Notes under the pieces: model-generated
Told to the model about the DNA's origin: nothing
Seen by the model: only the letters and a program-made list of their open reading frames with translations
Databases searched by the model: none
In this document: positions 1 through 64,000 of the stretch, in pieces
How positions within the stretch are numbered: the first letter of the stretch is position 1
How the letters are laid out: every line of letters begins with the position of its first letter
Translations under genes and position numbers: made by a program
Assembly (NCBI GenBank): GCA_976551045.1
Contig: CDPCPM010000050.1
Location: forward strand, 15,066,001 to 15,130,000
Source of the DNA: Glaucostegus cemiculus
Taxonomy: Eukaryota
DNA: 64,000 nt
Direction: 5' to 3'

Positions 1-1671
1 CAAAGCACTGAATCTAATTCAAGTTCAATGTTCCTGGAATGATGCAATTAATCACTGGGGAAAAGCAATCAAACAAGTTAAGTAACCAGCTCATGTTTCT
101 CATTGAAGCAGAAAGTTGTTAGCTGAACTGGTTAAGACTCGCTAGACCAGGTATCTGTCTTAATTCTTTTAGGCAATCAAGTTCAGAAGACACACCCTGT
201 CTTTACAAAACAATTGAAATTGGACTCAACACTAGAACAAGCAATACTTTTGAAAGGCGTAGAAAAGACCTTTCCTTTTCTAATAGAGGTTAAATGTCAA
301 TTGGCCTGACGTCTCAATGGAGTCTGCCTTGCTTGTTAAATTTACAATTACTTTCATGAAAGGTGTTGCAATACAATTTGGTATCGATGGTTCTTCAAAC
401 TGACTCCACTGGTAACAGGTGAAGTGAAGGAAACACTACATTTCCACCCACTTTTTCCTCTCCCCATGCAGTATTCTCTTCATGAAACATAATAAAAAAA
501 TAAAGCAACCTTAAAGTTAATTTATAAATAAAATTTAATTTTATCAATAATAAGATTATGGACCTTCCTACTACCAGCCCTTAGTAAAACAAACAAAGCT
601 CCCAACTAGTAGCAACTCTTACCCGACTTGGATGCATAAATCTGGCAGCCCTGATTCTGTTCATTCAAACTGATGCTGATTAGCAAAGAACTGCACTGTC
701 TTCCTTCCATGAATAACAACAATTACTAAAGTGATCACTGACACATTCAAATGAACAGACTATGATAAAAATATGCAGTTTTAGGCAAGACTGGAGTTAG
801 TGACCGAAATAATTTTACACTGTCAATACTTTTTCTAAAAAAGGTTTACTCTGGATAATGGATTTGGGACAAAGTGTTAGAAAAATAAGCTGGGCAACAA
901 AAAATTACTATGTACACACCCGATTTCCACTGCACAAAGACACTCTTGCAGTCTATCGATACTTGCGTCACTAACACCACTCTGTCAATTATGATTGCTC
1001 CTATACAAGTTTAGCAAACACTAATCTCTTTCAGGAGATCATGGTCCTTATTGTATTGAAAGTGCATGTTTTGCACATAGAAATTAGTCCACTCAGGTAT
1101 TTTTGTATTCAGAAATAGCACAAAATCTGACCCCCGCAAAAAAATTTGCAAAATTGGTCAAAACCAAGCACATAGCAGCATTTGAATGTTTTATACCCAG
1201 TAAGTGCTAAAACATAATTTACACTGTTCCCATCAGCACATGCCAAATTCAATAGAGAGGCTGACACTTTGCTGTGCAATAATCAAAAGAAAGGCAGTAA
1301 CTCTTAAAGGCACATACCCGATGGCAGCTGGATAGCAGCAACATAACATGACTGCCATCGAGAAGCGAGCTCCCAGATTTTGAGAGGGACACCACTTATC
1401 ATCTCTTCTTTGGCTTATGTGAAGCAGTTGGAAACATTTTTTCACTGTTAATAAATACTCAATAAAGAAAATTTGTTTTAATTAGAGTCAACATGAAAAG
1501 TGATAGCTATTACTCAGTGCAGTGAATTGGAAGAACATAAATGCATGCTCATACCAATCACTTAAACCTATTTTAAACTGTTTCACGCACATAGCATAGC
1601 CAGCCTTGGCAAAGCTAATCTACTGCCATTCCCAGGCATACTGAGAAGGCATGACCAGCTTCTCCTTGTAG

Positions 1672-1935
1672 ACACGGTAGTGTAGCGGTTAGCATAACGC
1701 TATTACAGCACCGGCAACCCAGGTTCAATTCCAGCCACTATCTGTAAGAAGCTTGTACATTCTCCCCGTGTCTGTGTGGGTTTCCTCCCACATTCTAAGG
1801 ACGTACGTGTTAGGAAGTTGTGGGCATGCTATGTTGGCACCAGAAGCATGGTGACACTTGCAGGCTGCCCCCAGAACACTCTACGCAAAAAGAGGCATTT
1901 CATTGTGTGTTTTGAGGTACATGTGACTGATATAT
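1672..1935 (+). mobile_element. tRNA-derived V-SINE (HE1-like)
   Basis: Pol III box A-like TAGTGTAGCGG and box B GGTTCAATTCC, followed by V-domain-like TGTACATTCTCCCCGTGTCTGTGTGGGTTTCCTCC. Confidence 0.8.
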
Positions 1936-2587
1936 CTTGTCTCTTGCAAAACTGCAGGTGTTCTCATGATGCTTCTCTGTCATTAGATCAAAATTATAAA
2001 CACATCATCTCTTTGTTATCGTTATCAGGGTTGTGCATGACCTAGAAAAGTAAATTGTAAGCATTGATATTTCTACGGCAATGGTGCTCTTGATCTTTCC
2101 GCAGTAAAGATTGCAGGTGCTGTCAAAGTAACACTAAAATAGCACCTAGAAATAACTGGTTGCAAAGTGACTTTAAGGTCACAGAGATAAGGAGTCATAG
2201 CAGTCAATCCACCTTTAACCAGACTATAGCAATGTGATGAGTCAAATGCAACAGCTTAGTGTAAAATATGTACAATGAAAAGTTCATGAGAGAAGACAGG
2301 GTTTTCAAAAACTTGATCATTTTAGAAGACACCAAATGCAGCAATGTCATATTTCATTAAAATTACTGACGATACAGCAGTACAAATCATATAGTTCTGC
2401 GTTAGAAGTACTTCTTCAATACCTTCTGAATCGTCAATTATTCAGAGCACCTGCTTCACAATAACAGATTTGATTACCTTTTTTTAGACATGCTTCCAAA
2501 GACATAGCCACAAGGTCTAAGCAGGAGCTTATCCTGAAGCATTGCTTTAACTTAGTAGGCAAATGTCTTTTCTAAATCTTAAAAACA

Positions 2588-2740
2588 GGAAATGCTGAAA
2601 AAGTTCAGCAGGTCAGGTAGTATTTAGGGAAAGGGAAATGGTCACTTCTACAAGAAGGTCTCTTTCCACAGATGCTGCTGACATTTTCCAGAATTTTCTA
2701 TTTTTAACTTTAGATTTCCAGCACCTTCAGTTTTTGATTT
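2588..2740. repeat. Short palindromic Penelope-associated repeat (AAATGCTG...CAGCAGGTCAGG family)
   Basis: Same motif family recurs at about 21890, 25215, 32670, 37830, 45075 and 59115; internally self-complementary (CAGCAGGTCAGG vs GCTGCTGAC/TTCCAGCA). Confidence 0.6.
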
Positions 2741-3497
2741 TCATTTACTCTTTTATAAAAAAAAGCTCGTCTATGTACAAGGTGGTAGCTGAACATTTGA
2801 AAACCACCTCCAAATGGCACATTAACCAAGTTTATAATGTAACATTTAAAGCTTCCTTCCTAAATTTGTGCTCAATTATATACGTGATAACTTAAAGCTA
2901 ATTGACCAAAGAACTATTTGCCCATTTCCTTCAACTTTATTACACCAAAGTGAGAAACCTAATCCTGGAGGATGCTGGTGTAAAATTTAACACAAGCATA
3001 AACAAGAGTTGTAAATCTGTGGCAACATGTCCTCAGGGCACGAAGTGCAGCTCAATTTGTGAAGATTTCCTCAATTTGGTATTTCAAAGACTATGATCAA
3101 CATTATTTCATTACTTTACACTTTGCTGGCTAAAGCACACCAAGGAAGTGTTTACAGTGGTCAGTCATAAGAAACAGCAACTTAAGGAACTACCAGCATA
3201 TCTGATATTTAATGTAAAGAAATTAGTAGCACCTTCCCTCATTAACCAAACCCCTGCTATGAGCCTCAATCAGTCTAACTCCCACTAGCTGCCCTCAGTT
3301 AATAGACCATTACTATTTATCTCAAGTATTAAATACTTATCTTCTAAATTTTTCAAATGTATTTGCTCACTCACTAAAAGGTGTTAATTTGTCAGCAGTA
3401 TTTGGGTGCATAGTTTATTAGGCAGAGTGGATCACATCAGGTTAATGATGAAATATTCCAGTCAAAGGCTTTAACAAAATTGGTTTTATATAGTTTT

Positions 3498-4187
3498 GGT
3501 TAGGCAGAGATCCAGCTTTATTCTTGGGAATGCTATGAATGAATTATTTGCTTTTTATGTTAATGATATGTCAATTTAACTACTCAATGGAAGAGTTATT
3601 GACAAGAGAACCATGGAGACCTATAATGTAGGAGGAGTGTGTCTCCTCTATCTCTGCTACCGCTTTGCCATTAGAGTTAAACTGTAACTGTCCTGTATAT
3701 TCGTATTAAAATTGTCAAATTGGAACAAGATAAAAATGATCATATGCTTGGATATTCAATTTCATAATAAATTGATTTTTCAATGAGTGAGGCATGATAG
3801 GAAACATTTCTGGATCATATGCATCACTCAGAATATTTAATTGAATGCTTCTTTTTGGAAATCACCCTTGCAAACCCAACACAATACCTACATCAGGGCC
3901 ACACAGCTGAGCATCACCCCCCATGCCACATTCATTTTGGGGCATTGAAGGATTACCAGAGACAGCTTTCACAGGGCGCTTCCATTCCATCCAGCACAGC
4001 ACCCACCTGGGACAGTCACAGAGCACAGAACCAGGCTCTTCAGACAGTCACATCTGTGCTAGCCATCAGGTCAGACAGAGATCCAGCTTTATTCTTGGGA
4101 GAGCTAGGAATGAATTATTTGTCTTTTATGTTAATAGTACGTCAATTTAACTACTCAATGGGAGGGTAATTGACCAGAGAACATGGA
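3498..4187 (+). repeat. Pair of about 120-bp imperfect direct repeats (3498-3617 and 4069-4187)
   Basis: Both copies read CAGAGATCCAGCTTTATTCTTGGGA...GAATGAATTATTTG...TTTTATGTTAAT...GTCAATTTAACTACTCAATGG...ATTGAC.AGAGAAC. Confidence 0.85.
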
Positions 4188-4189
4188 TA

Positions 4190-4532
4190 TTAACCATCAA
4201 CATTAATCTTATTTTCCAGCACTTGCCATTCTATGCCATGGCGTTTCAGATGTTCATCTAAATACTGAATAAATGATGCACGGATACCTGCCTCCACCAC
4301 CCCTTAGGTGATGCTTCCAGATTTCAACCTCCCTCAAGGTGAACAAATTCTTTCTCCCATCCCCTCTAAATCTCTGATCCCTCATGTAAAACTTATGCCA
4401 TCTGGTTATAGACACCTCTGCTAAAGGGAAAGGTCTCTCACCACTAATGCTCCTCATAATTTTCTGTACCTCTCAGGATCCCCTCAGTCTTCTCCACTTC
4501 AAAAACAAAGCCAGCCTATCCAGTTTCTCCAA
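4190..4532 (-). mobile_element. Degenerate CR1-type LINE 3' fragment
   Basis: Minus ORF 4254-4457 (FPLAEVSITRWHKF...RFRGDGRKNLFT.R) matches the typical CR1 ORF2 C-terminus TRGH...FR...RK.FF..R. Confidence 0.75.
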
Positions 4533-7500
4533 CCATATTGAATGTCCCACACATTTGTAGTTTATATTCATTTCCATTACCCTAAACAAGCTATGTCAAT
4601 GTGATGCAAATGACATCATAATTGCCAGCAGATACCTTTCTCACAATTCCATTTACAGTTGTACACAAGAGGCAACAATTGTTCTCTAATCTCATAACTG
4701 CAACTGTTACTTCTGGATGAACATGTGAAGTACATAAAAGTGATCCTAAAGCCATTTTTTTTTAAATGTCCAACTCATTTCTTCTGACTTCTAATAATTC
4801 AACACAGCTATAGTATTGATCATTCTCAAATGAAACGTAGTGACAGCCCATTGACAAGTGGTGTTGAGCAACTGCAGATCAAATGAACTGACGATCAAGA
4901 CTCTTGCACTGGTCAGAAGGTTCCTGATTTCAATCATGTCAAGTAGCACCTGCTGACTGGAAGTGTTTCCCAAAATAAAAAAAATGGTCCAATTAGACCT
5001 AGCCAAGTGCCTCCAGATAGCTAGGAATCAACACAACTGGGACTCGAGGGCAAATCTCAATGGAGCATGCAGCACAGGAGGATTCTAAAGAAGGATGGTG
5101 AGTAAAACAAAACACTCCTTAATGCCTTTCACTTATCAAATGACCTTATGACCATGAAGGACAATGACACCTTAATATTTTTTATCTTCAAGGAACTGCA
5201 TTTTAAAAAGAGACACAAGATAGATAATTTTCAAAATGTAGGAATAAAATTACATTCCTTTATCACAAGGTTACAAAACAAAGCAAACAACTCACAATAA
5301 ATACAGCCAAAATCAAGAGTGCTTTTGTTTTTTTTACAGATATGGTGCATCAAGGAACTCCGCTTTTCAATTCCTTGACCCTTTGAACTAAAACCAATTC
5401 TTCAAGAAGAGAATAACAATTTATTTTTACTTAGAATCTAATCACTAACTGCAGTTATATAAATGCGATCAACATGATAATAAGTAAACAACTTAGTGGT
5501 TCACACATCGTATGTTGTAACTGCTGTAAAATTGATCAATGTACTAAACTCTCAAAGATAGTGATAGGAAAGTGCAAGAATTAGAACTATATTGACCTCT
5601 TGCAGATCAAAGTGATTTAAAAAAATATTGCAATTAGATTGTCACGAAAGAGCTTGTTACCAAACAGTTACAATTAAACTATGAAAGTTAGAACTGAAGT
5701 TAATGTCACATGTTTAATTATTAACATGTAATTGCAAAGATACTGACAATATTTCACTTTCTCAGCTACAATAGTTAACCACTGACATGCACACACTATT
5801 AGTTGCATAGCACAGGAACTCTAATGTGCAATCACATCACTCAACTAATGATTTATTAGGCAAAGCCACCAACATGCATGATACCAAACACTACAGTCTG
5901 AAACATTCGAATATTTAATTCCCTCTCTGTACCAAGTCACAGCAAACTAAGTGGCGTGCATTCTTATGTACAAAAACATGCCACCTGGTTCTCCACTCCC
6001 CAGACTGAGCTCAGGAAGACTGGGAGGAAAAGAATAAAACTTGAAGCGGCTGGGGGTTGACTCTTCCCACAGGACATGTAACGTACTTGCCTTGCAGGTC
6101 TCCCAACACTGTGGGATTAAGACCATGCTGTCCCAGGATAACAATCCAAAAATCAGTGTCCCAGAACACTGCGGTGCAAGTTCCCAAGCAATGTTCCAAA
6201 AGGACCACTGCAAGGGGAACGATGACATTCCCTGCTCTCTGATGTGGGAATCACGCTGTGGTCACAAGCGTGAACCATGGCAGGAAAAACCTAGTCAAAT
6301 TTTCCATGTGGCATAAAATGGCCATATGAGCATTTAACTCATACAAAAAAAATCTATTTTCAACTGCAGGAAGATGAAACTGCATAGTGAAAGTGAATTT
6401 CCAACCAGGTATCCTTCATGTGGAACAACATTTTAAGATGCTTCAGAGATGAATAACCAACAAAAGTTGAAGAAGTTACAACCAAAAACTTGATCAAAAG
6501 GGCAGGTTTTAAGAAGACCATCTTAAAGTAGAAGAGATACAGAAGTGAAATGGACATTTAAAAAGGAAACCACAGAGCATACAGTTTAGGTAGACGTACC
6601 TAGCAAGAGCAGGCTGAAGAGAAGGCGAAGTGCAAAGTCACACAAACAGAAGCTGCTAGGGAATGGGAAGGGCAAGAGGCTCAGAACTTGAGGGTGTGCA
6701 TTAAATTAAAGGCATCAGGAACTTTGGGTTGCCAAGAATAGAAACATAGTGAACAGGACACAAGCAGTAGACAGTTGAAACAGCTGAAGTTTACTAACCA
6801 ATGGGGTAGGTGACCAGCTCAGACAACACTGGAATAGATATGTCTAGAGATGATGAAGGCATAGTTAAAGGATAAAACGGCATAGAACAAAGCAGACCAT
6901 ACCAAAGAACAAGCAGGATGACGGTAAGTAAAGATCCTGCTGAGGAAAAGGGGAATAGACAAGGAAGTGATCAAGCAAGTCAATGGCTTCAATCACATAG
7001 AGCCACCATTTAGTACTGCCACCAATCAACATGCACCATTCACAAACCAATGCTGTTCTACTGCCACCCTCTAGAAGTGCTAGAGTGGCCAAAGGTAATT
7101 CTTCTGAGTCTTCCCTTCATTTATGTGAAGTAACAGTAAATCTTCATATTTTATGAAAATAGACAAGAAGAACTGAGCATATGTTAATTTAAGAGCATCA
7201 ATCTACATTTCATCAACTACAGTGAAGCAAATTCAATTTTCAGTGAATTGTTGCATCTCAATAGGTTTTCCCATTTAAGGGAGGTTCACAACTGTACAAC
7301 AGGTTTTCATTCAAGATTTAAAATTGACTTGTTTCATGCAACTTGAATAGTTCCGAGAGCTTTCTTTGTCTGAATGGCTGTAAGTGTGTATTGCTGTGTA
7401 GTGAGGACACTGGCTCTGCAATGCCATCTCCCCTACAAGGCAAAGGAGCCAAATTAAGAGACTTAAAATGACAAAACAAAAATCACTGAGGCATCCTGAG

Positions 7501-8669
7501 TTAATGACTGCACTTCTCTTGTTGAATATGGTCCTTCACTACCTCAAGAAGCCTGCCAAGCCAGATTCCTGAGGATTCAAAGCACCCCACTGTACAAACA
7601 AATGATTCAACAAAGATTCAACAGAAATAGACAGGAAAAACAACAAATCCCAAACCACTTTTTAAATAACTGTACAGTCATTAAAAGCCCATAATCTAAT
7701 ATTTGGTCTTTAAGCATGTATCTGTGCTAGCCAAATCCTTTTCCAATATTTTGTCAATGTCTGCCCTATTTTGCTGTGTTTTCTACAATTCTATCAAAGC
7801 TTCAGGAAGAATGATCACAAGTAGGAATATTAAATGTTTTTCTCCGCCTCCCGAACCCAGGGACAAAAAGGCTAATTAGATCACACCAACACTCTCCTGC
7901 CTCAGGATGAACCTAGCACCTTAACTGTCAGGTTCAGTCACATCACACTGCATCACCAGGGACGTTTACATTCACACTGCTTCAGAAACTGGTATTAACT
8001 CCTAATAACACTGCTCACACATTTTCCAGTGGGGAGGGGGGAAGAGAACAACATTTTATGCAAAAAATTAGTTTACAGAAGTATCAGATTCTAAACAAAT
8101 CCAGCAAAGAGAGATTATTGGGCACAAGTCAAGCAAAGGATTCTCACACCAGAGTACTAATTAAAACATACCCTTGTGAACGGTATCCAATAACTACAGC
8201 CACTGGAAGTCAGATGTTCTTTTTTAACCAAGACACTCATTTCCTTTCATTTCACCACTCCACAATCCAGGAGTCAACAGCACACAAGATCTTATTCACG
8301 TTCATAATATCAATGAGGTTCCTTTATAGGTTGCACTCACAGCACGAAGTTTATATATGCCCAGATGAAAGTGGAAATCCTATAGCGCAAAACTCATTAC
8401 AACAGAGGTTGAACTGTTCCTAATCATGACCTAAGGCTGACTGTGTGTAATATTTGTAAATTTAAAGGTAGAAATTCTGTGAACTGCCTGCACTGATGGA
8501 GCAAATGCCTTCTTGTAATCTGAGTTCAACAGCCTCCTTTGCACCCATTCTAACCAGTTAAGAACCACATTATATTAAAGAAAAATCGATTCATTTTTAT
8601 TACTTCCAATTTACAATATCCTCTCATTATTTCCAATTTATAACATCCTCTCATTCACCGTTACTTGGT

Positions 8670-9146
8670 TTATGAGGTTAATTCCGGGGATGTCGGGACT
8701 GTCTTATGCAGAGAGGTTGGATAGACTGGGATTGTACACGCTGGAATTGAGAAGATTGAGAGGTGATCTGATTGAAACATACAAGATTGTTAAGAGATTG
8801 GACAAGATAGAGACAGGAAATATGTTCCAGATGTTGGGGAAGTCCAGGACCAGAGGCCATGATTTAAGAATAAGAGGTAGGCCATTTAGGACAGAGGTGA
8901 GGGAAAACTTCTTCTCCCAGAGGGTTGTGAGTTTGTGGAATGCACTGCCTCAGAGGGCAGTGGAGGCCAATTCTCTGGGCACTTTCAAGAAGGAGCTAGA
9001 TAGGTTTCTTATAGATAGGGGAATCAAGGGATATGGGGACAAGGCAGGAACGGGATATTGAGTGTTGAGGATCAGCCATGATCTCAAAATGGCGGAGCAG
9101 ACTCTTAAGGGCTGAATGGTCTACTTCTGCTCCTATTGTCTATTGT
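8670..9146 (+). mobile_element. 5'-truncated CR1/HER1-like LINE, well preserved
   Basis: Uninterrupted ORF RLIPGMSGLSYAERLDRLGLYTLELRRLRGDLIETYKI...TRGH.LRIRGRPFRTEVRENFFSQRVV.LWNALP, then 3' tail AAGGGCTGAATGGTCTACTTCTGCTCCTATTGTCTATTG. Confidence 0.92.
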
Positions 9147-11194
9147 TTCTGAAGCACAACTTGAGTAAAGATCTTGCTGAGGAAAAGGGGAAAGAGCACC
9201 AGGCGTAAATATTTTTCTCCTATACTTAGAATACACAATTTAAAAATTGCAGAAATGGTTGGTAGCTGAGCCATTGTTCTGTGGGAAGGAAGTAAAGATA
9301 TATTTGAAACTTCAACTAATTTTCTGTGTTTCCTCAATTCCTCACCATGTCTGATCTAATTAGCTGAACGAGTTGGAAGGAGTAAAGAGCAGTGAAACTA
9401 GGAATTTAGGATTTGGCTCAGCTGTGATGGGTATGTGCCCTGACATTCATCATGGAGCTGTGAATAAAAGATGGCCAGCTGGGTGAAATCCTGTGGGTAT
9501 GTGCATTAGTAATGGAAGAAAGGAGGAAAATAAAAATTGGTAGAATAACTGAGCAAAGTGATAAAAGGCAAAAATCATCCTCATGAAGAAAATGTTTTAA
9601 GTTCCTTTGGTTTTACCTCTGAATTACTTTTGCCATCATACACAAGATAAACATCATCCATGCACTTTCACTTTCTATCATTTCTCACAGTACAAAGGCT
9701 GAAATGTCATCCACCCACCACTTAACCATAAACTATTTCCTTTTGTTTCTACCAGCACTGGTCAGACAATAGAGTTTATTATTTGCGTCATGGCTGATAC
9801 ACTTAACATCTGCAACCTTCAAAAAAAAGGCAGGTATTCTTTTAAATGTCATTCAACCATTTCTACAAAATTATTTTCCAAAATCAAAATTCAAAATAGC
9901 CAAAACTGAATTTCTTTTGAATCCACCTTCCTATTGTTACAAAATTGTTAGCGCACACAAACAGCTGTACATGCGTTGCAACAGACTCATTTTAGGGACA
10001 AGCACATTAAGATTTTTTTATTCCATTCCCTAATACAACTTGTATTTATACCTAAATACCAAAAAGGGCAACAACTCTTACAATTCTCAATAATAAATGA
10101 ATACAATATTCAATGTTCATTCTAAAAATCTTATTTCCAACAAATGTATTTTTACAGTATTCCCTTTAATATGTATATGTATGTATATGGTTGTGACAAT
10201 AAAACTGATTCTGATTCTAAAGCAAAGAATATCTCAAGACTCCTTCACCATGAAGATGAATAGAAAACAGCAAAGAGACCAATTGTTGTCGATGGAAAAT
10301 ATAGTTGCAAAAGATCAAGTGGATTAGAAATGAGCAACTAGAAGGATTTGGACCTCAATTTGTTGAGTCACAGGAAGTGTGCAGAATTATATAGAAAGTA
10401 ACTCAGGGCACAACAGTCTAGATGAGCTGCAATTTATAAGGTTAGGTAGAAGTAAGGTCACTGGCAAGAAATGTAGTTAAGTTACCAATTCATGAAGGAA
10501 TTAATGCACAATTGAAGGCTGCAACATTTGACTAGAAATGCTTACCCAGATTCCATTTTTGCAACAGTCCAGAGTACAAGAAAACAATAGAACAATAGAC
10601 CAGCTAAATGGCAAATTGACTAGTGGAACTGCACACTACCAGATTCCACATAAGCAGGTAACCAGCACATGGAAAGGGGCAAAGGCACACTGGCCTCAAA
10701 AGTAGAAATGATTAGGTTCCGGTTTATCATATTCTGGCAGTGAACCAGCATTAGCCTTGTTCAAATCGATTTAAAATTGAAAATCTATTACGAATACAAG
10801 AGAGGAAGCCATGTTTTTTGACGTTTCCAATATGATGTCATTATTTATGCAATCATGGATATATTTTACATCAAAATGTGCCTTCTAAAACATATTCCCT
10901 GCTAACATACAATAAGCATATCCACAAGAAAAGCCAAAAAAAACAACAATGTGGGTGACTGAACCATGCCATATTCTAATTATAATATGTTAACATTAGT
11001 TTTCCTCTGTGCAAACCACTGAGATTAATTCTAATATCCTCTGTGACTAATTATTTAGAAATGTACTTCAGCCCTTATCAGTGCAACCAACTAGGCCAAC
11101 AAAACAAGAAATGTCATTATTAATTATAAAACCAGGGTCACCAAAATCTACAATCTCTTCTCTAGTTATGGACGTTAAATCAGAACCTTTGTTC

Positions 11195-11950
11195 AATCTC
11201 CTTGACAATTCCTTGGGGTCAAGGATGACTTGCTTCTATTCCATTTCTGTAAGGCCTGAGGTATTCAAAGTGTCTTTTGTAGCTTGCACAGACTCTGCCT
11301 TTCGTAGGGCAGGTGGTACTTGATGGGGTGGATGGCATTGTCCACTCTTTCAGCTGCATATGCATGACATCCCATCATATAGACTGTCAAGCTGATCAGT
11401 GCCTTTGCTGACGCTCCTTCTCCACTTTAAGCAGCCACAGGTCAGTTGACAAAGATATTACACTTCTTCAAAGAGGCTTTGAGAAAGGATTTTAAATGTT
11501 TTCTGTCCTCCTGGAAATCTCTTGACATTACTGAATGAAGATCAGGGTACCTGTTTCTGCAGCCTGATGTGAGGAATGCAACAGCTGGCTGAGTGTGATC
11601 ACACCCTCAATGTTGGGGTTGTTGGCTTAGTGGAGGAGATTCTCCTGGTTCACCTATCCTGCCAATGGATTCAGAGGATTTTGAGGAGACAGCATTGGTT
11701 GTACTTCCCTGCTTTGGGATGGCTGGCAACATCCCCAAAGCATATGGGACAGTAGGGATCACTACTACTACGAGTCCGGTGTCAGATGAGGTCTTAGTCT
11801 CATGGATACCCTTTTCCTCAATTGGCCAAAGGCTGAACTGGTGTACTGAAGGCAGTAGTGAATTTCAACATCTGCCTTCACTGAGAGATGGCTCCCAAAG
11901 AATGGAAAAGGTTCCATATTTTTCAGGATCTTACTGTGAATCTTGATTGC
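11195..11950 (-). mobile_element. Decayed RTE-clade LINE 3' part
   Basis: Minus strand translates to CLLKIL*IHWQDR, PGGQKTFK..LKASLKKCNI and KWRRSV, typical of RTE ORF C-termini, with stops and frameshifts. Confidence 0.75.
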
Positions 11951-12749
11951 TGGTTACATCAGAGGCAGGTTGGTAGAGGACTATACCTTTAAACTGGAGA
12001 AGGAGCATTTACAAATCTTTGATCACCATGAGTCTTTATGACCAACTGCCACTTCAGTGAAATATCCATCATTTCATGTGATGCAGTGTATCAAAACCCT
12101 TGTTCTAATAACACGATGAACACTGGGCAGGAAAGTAGATGTCCAAGACAAACAGAACTTTAATTAATACTCATGGTTCAAGTAAAAGTTCAGAACAGTT
12201 TGATAATATTAGCAGCATGGTTGACCTGATATTTCTGCATACAATGGTTATGTAAATGATTTCCAAAAGTATAAGGTGATTTCAATTTATTTCCTCATGG
12301 CTAGAACAAATATTCACTAAAATTCATTTCTAATCAAATGCAAACATACAAGTGCTACAAGCCCAGATAATGTCTTGTGGAGCAATGAAAAACATTACCC
12401 TTCCTACAGAACACTTGAATGGGTCACAGTTTGTAACAGTGGAGATAAATATTGCTTTCTTTGTGCAATTTACCTTTAGTTTGTATATTAGCATCGTTAA
12501 TTGAAGATAAGATTATTATTTTTAAAAATATTCCTGATTTAACTTGGTTATGCATGTTTCTCAATACCACCACCAGACCAAAGTTTCTCTGCATCTGTTC
12601 TTAGAAATCTTTTTATCTAATTTAAACCATTATATTTCCAAGTACCTTGACCAGATGATCCTTTAGGATGTTTCTAAACCCATAAAGGTGTGCTAGAATG
12701 TTGCTAACTATCCTCACAATATTGCTCTTTATGCCTTGGTAATAATTAT

Positions 12750-14680
12750 GGTGCATCGGCAACCTACCCATTCCAACACCAATGAGTATTTCCTGAGGTT
12801 TGCTAAGTGAAGTATTCCAGATATTCTGGCCATGGCTCTGTATAATACTACGTGTTCACTTTTGAATTCCAATCCATTTGAGATAAATGCCAATATTAGA
12901 TGAACCATCTCAATGACTTATTGAACCTTTATACTAACTTTTTGTAATCAGTATACCTGAGAAACTAAATCACTTTATTCCTTAACAATTCTAATCTCTC
13001 ACTGTAATGTGCATAACACATATAACACCAATAACGTCTTCTACTTTAATAATGTCACCCTTTCTAGGATCATTTCTTGTGAGGAACTGCCTCTGATGTT
13101 TCAACAGCATTGGCTCTGTAAATTGCTTCATAAGCACTTTTGTTTATAGCTTGACCATTTCAAGTATAGAAAATTAATAACAGTGTTATTAAAACACAAC
13201 CTGAAGGACACTGATCTGTATTTCTGAAGTCCAAAGTGAAAGATGATTGAACACACAACGTGCCACAGTTTTATCCACCATTACAATTTATGACCTTTGT
13301 AACTTCCTGTCCTTCTATTTGCATTGTCTGCAAACTCAGATGTACAATCCCCTGTTCCTTTTCTAAATCATTAACACATTAGGAAGCTGAAACTAAACTA
13401 TGGATCAATGAGATACACCAAATCAGATCTGCCCAATCAGAGAGCACACTTTACATACATTCTCTATGTCCTGTCAAATGTTCCCTCAATTTTTAAATGT
13501 TGTCATTTTTTTTACTAATGACCTTGTGTGAACATTATCAAATGCCTTCAGGAAGTCTACATGCAACATCCAATAAGCACATTGCCAGTCACCTCGGCAG
13601 GAAATGAATTGTATTGGTCAGAAATTACCTGCCTTCCAGAAAAATTACCTGCCAACTCTGAGCTAATGCTTCCTCATGTATTTTGTCTCTCTCCATTCTC
13701 AATAATGCAATCTAACACTTTCCCCTAACCACAACGGAAACTAAACTGCAGGTTCACTGGTCTCTCATGACCTCTCCTCTCAAATAATGGAATGTCCCAA
13801 TCCGAAAGCAGTTCTAGAGTCTAGAGAGTTTTAGGAAATTACAATTAAATAGCTGCAATTTTCAACATTTTTCTATAAAATTCTGCCATTGAGACCCAAT
13901 GACTTGTCCATTTGAAGTTCTAGTGTTTATCTTCATTGCCATTTTCTTTTGCAGATTAAATCCATTTAGAGTCCCCAACATCTGCCACCCAACCCACTAA
14001 TTTTTTTGAGTTTCCTTTGGACAACCTACATTTTGTTCCCTTCCTTCACTGTGAAAATGGATGAAATGTTCTGAACATTTGTGTTGAACTGGTGTGCAAC
14101 TTTCCCACTATCCATTACATACGAGCCACATTTGTGTCACATTTAAATGGACTCACATTCTCTCATACCACTCTCCTTTTAATACATTTATAAATGTTTG
14201 CTATTAGCTTATTTTTCATGTTTACTTTCAGTCCCTCCTACTAGCTTTTTTTTATATCCATTTGTTGACTTTTAGTGCGCTCCAGTCTGCTAGATTTCAT
14301 GTAGCTTTCTTTCACATCACATTATACTTCAACCGTGCACTATGGTTGTAAAACTACACATTTCTAAAAGGCACGTACAGGTACAATACTATATCAGACA
14401 GTTCTTCCACAAATTCCTACTGCTTAATGTGTAGGTTTATCCATTAACAGTGCAGCCTAATTTACTGTGGTCAACGTTTACTTTGTTCTTTCAAAACCTG
14501 CCTTATTTAAAATTCAAAATCTTGGTTTTTTTCTCTCAAATTCAAATCCATTCACATAATGCTCATTATTTGTGAGATGTCTCCTTACCATCAAATTGTT
14601 CGTGAATTCTGATTTGTTATTAATTAAAAATCCAGTATAGCTTGTCCCCAGTGCTATAATCTACAAATGTCGTTGTAAAT
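12750..14680 (-). mobile_element. Highly decayed CR1-type LINE (RT region remnants)
   Basis: Minus strand near 13540-13570 reads GATGTTGCATGTAGACTTCCTGAAGGCATTTGAT (D..DF.KAFD RT motif); other patches resemble CR1 ORF2; boundaries approximate. Confidence 0.55.
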
Positions 14681-16194
14681 TACACTCTACTCAGAATTAG
14701 AATAATAAGCCTCCCAAGAACTAACAATAAAGAACTCAAAAGGAGGGGAAAAAAAGTCCTGCATGTAAGCTAGTAAAGCAGAAGAGGGTCCATTTTCACC
14801 TGAGTACTTAAATGATCAATAGTTTCCATTTACATAGCGCCATAATAAAACTTCTGAATATGCCTCCCAGGAACATAATCAAATACAAACTGGTTCCAAT
14901 CCATTAAGGGATAGTGACCAAAAGCTTCATCAGAGAAATATGTTAAGATGCACCTTTAAAAAAAAGAGTATGGGAGATCGAAAAGCAGAGAGATCTGGGG
15001 AGAAAGTTTCACAGCTTAGAAAGCCAGGATATGAAGGGCCTGCCATCAATGGTGTCACAGAAAGTTGAGGAACAAATCACTAAGGTAACAGGAGTGCAAC
15101 TACTTTGGTTACAGAAATGGAGGAAACAGAGAATTTGAGGTGATTTGAAATATGACAATTGAGATTTTTCTTTAAAAAAAAATCAAAGTATTGCTTAACA
15201 GGGAGCAAATGGAGCCAGGCAAACATGGGAGTGATCAATGAACAGGGCCTGACATGAGCTAGGTCACAAAGAGTGAAGGTTTGGTTGACCTCAAGGTTAT
15301 GTAGAGTAGGAAGGGGAAGTAAAATCAGAAAAGTTCACTAGATCAGACAGCACCTGCAGAAAGAAAAATACAGTTCATGTTTCAGGATGAAAACCCTTCA
15401 TCACAACTGGGAAAGTGAGAAAGCCTGTGGGAGGCTGACCAGAAGTATATTAGAATATTCAAGTGGACAAAAGGTACATCTGAGGGTCTCAGCAGGAAAT
15501 GAGCTGAGGCAGTAGTCAGAGATGAATTAATTCAAACTTAAAATACCCAGAAACATGAGGGAAATAATGGTAGAAGATGTCACACATTCGCATTAATGCC
15601 AAACCTCAATCATTCAAATGTAGGCAAAAAACACAACTTCATTAAAGTCAACCATAGTAAACAGATACTAAAGGAAAGGCAGAATTCCTTATCACATACT
15701 ACTGGACATTATAAGGAGATCTACTTTTCAGCTCTTCCTTTTTGCCTTGTTCTTTTCTTAGAATGAATTAGAGCTTCTCATGCATGCAGAAAATCTTTTT
15801 AACCTCATGGGCTTTTTGTGTAACATTGTTATGGTATTAATCTGCATTTATTTCATATCTCACTGATACCAAAAATGTATTTTTTTTTTAAAGAGTTAGC
15901 TACCACATAAATATTTCCAAACATACAAATCCATTTTCTACACTGAAATTTCAACCCACTCTCCTGCAGCCCCAAAGAAACACCTGTTCTTGGACCAGGT
16001 TCAAACACTCCTGACCTAGTGTTTAGTGATACTGCATTTTGATGCAGAAACCAATTTTGATTACCAATCCGTGCTGTGTTATTTCGTCTCTTGTGGATCT
16101 GAAGATGTATGGCTCTAGGTCAGGGTTATAACATCAGTGCCACTGGTCATTAATGGTTTTTGTTTACTATTGGTTTTAGTTTACTATTTTTGGT

Positions 16195-16632
16195 TTTAGT
16201 TTACTATTGTCACTTGTACCAAAATGCAAGACAAAAACTTATCTTGCATACCATTCATACAGATCAATTCATTACACAGTGCTTTGAAGTAGTACAAGGT
16301 AAAACAACACAGGATGCAGAATAAAGTGCAACAGCTACAGTGAAAGTGCAGTGCAGGCAGACAATAAGGTGCAAGGTCATAACGAGGTAGATTGTGAGGT
16401 CAAGAGTCCATCTTATTGTACAGGGAACCGCTCAATAGTCTTATAACAGCAGGACAGAGGCTGTCCTTGAGCTTGGTTTCAGGCTTTTGTATCTTCTGCC
16501 TGATGAGAGAGGGGAGAACAGAGCATGTCCAGGTGGGTGAGGTCTTTGATTACGCTGGCTGCTTTACTGAGGCAGCAAGAAGTATAGACAGAGCTATGCC
16601 CACAACTCTCTGCAGTTTCTTACAGTCACGAG
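16195..16632 (-). mobile_element. Rex1/Babar-like LINE 3' fragment
   Basis: Homologous to 56350-56900; minus strand encodes RKLQRVV; ends in a short tandem tail (TTTTAGTTTACTATT)n. Confidence 0.75.
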
Positions 16633-17254
16633 CTTAATTGGTTGTAATTCAGTGACTTCACTGGGAAATGTGTGTGTGCAGACATTGTGGGAACTGCCAT
16701 GGATAGTTAACACTCAAAGCTCAACAAATAAAAACAGCCTCCCAAGCAAGATGCTAGAAGGTTGCCATTACCCAACAATATACCTCAGCAAAGAGTCAGC
16801 AAAACTGGGCGCAAAATAAACTGCACTGGTCAAAGGGCACATAATAGTAGATATGTAGAGGTGAAAATAATTGGTATCGCATTGTAATAAACCAGTCATA
16901 TTACATCACAGAGGAGGGATTCAGGTACTTGTATTACTTCTGTTTAATATGTAACACATCTTCCCCAGCTCCTCCTAACCAATGACCTATGGAATTACTT
17001 GCACGTCTCTCTGAAATACTATCTGGCCAGAACTTTTCAAGTAAAATGAGGATGTTAAAAAAAATCCTTAAACCTTTCAGCCTGGACACCAATTCGCCCC
17101 AAGTAAAATTCTCAAATGGTTAAGAGAAAAACCCTGGCTTTTGACATCCTCATTTAAAAATAACTTGCCAAGATATCACATGCACTGGGAGTTAATTTTA
17201 CTTCATGGTGGCACTGGATGCTACTTTTACAGGCATGATCTATTGGCTCTATCC

Positions 17255-17830
17255 TTAGACCCGAGTGGAAACCAAAACACGGGCTGGCAGATCCGACAGC
17301 GACTCCTTTAATTGGTCAATTCCGGCCCAGTTAAGCGACACCCGATACCAGCCAGCCAGCCTTCGGGCGGGTAGATTACCACAAGGACGGAAGGCAGATG
17401 CGGCATTTCCAGTCCAACCTTCTGGCTCCCCGCTGACAAATACCTGGCCGTTTTACGGACAGAATCCACTGAGCCCCCACGGCAGCCGCCTGTGTCACCT
17501 TCACCACGATGGATCGATCGTGAGGCTGCCCTGCCGATATCTGCATCCGATAAGCAGCGGTGGCAGAAAGAGGCGTTAACGCCATGTTCGAAGGTGTGCG
17601 GAAATCTGAAATAAACTGATCGCGGTTTCGGGCCACTTCACATGAGACGCGAGTGTCTCCCCCATCAACCCCGCCCCGCAAATCCCAATTCCATTCAACC
17701 TTTTGCAACTGAGCAGTGGATTCTGACAGGAGCCCCCTGCTCTCGCTAGGAGCTCAAGCAATAAATGGTGAACTACTCAAGGCGGATCAATCAGCTGCGG
17801 TGTCGTGAAAGCTGGAGTCCCGGGTTAAAA
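17255..17830. promoter_or_regulatory. CpG-rich block in HIP1R intron 1 (downstream part of the CpG island)
   Basis: Dense CpGs against a CpG-depleted background, 1.2-1.7 kb downstream of exon 1 and separated from it by the minisatellite. Confidence 0.55.
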
Positions 17831-18129
17831 AGCAAGGGCGGTTTCTTATTTATCTGCAAGTTGTTTACCTTTTATTTCTCTCACAGTACCTGCAGCTTAG
17901 ATTATCCCCTTCACTCCCTGAATTTATTCTAGTGACTGGGCACACACAATTGTACCTACTACCTGAGCTCTACCCTACTGTCTGAGCTTTCTCCCTCACT
18001 CCCTGCCGGCATCCTGACGCTGGGTACACTCTGTTTCATACCTACTGCCTCTATTTGCTCTCCCTCCATTCAGCCTGCTTTCCTTAAAGTGCCTTCTGCT
18101 TGAGCTTTCCTTCCCTCCCTCTATCCTAC

Positions 18130-19005
18130 TGCCTGTGCCCTCTTTGTATTGTACCTGCTGCCGTCAGCTCTCTCTCTCTCCCGGTATTATACCTGCTGCC
18201 AGCGTTCTCCTTCTCTTCCTCTCTATTTTACCTGCTGTCTGTGCCCTCTTTGTATTGTACCTGCTGCCAGCTCTCTCTCTCTCTCTGTATTGTACCGGCT
18301 GCCAGCTCTCTCTCTCTCTCTGTATTGTACCTGCTATCAGCTCTCTCTGTATTGTACCTGCTGCCAGCTCTCTCTGTATTGTACCTGCTGCCAGCTCTCC
18401 CTCTCTCTGTATTGTACCTGCTGCCAGCTCTCCCTCTCTCTCTCTGTATTGTACCTGCTGCCAGCTCTCCCTCTCTCTCTCTGTATTGTACCTGCTGCCA
18501 GCTCTCCCTCTCTCTCTCTGTATTGTACCTGCTGCCAGCTCTCCCTCTCTCTCTCTGTATTGTACCTGCTGCCAGCTCTCCCTCTCTCTCTCTGTATTGT
18601 ACCTGCTGCCAGCTCTCCCTCTCTCTCTCTGTATTGTACCTGCTGCCAGCTCTCCCTCTCTCTCTCTGTATTGTACCTGCTGCCAGCTCTCCCTCTCTCT
18701 CTCTCTGTATTGTACCTGCTGCCAGCTCTCCCTCTCTCTCTCTCTGTATTGTACCTGCTGCCAGCTCTCCCTCTCTCTCTCTGTATTGTACCTGCTGCCA
18801 GCTCTCTCTCTCTCTCTGTATTGTACCTGCTGCCAGCTCTCCCTCTCTCTGTATTGTACCTGCTGCCAGCTCTCTCTCTCTCTGTATTGTACCTACTGCC
18901 AGCTCTCTCTCTCTCTCTCTCTCTGTATTGTACCTGCTGCCAGCTCTCTCTCTCTCTGTATTGTACCTGCTGCCAGCTCTCTCTCTCTCTGTATTTTACC
19001 TGCTG
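18130..19005 (-). repeat. Minisatellite, about 24 units of 29-41 bp, consensus (minus) AGCTGGCAGCAG|GTACAATACAG(AG)n
   Basis: Directly visible tandem CTGTATTGTACCTGCTGCCAGCT(CT)n on plus; degenerate copies continue to about 17880. Confidence 0.97.
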
Positions 19006-19092
19006 CCTGTCGAACTGTTCCCGCTCCGCTTCCAGACTGTGCACCGAGCGGCGGTGCAGAACCTTGGCCGGCACTTGTCTGATGGTGTTCAT
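19000..19092 (-). CDS. HIP1R: Huntingtin-interacting protein 1-related, coding exon 1 (rest of the gene lies left of the window)
   Basis: MNTIRQVPAKVLHRRSVHSLEAEREQFDRQQ resembles the human N-terminus MNSIKNVPARVLSRRPGHSLEAEREQFDKTQ; 93 nt, phase-0 donor CAG|GTAAAA; inside a CpG island; syntenic with CCDC62 and DENR. Confidence 0.93.
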
Positions 19093-19400
19093 CGGGAACC
19101 CGTCTCGGTCACGGCGCAGCCGCTCACTGCAAACGATCTGCCTCTGCTCCCCTCCTCCGGGCGCGCTCCCGCTCCCGCTCGCGCCCGCGCCCAGTGACAA
19201 CCCAGGGCCGGCGGCGCGCGCCCGCGTGCATCATGGGAAAAACGGGGCGGCGCAGCTGGCGGCACCGGCGCTGCTGCAAGAGCAGGGCGGGGGCGGAGCT
19301 GCAAAACTGCCCCCACCGGTACGGTGGCTGTTCTTCCAAAATGCATTCAAAATACAACGTGTACGGTCAGTTTTTAATGGCCACCCTCCTAAGCCGTGCC
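19010..19400 (-). promoter_or_regulatory. HIP1R CpG-island promoter and 5' UTR
   Basis: Very GC/CpG-rich; GC boxes GGGGCGG at about 19244 and GGGCGGGGGCGGAG at about 19285. Confidence 0.8.
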
Positions 19401-19979
19401 CACTTCAGCCTGATCCTAGTTTATTCCCCATATTGATAGATGAAGCATGAGGAAAGTTGCAGGTTGTTGTTCCCCTGCATGCCTCCTGGGACTACAGCCC
19501 CAGAGACGGTCTAAGGATCTGGTCGTCTAACACAGACTGCTTTGGCAAAATGGATGCAAAACTGTTTCCTGTGTGGCACCTGGATGGTGGGTGAGGCATC
19601 AGCTGCAATTCAGCTCTTGAACAAATATTACTGGTTAATCATGCATAGAGGTTGAAGCATTCATCACGCTGGCTTGTGCTATGCAAAGCTTATTTCCAGC
19701 ACTTTCTGTTTTTATTTCAGATTTACAGCACCTGCAAATGTTTATATTATGTTGTTGATCACTGTAAGGGATGAATTAGCAGGACGTGTACTGAAAGATT
19801 CATGAATAAACTTCCCAAAAGACAAAACCCAGCCTCCACCTTTATGTACATCAACATATAAGATATTAGGGATGAGGAAAACATGTTCCCAAATTCAGAA
19901 AGGACAGAAGAGAAACTGTTTTTCAAGAAAATGAAAGTTCAATAAACAAATTCTGGCAAAAAAAATGACAGGAAAATGG

Positions 19980-21350
19980 CCTCAACAATAAACTCGATTG
20001 CAGCATTTGACTTTCAACCCACACATGGAAGGAATATTGTGAGATATTATTGCATTTCCTTGCTCCAAGCATCACTGATGATGAAGATAAACGGAGTATT
20101 CTAGTTAGCATGACGGGAGCCCCTACACAAAACTTAATGAGAAACTTGCTCTGCCTGCAGAAACAATAACAAAAACAAATAGGGAACTAGTGAAATTTGT
20201 TGAAGAATCATTTTAACACAAAGTCAAGCAACAATGTGAAAAGGTTTAAGTTTGACTCATGTTTAATAAAACCTGACAAAGACTGAGAATGTAGCTGAAT
20301 TAAAGGCTGCAATTATGGCAATATATGCTCATAGATATTAAGGGATGGTTAGTGTGTGGAATCAATGACAACCAGAATAACAAGCTTTGATATCACAGTT
20401 GACCTAACCTTCATGTTTTCACTGATAATTGGCCATACAATAAAATGAGCAAGGAAGGATTTGCAAATGACACTGGCAGCTCCATGTGGTTTAAAAGGCC
20501 ACATCACCAAAACCTGTGGGAATAAGCATAATGTAAAGTTAACAAATAAAATGAAAGTAAGAAATTAAAGGTGTTCATAATTTCCTAAGATTCCAGCATT
20601 TGGAGTACATAAAAGAAAGCATTAAGACTGAAATACTGACAAGGAACTTGCAGTGTTTAATGATAAAGAGGTTGACACATGGACAATAAAACCACTGATT
20701 ATTGTCAAAAAAGTGAATGATAGCGACATGACATTTGAGCGTGACACTGGATGCAGTGTTCAGCTGTTGAACCAGACTGAATATGCAGCTGTGTGTCCAG
20801 AAAACACTATGCTTGAAGTCAGGAAGGCACAGCTAAATCTGAAAACCAACACTGGTGAAAGCTTTAAAGTCAGTGGAATTGCAGAAATGACACGGAAATA
20901 GCAAGAAACATGTAAACAAGGAGTTGTTGGAGGCTCTGGACCAAACTTCTTGGGAAGAATTTGGCTGAAAGAAATTCCCCCGGATTGAGCAACAGCCACA
21001 TTACAATGGTTGAAGCTGGAATGATGCAGGTGGTGGTAGACTCATGAAGGGAGTTTCAAAGAAGACCTGGGCACATTGAAGGACACCAAAGCCAAAGTTC
21101 ATGTTGATCCAGATGCCACGCCATGGTTCTCCAAGGCCAGGTCAGTGCCTTATTCAATGAAAGCAAAATTGGAGGCTGAAATTGACACGCTTCTCATAGA
21201 GGAAATAATTGAACCTACAACGCACTCTGAGAGCACCCACTGTACCAAAGCGCCGTGGACCCACCAGGATTTATGGAGATTACAACTGATTGTTAATCAA
21301 GTCACATGCCTGGAACAGTATCTCATTTCTGAACTAGAAAACCTGTGGTT
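19980..21350 (+). mobile_element. Decayed Gypsy-type LTR retrotransposon (gag-protease-RT remnant)
   Basis: Aspartic protease-like MTFERDTG.SV, LKT.TGE.FKV.G, GPNFLGRIWL, then LGTLKDTKAKVHVDPDATP.FSKARSVPYSMKAKLEAEI..L..EEIIEP and ICGDY-like RT start; many stops and frameshifts; no LTRs seen. Confidence 0.85.
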
Positions 21351-21889
21351 TTATCCAGAGAGCAGTAGAGCACCATGTCACCACATATTTATTGATCAGC
21401 TAACACTAGCTTTTTGACAACACATACAAGGGCTTACTTGAAGATGACCAACTACACGTTAGTGATTAATCTGCACACATTGTCTTTCAGTGAACCATTC
21501 AGGGCATTCCCAGGCCACTCTATCTTTTTCTGTCTTGCCAGAAATCAGGGGTGGACCAAGTGCATGGATTTCAGCTTTCTTCATAGTGGAAGATACCACT
21601 GATTAAATGCGTGCCGCTTTGTCAGGGCCTCTGTCACCTTAGAGACACACATTGCAAGCACAAGGGATTCCACTCCCACAACTCCTCGTCATTTGTAGGT
21701 ATATACAGCATCTCATGCAGTGCATTGCCTGATAACATAGCAACAGTTCATTTGTTCTATCTGTATACAGCACACTAGGAGAAGCCAGAGAGCTACTTCA
21801 GGTCAACATGGGCTCTGGAGAGACCACTTGGCTTTTTGACTTTGTTGTGTGGCCCATGTCCTAAGGGCCAAGTCAGATGATATACTGAA

Positions 21890-22680
21890 ATAAAAACAGA
21901 AAATGCTGGAGGTCTCTGTGGAAAGATAAACCAAGTTCTTATGAAGAGTGGCAGACCAGAAAAGGTAACTGTTTCTCTTTGCACAGGTACTGCCCAATCT
22001 GCTGAGTGTTTCCAGCATTTTCTGTTCAGCTTTCCAGTATCTGCATTTTCTTGATTTTCAGATGAGATGCTGTCTCTTAAGCATAGATAGGACTTCTTTG
22101 GAACAATGTATGAGGCCAGACAAATATCAAAGTGGGAGTGAGATTGAGAATTATAGTGACAGGCAACAGTAAGCTTGGGATCACCCTAGCTGAGTGAATG
22201 GAGATGTTCTGCAAAGCGGTCATTCAACCTACACTTAGGTGAGACTGCATTATGAGCACTGATTACAATGCACTAAAGTGGAAGAGGAATAAATGAACCA
22301 CCAGATCAACTGAAGGAGTGTTTGAGACCCTGGGTGAAAAGGGTAGCTATTGCATCTCCTGCAGTTGCACATGCCATGACAAAGGGACTGGGTACTGATA
22401 GTGATGGAAGAGTGAAGCAGGAAGTTGTGGAGGGAATGTTCCCTCAGAATACTACAGAAGGAGGGAGGGGACTATGCTTATGGTGAAAGTGGCAAAAGCT
22501 ATAAACGAGGGTCTTTTGAACGTGGAGTCTAGAGGGATCGAAGATGAGGACAAAGGGAAACCTATCCTTGACCCGGGTTCAGGAAAAGTGGAATCCATTT
22601 GATTGCCTACCTTGTTAATTATGGAGAGGAAGCAATGGTTGAGGGAAATGAAGGCATCTCTGAGGAAGTGAATGAAGTTC
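21890..22680 (-). mobile_element. Decayed Penelope-like element (GIY-YIG endonuclease end plus terminal palindrome)
   Basis: Minus strand near 22200-22300 gives LVHCNQCS*C.L...KCRLNDRFAEHLHS (Penelope EN motif C..C...RL.DRF.EH), adjoining the AAATGCTGG...CAGCATTT palindrome. Confidence 0.7.
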
Positions 22681-22694
22681 AAGTCATTTAATGT

Positions 22695-22960
22695 TAGAAG
22701 TTCAGCCAAGCAAAGCAGGGTGATGGTGCAGGGGTACTGGCTGGAACTCTGTTCAAGGAAGAACGCCACTCCGCTGTGACCTTTAGATGTTGTATTAAGC
22801 CAAGGCTTTATCTGGCCTCTCCGGTGATACAAGTACAAATGTGAAACAGCGGAATTATCCCTGGTACTCCTGACCAATATTTCACCTTCAACCAACATCT
22901 AAATACAAACAATTTGGTAATCACCATGTTGTTGTTAGCTATCTAAATTGGCTGCTGCAG
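22695..22960 (+). mobile_element. DeuSINE (SacSINE1-like) fragment
   Basis: Deu-domain-like CCTGACCAATATTTCACCTTCAACCAACATC...AAATTGGCTGCTG; similar to 23430 and 58765 copies. Confidence 0.55.
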
Positions 22961-23429
22961 AATGACAAGTACCTAAACCATACACCTGTGCACTCATACC
23001 ACACATACAGATGGCTGGTGTAATATGAGAAACAAATTTCTGGGATCTGCTACATTAAATTCAGTAGGAAATTTTCCAAATTTCCTACGTTTGTGTTGCT
23101 TTTTGCCTTCTCCAATTAGCAGGGCAGAGGAACTCCAGTGTATGAAATTGCTCCACCTTGTGGACACTATAGGCATAATCTTTCCTCGTCCTTCCCACTT
23201 CCCCAGAGTTTGCATCAAATCCAGAAGTGTCAGTCCTGGGAGTAAGAAACTCTGAGGTTCCACTTCTAGCTCAAAGGTCACAATTATAATTTGAAGACAG
23301 AGCTGGATATCACATTGTAAGAATCAAATTTTCCTTTTGGGGTAAAAAAGGAAGACCTACACTCTATAGTGCTTCCAAAAATTCAGGTAATCTGATGTTT
23401 TAGTCATATAGATCAGCACCAAATCTGAA

Positions 23430-23730
23430 AATTCGGAGTTCAAAATTCAATCCAATGACTTGAGCAGAAAAATGAGGTTGCAGTGCATTGCAACGCAGAT
23501 GTCTTCTGTCAGACATGACATTAAGGCATAGCCTCATCTGACCTTTTAATTGGCACTATTTTGGAAGAAAACAGAGTAATATTCTTCAGCCAACACATAA
23601 ATAGAAACTATTTGGCCATTACCACGTTGCTAACTGTGGTAGCTCGCTGTACATGTGACACCTCAACAAGTGACAACATATCCAAACTACTTCACTGACT
23701 GTAAAGCACTTTGTAATGTCCCGAGATAGT
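23430..23730 (+). mobile_element. DeuSINE (SacSINE1-like) fragment
   Basis: Box B-like GAGTTCAAA, GACTTGAGCA.AAAA, TGGCACTATTTTGGAAGAA and 3' CTGTAAAGCACTTTG. Confidence 0.55.
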
Positions 23731-24334
23731 GTATTTTCACAACCTTTTTTTTTAAAAAACTCCAACAGCTCCAGTACTTGTATCTCAAAGTAATATCAAT
23801 GACAATTTGCATTTAAACCATGGCTTTAATTTCAAAAATACATTTCAAACCAGTTCACAGAAATGTTACCAGGAAATATTTTAGCAATGAGTCACATAAA
23901 ATAGGTGAACATCGCTTGCTTATTTATCATAACAACTCAGCCCATCTGGTCCGTGCCAGATCCCAAGGGAACAATCCCATTAGCCCTATTTCCCCTCTCA
24001 TTTCCCTGTAATCCTGCAATTTATTCTCTCTCATACTCCCACCAATTCCCTTTTAATTCTTCTGCCATTTACTCTTGTTAAGGAATAGTGAACAGTGGCT
24101 AATTCATGTACCAACCCATCTTTGGTGAATGGGAAGAAACCATAGCATCTGGCAGAAACCCACAGAGTCACAGGTGGATCATACAAACTCCATTCACTGT
24201 CAGGACTGAAACTCAGACCTTGGAGCTCTGGGCAGCTTGGCCAATGTAGTAGATTTAAGGAGCACCTTAAAAGGATGCTGGTCCTTAAAAACCTACCACA
24301 TTAGCTGGTAGTTGATGGACATGCTTCAGGTAAA

Positions 24335-24880
24335 ATGAATTATCTAAACCCCTGACAAGACAACCTGCTGGTTAAGTCAACGTCACCTCCTGACTCCCAA
24401 AGCCTTTCCACCATTGACAAAGTACAAGCCTGGAGTGCAATGGAATACTCATCATTTGTTCGAATGAGTGTAGTTCTGACAACACTCCAACAGGTCAAAA
24501 AAATTCTGGACAAGACAGATGGTTAACCAGCACCCCATTCACACTCCCTTTGTTCCTTCTTCAGCACACAGTGTGTACAAATTGCACTGCGGTTACTCAC
24601 CAAGGCTTCCCAAACCCACCATCTCTAAGGGCAGCAGGCACACAGGAACAATATCACCACCAGTCTCCCTCCAAGCCCACACTATCCTTATTTGGAAATA
24701 CATTGCTGTTTATACATCGCCAATGGAATTGAATCCTGGAACTCACTACCCACCATTGCAGGAGTTCCTTTACTAAAACTGCAGCGGTTCAAGGCACCAG
24801 CTCACCACCAATGCCTTCTCAAGACTAATTAGCAATGGAAAATAAATTCTTGACATCAATACCCACAGCCAGTAAAGTAA
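24335..24880 (+). mobile_element. Decayed LINE RT 3' fragment (CR1/L2 group)
   Basis: Encodes LLTPKSLSTI.KVQ..SAMEYS-like motif; homologous to 49060-49750. Confidence 0.6.
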
Positions 24881-25214
24881 TTGATAGTGATCTTTCTTAA
24901 AAGAACTAAAGACTGCAGCAAACAGAAGGATGCATAATTGAAACAGAAACCAAAAAAACAGCTTAAATATTTCCTTCTGGTAGAATAAAGGATACACTCC
25001 AACCCACAAAGGCAGGAAGTAAACAGACCAACCTGATTACTTATTCAGCACAAGCATAAAAGCAGGTTGTGGTATTGTGACTAAAATATGTGGCTGAGGT
25101 TTCTTCCCAATAACCAACACCATCTTGCCTATATCCCCTCAGATTAAATACCAGACTTGGCAAGAAGATAACACAAATAATAAAATGCACACACACACAA
25201 AATGCACACACACA

Positions 25215-25380
25215 AAATGCTCTAAGAACTCAGTGGGTCAGGCAGCATCTACAGAGAGAAATGAACAGTCAATGTTTTGGGTCTCCATTTCCCTCCATAA
25301 ATGCTGCCTGACCTGCTGAGTTCCTCCAGCATTTTGTGTGTCGCTTCAGATTTCCAGCATCTGCAGTCTTTCTTGTGTCT
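25215..25380. repeat. Short palindromic Penelope-associated repeat
   Basis: GAACTCAGTGGGTCAGGCAGCATCT is complementary to ATGCTGCCTGACCTGCTGAGTTC downstream. Confidence 0.7.
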
Positions 25381-28300
25381 AAAAAATTGCATATTTTTCA
25401 TCTAATTACTTTAGAACTCCTTTACATTTACTCAAATCATATGGATGGTGGACTTGGTTCCACATACAATCCATCCCATAACATTTGAGACTGCTGGGAA
25501 AAATGAAAGGAAAGCATCAACAGTAGTTCTACAAAGGCAATTGAAAACAATGAGAAATAAAAATGGAATGTATCCATATGTATACAGATTTGTTGGTTTA
25601 TCATTATGCTAAAATCAAGCTTTATAGTAACTAAACCATTCAAAGAAAATCTAGTATTAGGACTGGGAATTTTGTTACAGTATTTTTTTTTATTCAATCC
25701 CCATCCATACTGTCAAAGTTGAGACAGACTTTTATTTACAACACAATCTTTATATGGCTCTGGAGGTAGAGGATATAATCAGCTGTCATAAGCAACAAAA
25801 TAACCAAATATACACTTCTTTCATATTTAAATAAACTTTTATGTTAAAAAAAGTACAAAACTTGCAATTACATTGCTTAAAAATAAGTCAGTTATTTTGC
25901 AGCTTTCCCAGAAACTCTTAAGTTAAAAAATGTTAAATCTACTGGTGGAATTAATGCTGCGTATAAACCATGAAAATAAGTACTTTGATCTCCTTAATAA
26001 AACTATAAATGTATTGTACAGTTTGACTTAAGTGGAAAAAGATACAAAAATATCACACATGTAGAAATTAGTTAAATACAGAAGTATAAATATTACTTTG
26101 TTGTCCCATGCAATAAAATACCTTCATAACAAATGTGCTAAAATCTCTTTTCCAACAACATCCTTCAATTGGAATTCGGAAGGAAAGGCCGGTGAGAGTT
26201 AACCTTATCCAGTGTTGGAAATGTTAACCTAAGAAGAGGAACAATTGCTTGTATGGGGTTATGTGGCACATGCCCTTGCAGTTTAATTCACTCTCACATA
26301 GTGATTACTCCACCATCTCTCACGTTTGACCAGAGAATCAGTGGCACTCATCTATACAATGGAGGCAGTGTCCTTATCCTAGCTGAGGCTGTAAATTCAA
26401 TTTGAATACTCCATTACCAAAACACTGGTTTGCTTAAAAATGTAAACTTACTGCATTTGCTAACAATGTGACTGACTGGATATTTAAATTAAATGATCCA
26501 TTGCACTGTCAAATACAAGACAGATTTATATTAATCATTAATAATAAGTAGATATATGCACAGACACAATGAGGGAGTACATCAGTTATGCAATAAAAGG
26601 AACCACCAAATAAAAAAATATTTACAATTTTATACAATGAACTTTAAAAAGATTAAAATAGTTCAATATTTACAAGTCAATATTTACTGCTCATTTTTGA
26701 AGACAAAATGAATCTCAATGAAAAAATTAATGCAGAAATATAGTATGTAATTCAGTGTGGTACCAATCTACCTGGATGATGAAAGAATCCTTTCAATCCC
26801 TGCATGTGCCGATCTCTGCCAGGCCAATAATTGCCTTCCATGCTAAAACTGCATCACTCCTGATCACTACTTAGTACTCATAATAAAATGCGAATTGAAA
26901 GTTATCAGAGAATCTAGACTGTCTTTAAGTGTTGCTTTTCCCTCCACTTGCCTAATAGCTTAGTCAACTTCTCATACTTGGACAGAGCATCAGAGGACTT
27001 ACTGTGTCTGTTTCCCTTGGCTGGAAAGACTACAACTAGAAGTTACCAACTCCAGACAAGGGCTGCCTGTTTAAATCTGACAAATCTCTTTACAAAGGAT
27101 TCTGAATTTTTTGTAATTCACCACCAGATAATCATAGTTCTTAATATATGAGTATATTCAAGACCAAGATCAATAAATTTTTGGAATGTAATGGAAGCAA
27201 GGAATATGCAGGAGTGGAGTTTAGATGAAAGGTTGCCCAAGTTCTAGCTGAATTTCAGAACAACCTCGAGGGTCAATTGGTTTGCTTGGACTCTGATATC
27301 TTGTATAAAAGCAAACATATTTCAATACAGATGACAATTTTCTTAAGTATAAAACATGGACAGAAATGTAACAATTCTAGAGTGTAAATGTTACTTGTGG
27401 GTCTAATGATAAACTTTCAAATAAACACTTGACAGATCAATTGTACTTAAGGTATTCTGCAAAATGAATTGACACATAAATTTGCTGCCTTCCTGAATTA
27501 CATTCCTTGCTTAAAGTTCTTTCACTATGTATCAGAGAGATTCAGAAACAGAAATTTGCTAGGTTTATATTACAACAATGAAAACTGGGGAATTAGAACT
27601 GGATTTTTCTAAACAAAAGGCTACCAAAGAGTCATGCTCAAGGAACAAGGCTTGTTTACTTCTAGAAATAAAATTCTATAAGTAAAAATCTATAAAATTC
27701 TTATTCTACCCAAGCAGAACTATAGCATTCAAATGAAAAGAGCCCTAGTAGATCAGAAACAATCTTTCACATGGATCACCCACTGCAGGAATACTCACCT
27801 GCAGGGAAATTCACAGCAAATGTAAAAGAATTGGACAAGTTCTCTGCATGCTGATGGCTCACTGGAATTTTAATTTTCACCTGTTACTATCACATGCATT
27901 TCATATCCATGACTGAAACTGAATGTCTTGAAAGGGAATGCCTACATAAGTAATTGGTTTATTTATTCTGTGGTGAAGGAAAACTCTCCAATTCATTTCC
28001 TTTCCTGTTTAAGACTCTAAACAGTGTGGTCTGCTGGAGCTGTTATACCAGAGTCCCTGAGCATCATGATTTAATCAAACCGATATACCTTGTTCCTTAT
28101 ACTTAGGTCATTTTAAAATATTGCAGGACCTGGGAGGTTTTAAATCAAAACATTTGGAATCTGGTCTCTTTTGTTCTGGTCTGGGGACATTTGCCACAGT
28201 TGGCTTTACAGACTTAGTTATCATTGTCTCAGTATCAAGCCATAAACTGTATAAATAATTAATAATCTTACATTTTTTTCTCAATTTGTGAAAAAATACT

Positions 28301-28636
28301 GTCCATCCATCTAAGAAATAATTTCATACTTTAGCACAGCCATCTCTTGCTTTTGAATGTCTTCTGAAACCCAAATCTTATTATCCAGTATTTGTTCAGA
28401 TTATATAAATAACAATGATTTTTCCTAACTTATATACAATAACCTCACAATTTGTAGAAACTGAGATTCTACTCAGAGCATTGCGCTGAACACATTTTCA
28501 CATCTACTTTCCGTAGAAATGCTATGGTTAACCTGACCAGATATAAACATGAAAATGTGACATACACATGGAAATGATGTGTCAAACTTGAAATACTATC
28601 TCAGTTATTGCTGTGCATGAACAACAATTGCTTCCA

Positions 28637-28646
28637 TTTATTTATT
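28637..28646 (-). terminator. Candidate CCDC62 poly(A) signals (overlapping AATAAA); alternative distal AATAAA at 25731-25736
   Basis: TTTATTTATT on plus about 200 nt past the stop; AT-rich context makes chance occurrence likely. Confidence 0.3.
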
Positions 28647-28848
28647 TGCAATTTTCATATCTGCATCCTAAAACAAATCAGTATCTGGTCCAGTGGTAAA
28701 CATTGTGTAATTGTGATTCAGCTTGAAAGTTCAATATTCTTTCCTTTGCAGCCAAGAACCTTGTTTTAGCATTTACTCCGCTTTGGAATTTCCAGTCACT
28801 TTACCTCATCAAGCAGGAGTAATATTCACTGAATGGAATTTTCTTACA

Positions 28849-28866
28849 TTAGAGTGAACCACCATC
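28849..28866 (-). CDS. CCDC62: CCDC62 coding exon 14 (DGGSL-stop), putative
   Basis: Strong acceptor TTTTATTTTTGCAG|GAT, phase 0, TAA after 5 codons; no homology support. Confidence 0.55.
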   Translation of the reverse strand, partial: DGGSL

Positions 28867-31800
28867 CTGCAAAAATAAAATTGCATAATAAGAATTTAAT
28901 AAGAAAAGATTTAAATGTAGATTTTGCAAAGCTGAAATTTACAAAATGTTGAATGATACAACCAGACATAAATTATAATCAAATTTTAACTGAACATTGC
29001 CATTTTTTTCCATTATAAAATTCAAATGTGATGATTCTGACATCTCACCTGTGTTTTTGTGTCATTAAATGTGAGAAAATAATATTGGGCTTGCTTGTTC
29101 TGGGTCTGGCTCACTGGCTGGGCGCTCCATTCATGGCCTTCATGTGCCAGCACTTACATGGGCCAGATAGAAAGGGTAGAGAGAGCTATCTCCCAAACTC
29201 AAGCTTGTTCCAGCATAACTGGGCTCTGCTGCTGGACTGCATAATGCATCGGAATATGGATCACTCTATCCCCGACTTAAGGCAGGTCCACGCACGTCTG
29301 GGAGTTATTAACCTCGGGGGCGGGGGTGAAAGCTAACAATTCCCTTCACAGCCCCCAGTCTCTACCAGCTCAACTCAGCCCACTACAAGCAGAATATGCA
29401 TCACAAATGGTAGGTGAAAAAAGGACAGATTCCTCAACTGGGCAGGTTAGTATTAGGCTGCAAGTGAGGGGTGAAGGTTTAATTTCACCCCAAGATCTCA
29501 GCTGGGGGAAGATGGCTGAATACAAGATGAAAAAGGATCAGTTGAACAATGTGTAAATCCTGCCGCAATCACAAATTATCAACAGCTGCTGATCTTGCTG
29601 GGGTGGCGATGTTTTCACTCAAGAAAAAAGCTGCTGCAAATAAAATGTTCATACTTTTTGAACAATTCATCTTACAAAAGAAGGATCTGCAGCAAACAAG
29701 TCAAGCTTACTGTGGATTTCTTTGCTTTCCATTTTGGGAAACCTGACACAGAAAGAAGGAAAAGGAATAGAAAGGTGCCTTTAAAATAAGATTAATGCAA
29801 ATATAAACCACGTACAAAAGTAAAATTACTGATTTCAGATACAATTATCTGTACAACTGTTTTAGCAAGATTACAGATCATGCTTTACAATGCAGTTTTA
29901 TCACTCCTACACATCACGATATGGCTGAAACCTTAGAATCATGATTTTGCAAACCACAGAAACCAAAAGCCACTAGTTTTAGACACTGAGAAAAAGAATT
30001 TCCAAAGAAAAATCAGGAGGATTTTTCAAAGAAGTCACACTAAAAGCAGTTTATGAAGATTTGCACAACAAATTTCTTTTACAACAAAAAGAATACTATG
30101 TAAAAAAATAACAAATCTATTTAGAGAAAGAATATTTTTGTGTTTTATTTTCTGCACTTAATCTCCCCACATGATGATAATTCTCTAGTCCTGGATACAT
30201 CCCTTGTAAATTTCCCCATGCCCTTTCTATCACATCTTTCCTGCAATGTGATGATCAAAAATGTACGGAAGGCTCAAACATTTTATAGAGTCCTAATATC
30301 ACCTCCCTACTTTGCCTTTTCCAATAAAGGTAACTATTCCGATGTCTTCCATCCATCCCAATACCTTCAGTGACTAAATGAATACACACTCCAATATCTT
30401 TCTATTCTGCCATACTATTTAGTATTCTACCATATATGATGTACTCTTTTACCCCAAAAGCATTATTTCATACACTTCAGGATTATCAATCAGCCTCAAT
30501 TTATACAGTAAATAACTTCAACACTGAACTGCTTTAGGTTTCTATCCCCAGAGCAGAGGTTTGTTTGGATGGTGAATGGATGGCACTGTGCAATTTTCAG
30601 GAATGAAAAATTGTTAGTGATGATGGGACATGTGCGAGATTCACTAATGGCCTCTAAAGCGTAACAGCAAGTCTTAGATGACAGCAGACGTGGACTTTAA
30701 ATAAGAATTGATAAGGCAGTGACATTTTTAAAGCCAAATCATTTGGACAAGGTTATCTTGAACTCCAATTTCTTGATTTACTGAAAAATAATGAAAAATG
30801 ATCTAATTTTTGACATTTATTTCCCGCTAAGTAACCCCATGTGCAAGTAATTTACATCCTCTTTCATTTCAGGACCTAGTTTCATAAAAAGTTGTTTCCA
30901 TATTGCAGACCACATGAAACCTATGGTTTGAGAAATTTGAGATCAACATGTGTTAGCGTAATAGATGATGGGATAACAAGCTTTCCAAGTAAAGGGACTG
31001 CGGATTAAACAGTTGCCCTGAAATTGTGGCAGTAAATTCAAATGTTCACCAGCAAGCAGCTTTCCTGGTTTGACTTGGGATGGGAAGAAATTACTTGGAA
31101 AATTGAATTTTTTTTTCCTGGAACAAGTTACCAGGGAAATTAAAAGTGGTAATGAGACCTCCACAACCAAATGTAATGCATTTCATTGACAAGCATGCAA
31201 GTGGTGACATATGATCTCTCAATTAAAGAGCAGTAATAATGGCTTCACTGACGTGTGTTCCCAGATCCAAGGAAATGAACACAACACTTTAATTACAAGA
31301 TAGACACAACACAATTAATTTTTCAGCATACATTAGCTTCTATGCTTCAGAAAGACAGAAGAAATTAGACAGTGGGAATTGCGTTAGTTATTCTTGAACT
31401 GATTAAGTACTTGATGGATTTTTCCTCCCCAGGATGTAGTGCAGCTTATACAAGCGAGTCTTCTCTATCTTCACCTCATCCTTTATTCTTCTAAAAACAG
31501 AAATAATTTTGTGAAATTTCACTCACCCTTGCATTGCTGTTGTTGTTGGCACAGGATGACAACCCAAGAGGAAGCTGAGTGCTGCGCTCCAGACTAGCAA
31601 CCATCTGTCGAGATTCAGCGAGCAGTCGTTGCAGTTTAGTAGTTGGTGAACAGTCATCCTGGTAAGCCTTGTTAATAACGATTAACAGAACAAAAATTGG
31701 TAGCTTTTGTTGACAATAGACATCTTAAATAATGAATACAGGTCAATTTGTAGTAAACCATGCTATACATTCTTACAAAAATATGCAAGAGTATATACAT

Positions 31801-34800
31801 CTTACTACCTTTGCAAGTTTCTGAAATTCAAAGACATCAAAACAAAAAGTGATTTTTGCGAAGATGAATGGAAGTACTCAAAAATGCTGAACATTTGCCC
31901 CTCCCTTCCTATTTTACATGCAGTGAAAGTTTTGATATCTTTCTTTGGTCACTGGGTTAACATGAAGATGGTGTTTATGCAGGTTAGATCTCCATATGGT
32001 ACAAAGTCTTTTCAAACATATTGTCATACAGTAAAAATGAATTATATATATTCTGGCCATTAGTTTACACATAAAGCGTTACCTCACCTCTTTACTACAA
32101 AATGGAGTCAGACCTGATTTGCCAAACATTTCAGATTTGTAACAAATGAATTTTTATTTTTATTAATTTATCTTTGTTTTATTTCAAAATATACTGCTTT
32201 TCAAACATTCTTCACACTGTCTTTTAAGACTGCCATTGTGCACTGTACTTGAAAATTCCCTCTTGGTTGATCTTTTTAAATATGGATATCGGAGTCAGCA
32301 AAAGTTCCTATTGACCATAATGGTTTCCTTCTCTAGTTATAAATCTTCAATAGACTTTAACAACTTACATTATTAGAAGATGCCATTGCATTGTCCTCAG
32401 TGCAGCTCAGTCTTGCTGGCGAAACAGAGTCATTCCCACAAAGTTCACCATGGAGGTTGCTCTTTCCCCTGGGCCTTTCTCTAACTGGTGAGGAATTCAT
32501 GGAACATTCTGGTGACTCCAAACCATATGCATTCAGTTCCAACCGTTCATCACTGCTATTGGTATAGGAAGAATAAAATGAAAAGAGAAAAACTATAGTA
32601 GTTTTGAAACACAGATTTAACAAAGTTCTATCTTTTGCAGAGTGAAGTCAAGCCCATTAACAGCCAGAACAAAAACAGAAAGTGCTGGAAATATTCAACA
32701 GGTCTTGCAACACTCATGGGGAGAGAAAGAGTCACCATTTCATATTGATGACTTGTCATTGATTCTCTGCAGAGCTGCTGCCTGACCGGCTTTGTATTTC
32801 CAACTTTTTCTGTTTTAACTTTAGATTTCCAAAATTAGCAGGTTTTTTCCAGTCAGGTCTCCCCATATATTTATATATATTTTTTAAAGCTTTCTTTTCT
32901 CTCCAATGTTCTCTTGTTGATTGTTAATAGTGACAAATCATAGAACAGAATTTCAGATTCCAGGCAGTATAGGAATACCCAAGTTTTCTCTCCAAATATG
33001 CAAGTCAACATTCAAAGTATAGTAAATTACATATATTCAAAGTATGGTAAATTACTCACAAACATAGTTCTTCTCACCCAAAACTTCCCAAATACAGAGG
33101 TAGCAAAAGCCTCGAGTATAACTAGCCAGCCAAATCAGGGACCCATGACAGCAGTCAGTCAAAACAATTCAAAAATTCCTTTCTTAATTAATGTTGAGAG
33201 AATTAAAGAGAGTATCGCACCTTGTTTTTTCCACAGCAGTAGGACTATCTAACCCATGCAAGGATCCTGAACCATCGTTTAGGTACAGCCACCACAAATC
33301 TTTTACATCAACTGCTGGCTGATAAAGCTTCATCCAATCTTGTTCCAACATTGAAGCCTCCTGGTCAGTTTCATTCCTTGCAAGCGACTGAGACATTTCT
33401 TCACTCATTCCGCATTCACTCAGATCATTATTGTATTTGTCTTCCAGGTTATGATTCTCAACAGTCTTTGCTACTTCTTTTGTTGATATAATAGAGGTTG
33501 TACTTGGCTTTGAACAAAGGGGGTGATGGTTGTCTGTTGGTGTGCTGACTATGCTACCTTTGCAATGAGAAGAAGTGTTGCAGCTAGGACTATGGTGATC
33601 AGTATTTATATATGCTACGTTCTCATGTTCCATGATGCCAGCATCAGCAGATCCTTCAAATCTCCATTTTTGCTTCCTTGACACTTGCCGCACATTGTTT
33701 TCTCTTCCCTGAGGTGAGCCACAATCATTTGCACTTGTATAGCTGCAGTTTTGCTTTGGTGCAACATATTTTGTAGGCTTCTTATTAGAATCATTAGTGT
33801 TACAGTGAAGATTGTGGGTCTTGAATGTCACATTTCCATTAGTACTCTGATCAAATTCAAGAGGAAAGACAACTTGAGCGTTTGCAAAATCTGACGAGCT
33901 ATAATTTCTACAGTTGACAGTATTGCGTCCTTCTGTGACTAATAAGTGGCCCTGTTCTTTGGTACTAATTGGAATTAATTCAGCATCAAGATTCTGGGTT
34001 GACTTGGCTGCTTCTTCTATATGTCTATTGGTCATGGATTCTTTTTTATGACCTTTGGTTGGCTCCTTTTTCCATTTTTTTAAGACCATGTCATTTTCAC
34101 ATTCTTGCCCCTCTATCTTATTCTGTCCATTGTTGTTCTGTGCAATATATTTGGAATCTGAGAAAAGTCTACCAGAACTAAAAGAAAAGAAGTACAACAG
34201 GAACAATAGTGAGGTTAACTTCTGATAGTCCCTTCATTTTTTTTTCAAATGTTGATACTACTGAAATCTTAAAATATGACACATGAAAATGTCACTTCAA
34301 ATTAGAAAATCCTTATTGCAATACTATCAATTCAATGGAAGTTTCCACCTTTACATGCTTAATGGAATCTACAGGAAAAATGGAATAGACAAATCCAAAT
34401 TTATCAAAGTAGATTTCTTAACGTTATGTTTTCAATATTCAGTTCCTATTTTCTGTGGTGCTAACTGTCAGTGTGAATCATTTTAATATAAGTCCTGAAG
34501 AATTTTGTGCCCTTTTGGTGAAGCCTATTTGGCTCTGGTCATGGACAAGCATGATCTTGTCCTCTCTTTGATCTACGCATGCAGTTCCTTGCAGAGTTCA
34601 CTCAATTGGGAATTCAAACCCTTATATGATATTTTTCTTTTTGGGTCATGAGACTCTGAAGTCAATTGTCCATTAGATCATTTTAATAATTAACAGTTAT
34701 GGTTAAGACATAACATAATTAACATGTGAAATTATGATGTTAATAAAACAATGAAACAGAATTTTGGTAGCAGTGTACAATGCATAGCTGTAATGATACT

Positions 34801-37800
34801 GCATATTTACTGCTGGTGACCAATGAACAGGACATCTATGAATACTTTTTTAATGCAAATTTTATGTCAATGAATACTTCTTTAATGTGTATTTTATGTT
34901 AGTAACTTTTTCTTAAAATGGAGAGTTAGTTTAAAGTTAATACATAGGTTTTCAATATTCAGTATCCACTAACATTAAGGATTTCTACTGACAATATTTG
35001 GATTTGTCTATTCCATTTTTCCTGTAGATTCCATTAAGTCCCATGCCAACTCCATTCACTCACCTTGTCTCCAAAGTCTTTCTGTACCTTTGGTGATTGG
35101 AGTCTTGGAAATTTCAATTCACTCAGTATCAACTACAGCCTTTAGAGGAGTCTTCCTGATCTCCACTGTCCTTATGTGAAAATTGCATCCTCATTTACTC
35201 TTAATTGAGCTAGCTTTCTTTAAGATTACATCCCCTATTCTAAACTTCACATTACATGACACAGCCTGTCTGTAATTCCCCAGCCTGTATCTTTTTAAAC
35301 AACCTAGCTGGATCACAAACTATGTAAAGATGGAAGGATTCAGAAAGGCACATAAGAAGCCACCTAACTTTCCTTAGTGCCCGGTCCACTGCTGGTCATT
35401 TAATCCAGCAGGTCAATCATTGGCTAAGCTCAGATGTAAAGACTACTTCAAAGAAATACTTTACATTTTTTTTGTCCTCTAACATATGAATATGGTCAAA
35501 ATCAAACACTCCCCCGCTGCCGTGAAATGAACGAAATAGTACTTCTATTCTAATGTGGCTTGAGAAACCATTCATCATCATGACATGAAAAATTGTTACA
35601 AGAATGGACATAGCAATGCCACTTCTCAGTTGAGTTACTAAGTACCTAACTAAAGCCAACCACATGAGAACACCAATGAGGTAGATAAAGAATACTGCAT
35701 GAAATATTACCAAAGATTCAATATTATGAGTTTTCAACCTTGGAGAGACTGGAAGCTACATGCTTGCCCCAAAAGTCAAAGGAAATATTACAGTCACGTT
35801 AGATCTGTCATACAAATCTCTAAGCAGGGTACCATAAAACAGTTTCAAAAACTTAATACCACATTTCCTGAAACTTTCTTCATCTAAGATGTGAATCTTA
35901 ATGAGAGTCATTATTTAATTATCCTCTAATAAATATGGTCTTTGTAAACACATCCACTTACACTTCATAAAATTATATTTATATGTGGCACACAACTGTG
36001 TATACAGTAGCTTGTGCCAGTTTCAATCAAGACATTGTTATGATGGGTCCTTTCAATGCATTAAGCAAAAAGATATTGAGCTGATGAGGACAGTATGGGA
36101 TGATATTGAAAGTGATATTTAAAATGACAAAATCAAATTTTTCTGCCCACCTAATTTCAAGAATTTTCTCTTCCTGCTTTTTGATCAATTCCTGAGAACT
36201 TTCAAGATTCAAATGAAGAAGCTGCAAGTCATGTTGTTGCTTTTCATTTACCTGATCATAAGATACAGAATTGCTATATATCAAATCATAGTTAAGATTA
36301 GATACAAGTACATAACTTTTTCTACAAACCTCTGGCAAGGGAAAGGTAAGGAAGGGAACATATGTGTATGCTAGAATGAACTAAGAAAATAGCCTATATT
36401 AATTTCAACATAATTTTGGTTCATGAACACAGAATCAGTTTCTGTACACTGTCAATGATATATGCACACTTCAATGCATTGTAACAAAGATCAACTGTAA
36501 TATTTTATTTTAACAGTTCAGTTAAGTAACTGAGAAATTATTAACTACTGAATTTTATGTACTCAACACAGGGTGGATATTCTGAATGCTCAAAAGATAA
36601 TCTGTAGTGCAAAGGGAATGTTAGATAAAGGTAGGAAAAGACCAAATGTAGCAAGACATTAAATTGCTGAAACTGCACAATAAAGATTCGACAGATATCG
36701 ACTTCTCAGAATACAACTATAAAGCATGCAATTGAAATATCACCATCCACCTGGTACAAAAGGAGCCACTGATTTGAGTAACGATTTGATATGCTACCAT
36801 AACAAGTCTTAGTACCCTTACTTAAAAATAAATAAATCTTTCAGTATAATAAAAGACTGAGACAGTGATCCAAGTTTGGTGCTGGATAACACAAATCCAG
36901 CCCCTGTATTGGTTTCCCCCTTCTCAGAATTCAGTTTCAGTTCAAGGACTGTAACCGGACAGCACAGCAGTAGACATCATTGATGAGCCTAAGGAACCCT
37001 TCCATCATGTACTTGGACACATCTCATGGGCCACAAGCTTAATCCACTATAAGTTTAGTGCTTACTAACCAAAACACAATCCCATTGTTCAAAGCAAAGC
37101 GCATAATAACTTAGCATCGTTCTTTCTAGAATTGCTACATTGGAATGTTTGGTTTAAATATCAATTGGGCTTTTATGCTATAATTGGGTTTTTATGTTAT
37201 ATTCGTACCATAAATTGATAAAACAACCTACAGCCAATGACTTACCTCCCTAAGCAATGAAAGAAAAAAGAAAGAAAATGAAACATTTAGGAAATAAGGC
37301 ATAAGGACCAAAGGATAATAAGAAAGTGCATCAACAAAAAAGTGACAGAATTGAAAAGAACATTAGTAAGAATGAGTTAGAGGAAAGGTAGTTGTAATCA
37401 AGCCATTATTCAACCTTGAGAAGTTAGTTTGATAGGTAGATGCGTGAAATGCATAAACATTTCTGATCTGTAGAACCAGTAGCCCCATCATGATCAGAAA
37501 CAATGGAGCATCCAGTGAAAATGCCAATGCACTCACCTCAAATCCTTTCCACCATCTCCAATACAAAATGACACAGAATTTAAGATTGAAGGAGTTATTG
37601 GGAAACTAGAAAACTGTCAGTTTAGCAAGTCAGAATTATACCAGGGATTAAGGAGTTAAATTATGGCATACTGCACAAACTTGGCTAGTATTCAAAGAAG
37701 CCTGCTCATCACTACCTTCCTTCAGACAGTAGGCATGGGCAATAAAATCTCCTTTCCATAAATGGTCAGAAGAAAAATTAGTTTCATAGCAATTGCAAGA

Positions 37801-40800
37801 AACAAGTCAAAAGTCCATCCAGACGCAAAAGACTGCAGATGCTGGAATCTGGAGCAACAACCCGTCTGCTGGAGGAACTCAATGGGTTGAGCAGCCTGTC
37901 CATTTTCTACCAATTAAGTATTGATCTGATAACTAATCGACCTCTATCTCGATCATATCTATCTTTATGATATGATATCTCTATCATATAACACAATAAC
38001 TCTGATGGGAAACTGTTTGAAAGAATCAGTCACCTTTCACGGTGTTTACCACTTAGTAGATGGGCTAAGCTTACTACGTGTCATTAAAAGCATTGCTTTA
38101 CAGCCTGTAACTTATTACCTTCTCACATTAACAGCATTGTAGGTGACAAGACTGACACAAGGACATGTGTAAAAATTAAATAAAACACAACCCATATAAG
38201 TACATTTCTCTAGCTCTTAAAGAGTGATACTCTATAGCCTCCAAGGTCTATTATGGTCCTCCAATGGTGTGTACCAACTGATAACCTGCACATTGCAATT
38301 CATGGAGACTTTGTTCATGTTAATTATCTGCCCCAACAGCCATGAAGGAAAATAGTTTGATAATGATAAGCTTTAGAGAATCTCATTGGCATTGGCGAGG
38401 GCAAAAACACAGTGATGCAAATCACCCAAGTTTCTTGAGAGGAGGACATGCAATTTTCCCCAGTTCAATTTCTAGCTCTAAAATTATATATTTTACTATT
38501 GTGGTACTGTTTATACATTGTGCTTCAAGTCCTCTGTTCAAATTGCTCTTAAATTGGCTGGAATAAATGGCACAAAGGATCTGGCCTGAAAGAGTGATTT
38601 TCTCCATCTAATTTGGGTCTCTCCACTACCTACCTAATAACATAATTATGATCAGGAACTTGATGTGCAACAATTCTATGGAATAAGACTTAGTCTATAG
38701 CAAAGCCTGTGACACAGAAGCATGACAAATATTATTGTGCTCAGTTAGAAAGTCAGAAATATAATGTTTGGGATCAACCAAGATGTTTCAATTGCAATGG
38801 CACTCTACTTATCAGAAATGAAAAAAGGAAATCAGGAACCCGTCAGTTTAACATCAGTCAGAATGATGCAAGGGACTAGCAATTTAAATTATGTCAGGTT
38901 GCACTGTGTGTTTTTAGAATTTAAAAGGGTAACAGAATGGTCAATTTAAAATAACCAAGAGCTTTGGCAGAACCAGGCTATTTAAGAAATCAAGAGAAAC
39001 TTCGACACTAATGGAAATCCAGAAAATTATTGTTAGGTCCATCAAGAAATATGGACTTAAAGTGGGTCAATGGATTTAAGTTGGAGTGGCTCAAGAACCT
39101 AAATAATCCAAAGTTTTCACGTACCAATGAAACCCAGGCTTGGTAACTGACCTTGCTGAGGATTTATTATCTATCTGTGTGTTTTACATGATCAATCAAA
39201 TTAATGAATATTCCAGTGAATTTGGAAATCAATTACACTTATACAATGGTTGAGTACAGCCTTCTTTTTGTGTTCACCTGGCTACTTCATAGTAAATTTG
39301 TTATATAAAATTGAATTACTGATGTAATTAACAGATTTCAGATGACCTTACCTGCCGAAGACCATGCAGTTCAGTGTCAGCTCGCTCCTGTTTAGATTTT
39401 GCCAGTTCCAGAATCTGATCTTTTCTCTTCTCCCGCTCAACTAAAATAGAATTGCAAAACCAGGTACTTTTTTTTCTTTAATATAAATTTGGCATGCAAA
39501 AATCACTAAAAATATTGGAACATGAAATGCAAATATAGCGAAACATTATTTTTGCATTCTGCATAGACAAACTATTTCAGTAGTTTCAGTTTTCACATTA
39601 ATATTGTTATTTTTTTATTTGGGCAGATGAAAATCAAGTAAAAAAATTTCATATAGCACATATTTGAATACAGGAATTAGGAGCAGGAGTTAGCCACTAG
39701 GCCCCCTCTCTGAACTTACTCGGAAGAGCTCTGCACCTTCTTACTTATCAAGAATCTACCCACTTTTACCTCAGAAATATTCAAAGACACTGCTTCCACC
39801 ACCCCTTGAGGAAGTTTCAAAAACTCATGACCCCCAAAGAAAATATTTCACCTCATCACTGTTTTAAATGGACACTTACTTTGTTTAAATGGACACTTAC
39901 TTAGTTCTAACTCCAGCCTTAAGAGTAAGCTCTCCATATTCACCCTACCTCAGAATCTCATCATATGCATTCAAGTTCCTTCTCCAAAACTCCAGCAAAC
40001 AAAAGCCTAATCTGTCTAACCTTTCCTCACAAGAATATCTACCCATTCAAGGTATTTGTCTAGTAAACTTTCTCTGAACTACTTCCAATGCATTAACAAT
40101 ACTTTTTAAAAATAAGACCAGTACTGTACATAGTGGTCCAGATGTGGTCTCACTAATCCCCTACATAACTGAAGAATAACCTCCTGACTTTTGTATTTAG
40201 TTCCCCTAGCAACAAACAGTAACATTCTATTAGCTTTCCTAATTACCTGCCATTACTGTACACTCGCCTTTTGAAAATCATGCTCTAGGACACCCAGATC
40301 CTTCTATATCTCAGAGCTCTGCAGTTTCTCACTATTTGGATTAAATGCTCCTGTTTTATTTTTCCTGTCAAAATGGACAATCATACATTTTCCCACATTC
40401 AGATTCTCCATTTGCCTGATCTTCACCCACTCACTTAACCCATCTACATATTTCCTTGGCCTTACGTCCTCTTCACAACTTACCTTCCTACCAACTTTCT
40501 GCTGAGAGGACTTGACATTAAGCTGATTTAGAAAAACAACTCAATTTATTTTTGAAGCAGTCAGATTCAAAATAATTACTCAAGAATTTTGGAGGGTATT
40601 GTTTCCACCTTAACCTTTGACCCTGAAACCAAAGGCACACAGTGGAGCACAGTTCCATTGGAAAATAAGCCCTTTGATTAAGCTCGTCCTTCATTTGTGC
40701 TAATGTGAACATTAATAATAGAACAATACAGCACAGGAACAGGCCCTTCGTCCCATGATGTATGCACTGAACATGATGTGGAATTAAACTAAATCTCTCC

Positions 40801-43800
40801 TGCCTGCACATGATCCATATCCCTCCAATTCCCTGCATATTCATGTGTCTAACAGCCTCTTAAAAGCCACCACTGTATCTGCTTTCACCACTACCCCTAG
40901 CAGCCCGTTCCAGCACCTAACACTCTCTGTGTAAAAAAAAATTGCCCCACAGATCTCCTTTAAACTTTTCCCCCCTCTCACCTTAAATGCAGGTCCTCTA
41001 GTATTTGACAGTTCCACTCTGGGAAAAAGACACTGACTGTTGACCCTGTCTTTCTCTCTCATAATTTTATAAACTTCTATCAAGGAATTATGGAAAGGAA
41101 AGAGAAGCATCACACCTTGGCCTTTTGGTCACTAAATAAGAAATCAGGTGCAGGAGCACTGCATTCTTCTGTCCCCAAATACTAGAATACAGGGCTATTC
41201 GGACTGATTTGCTGCTGTCGTTGGTAGAATCAGCAACAATACAGACAAATGACCAACCTGGAATCCATGATGGGTCACAGAATACCCTGTGGCAACTACG
41301 ACAGATGGAAGCACCCTTATTATTTCTTTAAGATTATTTACTTACCAGCTAATGTAAGCTCATTTCCCAGATATTGTCTTTCTTGTTTAAGGCGAATTAT
41401 TTCTTCCCTTTGCTCATTATTTTCCACTGTTTTTTCATCCAACTCATCTAAATAAAAAAAGGATAAAAAGTGTGAGTGGAGTGGTGAAGATACTGCAAAA
41501 AGGACAGAAAATGTTATGTTCAAAGTGGTGAGGAGTTCTACAGTTTGATGTTTATAAAGAGGCTCTATCTTTAAAACATTAGCTTTCTCAATCCCAGGCA
41601 AGTACTGACATAAACATATTTACAGTTTCAATTTGCTTTTGAGAGAGATTAGCAGTTAGGGTCAAATTCTGGAATTTAGTTACTTTACAATTCGTATCCT
41701 TGTCTTAATTTTTTTCCACTATCACCAATCCCTCTCATTTAGTTCCATCTTTCCTGATATTAGTGCATCTTGATACTGTAATCCCATGAGTCCAGAAGCT
41801 ATCCTGACAGTAATCTCCTTTGAGTGAATGCAGAGAATGACAAATGCAAATCATGCTATTGGACTTCATAGATAAGCTGAAATCAAGTAACATACATGGC
41901 ATTTGTATTTAGTAAAGCTCCAATAATGCACTATCAAACGACTCGGAAATGCCAGTGGTTCAGCACTGGCTCACCAAGTGATGTTTGCCATGCTCCCTTT
42001 CCATTCACTGGGCCCCCTGTTCCCCTGCCCTTTCAACTTGCCAGGGTCCAGGTTCCCACACTCCTGTTCAACTTGCCACTCCCCTGCTTCCCATTCAACT
42101 CGTGGGGCCATGGTTCCTGCGCTCCATTCCCACTCACCTGGAACCAGATTTCCATGCTCCCTTCCCACTCACTGCAGCACCTGTTCCTGTGTTCCCTTTC
42201 AACTCACTTGGGCTCCAGTTGCTACATTCCATTTCCACTCACCACAGTCCATTCCTGTACTCAATTTAAACTCACCATGGCCCTCATTCCCATGCTCCAC
42301 TTAAACTTTAACTGGTTCACTGAAAAATTTATTATAATACATGTATAAAAAGTTATTTGAGGTATTAACATCCAACAGTCTGAAGTATCTGTTTGTCCAA
42401 CACCATCAAAATCCCAAGCAATTTTACTCTATTTGACCAAATACTGTGAGAATACTGGGAGATGCTAATCTTGTCTGATCCTTAACAGTATTCTTCCCCC
42501 ACAAATAGCCCAGTCAATAACAGTAATTCTACCCAGATAAATTTATCTTGCTGTATTCTCACAAATAAACAAGCCACTTGTTTGTGTAAATAAACCAAGA
42601 AAGCCCAGAAACGCCTCTACTTCCTGCGGAGATTGAGGAAAGAGAACTCCCATCCTTCTATTATGAAAACTTTTTATAGAGGGACCATTGAGAGTATCCT
42701 GACACACTGCATCACCATCTGGTATGGGAGCTGCCCAGCTGCTGGATGGAAGTCCCTTCAGAGAATAGTGAGAGCAGCAGAGAAGATCATAGGTGTCTCT
42801 CTACCCTCTCTATATAAGGACCTATGTGTCAGAAAGGTCACAAACATAATGTCAGACCCTTCTCACCCCTCCTACCACCTCTTTACACTCGTTATCTGGA
42901 AGAAGGCTGCAGTGCATCCGGGCAAGGACTACCAGACTATGCAATAGCTTCTTCCCACAAGCTATCAGAACCATGAGCTCCCTCATCCCTCCATCCCTCC
43001 CGCCAACGCCAAAGGATGCTAGGCGTACAGAAATGCACCAGCACTTTAAATGTTCGTTGTTTACTGCCTCAGTACACTCACTTTAAGATTGTTTATTCGA
43101 GTCGCTATTTAATTTTGTGGTTCCAATGTTTTTAATGTCTTTCTGTCTTTGTGTCTCTCATTGTTTTGTTTTAATGTGACGAGCACCTTGATCTGTGGAG
43201 TACAGTATTTCACTCCTATGCATTCTGAATGTGTATATAGTAGTGACAATAAAACTGATTCTGATTCACTTTGACAAGCATTTTGAAGTTTAAAGAGTGC
43301 AATACATAGCAACATTACACATCTATGTATTTATTTATTTTTGTATGTACTACTAAATATAAAACAGAAATGCTTCCATAAGCTACACCCAATTAAACAG
43401 TTGACAGAAAGAGAATGAATGATATTTATAAATAAGAATAACAAAAGCAAATTTAAATCAAACAGAATCTAGTTTGATAACAGCAGCTTTGCCTGTGTAC
43501 TTTATAATATCAAATGCTCCTTTTAGAATGCAGTCATTAGGAATCCGTGTAGCTATATCAACCACTCATTACCATATATAAATAAAAACTGTTCCATTTT
43601 GACATTTTACCAAAATGCTTTTAATTTATCACTTTAATTTTGCTAAGTACTGATTTGCCAACACAATCTTAATGGATCTCCTCTATATTCCATTAAACCC
43701 AGAGATTAAGCTTTTCCAGAAATACAAACCCCAACAAAAACAAATCACTAATTTCAACCACAGCTCTTTCACATCCAAGTCGAAAGGTGATGGGTTTCTG

Positions 43801-46800
43801 TCTCTCCCCAAATATCTGATCCAAAAATCTAGGCTGAAAATATAGTGTAGAGATAAACCTAACACCTCATCTGCACTCTGACTTTGATGTAAAAGCTTCC
43901 ATGAAAAAATCAAGTGCAGAACACCACACTTAGGCAATATTTATCCCTAAACCAATATCATTAACTTAAAACAAAACATTTCCTTGTGAGCCATCTTCTA
44001 CATTAGAACAGTGGTGACACCTCAAAAGCACTTTGCTATAAAACTGCTTTGGAATATCCTGAGGTAATGAAAGACATGATAAATCTAAATTCTTTATTTC
44101 TAACTATTCCAGCAGGAGATAGTTTAATCTTTACATTCTCCTCTCCAAATCCTTTCCCAAAATAGATTTTCTCAGTCTATATGCATCTCTCCTTTCCATT
44201 TTATGCCTCCCATTCAACATAGCCATTCTTCCCCTTTTCCCCAATAGGTCTTCTCTTTCTTTCTCCTGATCCTCTACCAATTTTGGGTAGGTTTTCAAAG
44301 GAAATTGTGCCACCATAGCCTAATTCACTTTCTGGAGTTAGAACCAGAGGGGAAAAAGGAAGAGAAAACAAAATAAAATCTAATAAGTTTAGCACATATC
44401 TCTATAACATAACAACAAAAAACACACCAGTTAATAAATAATCACTTGTTACTGCAGTGTGAATTGGTTGTCATATAAATACTTAAATTTTGCGCTCTTA
44501 TTCTCCATAATACATTTATTAACATCAATTCCTAAACAATAGTAATTTACAACCTACCCTTAAGCTTGCAGATTTCATGTCGTAGTTTCTTTGAATGCTG
44601 TTTGCAATCATGAACCTCTTTCCTTGAATTTGTCTCATTTAGCCTGGCTTCTCGTAGTGCACCCTCCAAGGTTTTAAACCTAGCTGTAAGGTCCATGATG
44701 TGATTGGTAGCTTCAACCATATCTTTGTCCTAGACAAAATGCATCAGCATCATGGTTATTGCAGCATTATGCAAGAAAACATATGGAACAATTTCAAGAT
44801 AGTTTACAGTTTTTTAAAATTCCTTATATTTGCATTTATTCAAGTGATTTGTATTGATTGCCTCAGAGAAGACAAGGAATGTAGCCTGTGGAAGAGGGCT
44901 AACTCCCTGACAGCATTTTCAGAATTTCTATGTTCAACTGTACATCATGAAAATCCTGAAGGTAATGTCACTTTCAGACTTTAATTATGGCAAATAATGT
45001 TGTCATTGTTACTGCTCCCAAATCTAGACCTCGATGTCAAACAAAGGAAATTTTAAAACTTCATGAGATAAGACCAGAAAATGCCAGAAACACTCAGAAG
45101 GTCAGGCAGCATCTGTGGAGAAAGGAAGTTAATGCTTCTGGCTAAAGGTCCTTTGTCAGAAATGGGAGACAAAGAGCAAGAGGACATTAGAGAAACAGAG
45201 CACAAAATTTTAATAACCTCTTTTCAAAAGCTTGTAAGTCAATAATATTTGGCTTTACGATAACACGTCATTCATTCCATTGACTCCTGATATTTTATGG
45301 AAACATTTTCTAGATTCTAAAATGGAAGCTTCTAGATTTTCCTATAGTGGAGAACATGGGAGGTTTATTATACATCCCACTGATCACTTATAGTACCTTT
45401 AATTCTAGCATTGTAGCGAGCTCCTGTTCACGTGCCTGTAACTGTCCCACCTGGGCAGACAGCTCCATCACAGAGGAATTCAGACTTTTGTTCCTGTCCT
45501 GGTTGAGGCAAGCAGAATCCATCAATTGATTTTAAATATACATTTATGGGACAAAAATGTTAATGATTTGTGGTTTTTTTCCTGCTGGCAGTCTTACCTC
45601 TAGCTCTTCACAGTTGCTAGCACACTCTGCTGCTTTTTCAGACATTTCCTTCAGCCTTTGCTGGGTGCAGTTGAGTGTTTTTAGACAATCAGCTTGTTGA
45701 GATTCCAAAATCTTTTGTTGTGTACTTAAAGTTCTGATGATCTCGTTCCTGTTTCGCAGTTCATCTATTAAACACAATATTATTAACTGTTTGTATACTA
45801 ATTTATAAAAAGCGCCAATGCATTTTCCCTTTGCACATTACTGATCTGTGAAGAATGCTTTTCTCCTAAGTCTATAAGCATGTTTTTTTCTGGGGAGTAT
45901 TTTACAAAGAATAAGTTATACTCGGTACCCCATGGATCAACCCCTTGTGCTGAGACCACGTCCCGTGGTTCTAGACTCTCAAGCTCAGCAGGATTAATAG
46001 ATAATTAAGAGGGGTTTGGGAGTAATGAACAGAATATAATAAAGTTTTATTAAAGTTAAATAAAGCTAACTACAAAAGTGCAAGGCCTGAGTTGGTTATG
46101 GTAGAAAGTCCACTAAAATGTATGACAGTAAACAACCAATGGCTAAAGAGGTAGTACACAGATTCCAAGTACATTTTAAGGCAAAACAACTCCAACAGGA
46201 TAAATGGCTAGCCATGCCTATCAAGTGAAGTTGATACTTCTACAGATATGTCAAAAGGAAAAGATTTGCTAAAGTTACAAAAGGCACAGAAAATCTCCCA
46301 GAAATAGAGGAAAACTACAAGTTTAGTATGAATAAGAGCAAAGAAATCAGCATTAATAAAGAAACTAGTATTGGCAAAATTAATGGACTAAAAGGCAATG
46401 AGGTTTTGAAAGAGGTGGCTATGGAAGTTGTGGAAGCATTAGTCCATGTGTCTTCCTAACTGTTTGCTCTATCTGTATGTTAGTTTTGTGATTCATGAAC
46501 AGCATAGTCTTATCAAGTTAAAAATCCAGTTCTGCTTTTCCCAACATAAATTATCTCATAAATTCTCTACATCAAAGTATTATTGGGTGTTTCAAGGCAA
46601 TAGCAGATCTCAGAACTGAGATACTTTTGCGGATAAGACACTGAGATACAGTCTAAACTGTAAAAAAAAACAGTACTAACGCTCCACTTTGGCACATCGC
46701 TCTTCTAGGCTGAGTATACGCAGGCGATCCTCCTCCCACGCCAGGAGCTGCTTCTGATGCGCAGCCACCATTTCATTTAACTCTTTATCCCGATCTTTTA

Positions 46801-49800
46801 GTTCTGCTACAAGCAGCTGTAATTCATTGCGTTGTTTCTGAATGGTAGTATTCTCCAGATCCACATTTGTATTCTGGGAGTATAAAGGAAATGTCATAAG
46901 AAAGATTGGGATAGTATATTTTCAAGTATTTGAAAAAGCATTGTTAGACTTTCTTTAGAGAAAACAGAATATCACCGATTACAATCCTAGCCGAGTTATT
47001 AATGGCAACAATACATTAATCCATAATCCTACTGAAAAGCAGGGCAACTCTATTCATTATTCTCTAAAGTATATACACCACAAAATGAGAATCATTTACT
47101 TTACCTGTACATTCTGTAAATCAAAGTTCACAAAGTTTTTGATTATTCTGGTGAATATAAAATATTGTATGTGGTTCTAATCCTAAACCAACAACTTAAT
47201 TTGCAAAATCATTCATCACAATCATCCATGTAGATTTTAGGCAGCTTCGTGTGACTTTCAGATAGAAATTTAATTTGCATCTAAATTTCCTGTTTAGTTT
47301 TTATTCTGGATTAACATTTTAGTGAATTGGGCAGAAGAGAGAAGAAAAATAATTCAGAAGTCGCAGGATACGTTTTTCAAATTATTTCAACAATCAACCT
47401 GACCATTCAGGTTTTCACCCTAACTGAAGCACAGTGAACTGTTCCCCAAATGGACATCCTCCCAACTTCATTTCTGTTATAGAGCCAGCTGTTCAGCCCA
47501 TTGACGCTATTCTACTATTCATTTACATTTTGGCTGTTATGTACTTCATTTTCATTTCCCTGCATAAGAATAAGAATGGAATTATTGCATAGAGCACTCT
47601 GAACCTGCTGCACCATTCAATCTTAGCTTCATCTCCACTTTCAACACCATTTCCCATATCCTGAAACTTTCCTAATGCAATGAAACACTAATAATCTGCT
47701 ATACGACTATACAGAAATCCAGATGGTTCAATACCTGGTTCACAGATGACGTTTTTCATGTTCCCCTGAAACTCACCGGCGCTCCTGGTTCCCACAACTT
47801 CCCTAAAAATCAAAAGGGTTCCCATTCCCATGCTCCCCTGAACCTCACTGGGATTCCCAGTTCCCACATTGCCCTGAAACTCACTGGGGCTCCCATTCCC
47901 ATACTCCCTTCAAATTTACTGGGTTCACTGGAAAATTTATTACAATATTACACAACATCTAAAAAGACGGAATTTAAAGTAAAAGTATTGGAGTAAAAGT
48001 CACTGACAAGGCCAGCACTTACAGCCTATCCCTCATTTCCCTCGAGACTCTAGTGATGAGCTCTCAAGCCAAGATATTTCCACAATGCTGTTGGATCAAG
48101 CGTTCCAGGATTCAGAACCAATGAAGATGTCTCTAACCTAATTTCAGCAGCACGTAGCACCTTAGCATACTACTTAATTTAAAATTTAACTTCTTGTAAT
48201 TCTTTGCCCAATCTGTAACTTTTCTAATCAATTGATTCCCACACAAACCAGTTTCTGGCCACTCACCCTCCTATTCCAGATCCTTTTACATTTTCTCAAT
48301 CATATCTCACACTCTAGCACCTGGAAAGTAAAACACTCTACAAATCAAGTATACCTTACCAATCACCCCCAGACTCACAGAATCTCTCACAATCAGCATT
48401 GATCTGTTTTTGGCATCTGTTCTGCTTCTGCTGTGGTAATCTCTCTCGCTCAATCATTAACCATGCTGAACTGCATCACTGATACATAAATGGCTAATAG
48501 ACAAATCAAGATCCCCCAAGATCCACTTTCTGCATTCACCTGCCACTTCCTGCCCCATGAACAAGATCTCTTAATTGCCAACTTCTTTAATCCTGTGGGG
48601 TCACCAGCTTCTACACTGTCTACTCTGGAAAACTTTCATCCTACCTCAGAATTTTTAATTTGTTTTCTTTCCCATCTCATTTCACTTGCCCTTTCCTCAG
48701 CCACTGTACCTGCCTAATAGCAGTTTCCTATCTAAATTCTTCCGGCTTTGATAAAATGACATTTAGTGAAAATTGAACTGTACCCCTGCCTACCCAGTGG
48801 TGCCTTACCTGGATATTTACAGCAATTTCTACTCTTTTCTTCAAAATTCACATTTCAATTTTGTTTTCACATAACTATTTAACCTATATTTTAAAATTTT
48901 GTTTATTGAGTTATTTTCTTCTTGCTCCAAGTTGTTGTACTTATTTAGTAGGTGGAAAGTTACAGGGGTACAGTATATATGGGATCTTGGCAATTGATTG
49001 GTAGAAATATGGAATACTTTCAACAAAGGGACTTAATGGCTGACAAATAAACAGAGATCAGTGAATTAGAATGGGAAAATGAGGCAGCCCATGCCTATGT
49101 GCAGTAAAACCTAGACAGCGTTCAAGCAAGGGCTGAAAGGTGGAAAGTAACATTCACACAACATAGGTGCCAAGCAATGACCATCTCCAACCAGTGAGAA
49201 ACTAACCAGCCACCTTTGACATTCAATATTACCAACACTGGGTCCCCCATCATAATTATTCTGACTATAAGCTCAGTTAGACCAGCTGTGGCTACAAGGG
49301 TAAGTCAGAGGCTGGGTATCCTATGGAAAATGACTTCCTTCTTGACACCTCAAGGCCTTTCTATTATCTAGAAGGCACAAATTGGGACTGTAATGGAATA
49401 CTGCATTCCCAACAACCCTGATGAACCTCAATACCATCCATGACAAAGCAGCCCCCCCCGACCCATCAACCTTCTGAAAAGATTCATGCAGCATCTTCTA
49501 CAAAATGCATTGCATTTACTCACCCAGACTACCCCAAAAGCATCTCCCAAACCTGCAACCTCTACATCAAAAAGCACCAGTGTAGCAGGTGCAAGGGATC
49601 AGCAACGCCTACAGGATTGCCTCTAAGCCATGCACTAACTTAACATGGAAATTTAATCACTGGATCCAAATACTGGAACTCCCTGCCCAACAGCACTGTG
49701 AGAACACCTTCACCAGAAACACTGCAAAAGTTCAAGGAGGTCACAAGCTGCCCAAATTTGACATGCTAATGCATGTTCTGTTGGGTTAAATGTAATCAGG

Positions 49801-51184
49801 CACAAAAGAAGATAATATTACTCACATTTTTGTTAGAGCCATTCAGTGTTGGAACTGCATGAATAGCTTTTGTAGGGCCGGTTTTATATCTTGCTGTATT
49901 TGTTAAAGCAAAGTCTTGCATTTTCCCAAAGTTCATCTTTGAATCTCCAATAGATTTTGAACAGCTAACATTCTCTAAAGAAGACTGAGAAATAAATTTA
50001 AAATATTAAAAGAAAACTGAAGAGTACAAGAGATGGTAGAACTTTCTGTTCATCATTGTCCTGTTGGAATTCGCCAAGAGACTTAATGAGCACTGAGAGT
50101 TTTCTTTTTAATTAATTATAACAAAGGAACACTAACTAGATCTGCAGTTTGATGTATTTTAAACATTAAAAGGTAGAGAGAAATTCTGGTTCCACCTATG
50201 ATGCATCCTAAGTCTCAAAGCAACCTCTCACAATCTCAGCTATGATGCTGGGGAGAGAAACAGATCCTAATTTTAAAGGGCACTTAGCTTGCAAATTCCA
50301 AGGTGGGGCATGGAATAAGAGATAGCAGGGACATGAGGCCTGTCAGATTTTCATGGAAAGATGTGAACATTCACGCAGAGTTTTGCAGAGTCTTATCAAA
50401 ACCCAGACTGATGCAACACATGCCCAGTAAAAAGGAGCAGGAATCTGCCGACAGAACAATGCAGGTGGACACTCCTGGTAATGAACCCCAGTACTAATTA
50501 GAGGAGAAACTTAGAGGGGAACAATATTTGAGAATGATATGGTTATACACCAACTGTACAGACAGTGCCAAAACAATGGGTAGCAGGTCTGGGTCTATAG
50601 TCTATATCTGCCTCAACTCAACAGAACATTGGCAGTGATGAAATGGTACCAGATAAAATAGGTCAACTCAAAACTAATCTTTGTCATTCTCATGCATCAC
50701 TCTTGTTGGGGGAGGGGAAGAAGGGCCAGGGTTTAGAAAAAAATCAAGGTCATTGAGTGGAAGACAAATAAAGGGCTATCAAAAGTACGGATAAAGTAAC
50801 CCTGGGCCATCAACTATTCCAGGTAACATGAATTAGCTTTCCGCTCTTATCAGTCGACAAAGATGAAAGGCCTAGCACTGTAGTTGAAGTAAATAAGTGA
50901 TAGACAAATAATACATTCAAAGTTTGCTTAAGTTATCTTTCTTACTTTAGATTTCGGAGTGCTTCGCCACTGTTCAAGGTGACTTTCTAGAAAGGATATC
51001 AATACAATCTATTAATAGCTGAATGAATTATTGTTTAGAAAATTTCACTGGTGCAGAAACAAATATGGAAGATATTTCAAATTAAAGATTTATCATGCAT
51101 TATACCTGAGGCAGAACCTGCTGTATTTACTGTGTTCCTGGTGTTAATAAGGGCCGAGTCTCCTGAAGGGAGGTCCCCTTCCAT
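28849..51184 (-). CDS. CCDC62: Coiled-coil domain-containing protein 62, full spliced CDS span (14 coding exons, 2508 nt, about 835 aa)
   Basis: Exon translations match recalled human CCDC62 (TIEKQRKELQLLIGELKDRDKELNDMV, ELSAQVGQLQAREQ, NNEQREEIIRLKQE, SPTSKLQRLLAESRQMV); all introns GT-AG with consistent phases. Confidence 0.93.
31527..31667 (-). CDS. CCDC62: CCDC62 coding exon 13
   Basis: AYQDDCSPTTKLQRLLAESRQMVASLERSTQLP...NAR; donor AGG|GTGAGT; alternative in-frame acceptor would start at 31658. Confidence 0.9.
32369..32555 (-). CDS. CCDC62: CCDC62 coding exon 12
   Basis: SDERLELNAYGLESPECSMNSSPVRE...ASSNN; TAGCAG tandem acceptor, donor AAT|GTAAGT; phases 2 to 0 fit neighbours. Confidence 0.8.
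33221..34177 (-). CDS. CCDC62: CCDC62 coding exon 11 (957-nt large exon)
   Basis: Long open frame with EQDWMKLYQP (human DVEWMSIFKP); acceptor TTCTTTTAG|T, donor AAG|GTGCGA; phase 2 to 2. Confidence 0.85.
34358..35038. repeat. Perfect 43-bp inverted repeat (arms 34358-34400 and 34996-35038)
   Basis: CTTAATGGAATCTACAGGAAAAATGGAATAGACAAATCCAAAT and its exact reverse complement. Confidence 0.95.
36151..36251 (-). CDS. CCDC62: CCDC62 coding exon 10
   Basis: VNEKQQHDLQLLHLNLESSQELIKKQEEKILEI (human IYVKQQSDLQFLNFNVENSQELI); donor TAG|GTGGGC. Confidence 0.88.
39352..39440 (-). CDS. CCDC62: CCDC62 coding exon 9
   Basis: VEREKRKDQILELAKSKQERADTELHGLRQ; acceptor TATTTTAG, donor CAG|GTAAGG. Confidence 0.93.
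39665..40500 (-). mobile_element. Decayed CR1-type LINE
   Basis: 3' tail CAGGAATTAGGAGCAGGAG..GCCA on plus; RPHLDHYVQYWS-like motif on minus near 40120-40150. Confidence 0.7.
40712..41085 (-). mobile_element. CR1/HER1-like LINE 3' fragment
   Basis: LIEVYKIMR..DRVNSQCLFPRVELSNTRG..FKVRG; tail ATAGAACAATACAGCACAGGAACAGGCCCTTCG on plus. Confidence 0.85.
41346..41447 (-). CDS. CCDC62: CCDC62 coding exon 8
   Basis: DELDEKTVENNEQREEIIRLKQERQYLGNELTLA; donor CTG|GTAAGT. Confidence 0.95.
41920..42345 (+). repeat. Unclassified dispersed element with internal degenerate 33-37-bp minisatellite, copy 1
   Basis: About 9 degenerate units like AACTCACTGGGGC..C.GTTCCCATGCTCCCTT; flanks shared with 47690-47950. 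Confidence 0.7.
42595..43268 (+). mobile_element. Rex1/Babar-like LINE 3' part
   Basis: KAQKRLYFLRRLRK...FYRGTIESILTHCITIWYGSC...KSLQRIVRAAEKIIGVSLP; ends GACAATAAAACTGATTCTGATTC. Confidence 0.88.
44558..44729 (-). CDS. CCDC62: CCDC62 coding exon 7
   Basis: DKDMVEATNHIMDLTARFKTLEGALREARLNETNSRKEVHDCKQHSKKLRHEICKLK; 172 nt, donor AGG|GTAGGT. Confidence 0.93.
45397..45498 (-). CDS. CCDC62: CCDC62 coding exon 6
   Basis: DRNKSLNSSVMELSAQVGQLQAREQELATMLELK; 102 nt, donor AAG|GTACTA. Confidence 0.95.
45598..45764 (-). CDS. CCDC62: CCDC62 coding exon 5
   Basis: ELRNRNEIIRTLSTQQKILESQQADCLKTLNCTQQRLKEMSEKAAECASNCEELE; donor GAG|GTAAGA. Confidence 0.93.
46681..46873 (-). CDS. CCDC62: CCDC62 coding exon 4
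   Basis: NTNVDLENTTIQKQRNELQLLVAELKDRDKELNEMVAAHQKQLLAWEEDRLRILSLEERCAKVE; acceptor CTCCCAG, donor AGC|GTTAGT. Confidence 0.96.
47690..47950 (+). repeat. Unclassified dispersed element with internal minisatellite, copy 2
   Basis: 4-5 units like CCCTGAAACTCACTGGGGCTCCCATTCCCATGCT; ends GGTTCACTGGAAAATTTATTA as in copy 1. Confidence 0.7.
49060..49750 (+). mobile_element. Decayed LINE RT 3' fragment (CR1/L2 group)
   Basis: W.VTF...RCQAMTIS, QRLGIL, LSII*KAQ...VMEY motifs; homologous to 24335-24880. Confidence 0.6.
49826..49984 (-). CDS. CCDC62: CCDC62 coding exon 3, putative
   Basis: 53 open codons SSLENVSCSKS...LNGSNKN between TTTATTTCTCAG| and AAT|GTGAGT; phase 0 to 0. Confidence 0.7.
50946..50986 (-). 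CDS. CCDC62: CCDC62 coding exon 2 (41-nt microexon), putative
   Basis: (E)SHLEQWRSTPKSK between CCTTTCTAG| and AAA|GTAAGA; phase 1 to 0 bridges exons 1 and 3. Confidence 0.7.
51106..51184 (-). CDS. CCDC62: CCDC62 coding exon 1 (exon starts about 51199), putative start
   Basis: GAAATGG good Kozak; MEGDLPSGDSALINTRNTVNTAGSAS; phase-1 donor CAG|GTATAA; upstream acceptor TGTTAG. Confidence 0.65.
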
Positions 51185-53029
51185 TTCAACACCTGGTGCC
51201 TAACATACAGAATCACAAGATCATACACCGCAGAATATTCAAGGAGGCAAAAGACATCTTAAGTCAAATGAATGTGTTATAAAAAATATCTGACTGCCAA
51301 GCATCATCTTTCCTTATACAATTTAATTTCTAAAAGGAAGTAATTCAAAATGCACATCTAAACTGCCTTACGACCTCAATTCGCATTTATGTACCCTTTC
51401 CGTGCCCAATTTTCCAGCCTAATAGCAGGAAAGTGTGTTTTTCTTTAAATGACCTTAATAATCCTTACCAAATTCATAGGAAAAACTAACAAGCCAGAAG
51501 GGGGAAAACAGGCAAACTTTAAAAAATATTATTTATTTAAAAGTGTGTGGACAACACTAAAAATCTGGCATAGTAAAATATGCTTACTGAGCTTTGCTTT
51601 TGAAATCCACTTCACTTAAGTGTTTCTCAGGCATTAATGTTTCATGTGAAGGGTGACCAACAGGTTAACAACGAGAGCAAAGATGGGAAAAAACAGTGGG
51701 ATCATTTTAGCAATGAACTAGGAAGGATTAATAAAGAGCATTCTCGTGGAAGTTCTAGGAGCAAGATGGAACAAAAGAAAAAAATTGATACTAAAATGTC
51801 ATAGGGAACAGTAGCCTGAATGGAAAGACTATCTTACATTAAACATATAAAATTATGCAGGACATTTCATTTGCTTGTCCAAGATCAATTTAAAACTCAA
51901 TCATATGGTGTATAACTTTAAACTTGCCTGATCTCTTTCCTTCTGATTACATGGTTTCAATCATAAAAAAATGTAACCTGTTCACATCTAACCCTTGCTA
52001 TTAATAAACTGTTAAGGGCAATCATGCACCGTCGGTCCTAGTAATCAAACACATTCATTGCCATGTTGACTTATTACTATCGTAATCAGAAAAGATAATA
52101 CATTATACATACTCACCATTCAGCCAAAAATGAAGGCTGTGTAATTTAAAAAATTCCCAAAGATGAAAAAAATGGGTAAAGGTTAACCTATAAATATACC
52201 TGTATGCATGCAAAATAGTTTGTACTGTAGCAACGTGAGTTTATTTGACTGAATGATATGACATTTTACAAATAATCATAACATGATGTGTTATCACTTC
52301 AGTTATGATGCCACAGTGGTACTGGCCAGCCAATCAGCTCACAGCTAGCCTGAGTTCACGTTTACATTGGTCAGCCCCTTTCTGGCTAGCAATATCCTGC
52401 TATCGATTTTTTGAATTATCAACACCACCAGCTCAACAAAATAAATAAACCATGCTCAGGTAAATTTGACTCACTACTAGACTGTGTGTAAGCTGTACAA
52501 ACATGTTCTCATACTGAAACATTTAACTGAAGGATTACTTCAAACAGATTGTCAAAGTCTTAAATTAGCTTCCACCCCACCTGAACCCTGGTCCCCATAA
52601 ACACCAAATTACATCATCACCAGTGTCATAAACAATTTACTAAAAGTGGGGCTTTAGTCCAACTCTTGCCTATTTCTACCAAAGTTTAATTAAACTGGGA
52701 CAGTTCATCTGAATACACAGAACCAAGAGAATAATCTTTATTGTAAACATTATAAGCAGTGTATTAGGTAAACTTTCTGTTAGACCAGAACTATTGTTTA
52801 AACAAAAACACAAAAAAAATCACCAAGAACTTTTTTTAGAAAGCTGATAAAAGAAAACATTAGTTAGAACCTAAAATGATTATTATTTATGATTATTAAT
52901 CATAGCCAATATCTTTAGTATTATTGTTAATAATAATTTCTGATGCCATGACTCAAAAAATCAAATTTTCACCCCAAGGCAGAGGAATCTGCCAGGTAGA
53001 CTGAGGAAATACATAGAAATTGGTATGGG

Positions 53030-53595
53030 AAGTACTGATCTGGAGGAAAGTATTGATCAGGAAAAATACTTTAAACAGTGGAAACAGAAATAATGGTTCA
53101 AACCAAAGAATGAGACTGACAGATGGACGGAGGCGAAATCCTTTCAACTGACAGCTAGCTGGTGAGCATGTGGATATGTGTGAGTGTGCGAGAAAGTGTG
53201 AGTGTGCAAGTGTGTCTGAGAAAAAGAGTTTGTGTGTCAGAAAGTGTTATTGCGTGTGTTGAATGATGGGGGAAGTGTTGATCTGGAGGAAAGTATTGAT
53301 CTGGAAAATACTTTTAAACAGTGGAAGCAGAAATAATGTTTCGAACCAACGGATGAGAATGACAGATGGGTGGAGGTGAAATCCTTTGAACTGACAGCTA
53401 GCTGGTGAGTGTGTGCATAAATGTGAGTGTGTGAGAAAGTGTTATTGCGTGTGTTGATTAATGAGGGAAGTGTTGATCTGGAGGAAAGTATAGATCTGGA
53501 AAAAAGCAAAAATAATGGTTGAAACCAATGAATGAGGCTGACAGACGGGTGGAGGCGAAGTCCTTTAGCGGACCTGTCCCCGGTGAGTGTGTGGC
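53030..53595 (+). repeat. Three diverged tandem copies of a 200-240-bp unit
   Basis: GATCTGGAGGAAAGTA.TGATC at about 53037, 53280 and 53476, each followed by AAATAATG..TC.AACCAA.G.ATGAG..TGACAGA.GG..GGAGG.GAA.TCCTTT. Confidence 0.9.
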
Positions 53596-53690
53596 GGTGG
53601 TGGGGAGGTCCCCCGCTGGGTGAACCCAAACCGAAGTGAACCCCAGCGCTCACAAAGAGGGGCTGCTCCGATCATTTGGGTGTGAAGACA

Positions 53691-53896
53691 GCGGCCCAGA
53701 AGGCGCCCCCCTACCCTGTATCCCGGCGGCGGCGGCCCAGAAGGCGCCCCCCTACCCTGTATCCCGGCGGCGGCGGCCCAGAAGGCGCCCCCCTACCCTG
53801 TATCCCAGCGGCGGCCCAGAAGGCGCCCCCCTACCCTGTATCCCAGCGGCGGCGGCCCAGAAGGCGCCCCCCTACCCTGTATCCCAGCGGCGGCCC
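53691..53896 (+). repeat. GC-rich minisatellite, 5 units of 38-41 bp
   Basis: GCGGCCCAGAAGGCGCCCCCCTACCCTGTATCCC(A/G)GCG(GCG) starting at 53691, 53732, 53773, 53811 and 53852. Confidence 0.97.
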
Positions 53897-54259
53897 GCCC
53901 CGGTGTCCGGGCTTCATCCCCGCAACCTCAGCCCCGCTCCGTTCGGCGCCGCCATGGTCAGAGCGACCGGCGCCGAAGGGCCCGCCACGGGCACGGTTCC
54001 GCCTGCGCAAAAACCTCCCGCAAGAATCGTCAGCACTAAACCCTCCCCGCCGCCGTCAACGCCTGTTTTACCTCACCGGTATATTATACCCGCAGTAACG
54101 TACGAACATCGATTCTGCTTCAACGTTTGACGAATTAGTTCCGGCTCTGCTTTTGGCTGCCCAGTTCGTGCGCTTTAGGCGTCAGCTGAAGGAGAGGCCC
54201 CTGGAGACGTGCGCAGGTCTGTCCGCGGCCGAATGCTTCATTGAGTTGGGTTTGGATTC

Positions 54260-54349
54260 ATTTTATGAGGAACGAACCGCCGACCTTTCATGGTTACACT
54301 GGAATCCGGCGGCGGGCGCAGAGGTACGGAGCCGGTGCAGCTCCCTGCG
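54260..54349 (+). other. DENR: Putative DENR first (leader) exon; 5' end unknown
   Basis: Donor GCG|GTGAGG near the CpG-island edge; a separate leader exon is needed because the ATG exon begins with an acceptor. Confidence 0.55.
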
Positions 54350-54609
54350 GTGAGGGGCCGCCCGCCTGTCCACCCCGGCTCTCGGGACCGGGCAGGTCTC
54401 CAGCCGCCGCTCAGGCCACCGCGACGCTGCGGTTACTTTAGTTTGTTTTTCTCTCTCATTTAAAAAAAATAATGTTTTCCGTGCAGTTGTGCATCATGTC
54501 TTGCATTGGGTTTGAGGGGTGGAATTATTGCCCCAGTTGGTTTTGTACTGATTCCAATGTGGGTTCAAGTCAACTCGTTTCCCTGTGAATATCCTTCAGT
54601 ATGTCTCAG

Positions 54610-54852
54610 TGCTCATTAGAAGAGGGTATGGCTTTAAAGTAATGGGTGGGAAGGTCAAAGGAGCTGTCAGAGAGAGGTTTTTTTACCCAGAGAGTGGTTG
54701 GTGCATGGAATGCAGATTGTTAGATAAGCATGTGGAGGAATTTAAAATAGGGGGATATGTGGGAGGAAGGGGTTAGATAGTCTTGGGCATGGTTTAAAGG
54801 TCAGCACAACATGGTGGGCTGAAGGGCCCTGCATTGTGCTGTACTGTTCTCT
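54610..54852 (+). mobile_element. CR1/HER1-like LINE 3' fragment
   Basis: RRGYGFKVMGGK.KG.VRERFF; tail GGGCTGAAGGGCCCTGCATTGTGCTGTACTGTTCT. Confidence 0.8.
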
Positions 54853-55179
54853 GGTGTGTCCCAAATGTCTTAACTGCCAGTGAAGCTTTATTTTGTTTTG
54901 AAGTACAGTCAATGTTGTGATGCAGGTGGCAGTGCAGCCAATTTGCTCACCTGCTTCCACAAACAGGAATACAAAAAATGAACAGCTCTGTGTTATGTCA
55001 TCCTGAATAGAATTCTGAAAGTAGCTGCCCTGCTGTCTTCAAAATATGCAAGACAAATTGCTGCAACATGCCAATCAAATTTTAAATCTTTCCTCAATAT
55101 ACATTTATTCTAAAACCATAATGCTTGCGTCTTAACTAGACTGCATTGCCTCTTTCCAGCTTCTTGTCTACATTGCGTA

Positions 55180-55515
55180 TGGGGTCGCACAGCTAATAGA
55201 CATGCTGCCTCACGGCGCTAGAGATGCTGGTTCAACTTAGGTGACCTTGGATGCTTTCTGTGTGGAGTTACATGTTCTCCCTGTGACTGTGTGGGTTTCC
55301 TCCCACATTCCAAAGACGTGTGGGTTGGTAGGTTAATTGGCCAGTGTAAATTGCCCCTGGTGTAAAGGTGAGTGGTAGAATCTGGCAGGAGTTGATGAGA
55401 ATGTGGGGGAAATAAAAAAGCGGGGATAGTGTAGGATTAGTGTAGATGGATGCTTGATGGCCAGTATGGACTCAGTGGGCTGAAGGGCCTGTTTTCATGC
55501 TGGATCTCTCTATGA
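55180..55515 (+). mobile_element. V-SINE (HE1-like) with LINE-derived 3' tail
   Basis: GCTGCCTCACGGCGC..GAGA..GGTTCAA, V-domain TGTGTGGAGTTACATGTTCTCCCTGTGACTGTGTGGGTTTCCTCC, tail GGGCTGAAGGGCCTGTTT. Confidence 0.85.
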
Positions 55516-56347
55516 CATGTGCATTATCCCATATGTGATGATGGTATCCATGTAGGGATGACAACTAGTTGTGCATCATCACTGCCACTCTTGGCCCTTG
55601 TGCTTTCTATAAAGCACCAGATTGTTTGACAGACAGCTAGTACTAGCTGAGTAAAAATATATCCCAATTAATTATTGAGAAGACCAAGCACATTGCCTGT
55701 CACAAACTCTGTTGTCTAGCCTCTGACTTTATTACCCCTGGAACCTATCCAAAACTGAACCTAACTGTTCTTGATCTTGTTGCCATGTGTGACCTGGAGT
55801 TGATTTTAGACCATAAATCTGTGCCGTCATTAAGACTGCCTACTTCCAATCCTAGATCATCATCTGACAATCTTCTCCAATACATCTGTTACTGATGCAT
55901 TTATCCAAACCTTTTCTCCCTAGATTTATTTATTGCAATGCATTCTTCACCATCTTCCCTCTTTATACATTGCATAGCCTTAAGGTTATTCCAAAACTCT
56001 ACTGGCTAAGTCCTAAATTGCTCAAAGTGCCATTTACCCATCCTGTTTGTGCCTTCTGCTCAGTCATCCGCCTAGTTAAGCAACCTACCTACAATTTTAG
56101 ATTTTATGTTTTTTAAAAATCCATCCATGGTCTCATCCCTCCAAATCTAAGTCTGGCCTCTTGCTAATGCCTGAATTCAATCACTCCACCATTAATATCT
56201 TTTTTTTCAGTTGCCAAGGACCTTGAATCTTGAACTCATTCCTGAAAATCTCTGCCACTCTACTGTTCTCTCTTTCTTTGAGATCCTAATATATCCTAAT
56301 GTAAATGGCCTCCATTTCTATTTGCTAACACTGCTGTGGGGAAGCTG

Positions 56348-56900
56348 TATTGGTTTATTATTGTCACTTGTACCGAGGTACAGTGACAAGCTTGTCTTAC
56401 AAACCGATCATACAGGTCAATTCATTACACAGTGCAGTTAATTGAGTTAGTACAGAGTGCCTTGATGTAGTACAGGTGAAAACAGTAACAGTACAGAGTA
56501 AAGTGTCACAGTTACAGAGAAAGTGCAGTGTAATAAGGTGCAAGGTCACAACAAGGTCAATTGTGAGGTCATAGTCCATCTCATTGTATAAGGAACCATC
56601 CGATAGTCTTATCACAGTGAAGTAGAGGCTGTCCTTAAGTCTGGTGGTAAGTGCCCTCAGGCACCTGTATCTTCTACCTGATGGAAGAGGAGAGAACAGA
56701 GAACGTCCTGGGTGGGTGGGTGGGTGGGGTCTTTGATTATGCTGGCTGCTTCACCAAGACAATGAGCGGTAAAGACAGTCCAAGGAGGGGAGGCTGGTGT
56801 CTGTGATGTGCTGGGCTGCGTCCACAACTCTCTGCAGTTTCTTGCGGTCCTAGGCAGAGCTGTTGCCGTACCGGTAATCCAGATAGGATGCTTCCTATGG
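56348..56900 (-). mobile_element. Rex1/Babar-like LINE 3' fragment
   Basis: Minus strand YGNSSA*DRKKLQRVVDAAQHITDTSLP; 3' end GTGACAATAATAAACCAAT. Confidence 0.85.
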
Positions 56901-58764
56901 GATGTGGCCTTAGGATATTTTGCTATGTTAAAGATGTTAAATAAATGGAAGTTGCTGTTGTTATAGCCAGTTTACTTTTATGACAATTAGTTTTGTGAAA
57001 TATTGATATTAGAAAGCTAGCTAGGATTGAGAGTGAGCAGAGTTTGGAGATAATAGTCAGACTCTATGCCCAGAGGGTGGTGGAGGCCAGATTATATTTA
57101 ATTTGGAGATAGATAATTGTTTGAAAGATCAAGGAATAGAGGGTTAGGAAGAACTGGTATGGAAGAAGAGTTGAGATTACCATAGAACAGGCATGATCAT
57201 AGAATATCAGAATCAGGTTTATTATCATTGCCATATGTGAAATTTGTTGTTTTGCAGCAGCAGTACAGTGCAAAAACATAAAATTACGATAAGTACATTT
57301 TGCATAAAAAAGGAATAACAAGGTAGTGTTCATGGACTGTTCAGAAATCTGATGGTGGAGGAAAGAAGCTGTTCCTGAATCGTGAGCTTGAGGGGTCTGG
57401 TAGCTTACTCTTGCTTCTATTTTCATCTGTTCCTGTGCCATTCTTTGCTGACAAGTTTGTTTAAAATCATAATTATTGTTTCTGGCAAAATTGTTATAGT
57501 ACTATTTATACAGATCACAAGATTCCAAGTTTGACTTCCGATCCACTGAAATATATTTACAAATTGTGGCAATGATGAAACTGGAGGAGTTGAACTTCAG
57601 ATTTGCCTGATTTGACAGTTAAAGGCCTGAGCTAGGAACTAGAGATTGCTGACAAATCTAGGCTGAAAGCTAGTAAGGGATCCACACAGATTTGCAGGCC
57701 AAATCTGGAGACCAGAGGCTTATGCCGAGGTTCCAGAGAGTGAAATGTGAATAGATTTCCAAAACCATATTGTGTAACCTCAATCATTGGTTGGGATCAT
57801 AACCTTCAAATGACCCCTTCTGCCCCCCACCAAAAGGTCAATTTATTTTGGAATGTAACTGGAGTAGTCATATAATGGGTTTACCCACAATCTTGATGTT
57901 TTCCAGCACTGAGCAAATCCAAAGATGTTATTTTATGTATCAACTAGTATGTAGGCTGTGCTTTAGTGGAACAGCAATATTTCTTCCGTTGGCTCTCATG
58001 ATGTTTTTCCATTTGTCAGACAAGAAACAAATATTGTTCATCTATCTGTCACCTTGTCACCTCCTTTGGATGTCACAATGGGTTATACAAGCAATTAATT
58101 ACATTGTTTACTCATTATTATTTTGTAGACTAATACATTATCGGAATTGCTTGCTCCAAAAGGAACAACTGCACAAATGTCCTGTTAAATTCTGGAAGGC
58201 AAAATCTTGATTGGGAGACTAGAACTTCCAACTCTTCAAATAGGGCCTTGATCTTTTTTGCATTCATTTCTCTAATGGTTTGATCCAGCATCTGACGATG
58301 CAGTGCTCTCTCACTATTACACTGCAATGTTCACTGCAATGATAAGTTTCAGGTTGAAAGCTGCCGTGACTCCATTCTGTACTCCCCATTAGAGGAAATA
58401 AACCCATCACATCAAATCCTTAAATTTGTCATTTATTTGAGATGCTAATACTGATTGATCTAAAGGAATGTCAGCTGCATCTATGACTATCCTCATTATT
58501 GCTTCATTTTATCCCTTACATCATTCTTGTGAATCTGCTCTGCATCCTCTACAGGGCCAATATATCACTTGAGTTGGTGTGTCCAGAACTGACTGCAGTA
58601 GTCCAGATGGGGGCATCTAACAAGGGTTCTGCACAGCTGGAACTTGATTTCTCTAGTTTATCTCATTTAGGCCAGAGTAGATAGGCCAGAATTTTCCCAT
58701 CAGTTTTTTAGTATATTTTGTTTCTGTGCCCATTTTATTCTGGACCCTTCAGAAGTCCATTCAA

Positions 58765-59095
58765 CCCTGGTTCAATGGGTAACCTTCTGTTCTCGGAATC
58801 AAAAGGTTGTGGGTTCAAGTCCTACTCCAGAAAATATGCTGACATCTTAATGTAATGCAGAGGGAACTCTACACTGTGGAAGCTGTTGACCTCAAATTAA
58901 AGTCCTATCTGCTTTTTTTAAGTGGATATAAAAGATCTTGCAGCATTATTTCAAAGAAAAGCAGGATGTTCTACCCATGTTTCCTAACCAATATTTCTCC
59001 CTAATCAATATTCACCCAAATTTGTTAATGAATTGTATTTGATAGTTTGCTGTGGGCAAATTGGATGTTTTGCTTTCTGTATTGCAACAACTGCT
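58765..59095 (+). mobile_element. DeuSINE (SacSINE1-like)
   Basis: tRNA-like head (GGTTCAATGGGTA...GGTTGTGGGTTCAAGTCC.ACTCCAG) followed by Deu-domain-like GTGGATATAAAAGATC...TATTTCAAAGAA..GCAGG...CCAATATTT.TCCCT. Confidence 0.7.
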
Positions 59096-61220
59096 AACAC
59101 CATTAATTCTTCAGGGCCTGACCCAAAACATTGACTGCCTGTTCTTCTCCACGGATGCTGCTTGGCCTGTTGAGTTCCTCCAGCATCATAGCGTTCTTCA
59201 CCTAACTGCTTGTCCTGTCGGTAACTTCTGCATCAGTGGAAGGTTCTGTGGATGCCACATTGGCCTCTTCAGTTACCACAAAACCCAGAAAATGGAGTAG
59301 AAGCAAGAAATCCTCAGTCCTGAAGAACTGTCTTGGAAGGAGCGATGCATTGACATAGTTAATTTGTGACGAGAACAAAAGCCTCCGAAGATCCCACCGC
59401 CAATGGTGTGACACTGAGGGAAGAAGGAAAGAAAGACAGATATAGTGTATTCAGAAATCTAAAGCTAGAGGAGTGAAGGTGGGAATGCAAGATTGGAGAA
59501 AATTACAATAGTCTACGGCAGGGCCACTAAGACCTGGATTTTAAATCGATACACCAGAGGACATGTGACCAATGAAGACATGGTGATAGGCATGTTGGGT
59601 TACTCCTATAGAGGAATTGGCCTCGGTGTTTTGAAAAGTTGGAATTTATGTAAGGTAGAAAGCCAGTTAGGAACTGGTTTGAAAAATTGAGTCCAGAATT
59701 GATATGTTTGTCTGCCAGTAGCGGGGTAATTGGTAACAGCAGGTGGATGGAGGATTTGAAGCCGTGGTCTGGTCGAATAACATGGCCAGGTTCACACAGT
59801 TTGCTTTAGCCTGTGCTGGTGATCAGGGAATGAGGTGGAGTCAGTAGCAGAAATAAGATTTTATCATTGGAACTTAAATTGACATTCTCGTTCACTTAGT
59901 CAGTTGAAGGAAACTTGAATTAATACAAAACTTGATGTTCTGTGGGTCATCTGATAATAAAGTTGCAATAATGAAGTAAGAAATAGAACTGGGATTAACA
60001 GCGTGTGAAAGTTGATTTTTATTCCTGTAGATGTTATCTACAGAATTAGGGATTGATAGGATGGATGAGGAGAAATCTTTCTGCTGATTGGAGAGTCTAG
60101 GGCCAGGAGGCTTGGTCTAAAAATTATCATTGTGTTTTTTGGAAATTAAATTTAGAAAAACTTCTACATGCAATGAATGATACAGTGGTATCTTATAGGC
60201 TGCTCAGTATGTGTTCCCAGAATTGAAAACCCTAGTAGAATCAGTGCTAAAAGCATCATCATAGCATTATACGTAGAGATATGTTATTGACAGGGCCAGC
60301 AGCTTCTATTGATCCTTCAACCATTGAGAAATCTCCAGAGCTCCGCAGCCATTTAAATAATGGGGAAACAGTAGCTTCCGTCACACTCAGAGCGGGAGAC
60401 CAGAGGATCCGGGTAACCTGTCATCTGACAACACTGGGAGAAGCTACTGTTAGTCCCCAACAATGACCTTCAATCATCACAATGACAGGGTGAACCCTGA
60501 GCACTACATCTCAACACTGAGCAGCTGCACTGGTCACCCCAGCCCACCCAGTACCAATCACCTCTCCATACCAATCGATCCATTACTGCAGGAGTGCTAC
60601 CTGACAGTAGGGATGTGCTATAGATTCCCAGCGCAGTAGTTTGTAGTATGCAACCTAAGCAGATGTCTTTTGTAATGTAAAGGGGAATATGTACCTCCTG
60701 GGTTTTTGGACTGGCACACGGCTTATAGTGCTAAGCTGAGTAGCAGTGCAAAAGTTTAAAACATTCTTCCAGGGATGACAATTGAGCTGGCATAAGTTGG
60801 TAATTTTAAATCTGAGTTCATCTTTGTAAGTAAAGGCATAAAAGATGTGGGGAAAGGCTTGATATGAAATTACATCCCACTTTAGCTTTGAACATTTTCA
60901 ATAGGAGAACAGACATTAGAGCTTGCATATTCCTGTGTTTCTACTCCTCCAGGTGTATTCTGCCATTCAGATGGATTGTGGCTGATCTGTGCCTCAACTA
61001 ATTTTAGCCATCTTTGAAACTTATCCATTTATACCTTTCATTTGACTCAACATCCTGAGCTTTTTGGAGAGGGAATTCATTTAATTGACTCAAACTAGAT
61101 AGTCCCAGATTCTGGACACTTCATAAATAATTCTTGTACTTTAAATTTATTTTTGAGTAGATTTGAGAAATGCTGTTTATCTTGTTTGTTTTGGATGAAC
61201 CTCTTCTTCAGATTGATGAG

Positions 61221-61317
61221 ATGGCCACTACTGAAAATGCTGATTCAGAAAACAAAAGGGAAGAAAAACCAGTCAGCAATAAGGTGCAATGTCCATTAAA
61301 AGTACTCTACTGTGGAA
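61221..61317 (+). CDS. DENR: Density-regulated protein, first coding exon (exon starts 61212)
   Basis: MATTENADSENKREEKPVSNKVQCPLKVLYCG (human ...YPLRVLYCG); acceptor CTTCTTCAG, Kozak GAGATGG, phase-1 donor GAA|GTAAGT. Confidence 0.92.
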
Positions 61318-62284
61318 GTAAGTTTCTCAGAGGAAAAAAAACTTGTACTATGGTGCAGTGGTAACATGAGGAGGACTTTATTATTTTGACGTGATGAAAT
61401 ACAACATGGTAAAATAGTCTGGGTTGTTTGATATGATATCTTTAAATAGTTTCTCTTCTGCTGCAATGTCAGATCTAGTCATATTGCTGGATAGTATGGA
61501 AATGTGTTGCCCTATTTGAGGAGGTACAAAATGAAAATGAGGCCATGTTCATGCAAAACAAGATTCATGGTAAAGTTTGGAGCTTGTACTGTTCTTTATT
61601 AGGTAAAGGAAGTTGGAGGAAGAGCAGCAAAATAGGTGGGGAGGGGAGAGTAACTGACTGCCATAATGTTCAAAACTTGGAACAAATTTACGCAAGTAAT
61701 GAATGGATTGCAAGTAATGAATTGTGGATGATATCAAATTCCAACAGACAAATGCAATGTGATGATGTTCTAAATAGGAAGTTAAAATTCGCTACTCTAA
61801 CAAAAATGTAGTGCAAGCAGCTCAACTTTAAGTCAGGAATATGTAATCGAAGTGCATCAGTGTAGTTGAAGTAAGCTTTTAGTAGTACAATATGCATTAA
61901 ATTTTCTGCTCACTTACATTCAATAACTTGTCCAGAGCAATAGTATTCTCTTTGAGGAAGTAACTTTATGTTGCAATGACTTAAGAACCTATCTTTTAAT
62001 GAAAGTTTAAAGTATCCAGAAAAAGTATTAGTTAATTGTTTATTCCATGTCTGTGATTTCTAATGGGACAAGAGGTTTTTCCTTTAAATTACATTTGCTG
62101 AATTTGCCACTTCTAAAACACGTATAGTTTTATTTGTCTAATAAATTAAGTTAATTGATTTAATGGTATGCATGGACTTTTGTATTTCACTTGTTCCAAA
62201 ATTACATAATTGTTATTTGAGCTAGAGTATGCTTACAATTTTGACCTTAAAAATTAATATTGTTTTTCTTACCTTGTTTTCTAG

Positions 62285-62304
62285 TCTGTTCATTGCCAAC
62301 AGAG
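62285..62304 (+). CDS. DENR: DENR 20-nt microexon (ICSLPTE); gene continues right of the window
   Basis: TTGTTTTCTAG|TCTGTTCATTGCCAACAGAG|GTAAGT; splicing gives YCGICSLPTE, the DENR zinc-binding motif (human YCGVCSLPTEYC). Confidence 0.93.
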
Positions 62305-64000
62305 GTAAGTGCAATTAATTATATCAAATGCATTAACTTCTGCTACTTTCTCCTATTTTTGCTTATCCATTTAGTTTACCTTTTTATCTGCTTTCAAAAA
62401 TGATATTTTTGTGGAGTCCTGTTTGAGCCCCTATTGATTTGGGTGTGAGAACATAGCATTTTACAGTTCATGTTTTTCACAGCTTTACTACTTGAAAGAA
62501 AAGGTAAGTAGAGGGAGGAGATAGCTGAGATTTTTATAAAGCTGTAATGCACCCATGTTTTTATTTGCTTAGTTTTTTTTTTGAGAAAGTACTTTTTTTA
62601 AACTGCTTGTATCTACATTTAAATCTGACTCTACAAATGTTCATTTTTAACAAATTAACTTATGTTATAATATCTAAATGCTATCTCTTTATATCCCAGT
62701 CACTGAGACTCAACTGATAATTTACTAATGATTTCATTCTCACAAGTCATGGTCAATGCCACAATTAAGATGTGTATCATATTTATATATTCTACCTTAA
62801 AAGTGAAAGTATATTGTATACTGGAGTCTCCCCAGACCTCTGTGCTTACTGTGGTGTGGTAATGTGATTACAGCTGGCTGCATTGATGTCCATGGTAAAT
62901 GACCACAAATTCAAATTCCTTGCTCTGTAGTGAAAAGCCTTTATTATTATCTCTCAACTTTAATGTAACAGTTGAGACAAGGATCCCCTCTATAACCTTC
63001 ACCCCACCTTGCTATGTTCTAAACCCTGTGCCATGTTTGCAATCATTCCAGTAGTTAGTCGGCCCATGATCCCACAAGAAACTGCTTCCCATGATTAACC
63101 AGTTTACTTCCCTGACTGAAGCCCCTCTCTCAACATTGTGGAAATCCACAACTCATACTTTTATTGATAAGTTTATCAAAGAGAAAGGCCTTCAGTAATT
63201 AAATATGATGTCTTATTAAAGCAATGTTAATACTAATATTCTAAAGATATGAATGTCCTTAATCATCTACTCAGCATTCAACTGAGTATACAAAATCAAG
63301 ATTACACAAAGTTTGACTGGTATATAATTTTAAAGATTATCAGACCATGTAACAAAAACTGTCATTTTATAAGTACTTTACGGTGATGCTAAGTTATAGA
63401 CACTTGTAACTTTACTTCAATTCAAGAGATTTCTCTTAATTACATGGAAGAAATTTGCAAAATAGTGTAACCAGGGAAGGCTTAAGAAATCACTGGCAAG
63501 AGGGCTTCTGCACCCAATCACACGTTCACAGTCTAGAAGTTGCTCACTGTTTCACAATGTCATAACAGTGAACATGGAGTTTAGCAGCCTTTACCACTGC
63601 AAGATCTAAGCCCTTAAGGTCACTTTTTTTCAAAAAGCCATGCTTTGTAATTATTTTCAAAACAGGCCATAGTGCCAATTTTCTGTCATTAGGGGTCAGT
63701 ATTGTTCCATTTAAATCATTTACTATTCAGTAGTAAGCAGGTCTTGTAGGATCTTGATGACCATACAGAGTCATACCTCTGCTGCAGAATGACAGATTTG
63801 TTTAACCCATAGAGATTTCCAAAATTTAAAGCAATTGTATTTATCCAGCTTTAATGTCCTTAAATGTTAATTAAATATTTTTGTGGCATTCTCAGTTAAA
63901 TTATGACTTTTCATCATTGTGTATTAAATTGCTTTTCTTTTTTTCTAATTTCGGATTGTGCTTTGTTTGGAAGCTGATAACAACTGTTCAGAAGGGTCCT

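Follow-up and report, generated by a model that had tools for sequence, protein, structure and literature searches.

A minisatellite of splice donor copies at the HIP1R exon 1/intron 1 junction of a ray-like fish

In the window (the whole 64,000-nt stretch of DNA analyzed here), the first coding exon of HIP1R is followed directly by a minisatellite of 25 units of 27–41 nt (18127..19007, minus strand; 77% purine and almost CpG-free). The first unit holds the native 5' splice site and the others repeat it. The array probably originated when the exon 1/intron 1 junction was copied in tandem. It is probably a tolerated passenger that leaves the transcript together with intron 1, the native donor being dominant. 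The array is a boundary-spanning donor minisatellite, a kind already known from F7, 6-16, CBS, LMNB2, PDGF, ABCA7 and the mirages of lancelets. It stands out by its position after a first exon, its weakening at +4 and its spacing, which is driven by (AG)n tracts.

HIP1R exon 1 and the structure of the array

The coding part of exon 1 (19000..19092, minus strand) comprises 31 codons, starts with the ATG at 19092 and ends in FDRQQ at phase 0. It is 100% identical to residues 1–31 of the ray HIP1R P0146. Exon 3 matched HIP1R of sharks, rays and chimaera at 96–100%, and when the whole gene was compared with 21 proteins, the batoids were closest (Pristis 87.8%, Narcine 86.4%, Mobula 85.0%; sharks 80–83%). 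These matches identify the gene as the HIP1R of a ray-like fish; HIP1R is also the gene named in the initial annotation. Exon 2 lies outside the window and was located in the genome with Pfam ANTH (G000:C50:15055586-15055523); intron 1 is thus 29,413 nt long. The junction from 19000 to exon 2, assigned by homology and not by RNA, is the same as in 21 of 21 chondrichthyan proteins having this exon end (34 examined), which is FDRQQ in 20 and FDRHQ in one. Exons 2 and 3 were also compared with three raw RNA runs (organism B; 18–24% of each run covered) and one contig set. The mean depth was 0–2, no exon 2 joint or loose end was present among the placements listed, and the output came mostly from a dispersed repeat at L012:7400-7510. 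The 15 sequencing runs listed as sharing words with this DNA did so to a small extent (0.05–0.11 of the words), with no RNA run among them, and were not taken as evidence.

Two observations concern the neighborhood of this junction. Exons of CCDC62 lie upstream of HIP1R (31500-51200, minus strand), and the one ending at 31527 has a phase-0 donor. RefSeq models of Mobula and Hemitrygon (P0023, P0138, P0140, P0142, P0144) splice this exon onto HIP1R exon 2; such read-through would leave out HIP1R exon 1 and the array. Close to the likely CCDC62 start region lies a GC-rich 41-nt minisatellite of five copies (53691-53896). The second observation concerns HIP1R intron 2 (1,619 nt, G000:C50:15053904-15055522, L012:7904-9522, minus strand), whose 5' end is of the U12 type (GTATCCTTT), which contains a branch-like TTCTTGAC and for which homology requires a 3' end of AT. 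This intron could have the rare GT-AT ends, a base error being the alternative. Mouse Hip1r is reported to contain a minor intron (PMC8848931), and GT-AT U12 introns are given as 7 of 66 non-canonical cases (PMC1557818).

The native 5' splice site (CAG/GTAAAATA, the slash marking the exon end; 18992..19002, minus strand) matches exon 2 in phase and is itself the first array unit. Intron 1 begins with GTAAAATACAG(AG)7 directly after 19000. When the array was decoded by hand and cut at each GT, it resolved into 25 units from 18999 to 18127 (873 nt), that is, the native donor and 24 GT copies with donors spanning 18967 to 18155, which bears out the earlier count of about 24 spare sites. Each unit consists of GTA(C/A)AATAC, an (AG)n tract of 8–22 nt, CT and a copy of the exon end, GGCAGCAG, which corresponds to the final 8 bases of exon 1. 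TRF reported the array at 18140-18990, with a period of 37, 24.1 copies and a score of 1057, far beyond chance as a repeat. There are 14 distinct sequences among the 25 units. The initial annotation described the copies as differing from the native donor only at +4; across -8..+10 this holds for 19 of the 24, the exceptions being 18893, 18331, 18296, 18232 and 18193.

The units are not equally alike along the array. A homogeneous, young core (18418..18860, minus strand) contains 12 units with a common A>G change in the AG tract, including 8 identical 37-mers. The last four units are diverged (18127..18261, minus strand): unit 23 carries the native A at +4, and units 22 and 25 carry ACAG upstream of the copied end, which by its sequence appears to be a longer piece of the HIP1R exon end. 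A homogeneous core with diverged edges is what an array typically shows when it turns over and its edges are old. In the 2.85-Gb genome, a 23-nt array core had 17 exact matches, every one of them inside the array, and the reversed control had 0. With its core at this one locus, the array is not a dispersed satellite or a transposon-derived repeat. The head-to-tail units, the authentic junction in the first unit and the repeated donor place it among the boundary-spanning donor minisatellites.

Since the exon end is conserved across chondrichthyans and the core is young, we infer that the array grew out of the HIP1R junction and not the junction out of the array, the direction that the initial annotation had also proposed. 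The copied piece comprises the donor and the last 8–11 exon bases, and slippage or unequal exchange, aided by the (AG)n tract, may have multiplied a variant with A>C at +4.

Beyond the array, a purine-rich tail with decayed donor-like words at 18042, 17956 and 17890 (17880..18126, minus strand) is single copy in the genome and possibly represents older array remnants. The first two AATAAA hexamers of intron 1 lie at 17928 and 17876 (17871..17928, minus strand). Just past the nearly CpG-free array, a single-copy CpG-rich block (17251-17750) has a GC content of 0.55–0.58 and a CpG o/e of 0.8–0.95; the array may have split an older CpG island around exon 1. On the plus strand of the array (18127-19007), every unit resembles an acceptor, with CAG placed after a pyrimidine tract. 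On the gene strand, intron gain or recursive splicing via the CAG/GT units was rejected, as this strand is purine-rich and has no pyrimidine tract.

Donor strength, reading frame and the choice among sites

Donor strength was expressed as the ViennaRNA energy, a crude measure, of the duplex with the 5' end of U1 as encoded in this genome. The native donor was predicted to pair at -8.3 kcal/mol and the common copy at -7.1 kcal/mol, and within 900 nt of the start of intron 1 no site was predicted to be stronger than the native one. For comparison, 26 donors of HIP1R and CCDC62 (placed by script from homology, so that some may be misplaced) had a median of -7.4, and 10 of them were as weak as the array copies or weaker. 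G+5 is present in 24 of these 26 donors and missing from both the native exon 1 donor and the copies. One real HIP1R donor carries the same CAG/GTACA core as the array copies. The copies are therefore predicted to be workable donors, weaker than the native one, and the earlier description of them as plausible donors is sustained by these energies. The nearest two copies had predicted unpaired probabilities of 0.68–0.78, compared with 0.77 for the native donor; masking of the copies by RNA structure was accordingly rejected as a cause of first-site use, the copies not being hidden by the predicted structure.

Related arrays indicate which site would be chosen. In the F7 report, only the first intact site is used and five downstream identical sites are silent; between 1 and 12 repeats left splice choice unchanged, and stronger copies competed only once perfect (PMC1557585). 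The same source lists LMNB2 and PDGF as using the first donor only, and 6-16 and CBS as using two copies as well (PMC1557585). The cap-binding complex is described as aiding U1 loading on the first donor (PMC7462061). For duplicated donors that are both well bound, use of the downstream one is reported to rise beyond ~30 nt and to approach 100% from 45 nt, with the upstream donor active where the downstream one is weak (PMC3413131). For weaker copies at 33 nt, the F7 and cap observations and the duplicate-donor observations would both favor the native site, which comes first, lies closest to the cap and has the better predicted U1 pairing. By analogy with 6-16, CBS and ABCA7, leak to the nearest copies is possible and would be limited to the first one or two of them. 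Several points count against the preferred reading of a dominant native donor and a passenger array. This dominance is something that we infer, the copies are within the working range of donors (10 of 26 as weak or weaker), the duplicate-donor rule favors a downstream site from ~30–45 nt (PMC3413131), and both nearest copies happen to be in frame.

The HIP1R frame remains open into the array up to a TGA in a mutated unit (18337..18339, minus strand), the first in-frame stop, exactly where the initial annotation had placed it. The length of the (AG)n tract sets the phase of each donor, as had been proposed. Of the 18 copies ahead of the TGA, the seven reported earlier are indeed in phase 0 (18967, 18934, 18640, 18529, 18418, 18385 and 18358; p=0.62 against one third), and with three further ones behind it the whole array has 10 of 24 (p=0.39 against one third). 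The commonest 37-nt unit is stop-free in all six frames, and 13% of full shuffles, or 24% of those in which the AG tract was kept, were also stop-free on the gene strand. The frame is open through the array because the unit has no stop. Neither the open frame nor the number of in-frame donors exceeds chance. The array does not behave as a coding tandem repeat either, since only 11 of the 25 unit lengths are multiples of 3 and the insert is absent from the 73 annotated homologues with this junction.

What a copy would do to the product depends on its position. The two nearest copy donors, with last exonic bases at 18967 and 18934 (18926..18969, minus strand), are in frame and predicted to add 11 or 22 residues, so that the 11-residue modules of the initial annotation apply to these two; the other five in-frame copies before the TGA would instead add 120–214 residues of mixed-frame repeat. 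For the 11 out-of-frame copies before the TGA, read-through terminates in exon 3. Message decay is expected for transcripts with such an early stop, and use of these farther copies would thus likely end in decay. The probability that both nearest copies are in frame by chance is between 0.11 (uniform phases) and 0.19 (given that 11 of the 25 units have a length divisible by 3), and this is the sole faint hint of filtering.

The strongest competitor of the passenger reading is that splicing draws steadily, at >10%, on the nearest one or two copies, giving HIP1R with 11 or 22 additional charged residues at the ANTH front edge, each purine-rich spacer enhancing the copy behind it. Both copies are in frame, predicted to be accessible and of workable strength, and the insert would fall at residue 31/32, where Pfam ANTH (31-296) begins, within the construct of PDB 7OST. 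Precedents are the two used copies in 6-16 and CBS (PMC1557585) and the used second unit of ABCA7 (PMC5954066). Against it, the copies lack both the +4 pair and the G+5 found in most of the inferred donors, and F7 is reported to use its first site exclusively (PMC1557585). None of the 73 annotated HIP1R-type proteins having this junction carries an insert there (154 proteins stored), a weak result because these are automatic models from other species. Overall, steady use of the nearest copies is unlikely.

Less probable still is that the dose or isoform of HIP1R is tuned through the length of the array and its (AG)n phase, or that the array loads U1 against premature polyadenylation in the 29-kb intron, as the initial annotation suggested. 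The density of U1-like sites (-7.0 or better) is indeed high, at 25.6 per kb in the first 900 nt of intron 1 compared with 0.7–3.6 per kb in the rest, and the length of the ABCA7 VNTR is reported to alter splicing and disease risk, but via skipping of the next exon (PMC5954066). Counting against tuning are the random phase mix, the open frame as a by-product, the lack of effect of F7 copy number (PMC1557585) and the constant use of the ABCA7 copy donor across VNTR sizes in the source describing it (PMC5954066). As for U1 loading, the first AATAAA lies 1,072 nt from the native donor and 199 nt from the array end. This distance is 1,072 nt because the array intervenes and would be ~200 nt without it. 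The array thus spans a distance of its own making, and no benefit is needed to explain it. An extended form is just as improbable: live copies would supply charged 11-residue inserts at the lipid-binding domain, far copies would lead to decay, and (AG)n slippage would reset the phases between alleles, making a heritable dial, and the HIP1R exon end would be one of dozens giving rise to such donor arrays in cartilaginous-fish genomes. A neutral array, which the initial annotation had named as its own alternative, is the better reading than a tuned device.

That the array is false, an assembly error, is the least credible alternative: it has seven adjacent identical 37-mers and dinucleotide tracts, spots where consensus calling slips, but also 14 unit sequences among 25, a variant common to 12 units and a diverged far end, in a window without N, with a single-copy flank, on a contig of 22 Mb. 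Small length errors are quite possible, and a slip of 2 nt would shift the phase of all later copies; array length, copy number and phases were taken from one assembled haplotype.

Related arrays in other genes and elsewhere in this genome

Among the known systems, the 37-bp VNTR in intron 7 of human F7 resembles the HIP1R array in having the boundary in the first unit, a unit of ~37 nt and a donor repeated into the intron (PMC1557585). It differs in that 5–9 identical units follow an internal exon in F7 (PMC1557585), whereas in HIP1R 24 copies weakened at +4 follow a first exon and a variable (AG)n tract makes spacing and phase vary. The arrays of 6-16 (25 pseudo-sites), CBS intron 13, LMNB2 and PDGF intron 4 are likewise described as boundary-spanning donor arrays of 10–25 units, the copy number of 6-16 being about equal to that of HIP1R (PMC1557585). 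Splicing and polymorphism were measured for F7, and the use of 0–2 copies is documented for the other four (PMC1557585), whereas the HIP1R array is known here from its sequence. The 25-bp VNTR in intron 18 of human ABCA7 also begins at the donor and has 23.7 reference units, each with a donor GT, of which the second is a cryptic donor in use. Unlike HIP1R, it has a C-rich unit starting at the GT, 12–427 copies and measured skipping of the next exon (PMC5954066). The mirages of amphioxus (Adh3 and the globins BflGb6 and BflGb9) share tandem boundary copies, a homogenized middle and a diverged edge, and are reported to leave normal splicing undisturbed; they differ in belonging to an invertebrate chordate, in comprising acceptor as well as donor types and in their demonstrated length instability (PMC3087553). 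Among the papers listed in a literature search whose coverage excluded most subscription journals, none dealt with HIP1R and a minisatellite together and none with such arrays in cartilaginous fish.

The genome was scanned for other donor-derived arrays, as the initial annotation had proposed. Three CAGGTRAG words at 18–40 nt spacing gave 1,990 matches genome-wide, compared with 258 for CATGGRAG (same composition, no donor) and 511 for the reversed word. Because matches cluster, loci were counted instead, on contigs C1-C31 and among the matches listed. The donor word occurred at 15 loci against 3 for CATGGRAG (p=0.008), a comparison that is thin with one clean control word and in which at least three donor-word arrays adjoin dispersed repeats. 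Against the reversed word, the count was 15 to 8 (p=0.21), a control that is not clean because several of its arrays hold the donor word on the other strand.

The first 100 matches listed represented 16 loci: two arrays start exactly at a coding exon end, three possibly follow an exon, one sits in a LINE fragment and ten are without an evident exon. The first exon-end case is a plexin exon (L039, G000:C12:25363000-25368500, minus strand; Pfam E=9e-21) with 9.7 copies of a 45-nt unit that contains a strong donor and the exon's last ~36 bases; a TGA follows within 1 codon of read-through. The second is an AFAP1L1 exon (L037, G000:C10:3486000-3492500, minus strand) with 13.8 copies of a 41-nt unit that holds a strong donor and a weaker one; here the stop comes within 14 codons of read-through. 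The copy donors of both equal their real donor in predicted strength (-11), and strong-donor arrays with such early stops would have to be tolerated here. The three possible cases are L043, after a CpG-island promoter, L047, after a possible microexon, and L048, after a possible short exon; the array in the LINE fragment is L042. Scaled to ~300 loci, 2 of 16 (95% interval 2–38%) would, as a rough extrapolation, correspond to some 5–120 exon-derived arrays for CAGGTRAG.

With a first exon followed by 24 slightly weaker copies at 27–41 nt spacing, the HIP1R array is a natural test of 5' splice-site choice, for which the F7 rule that the first site wins and the model-substrate rule that the downstream duplicate wins make opposite predictions. 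Perhaps the weightier result is that donor-word arrays are several times commoner than matched-control arrays in this genome, and the ray lineage may offer dozens of loci at which 5' splice-site choice could be tested.
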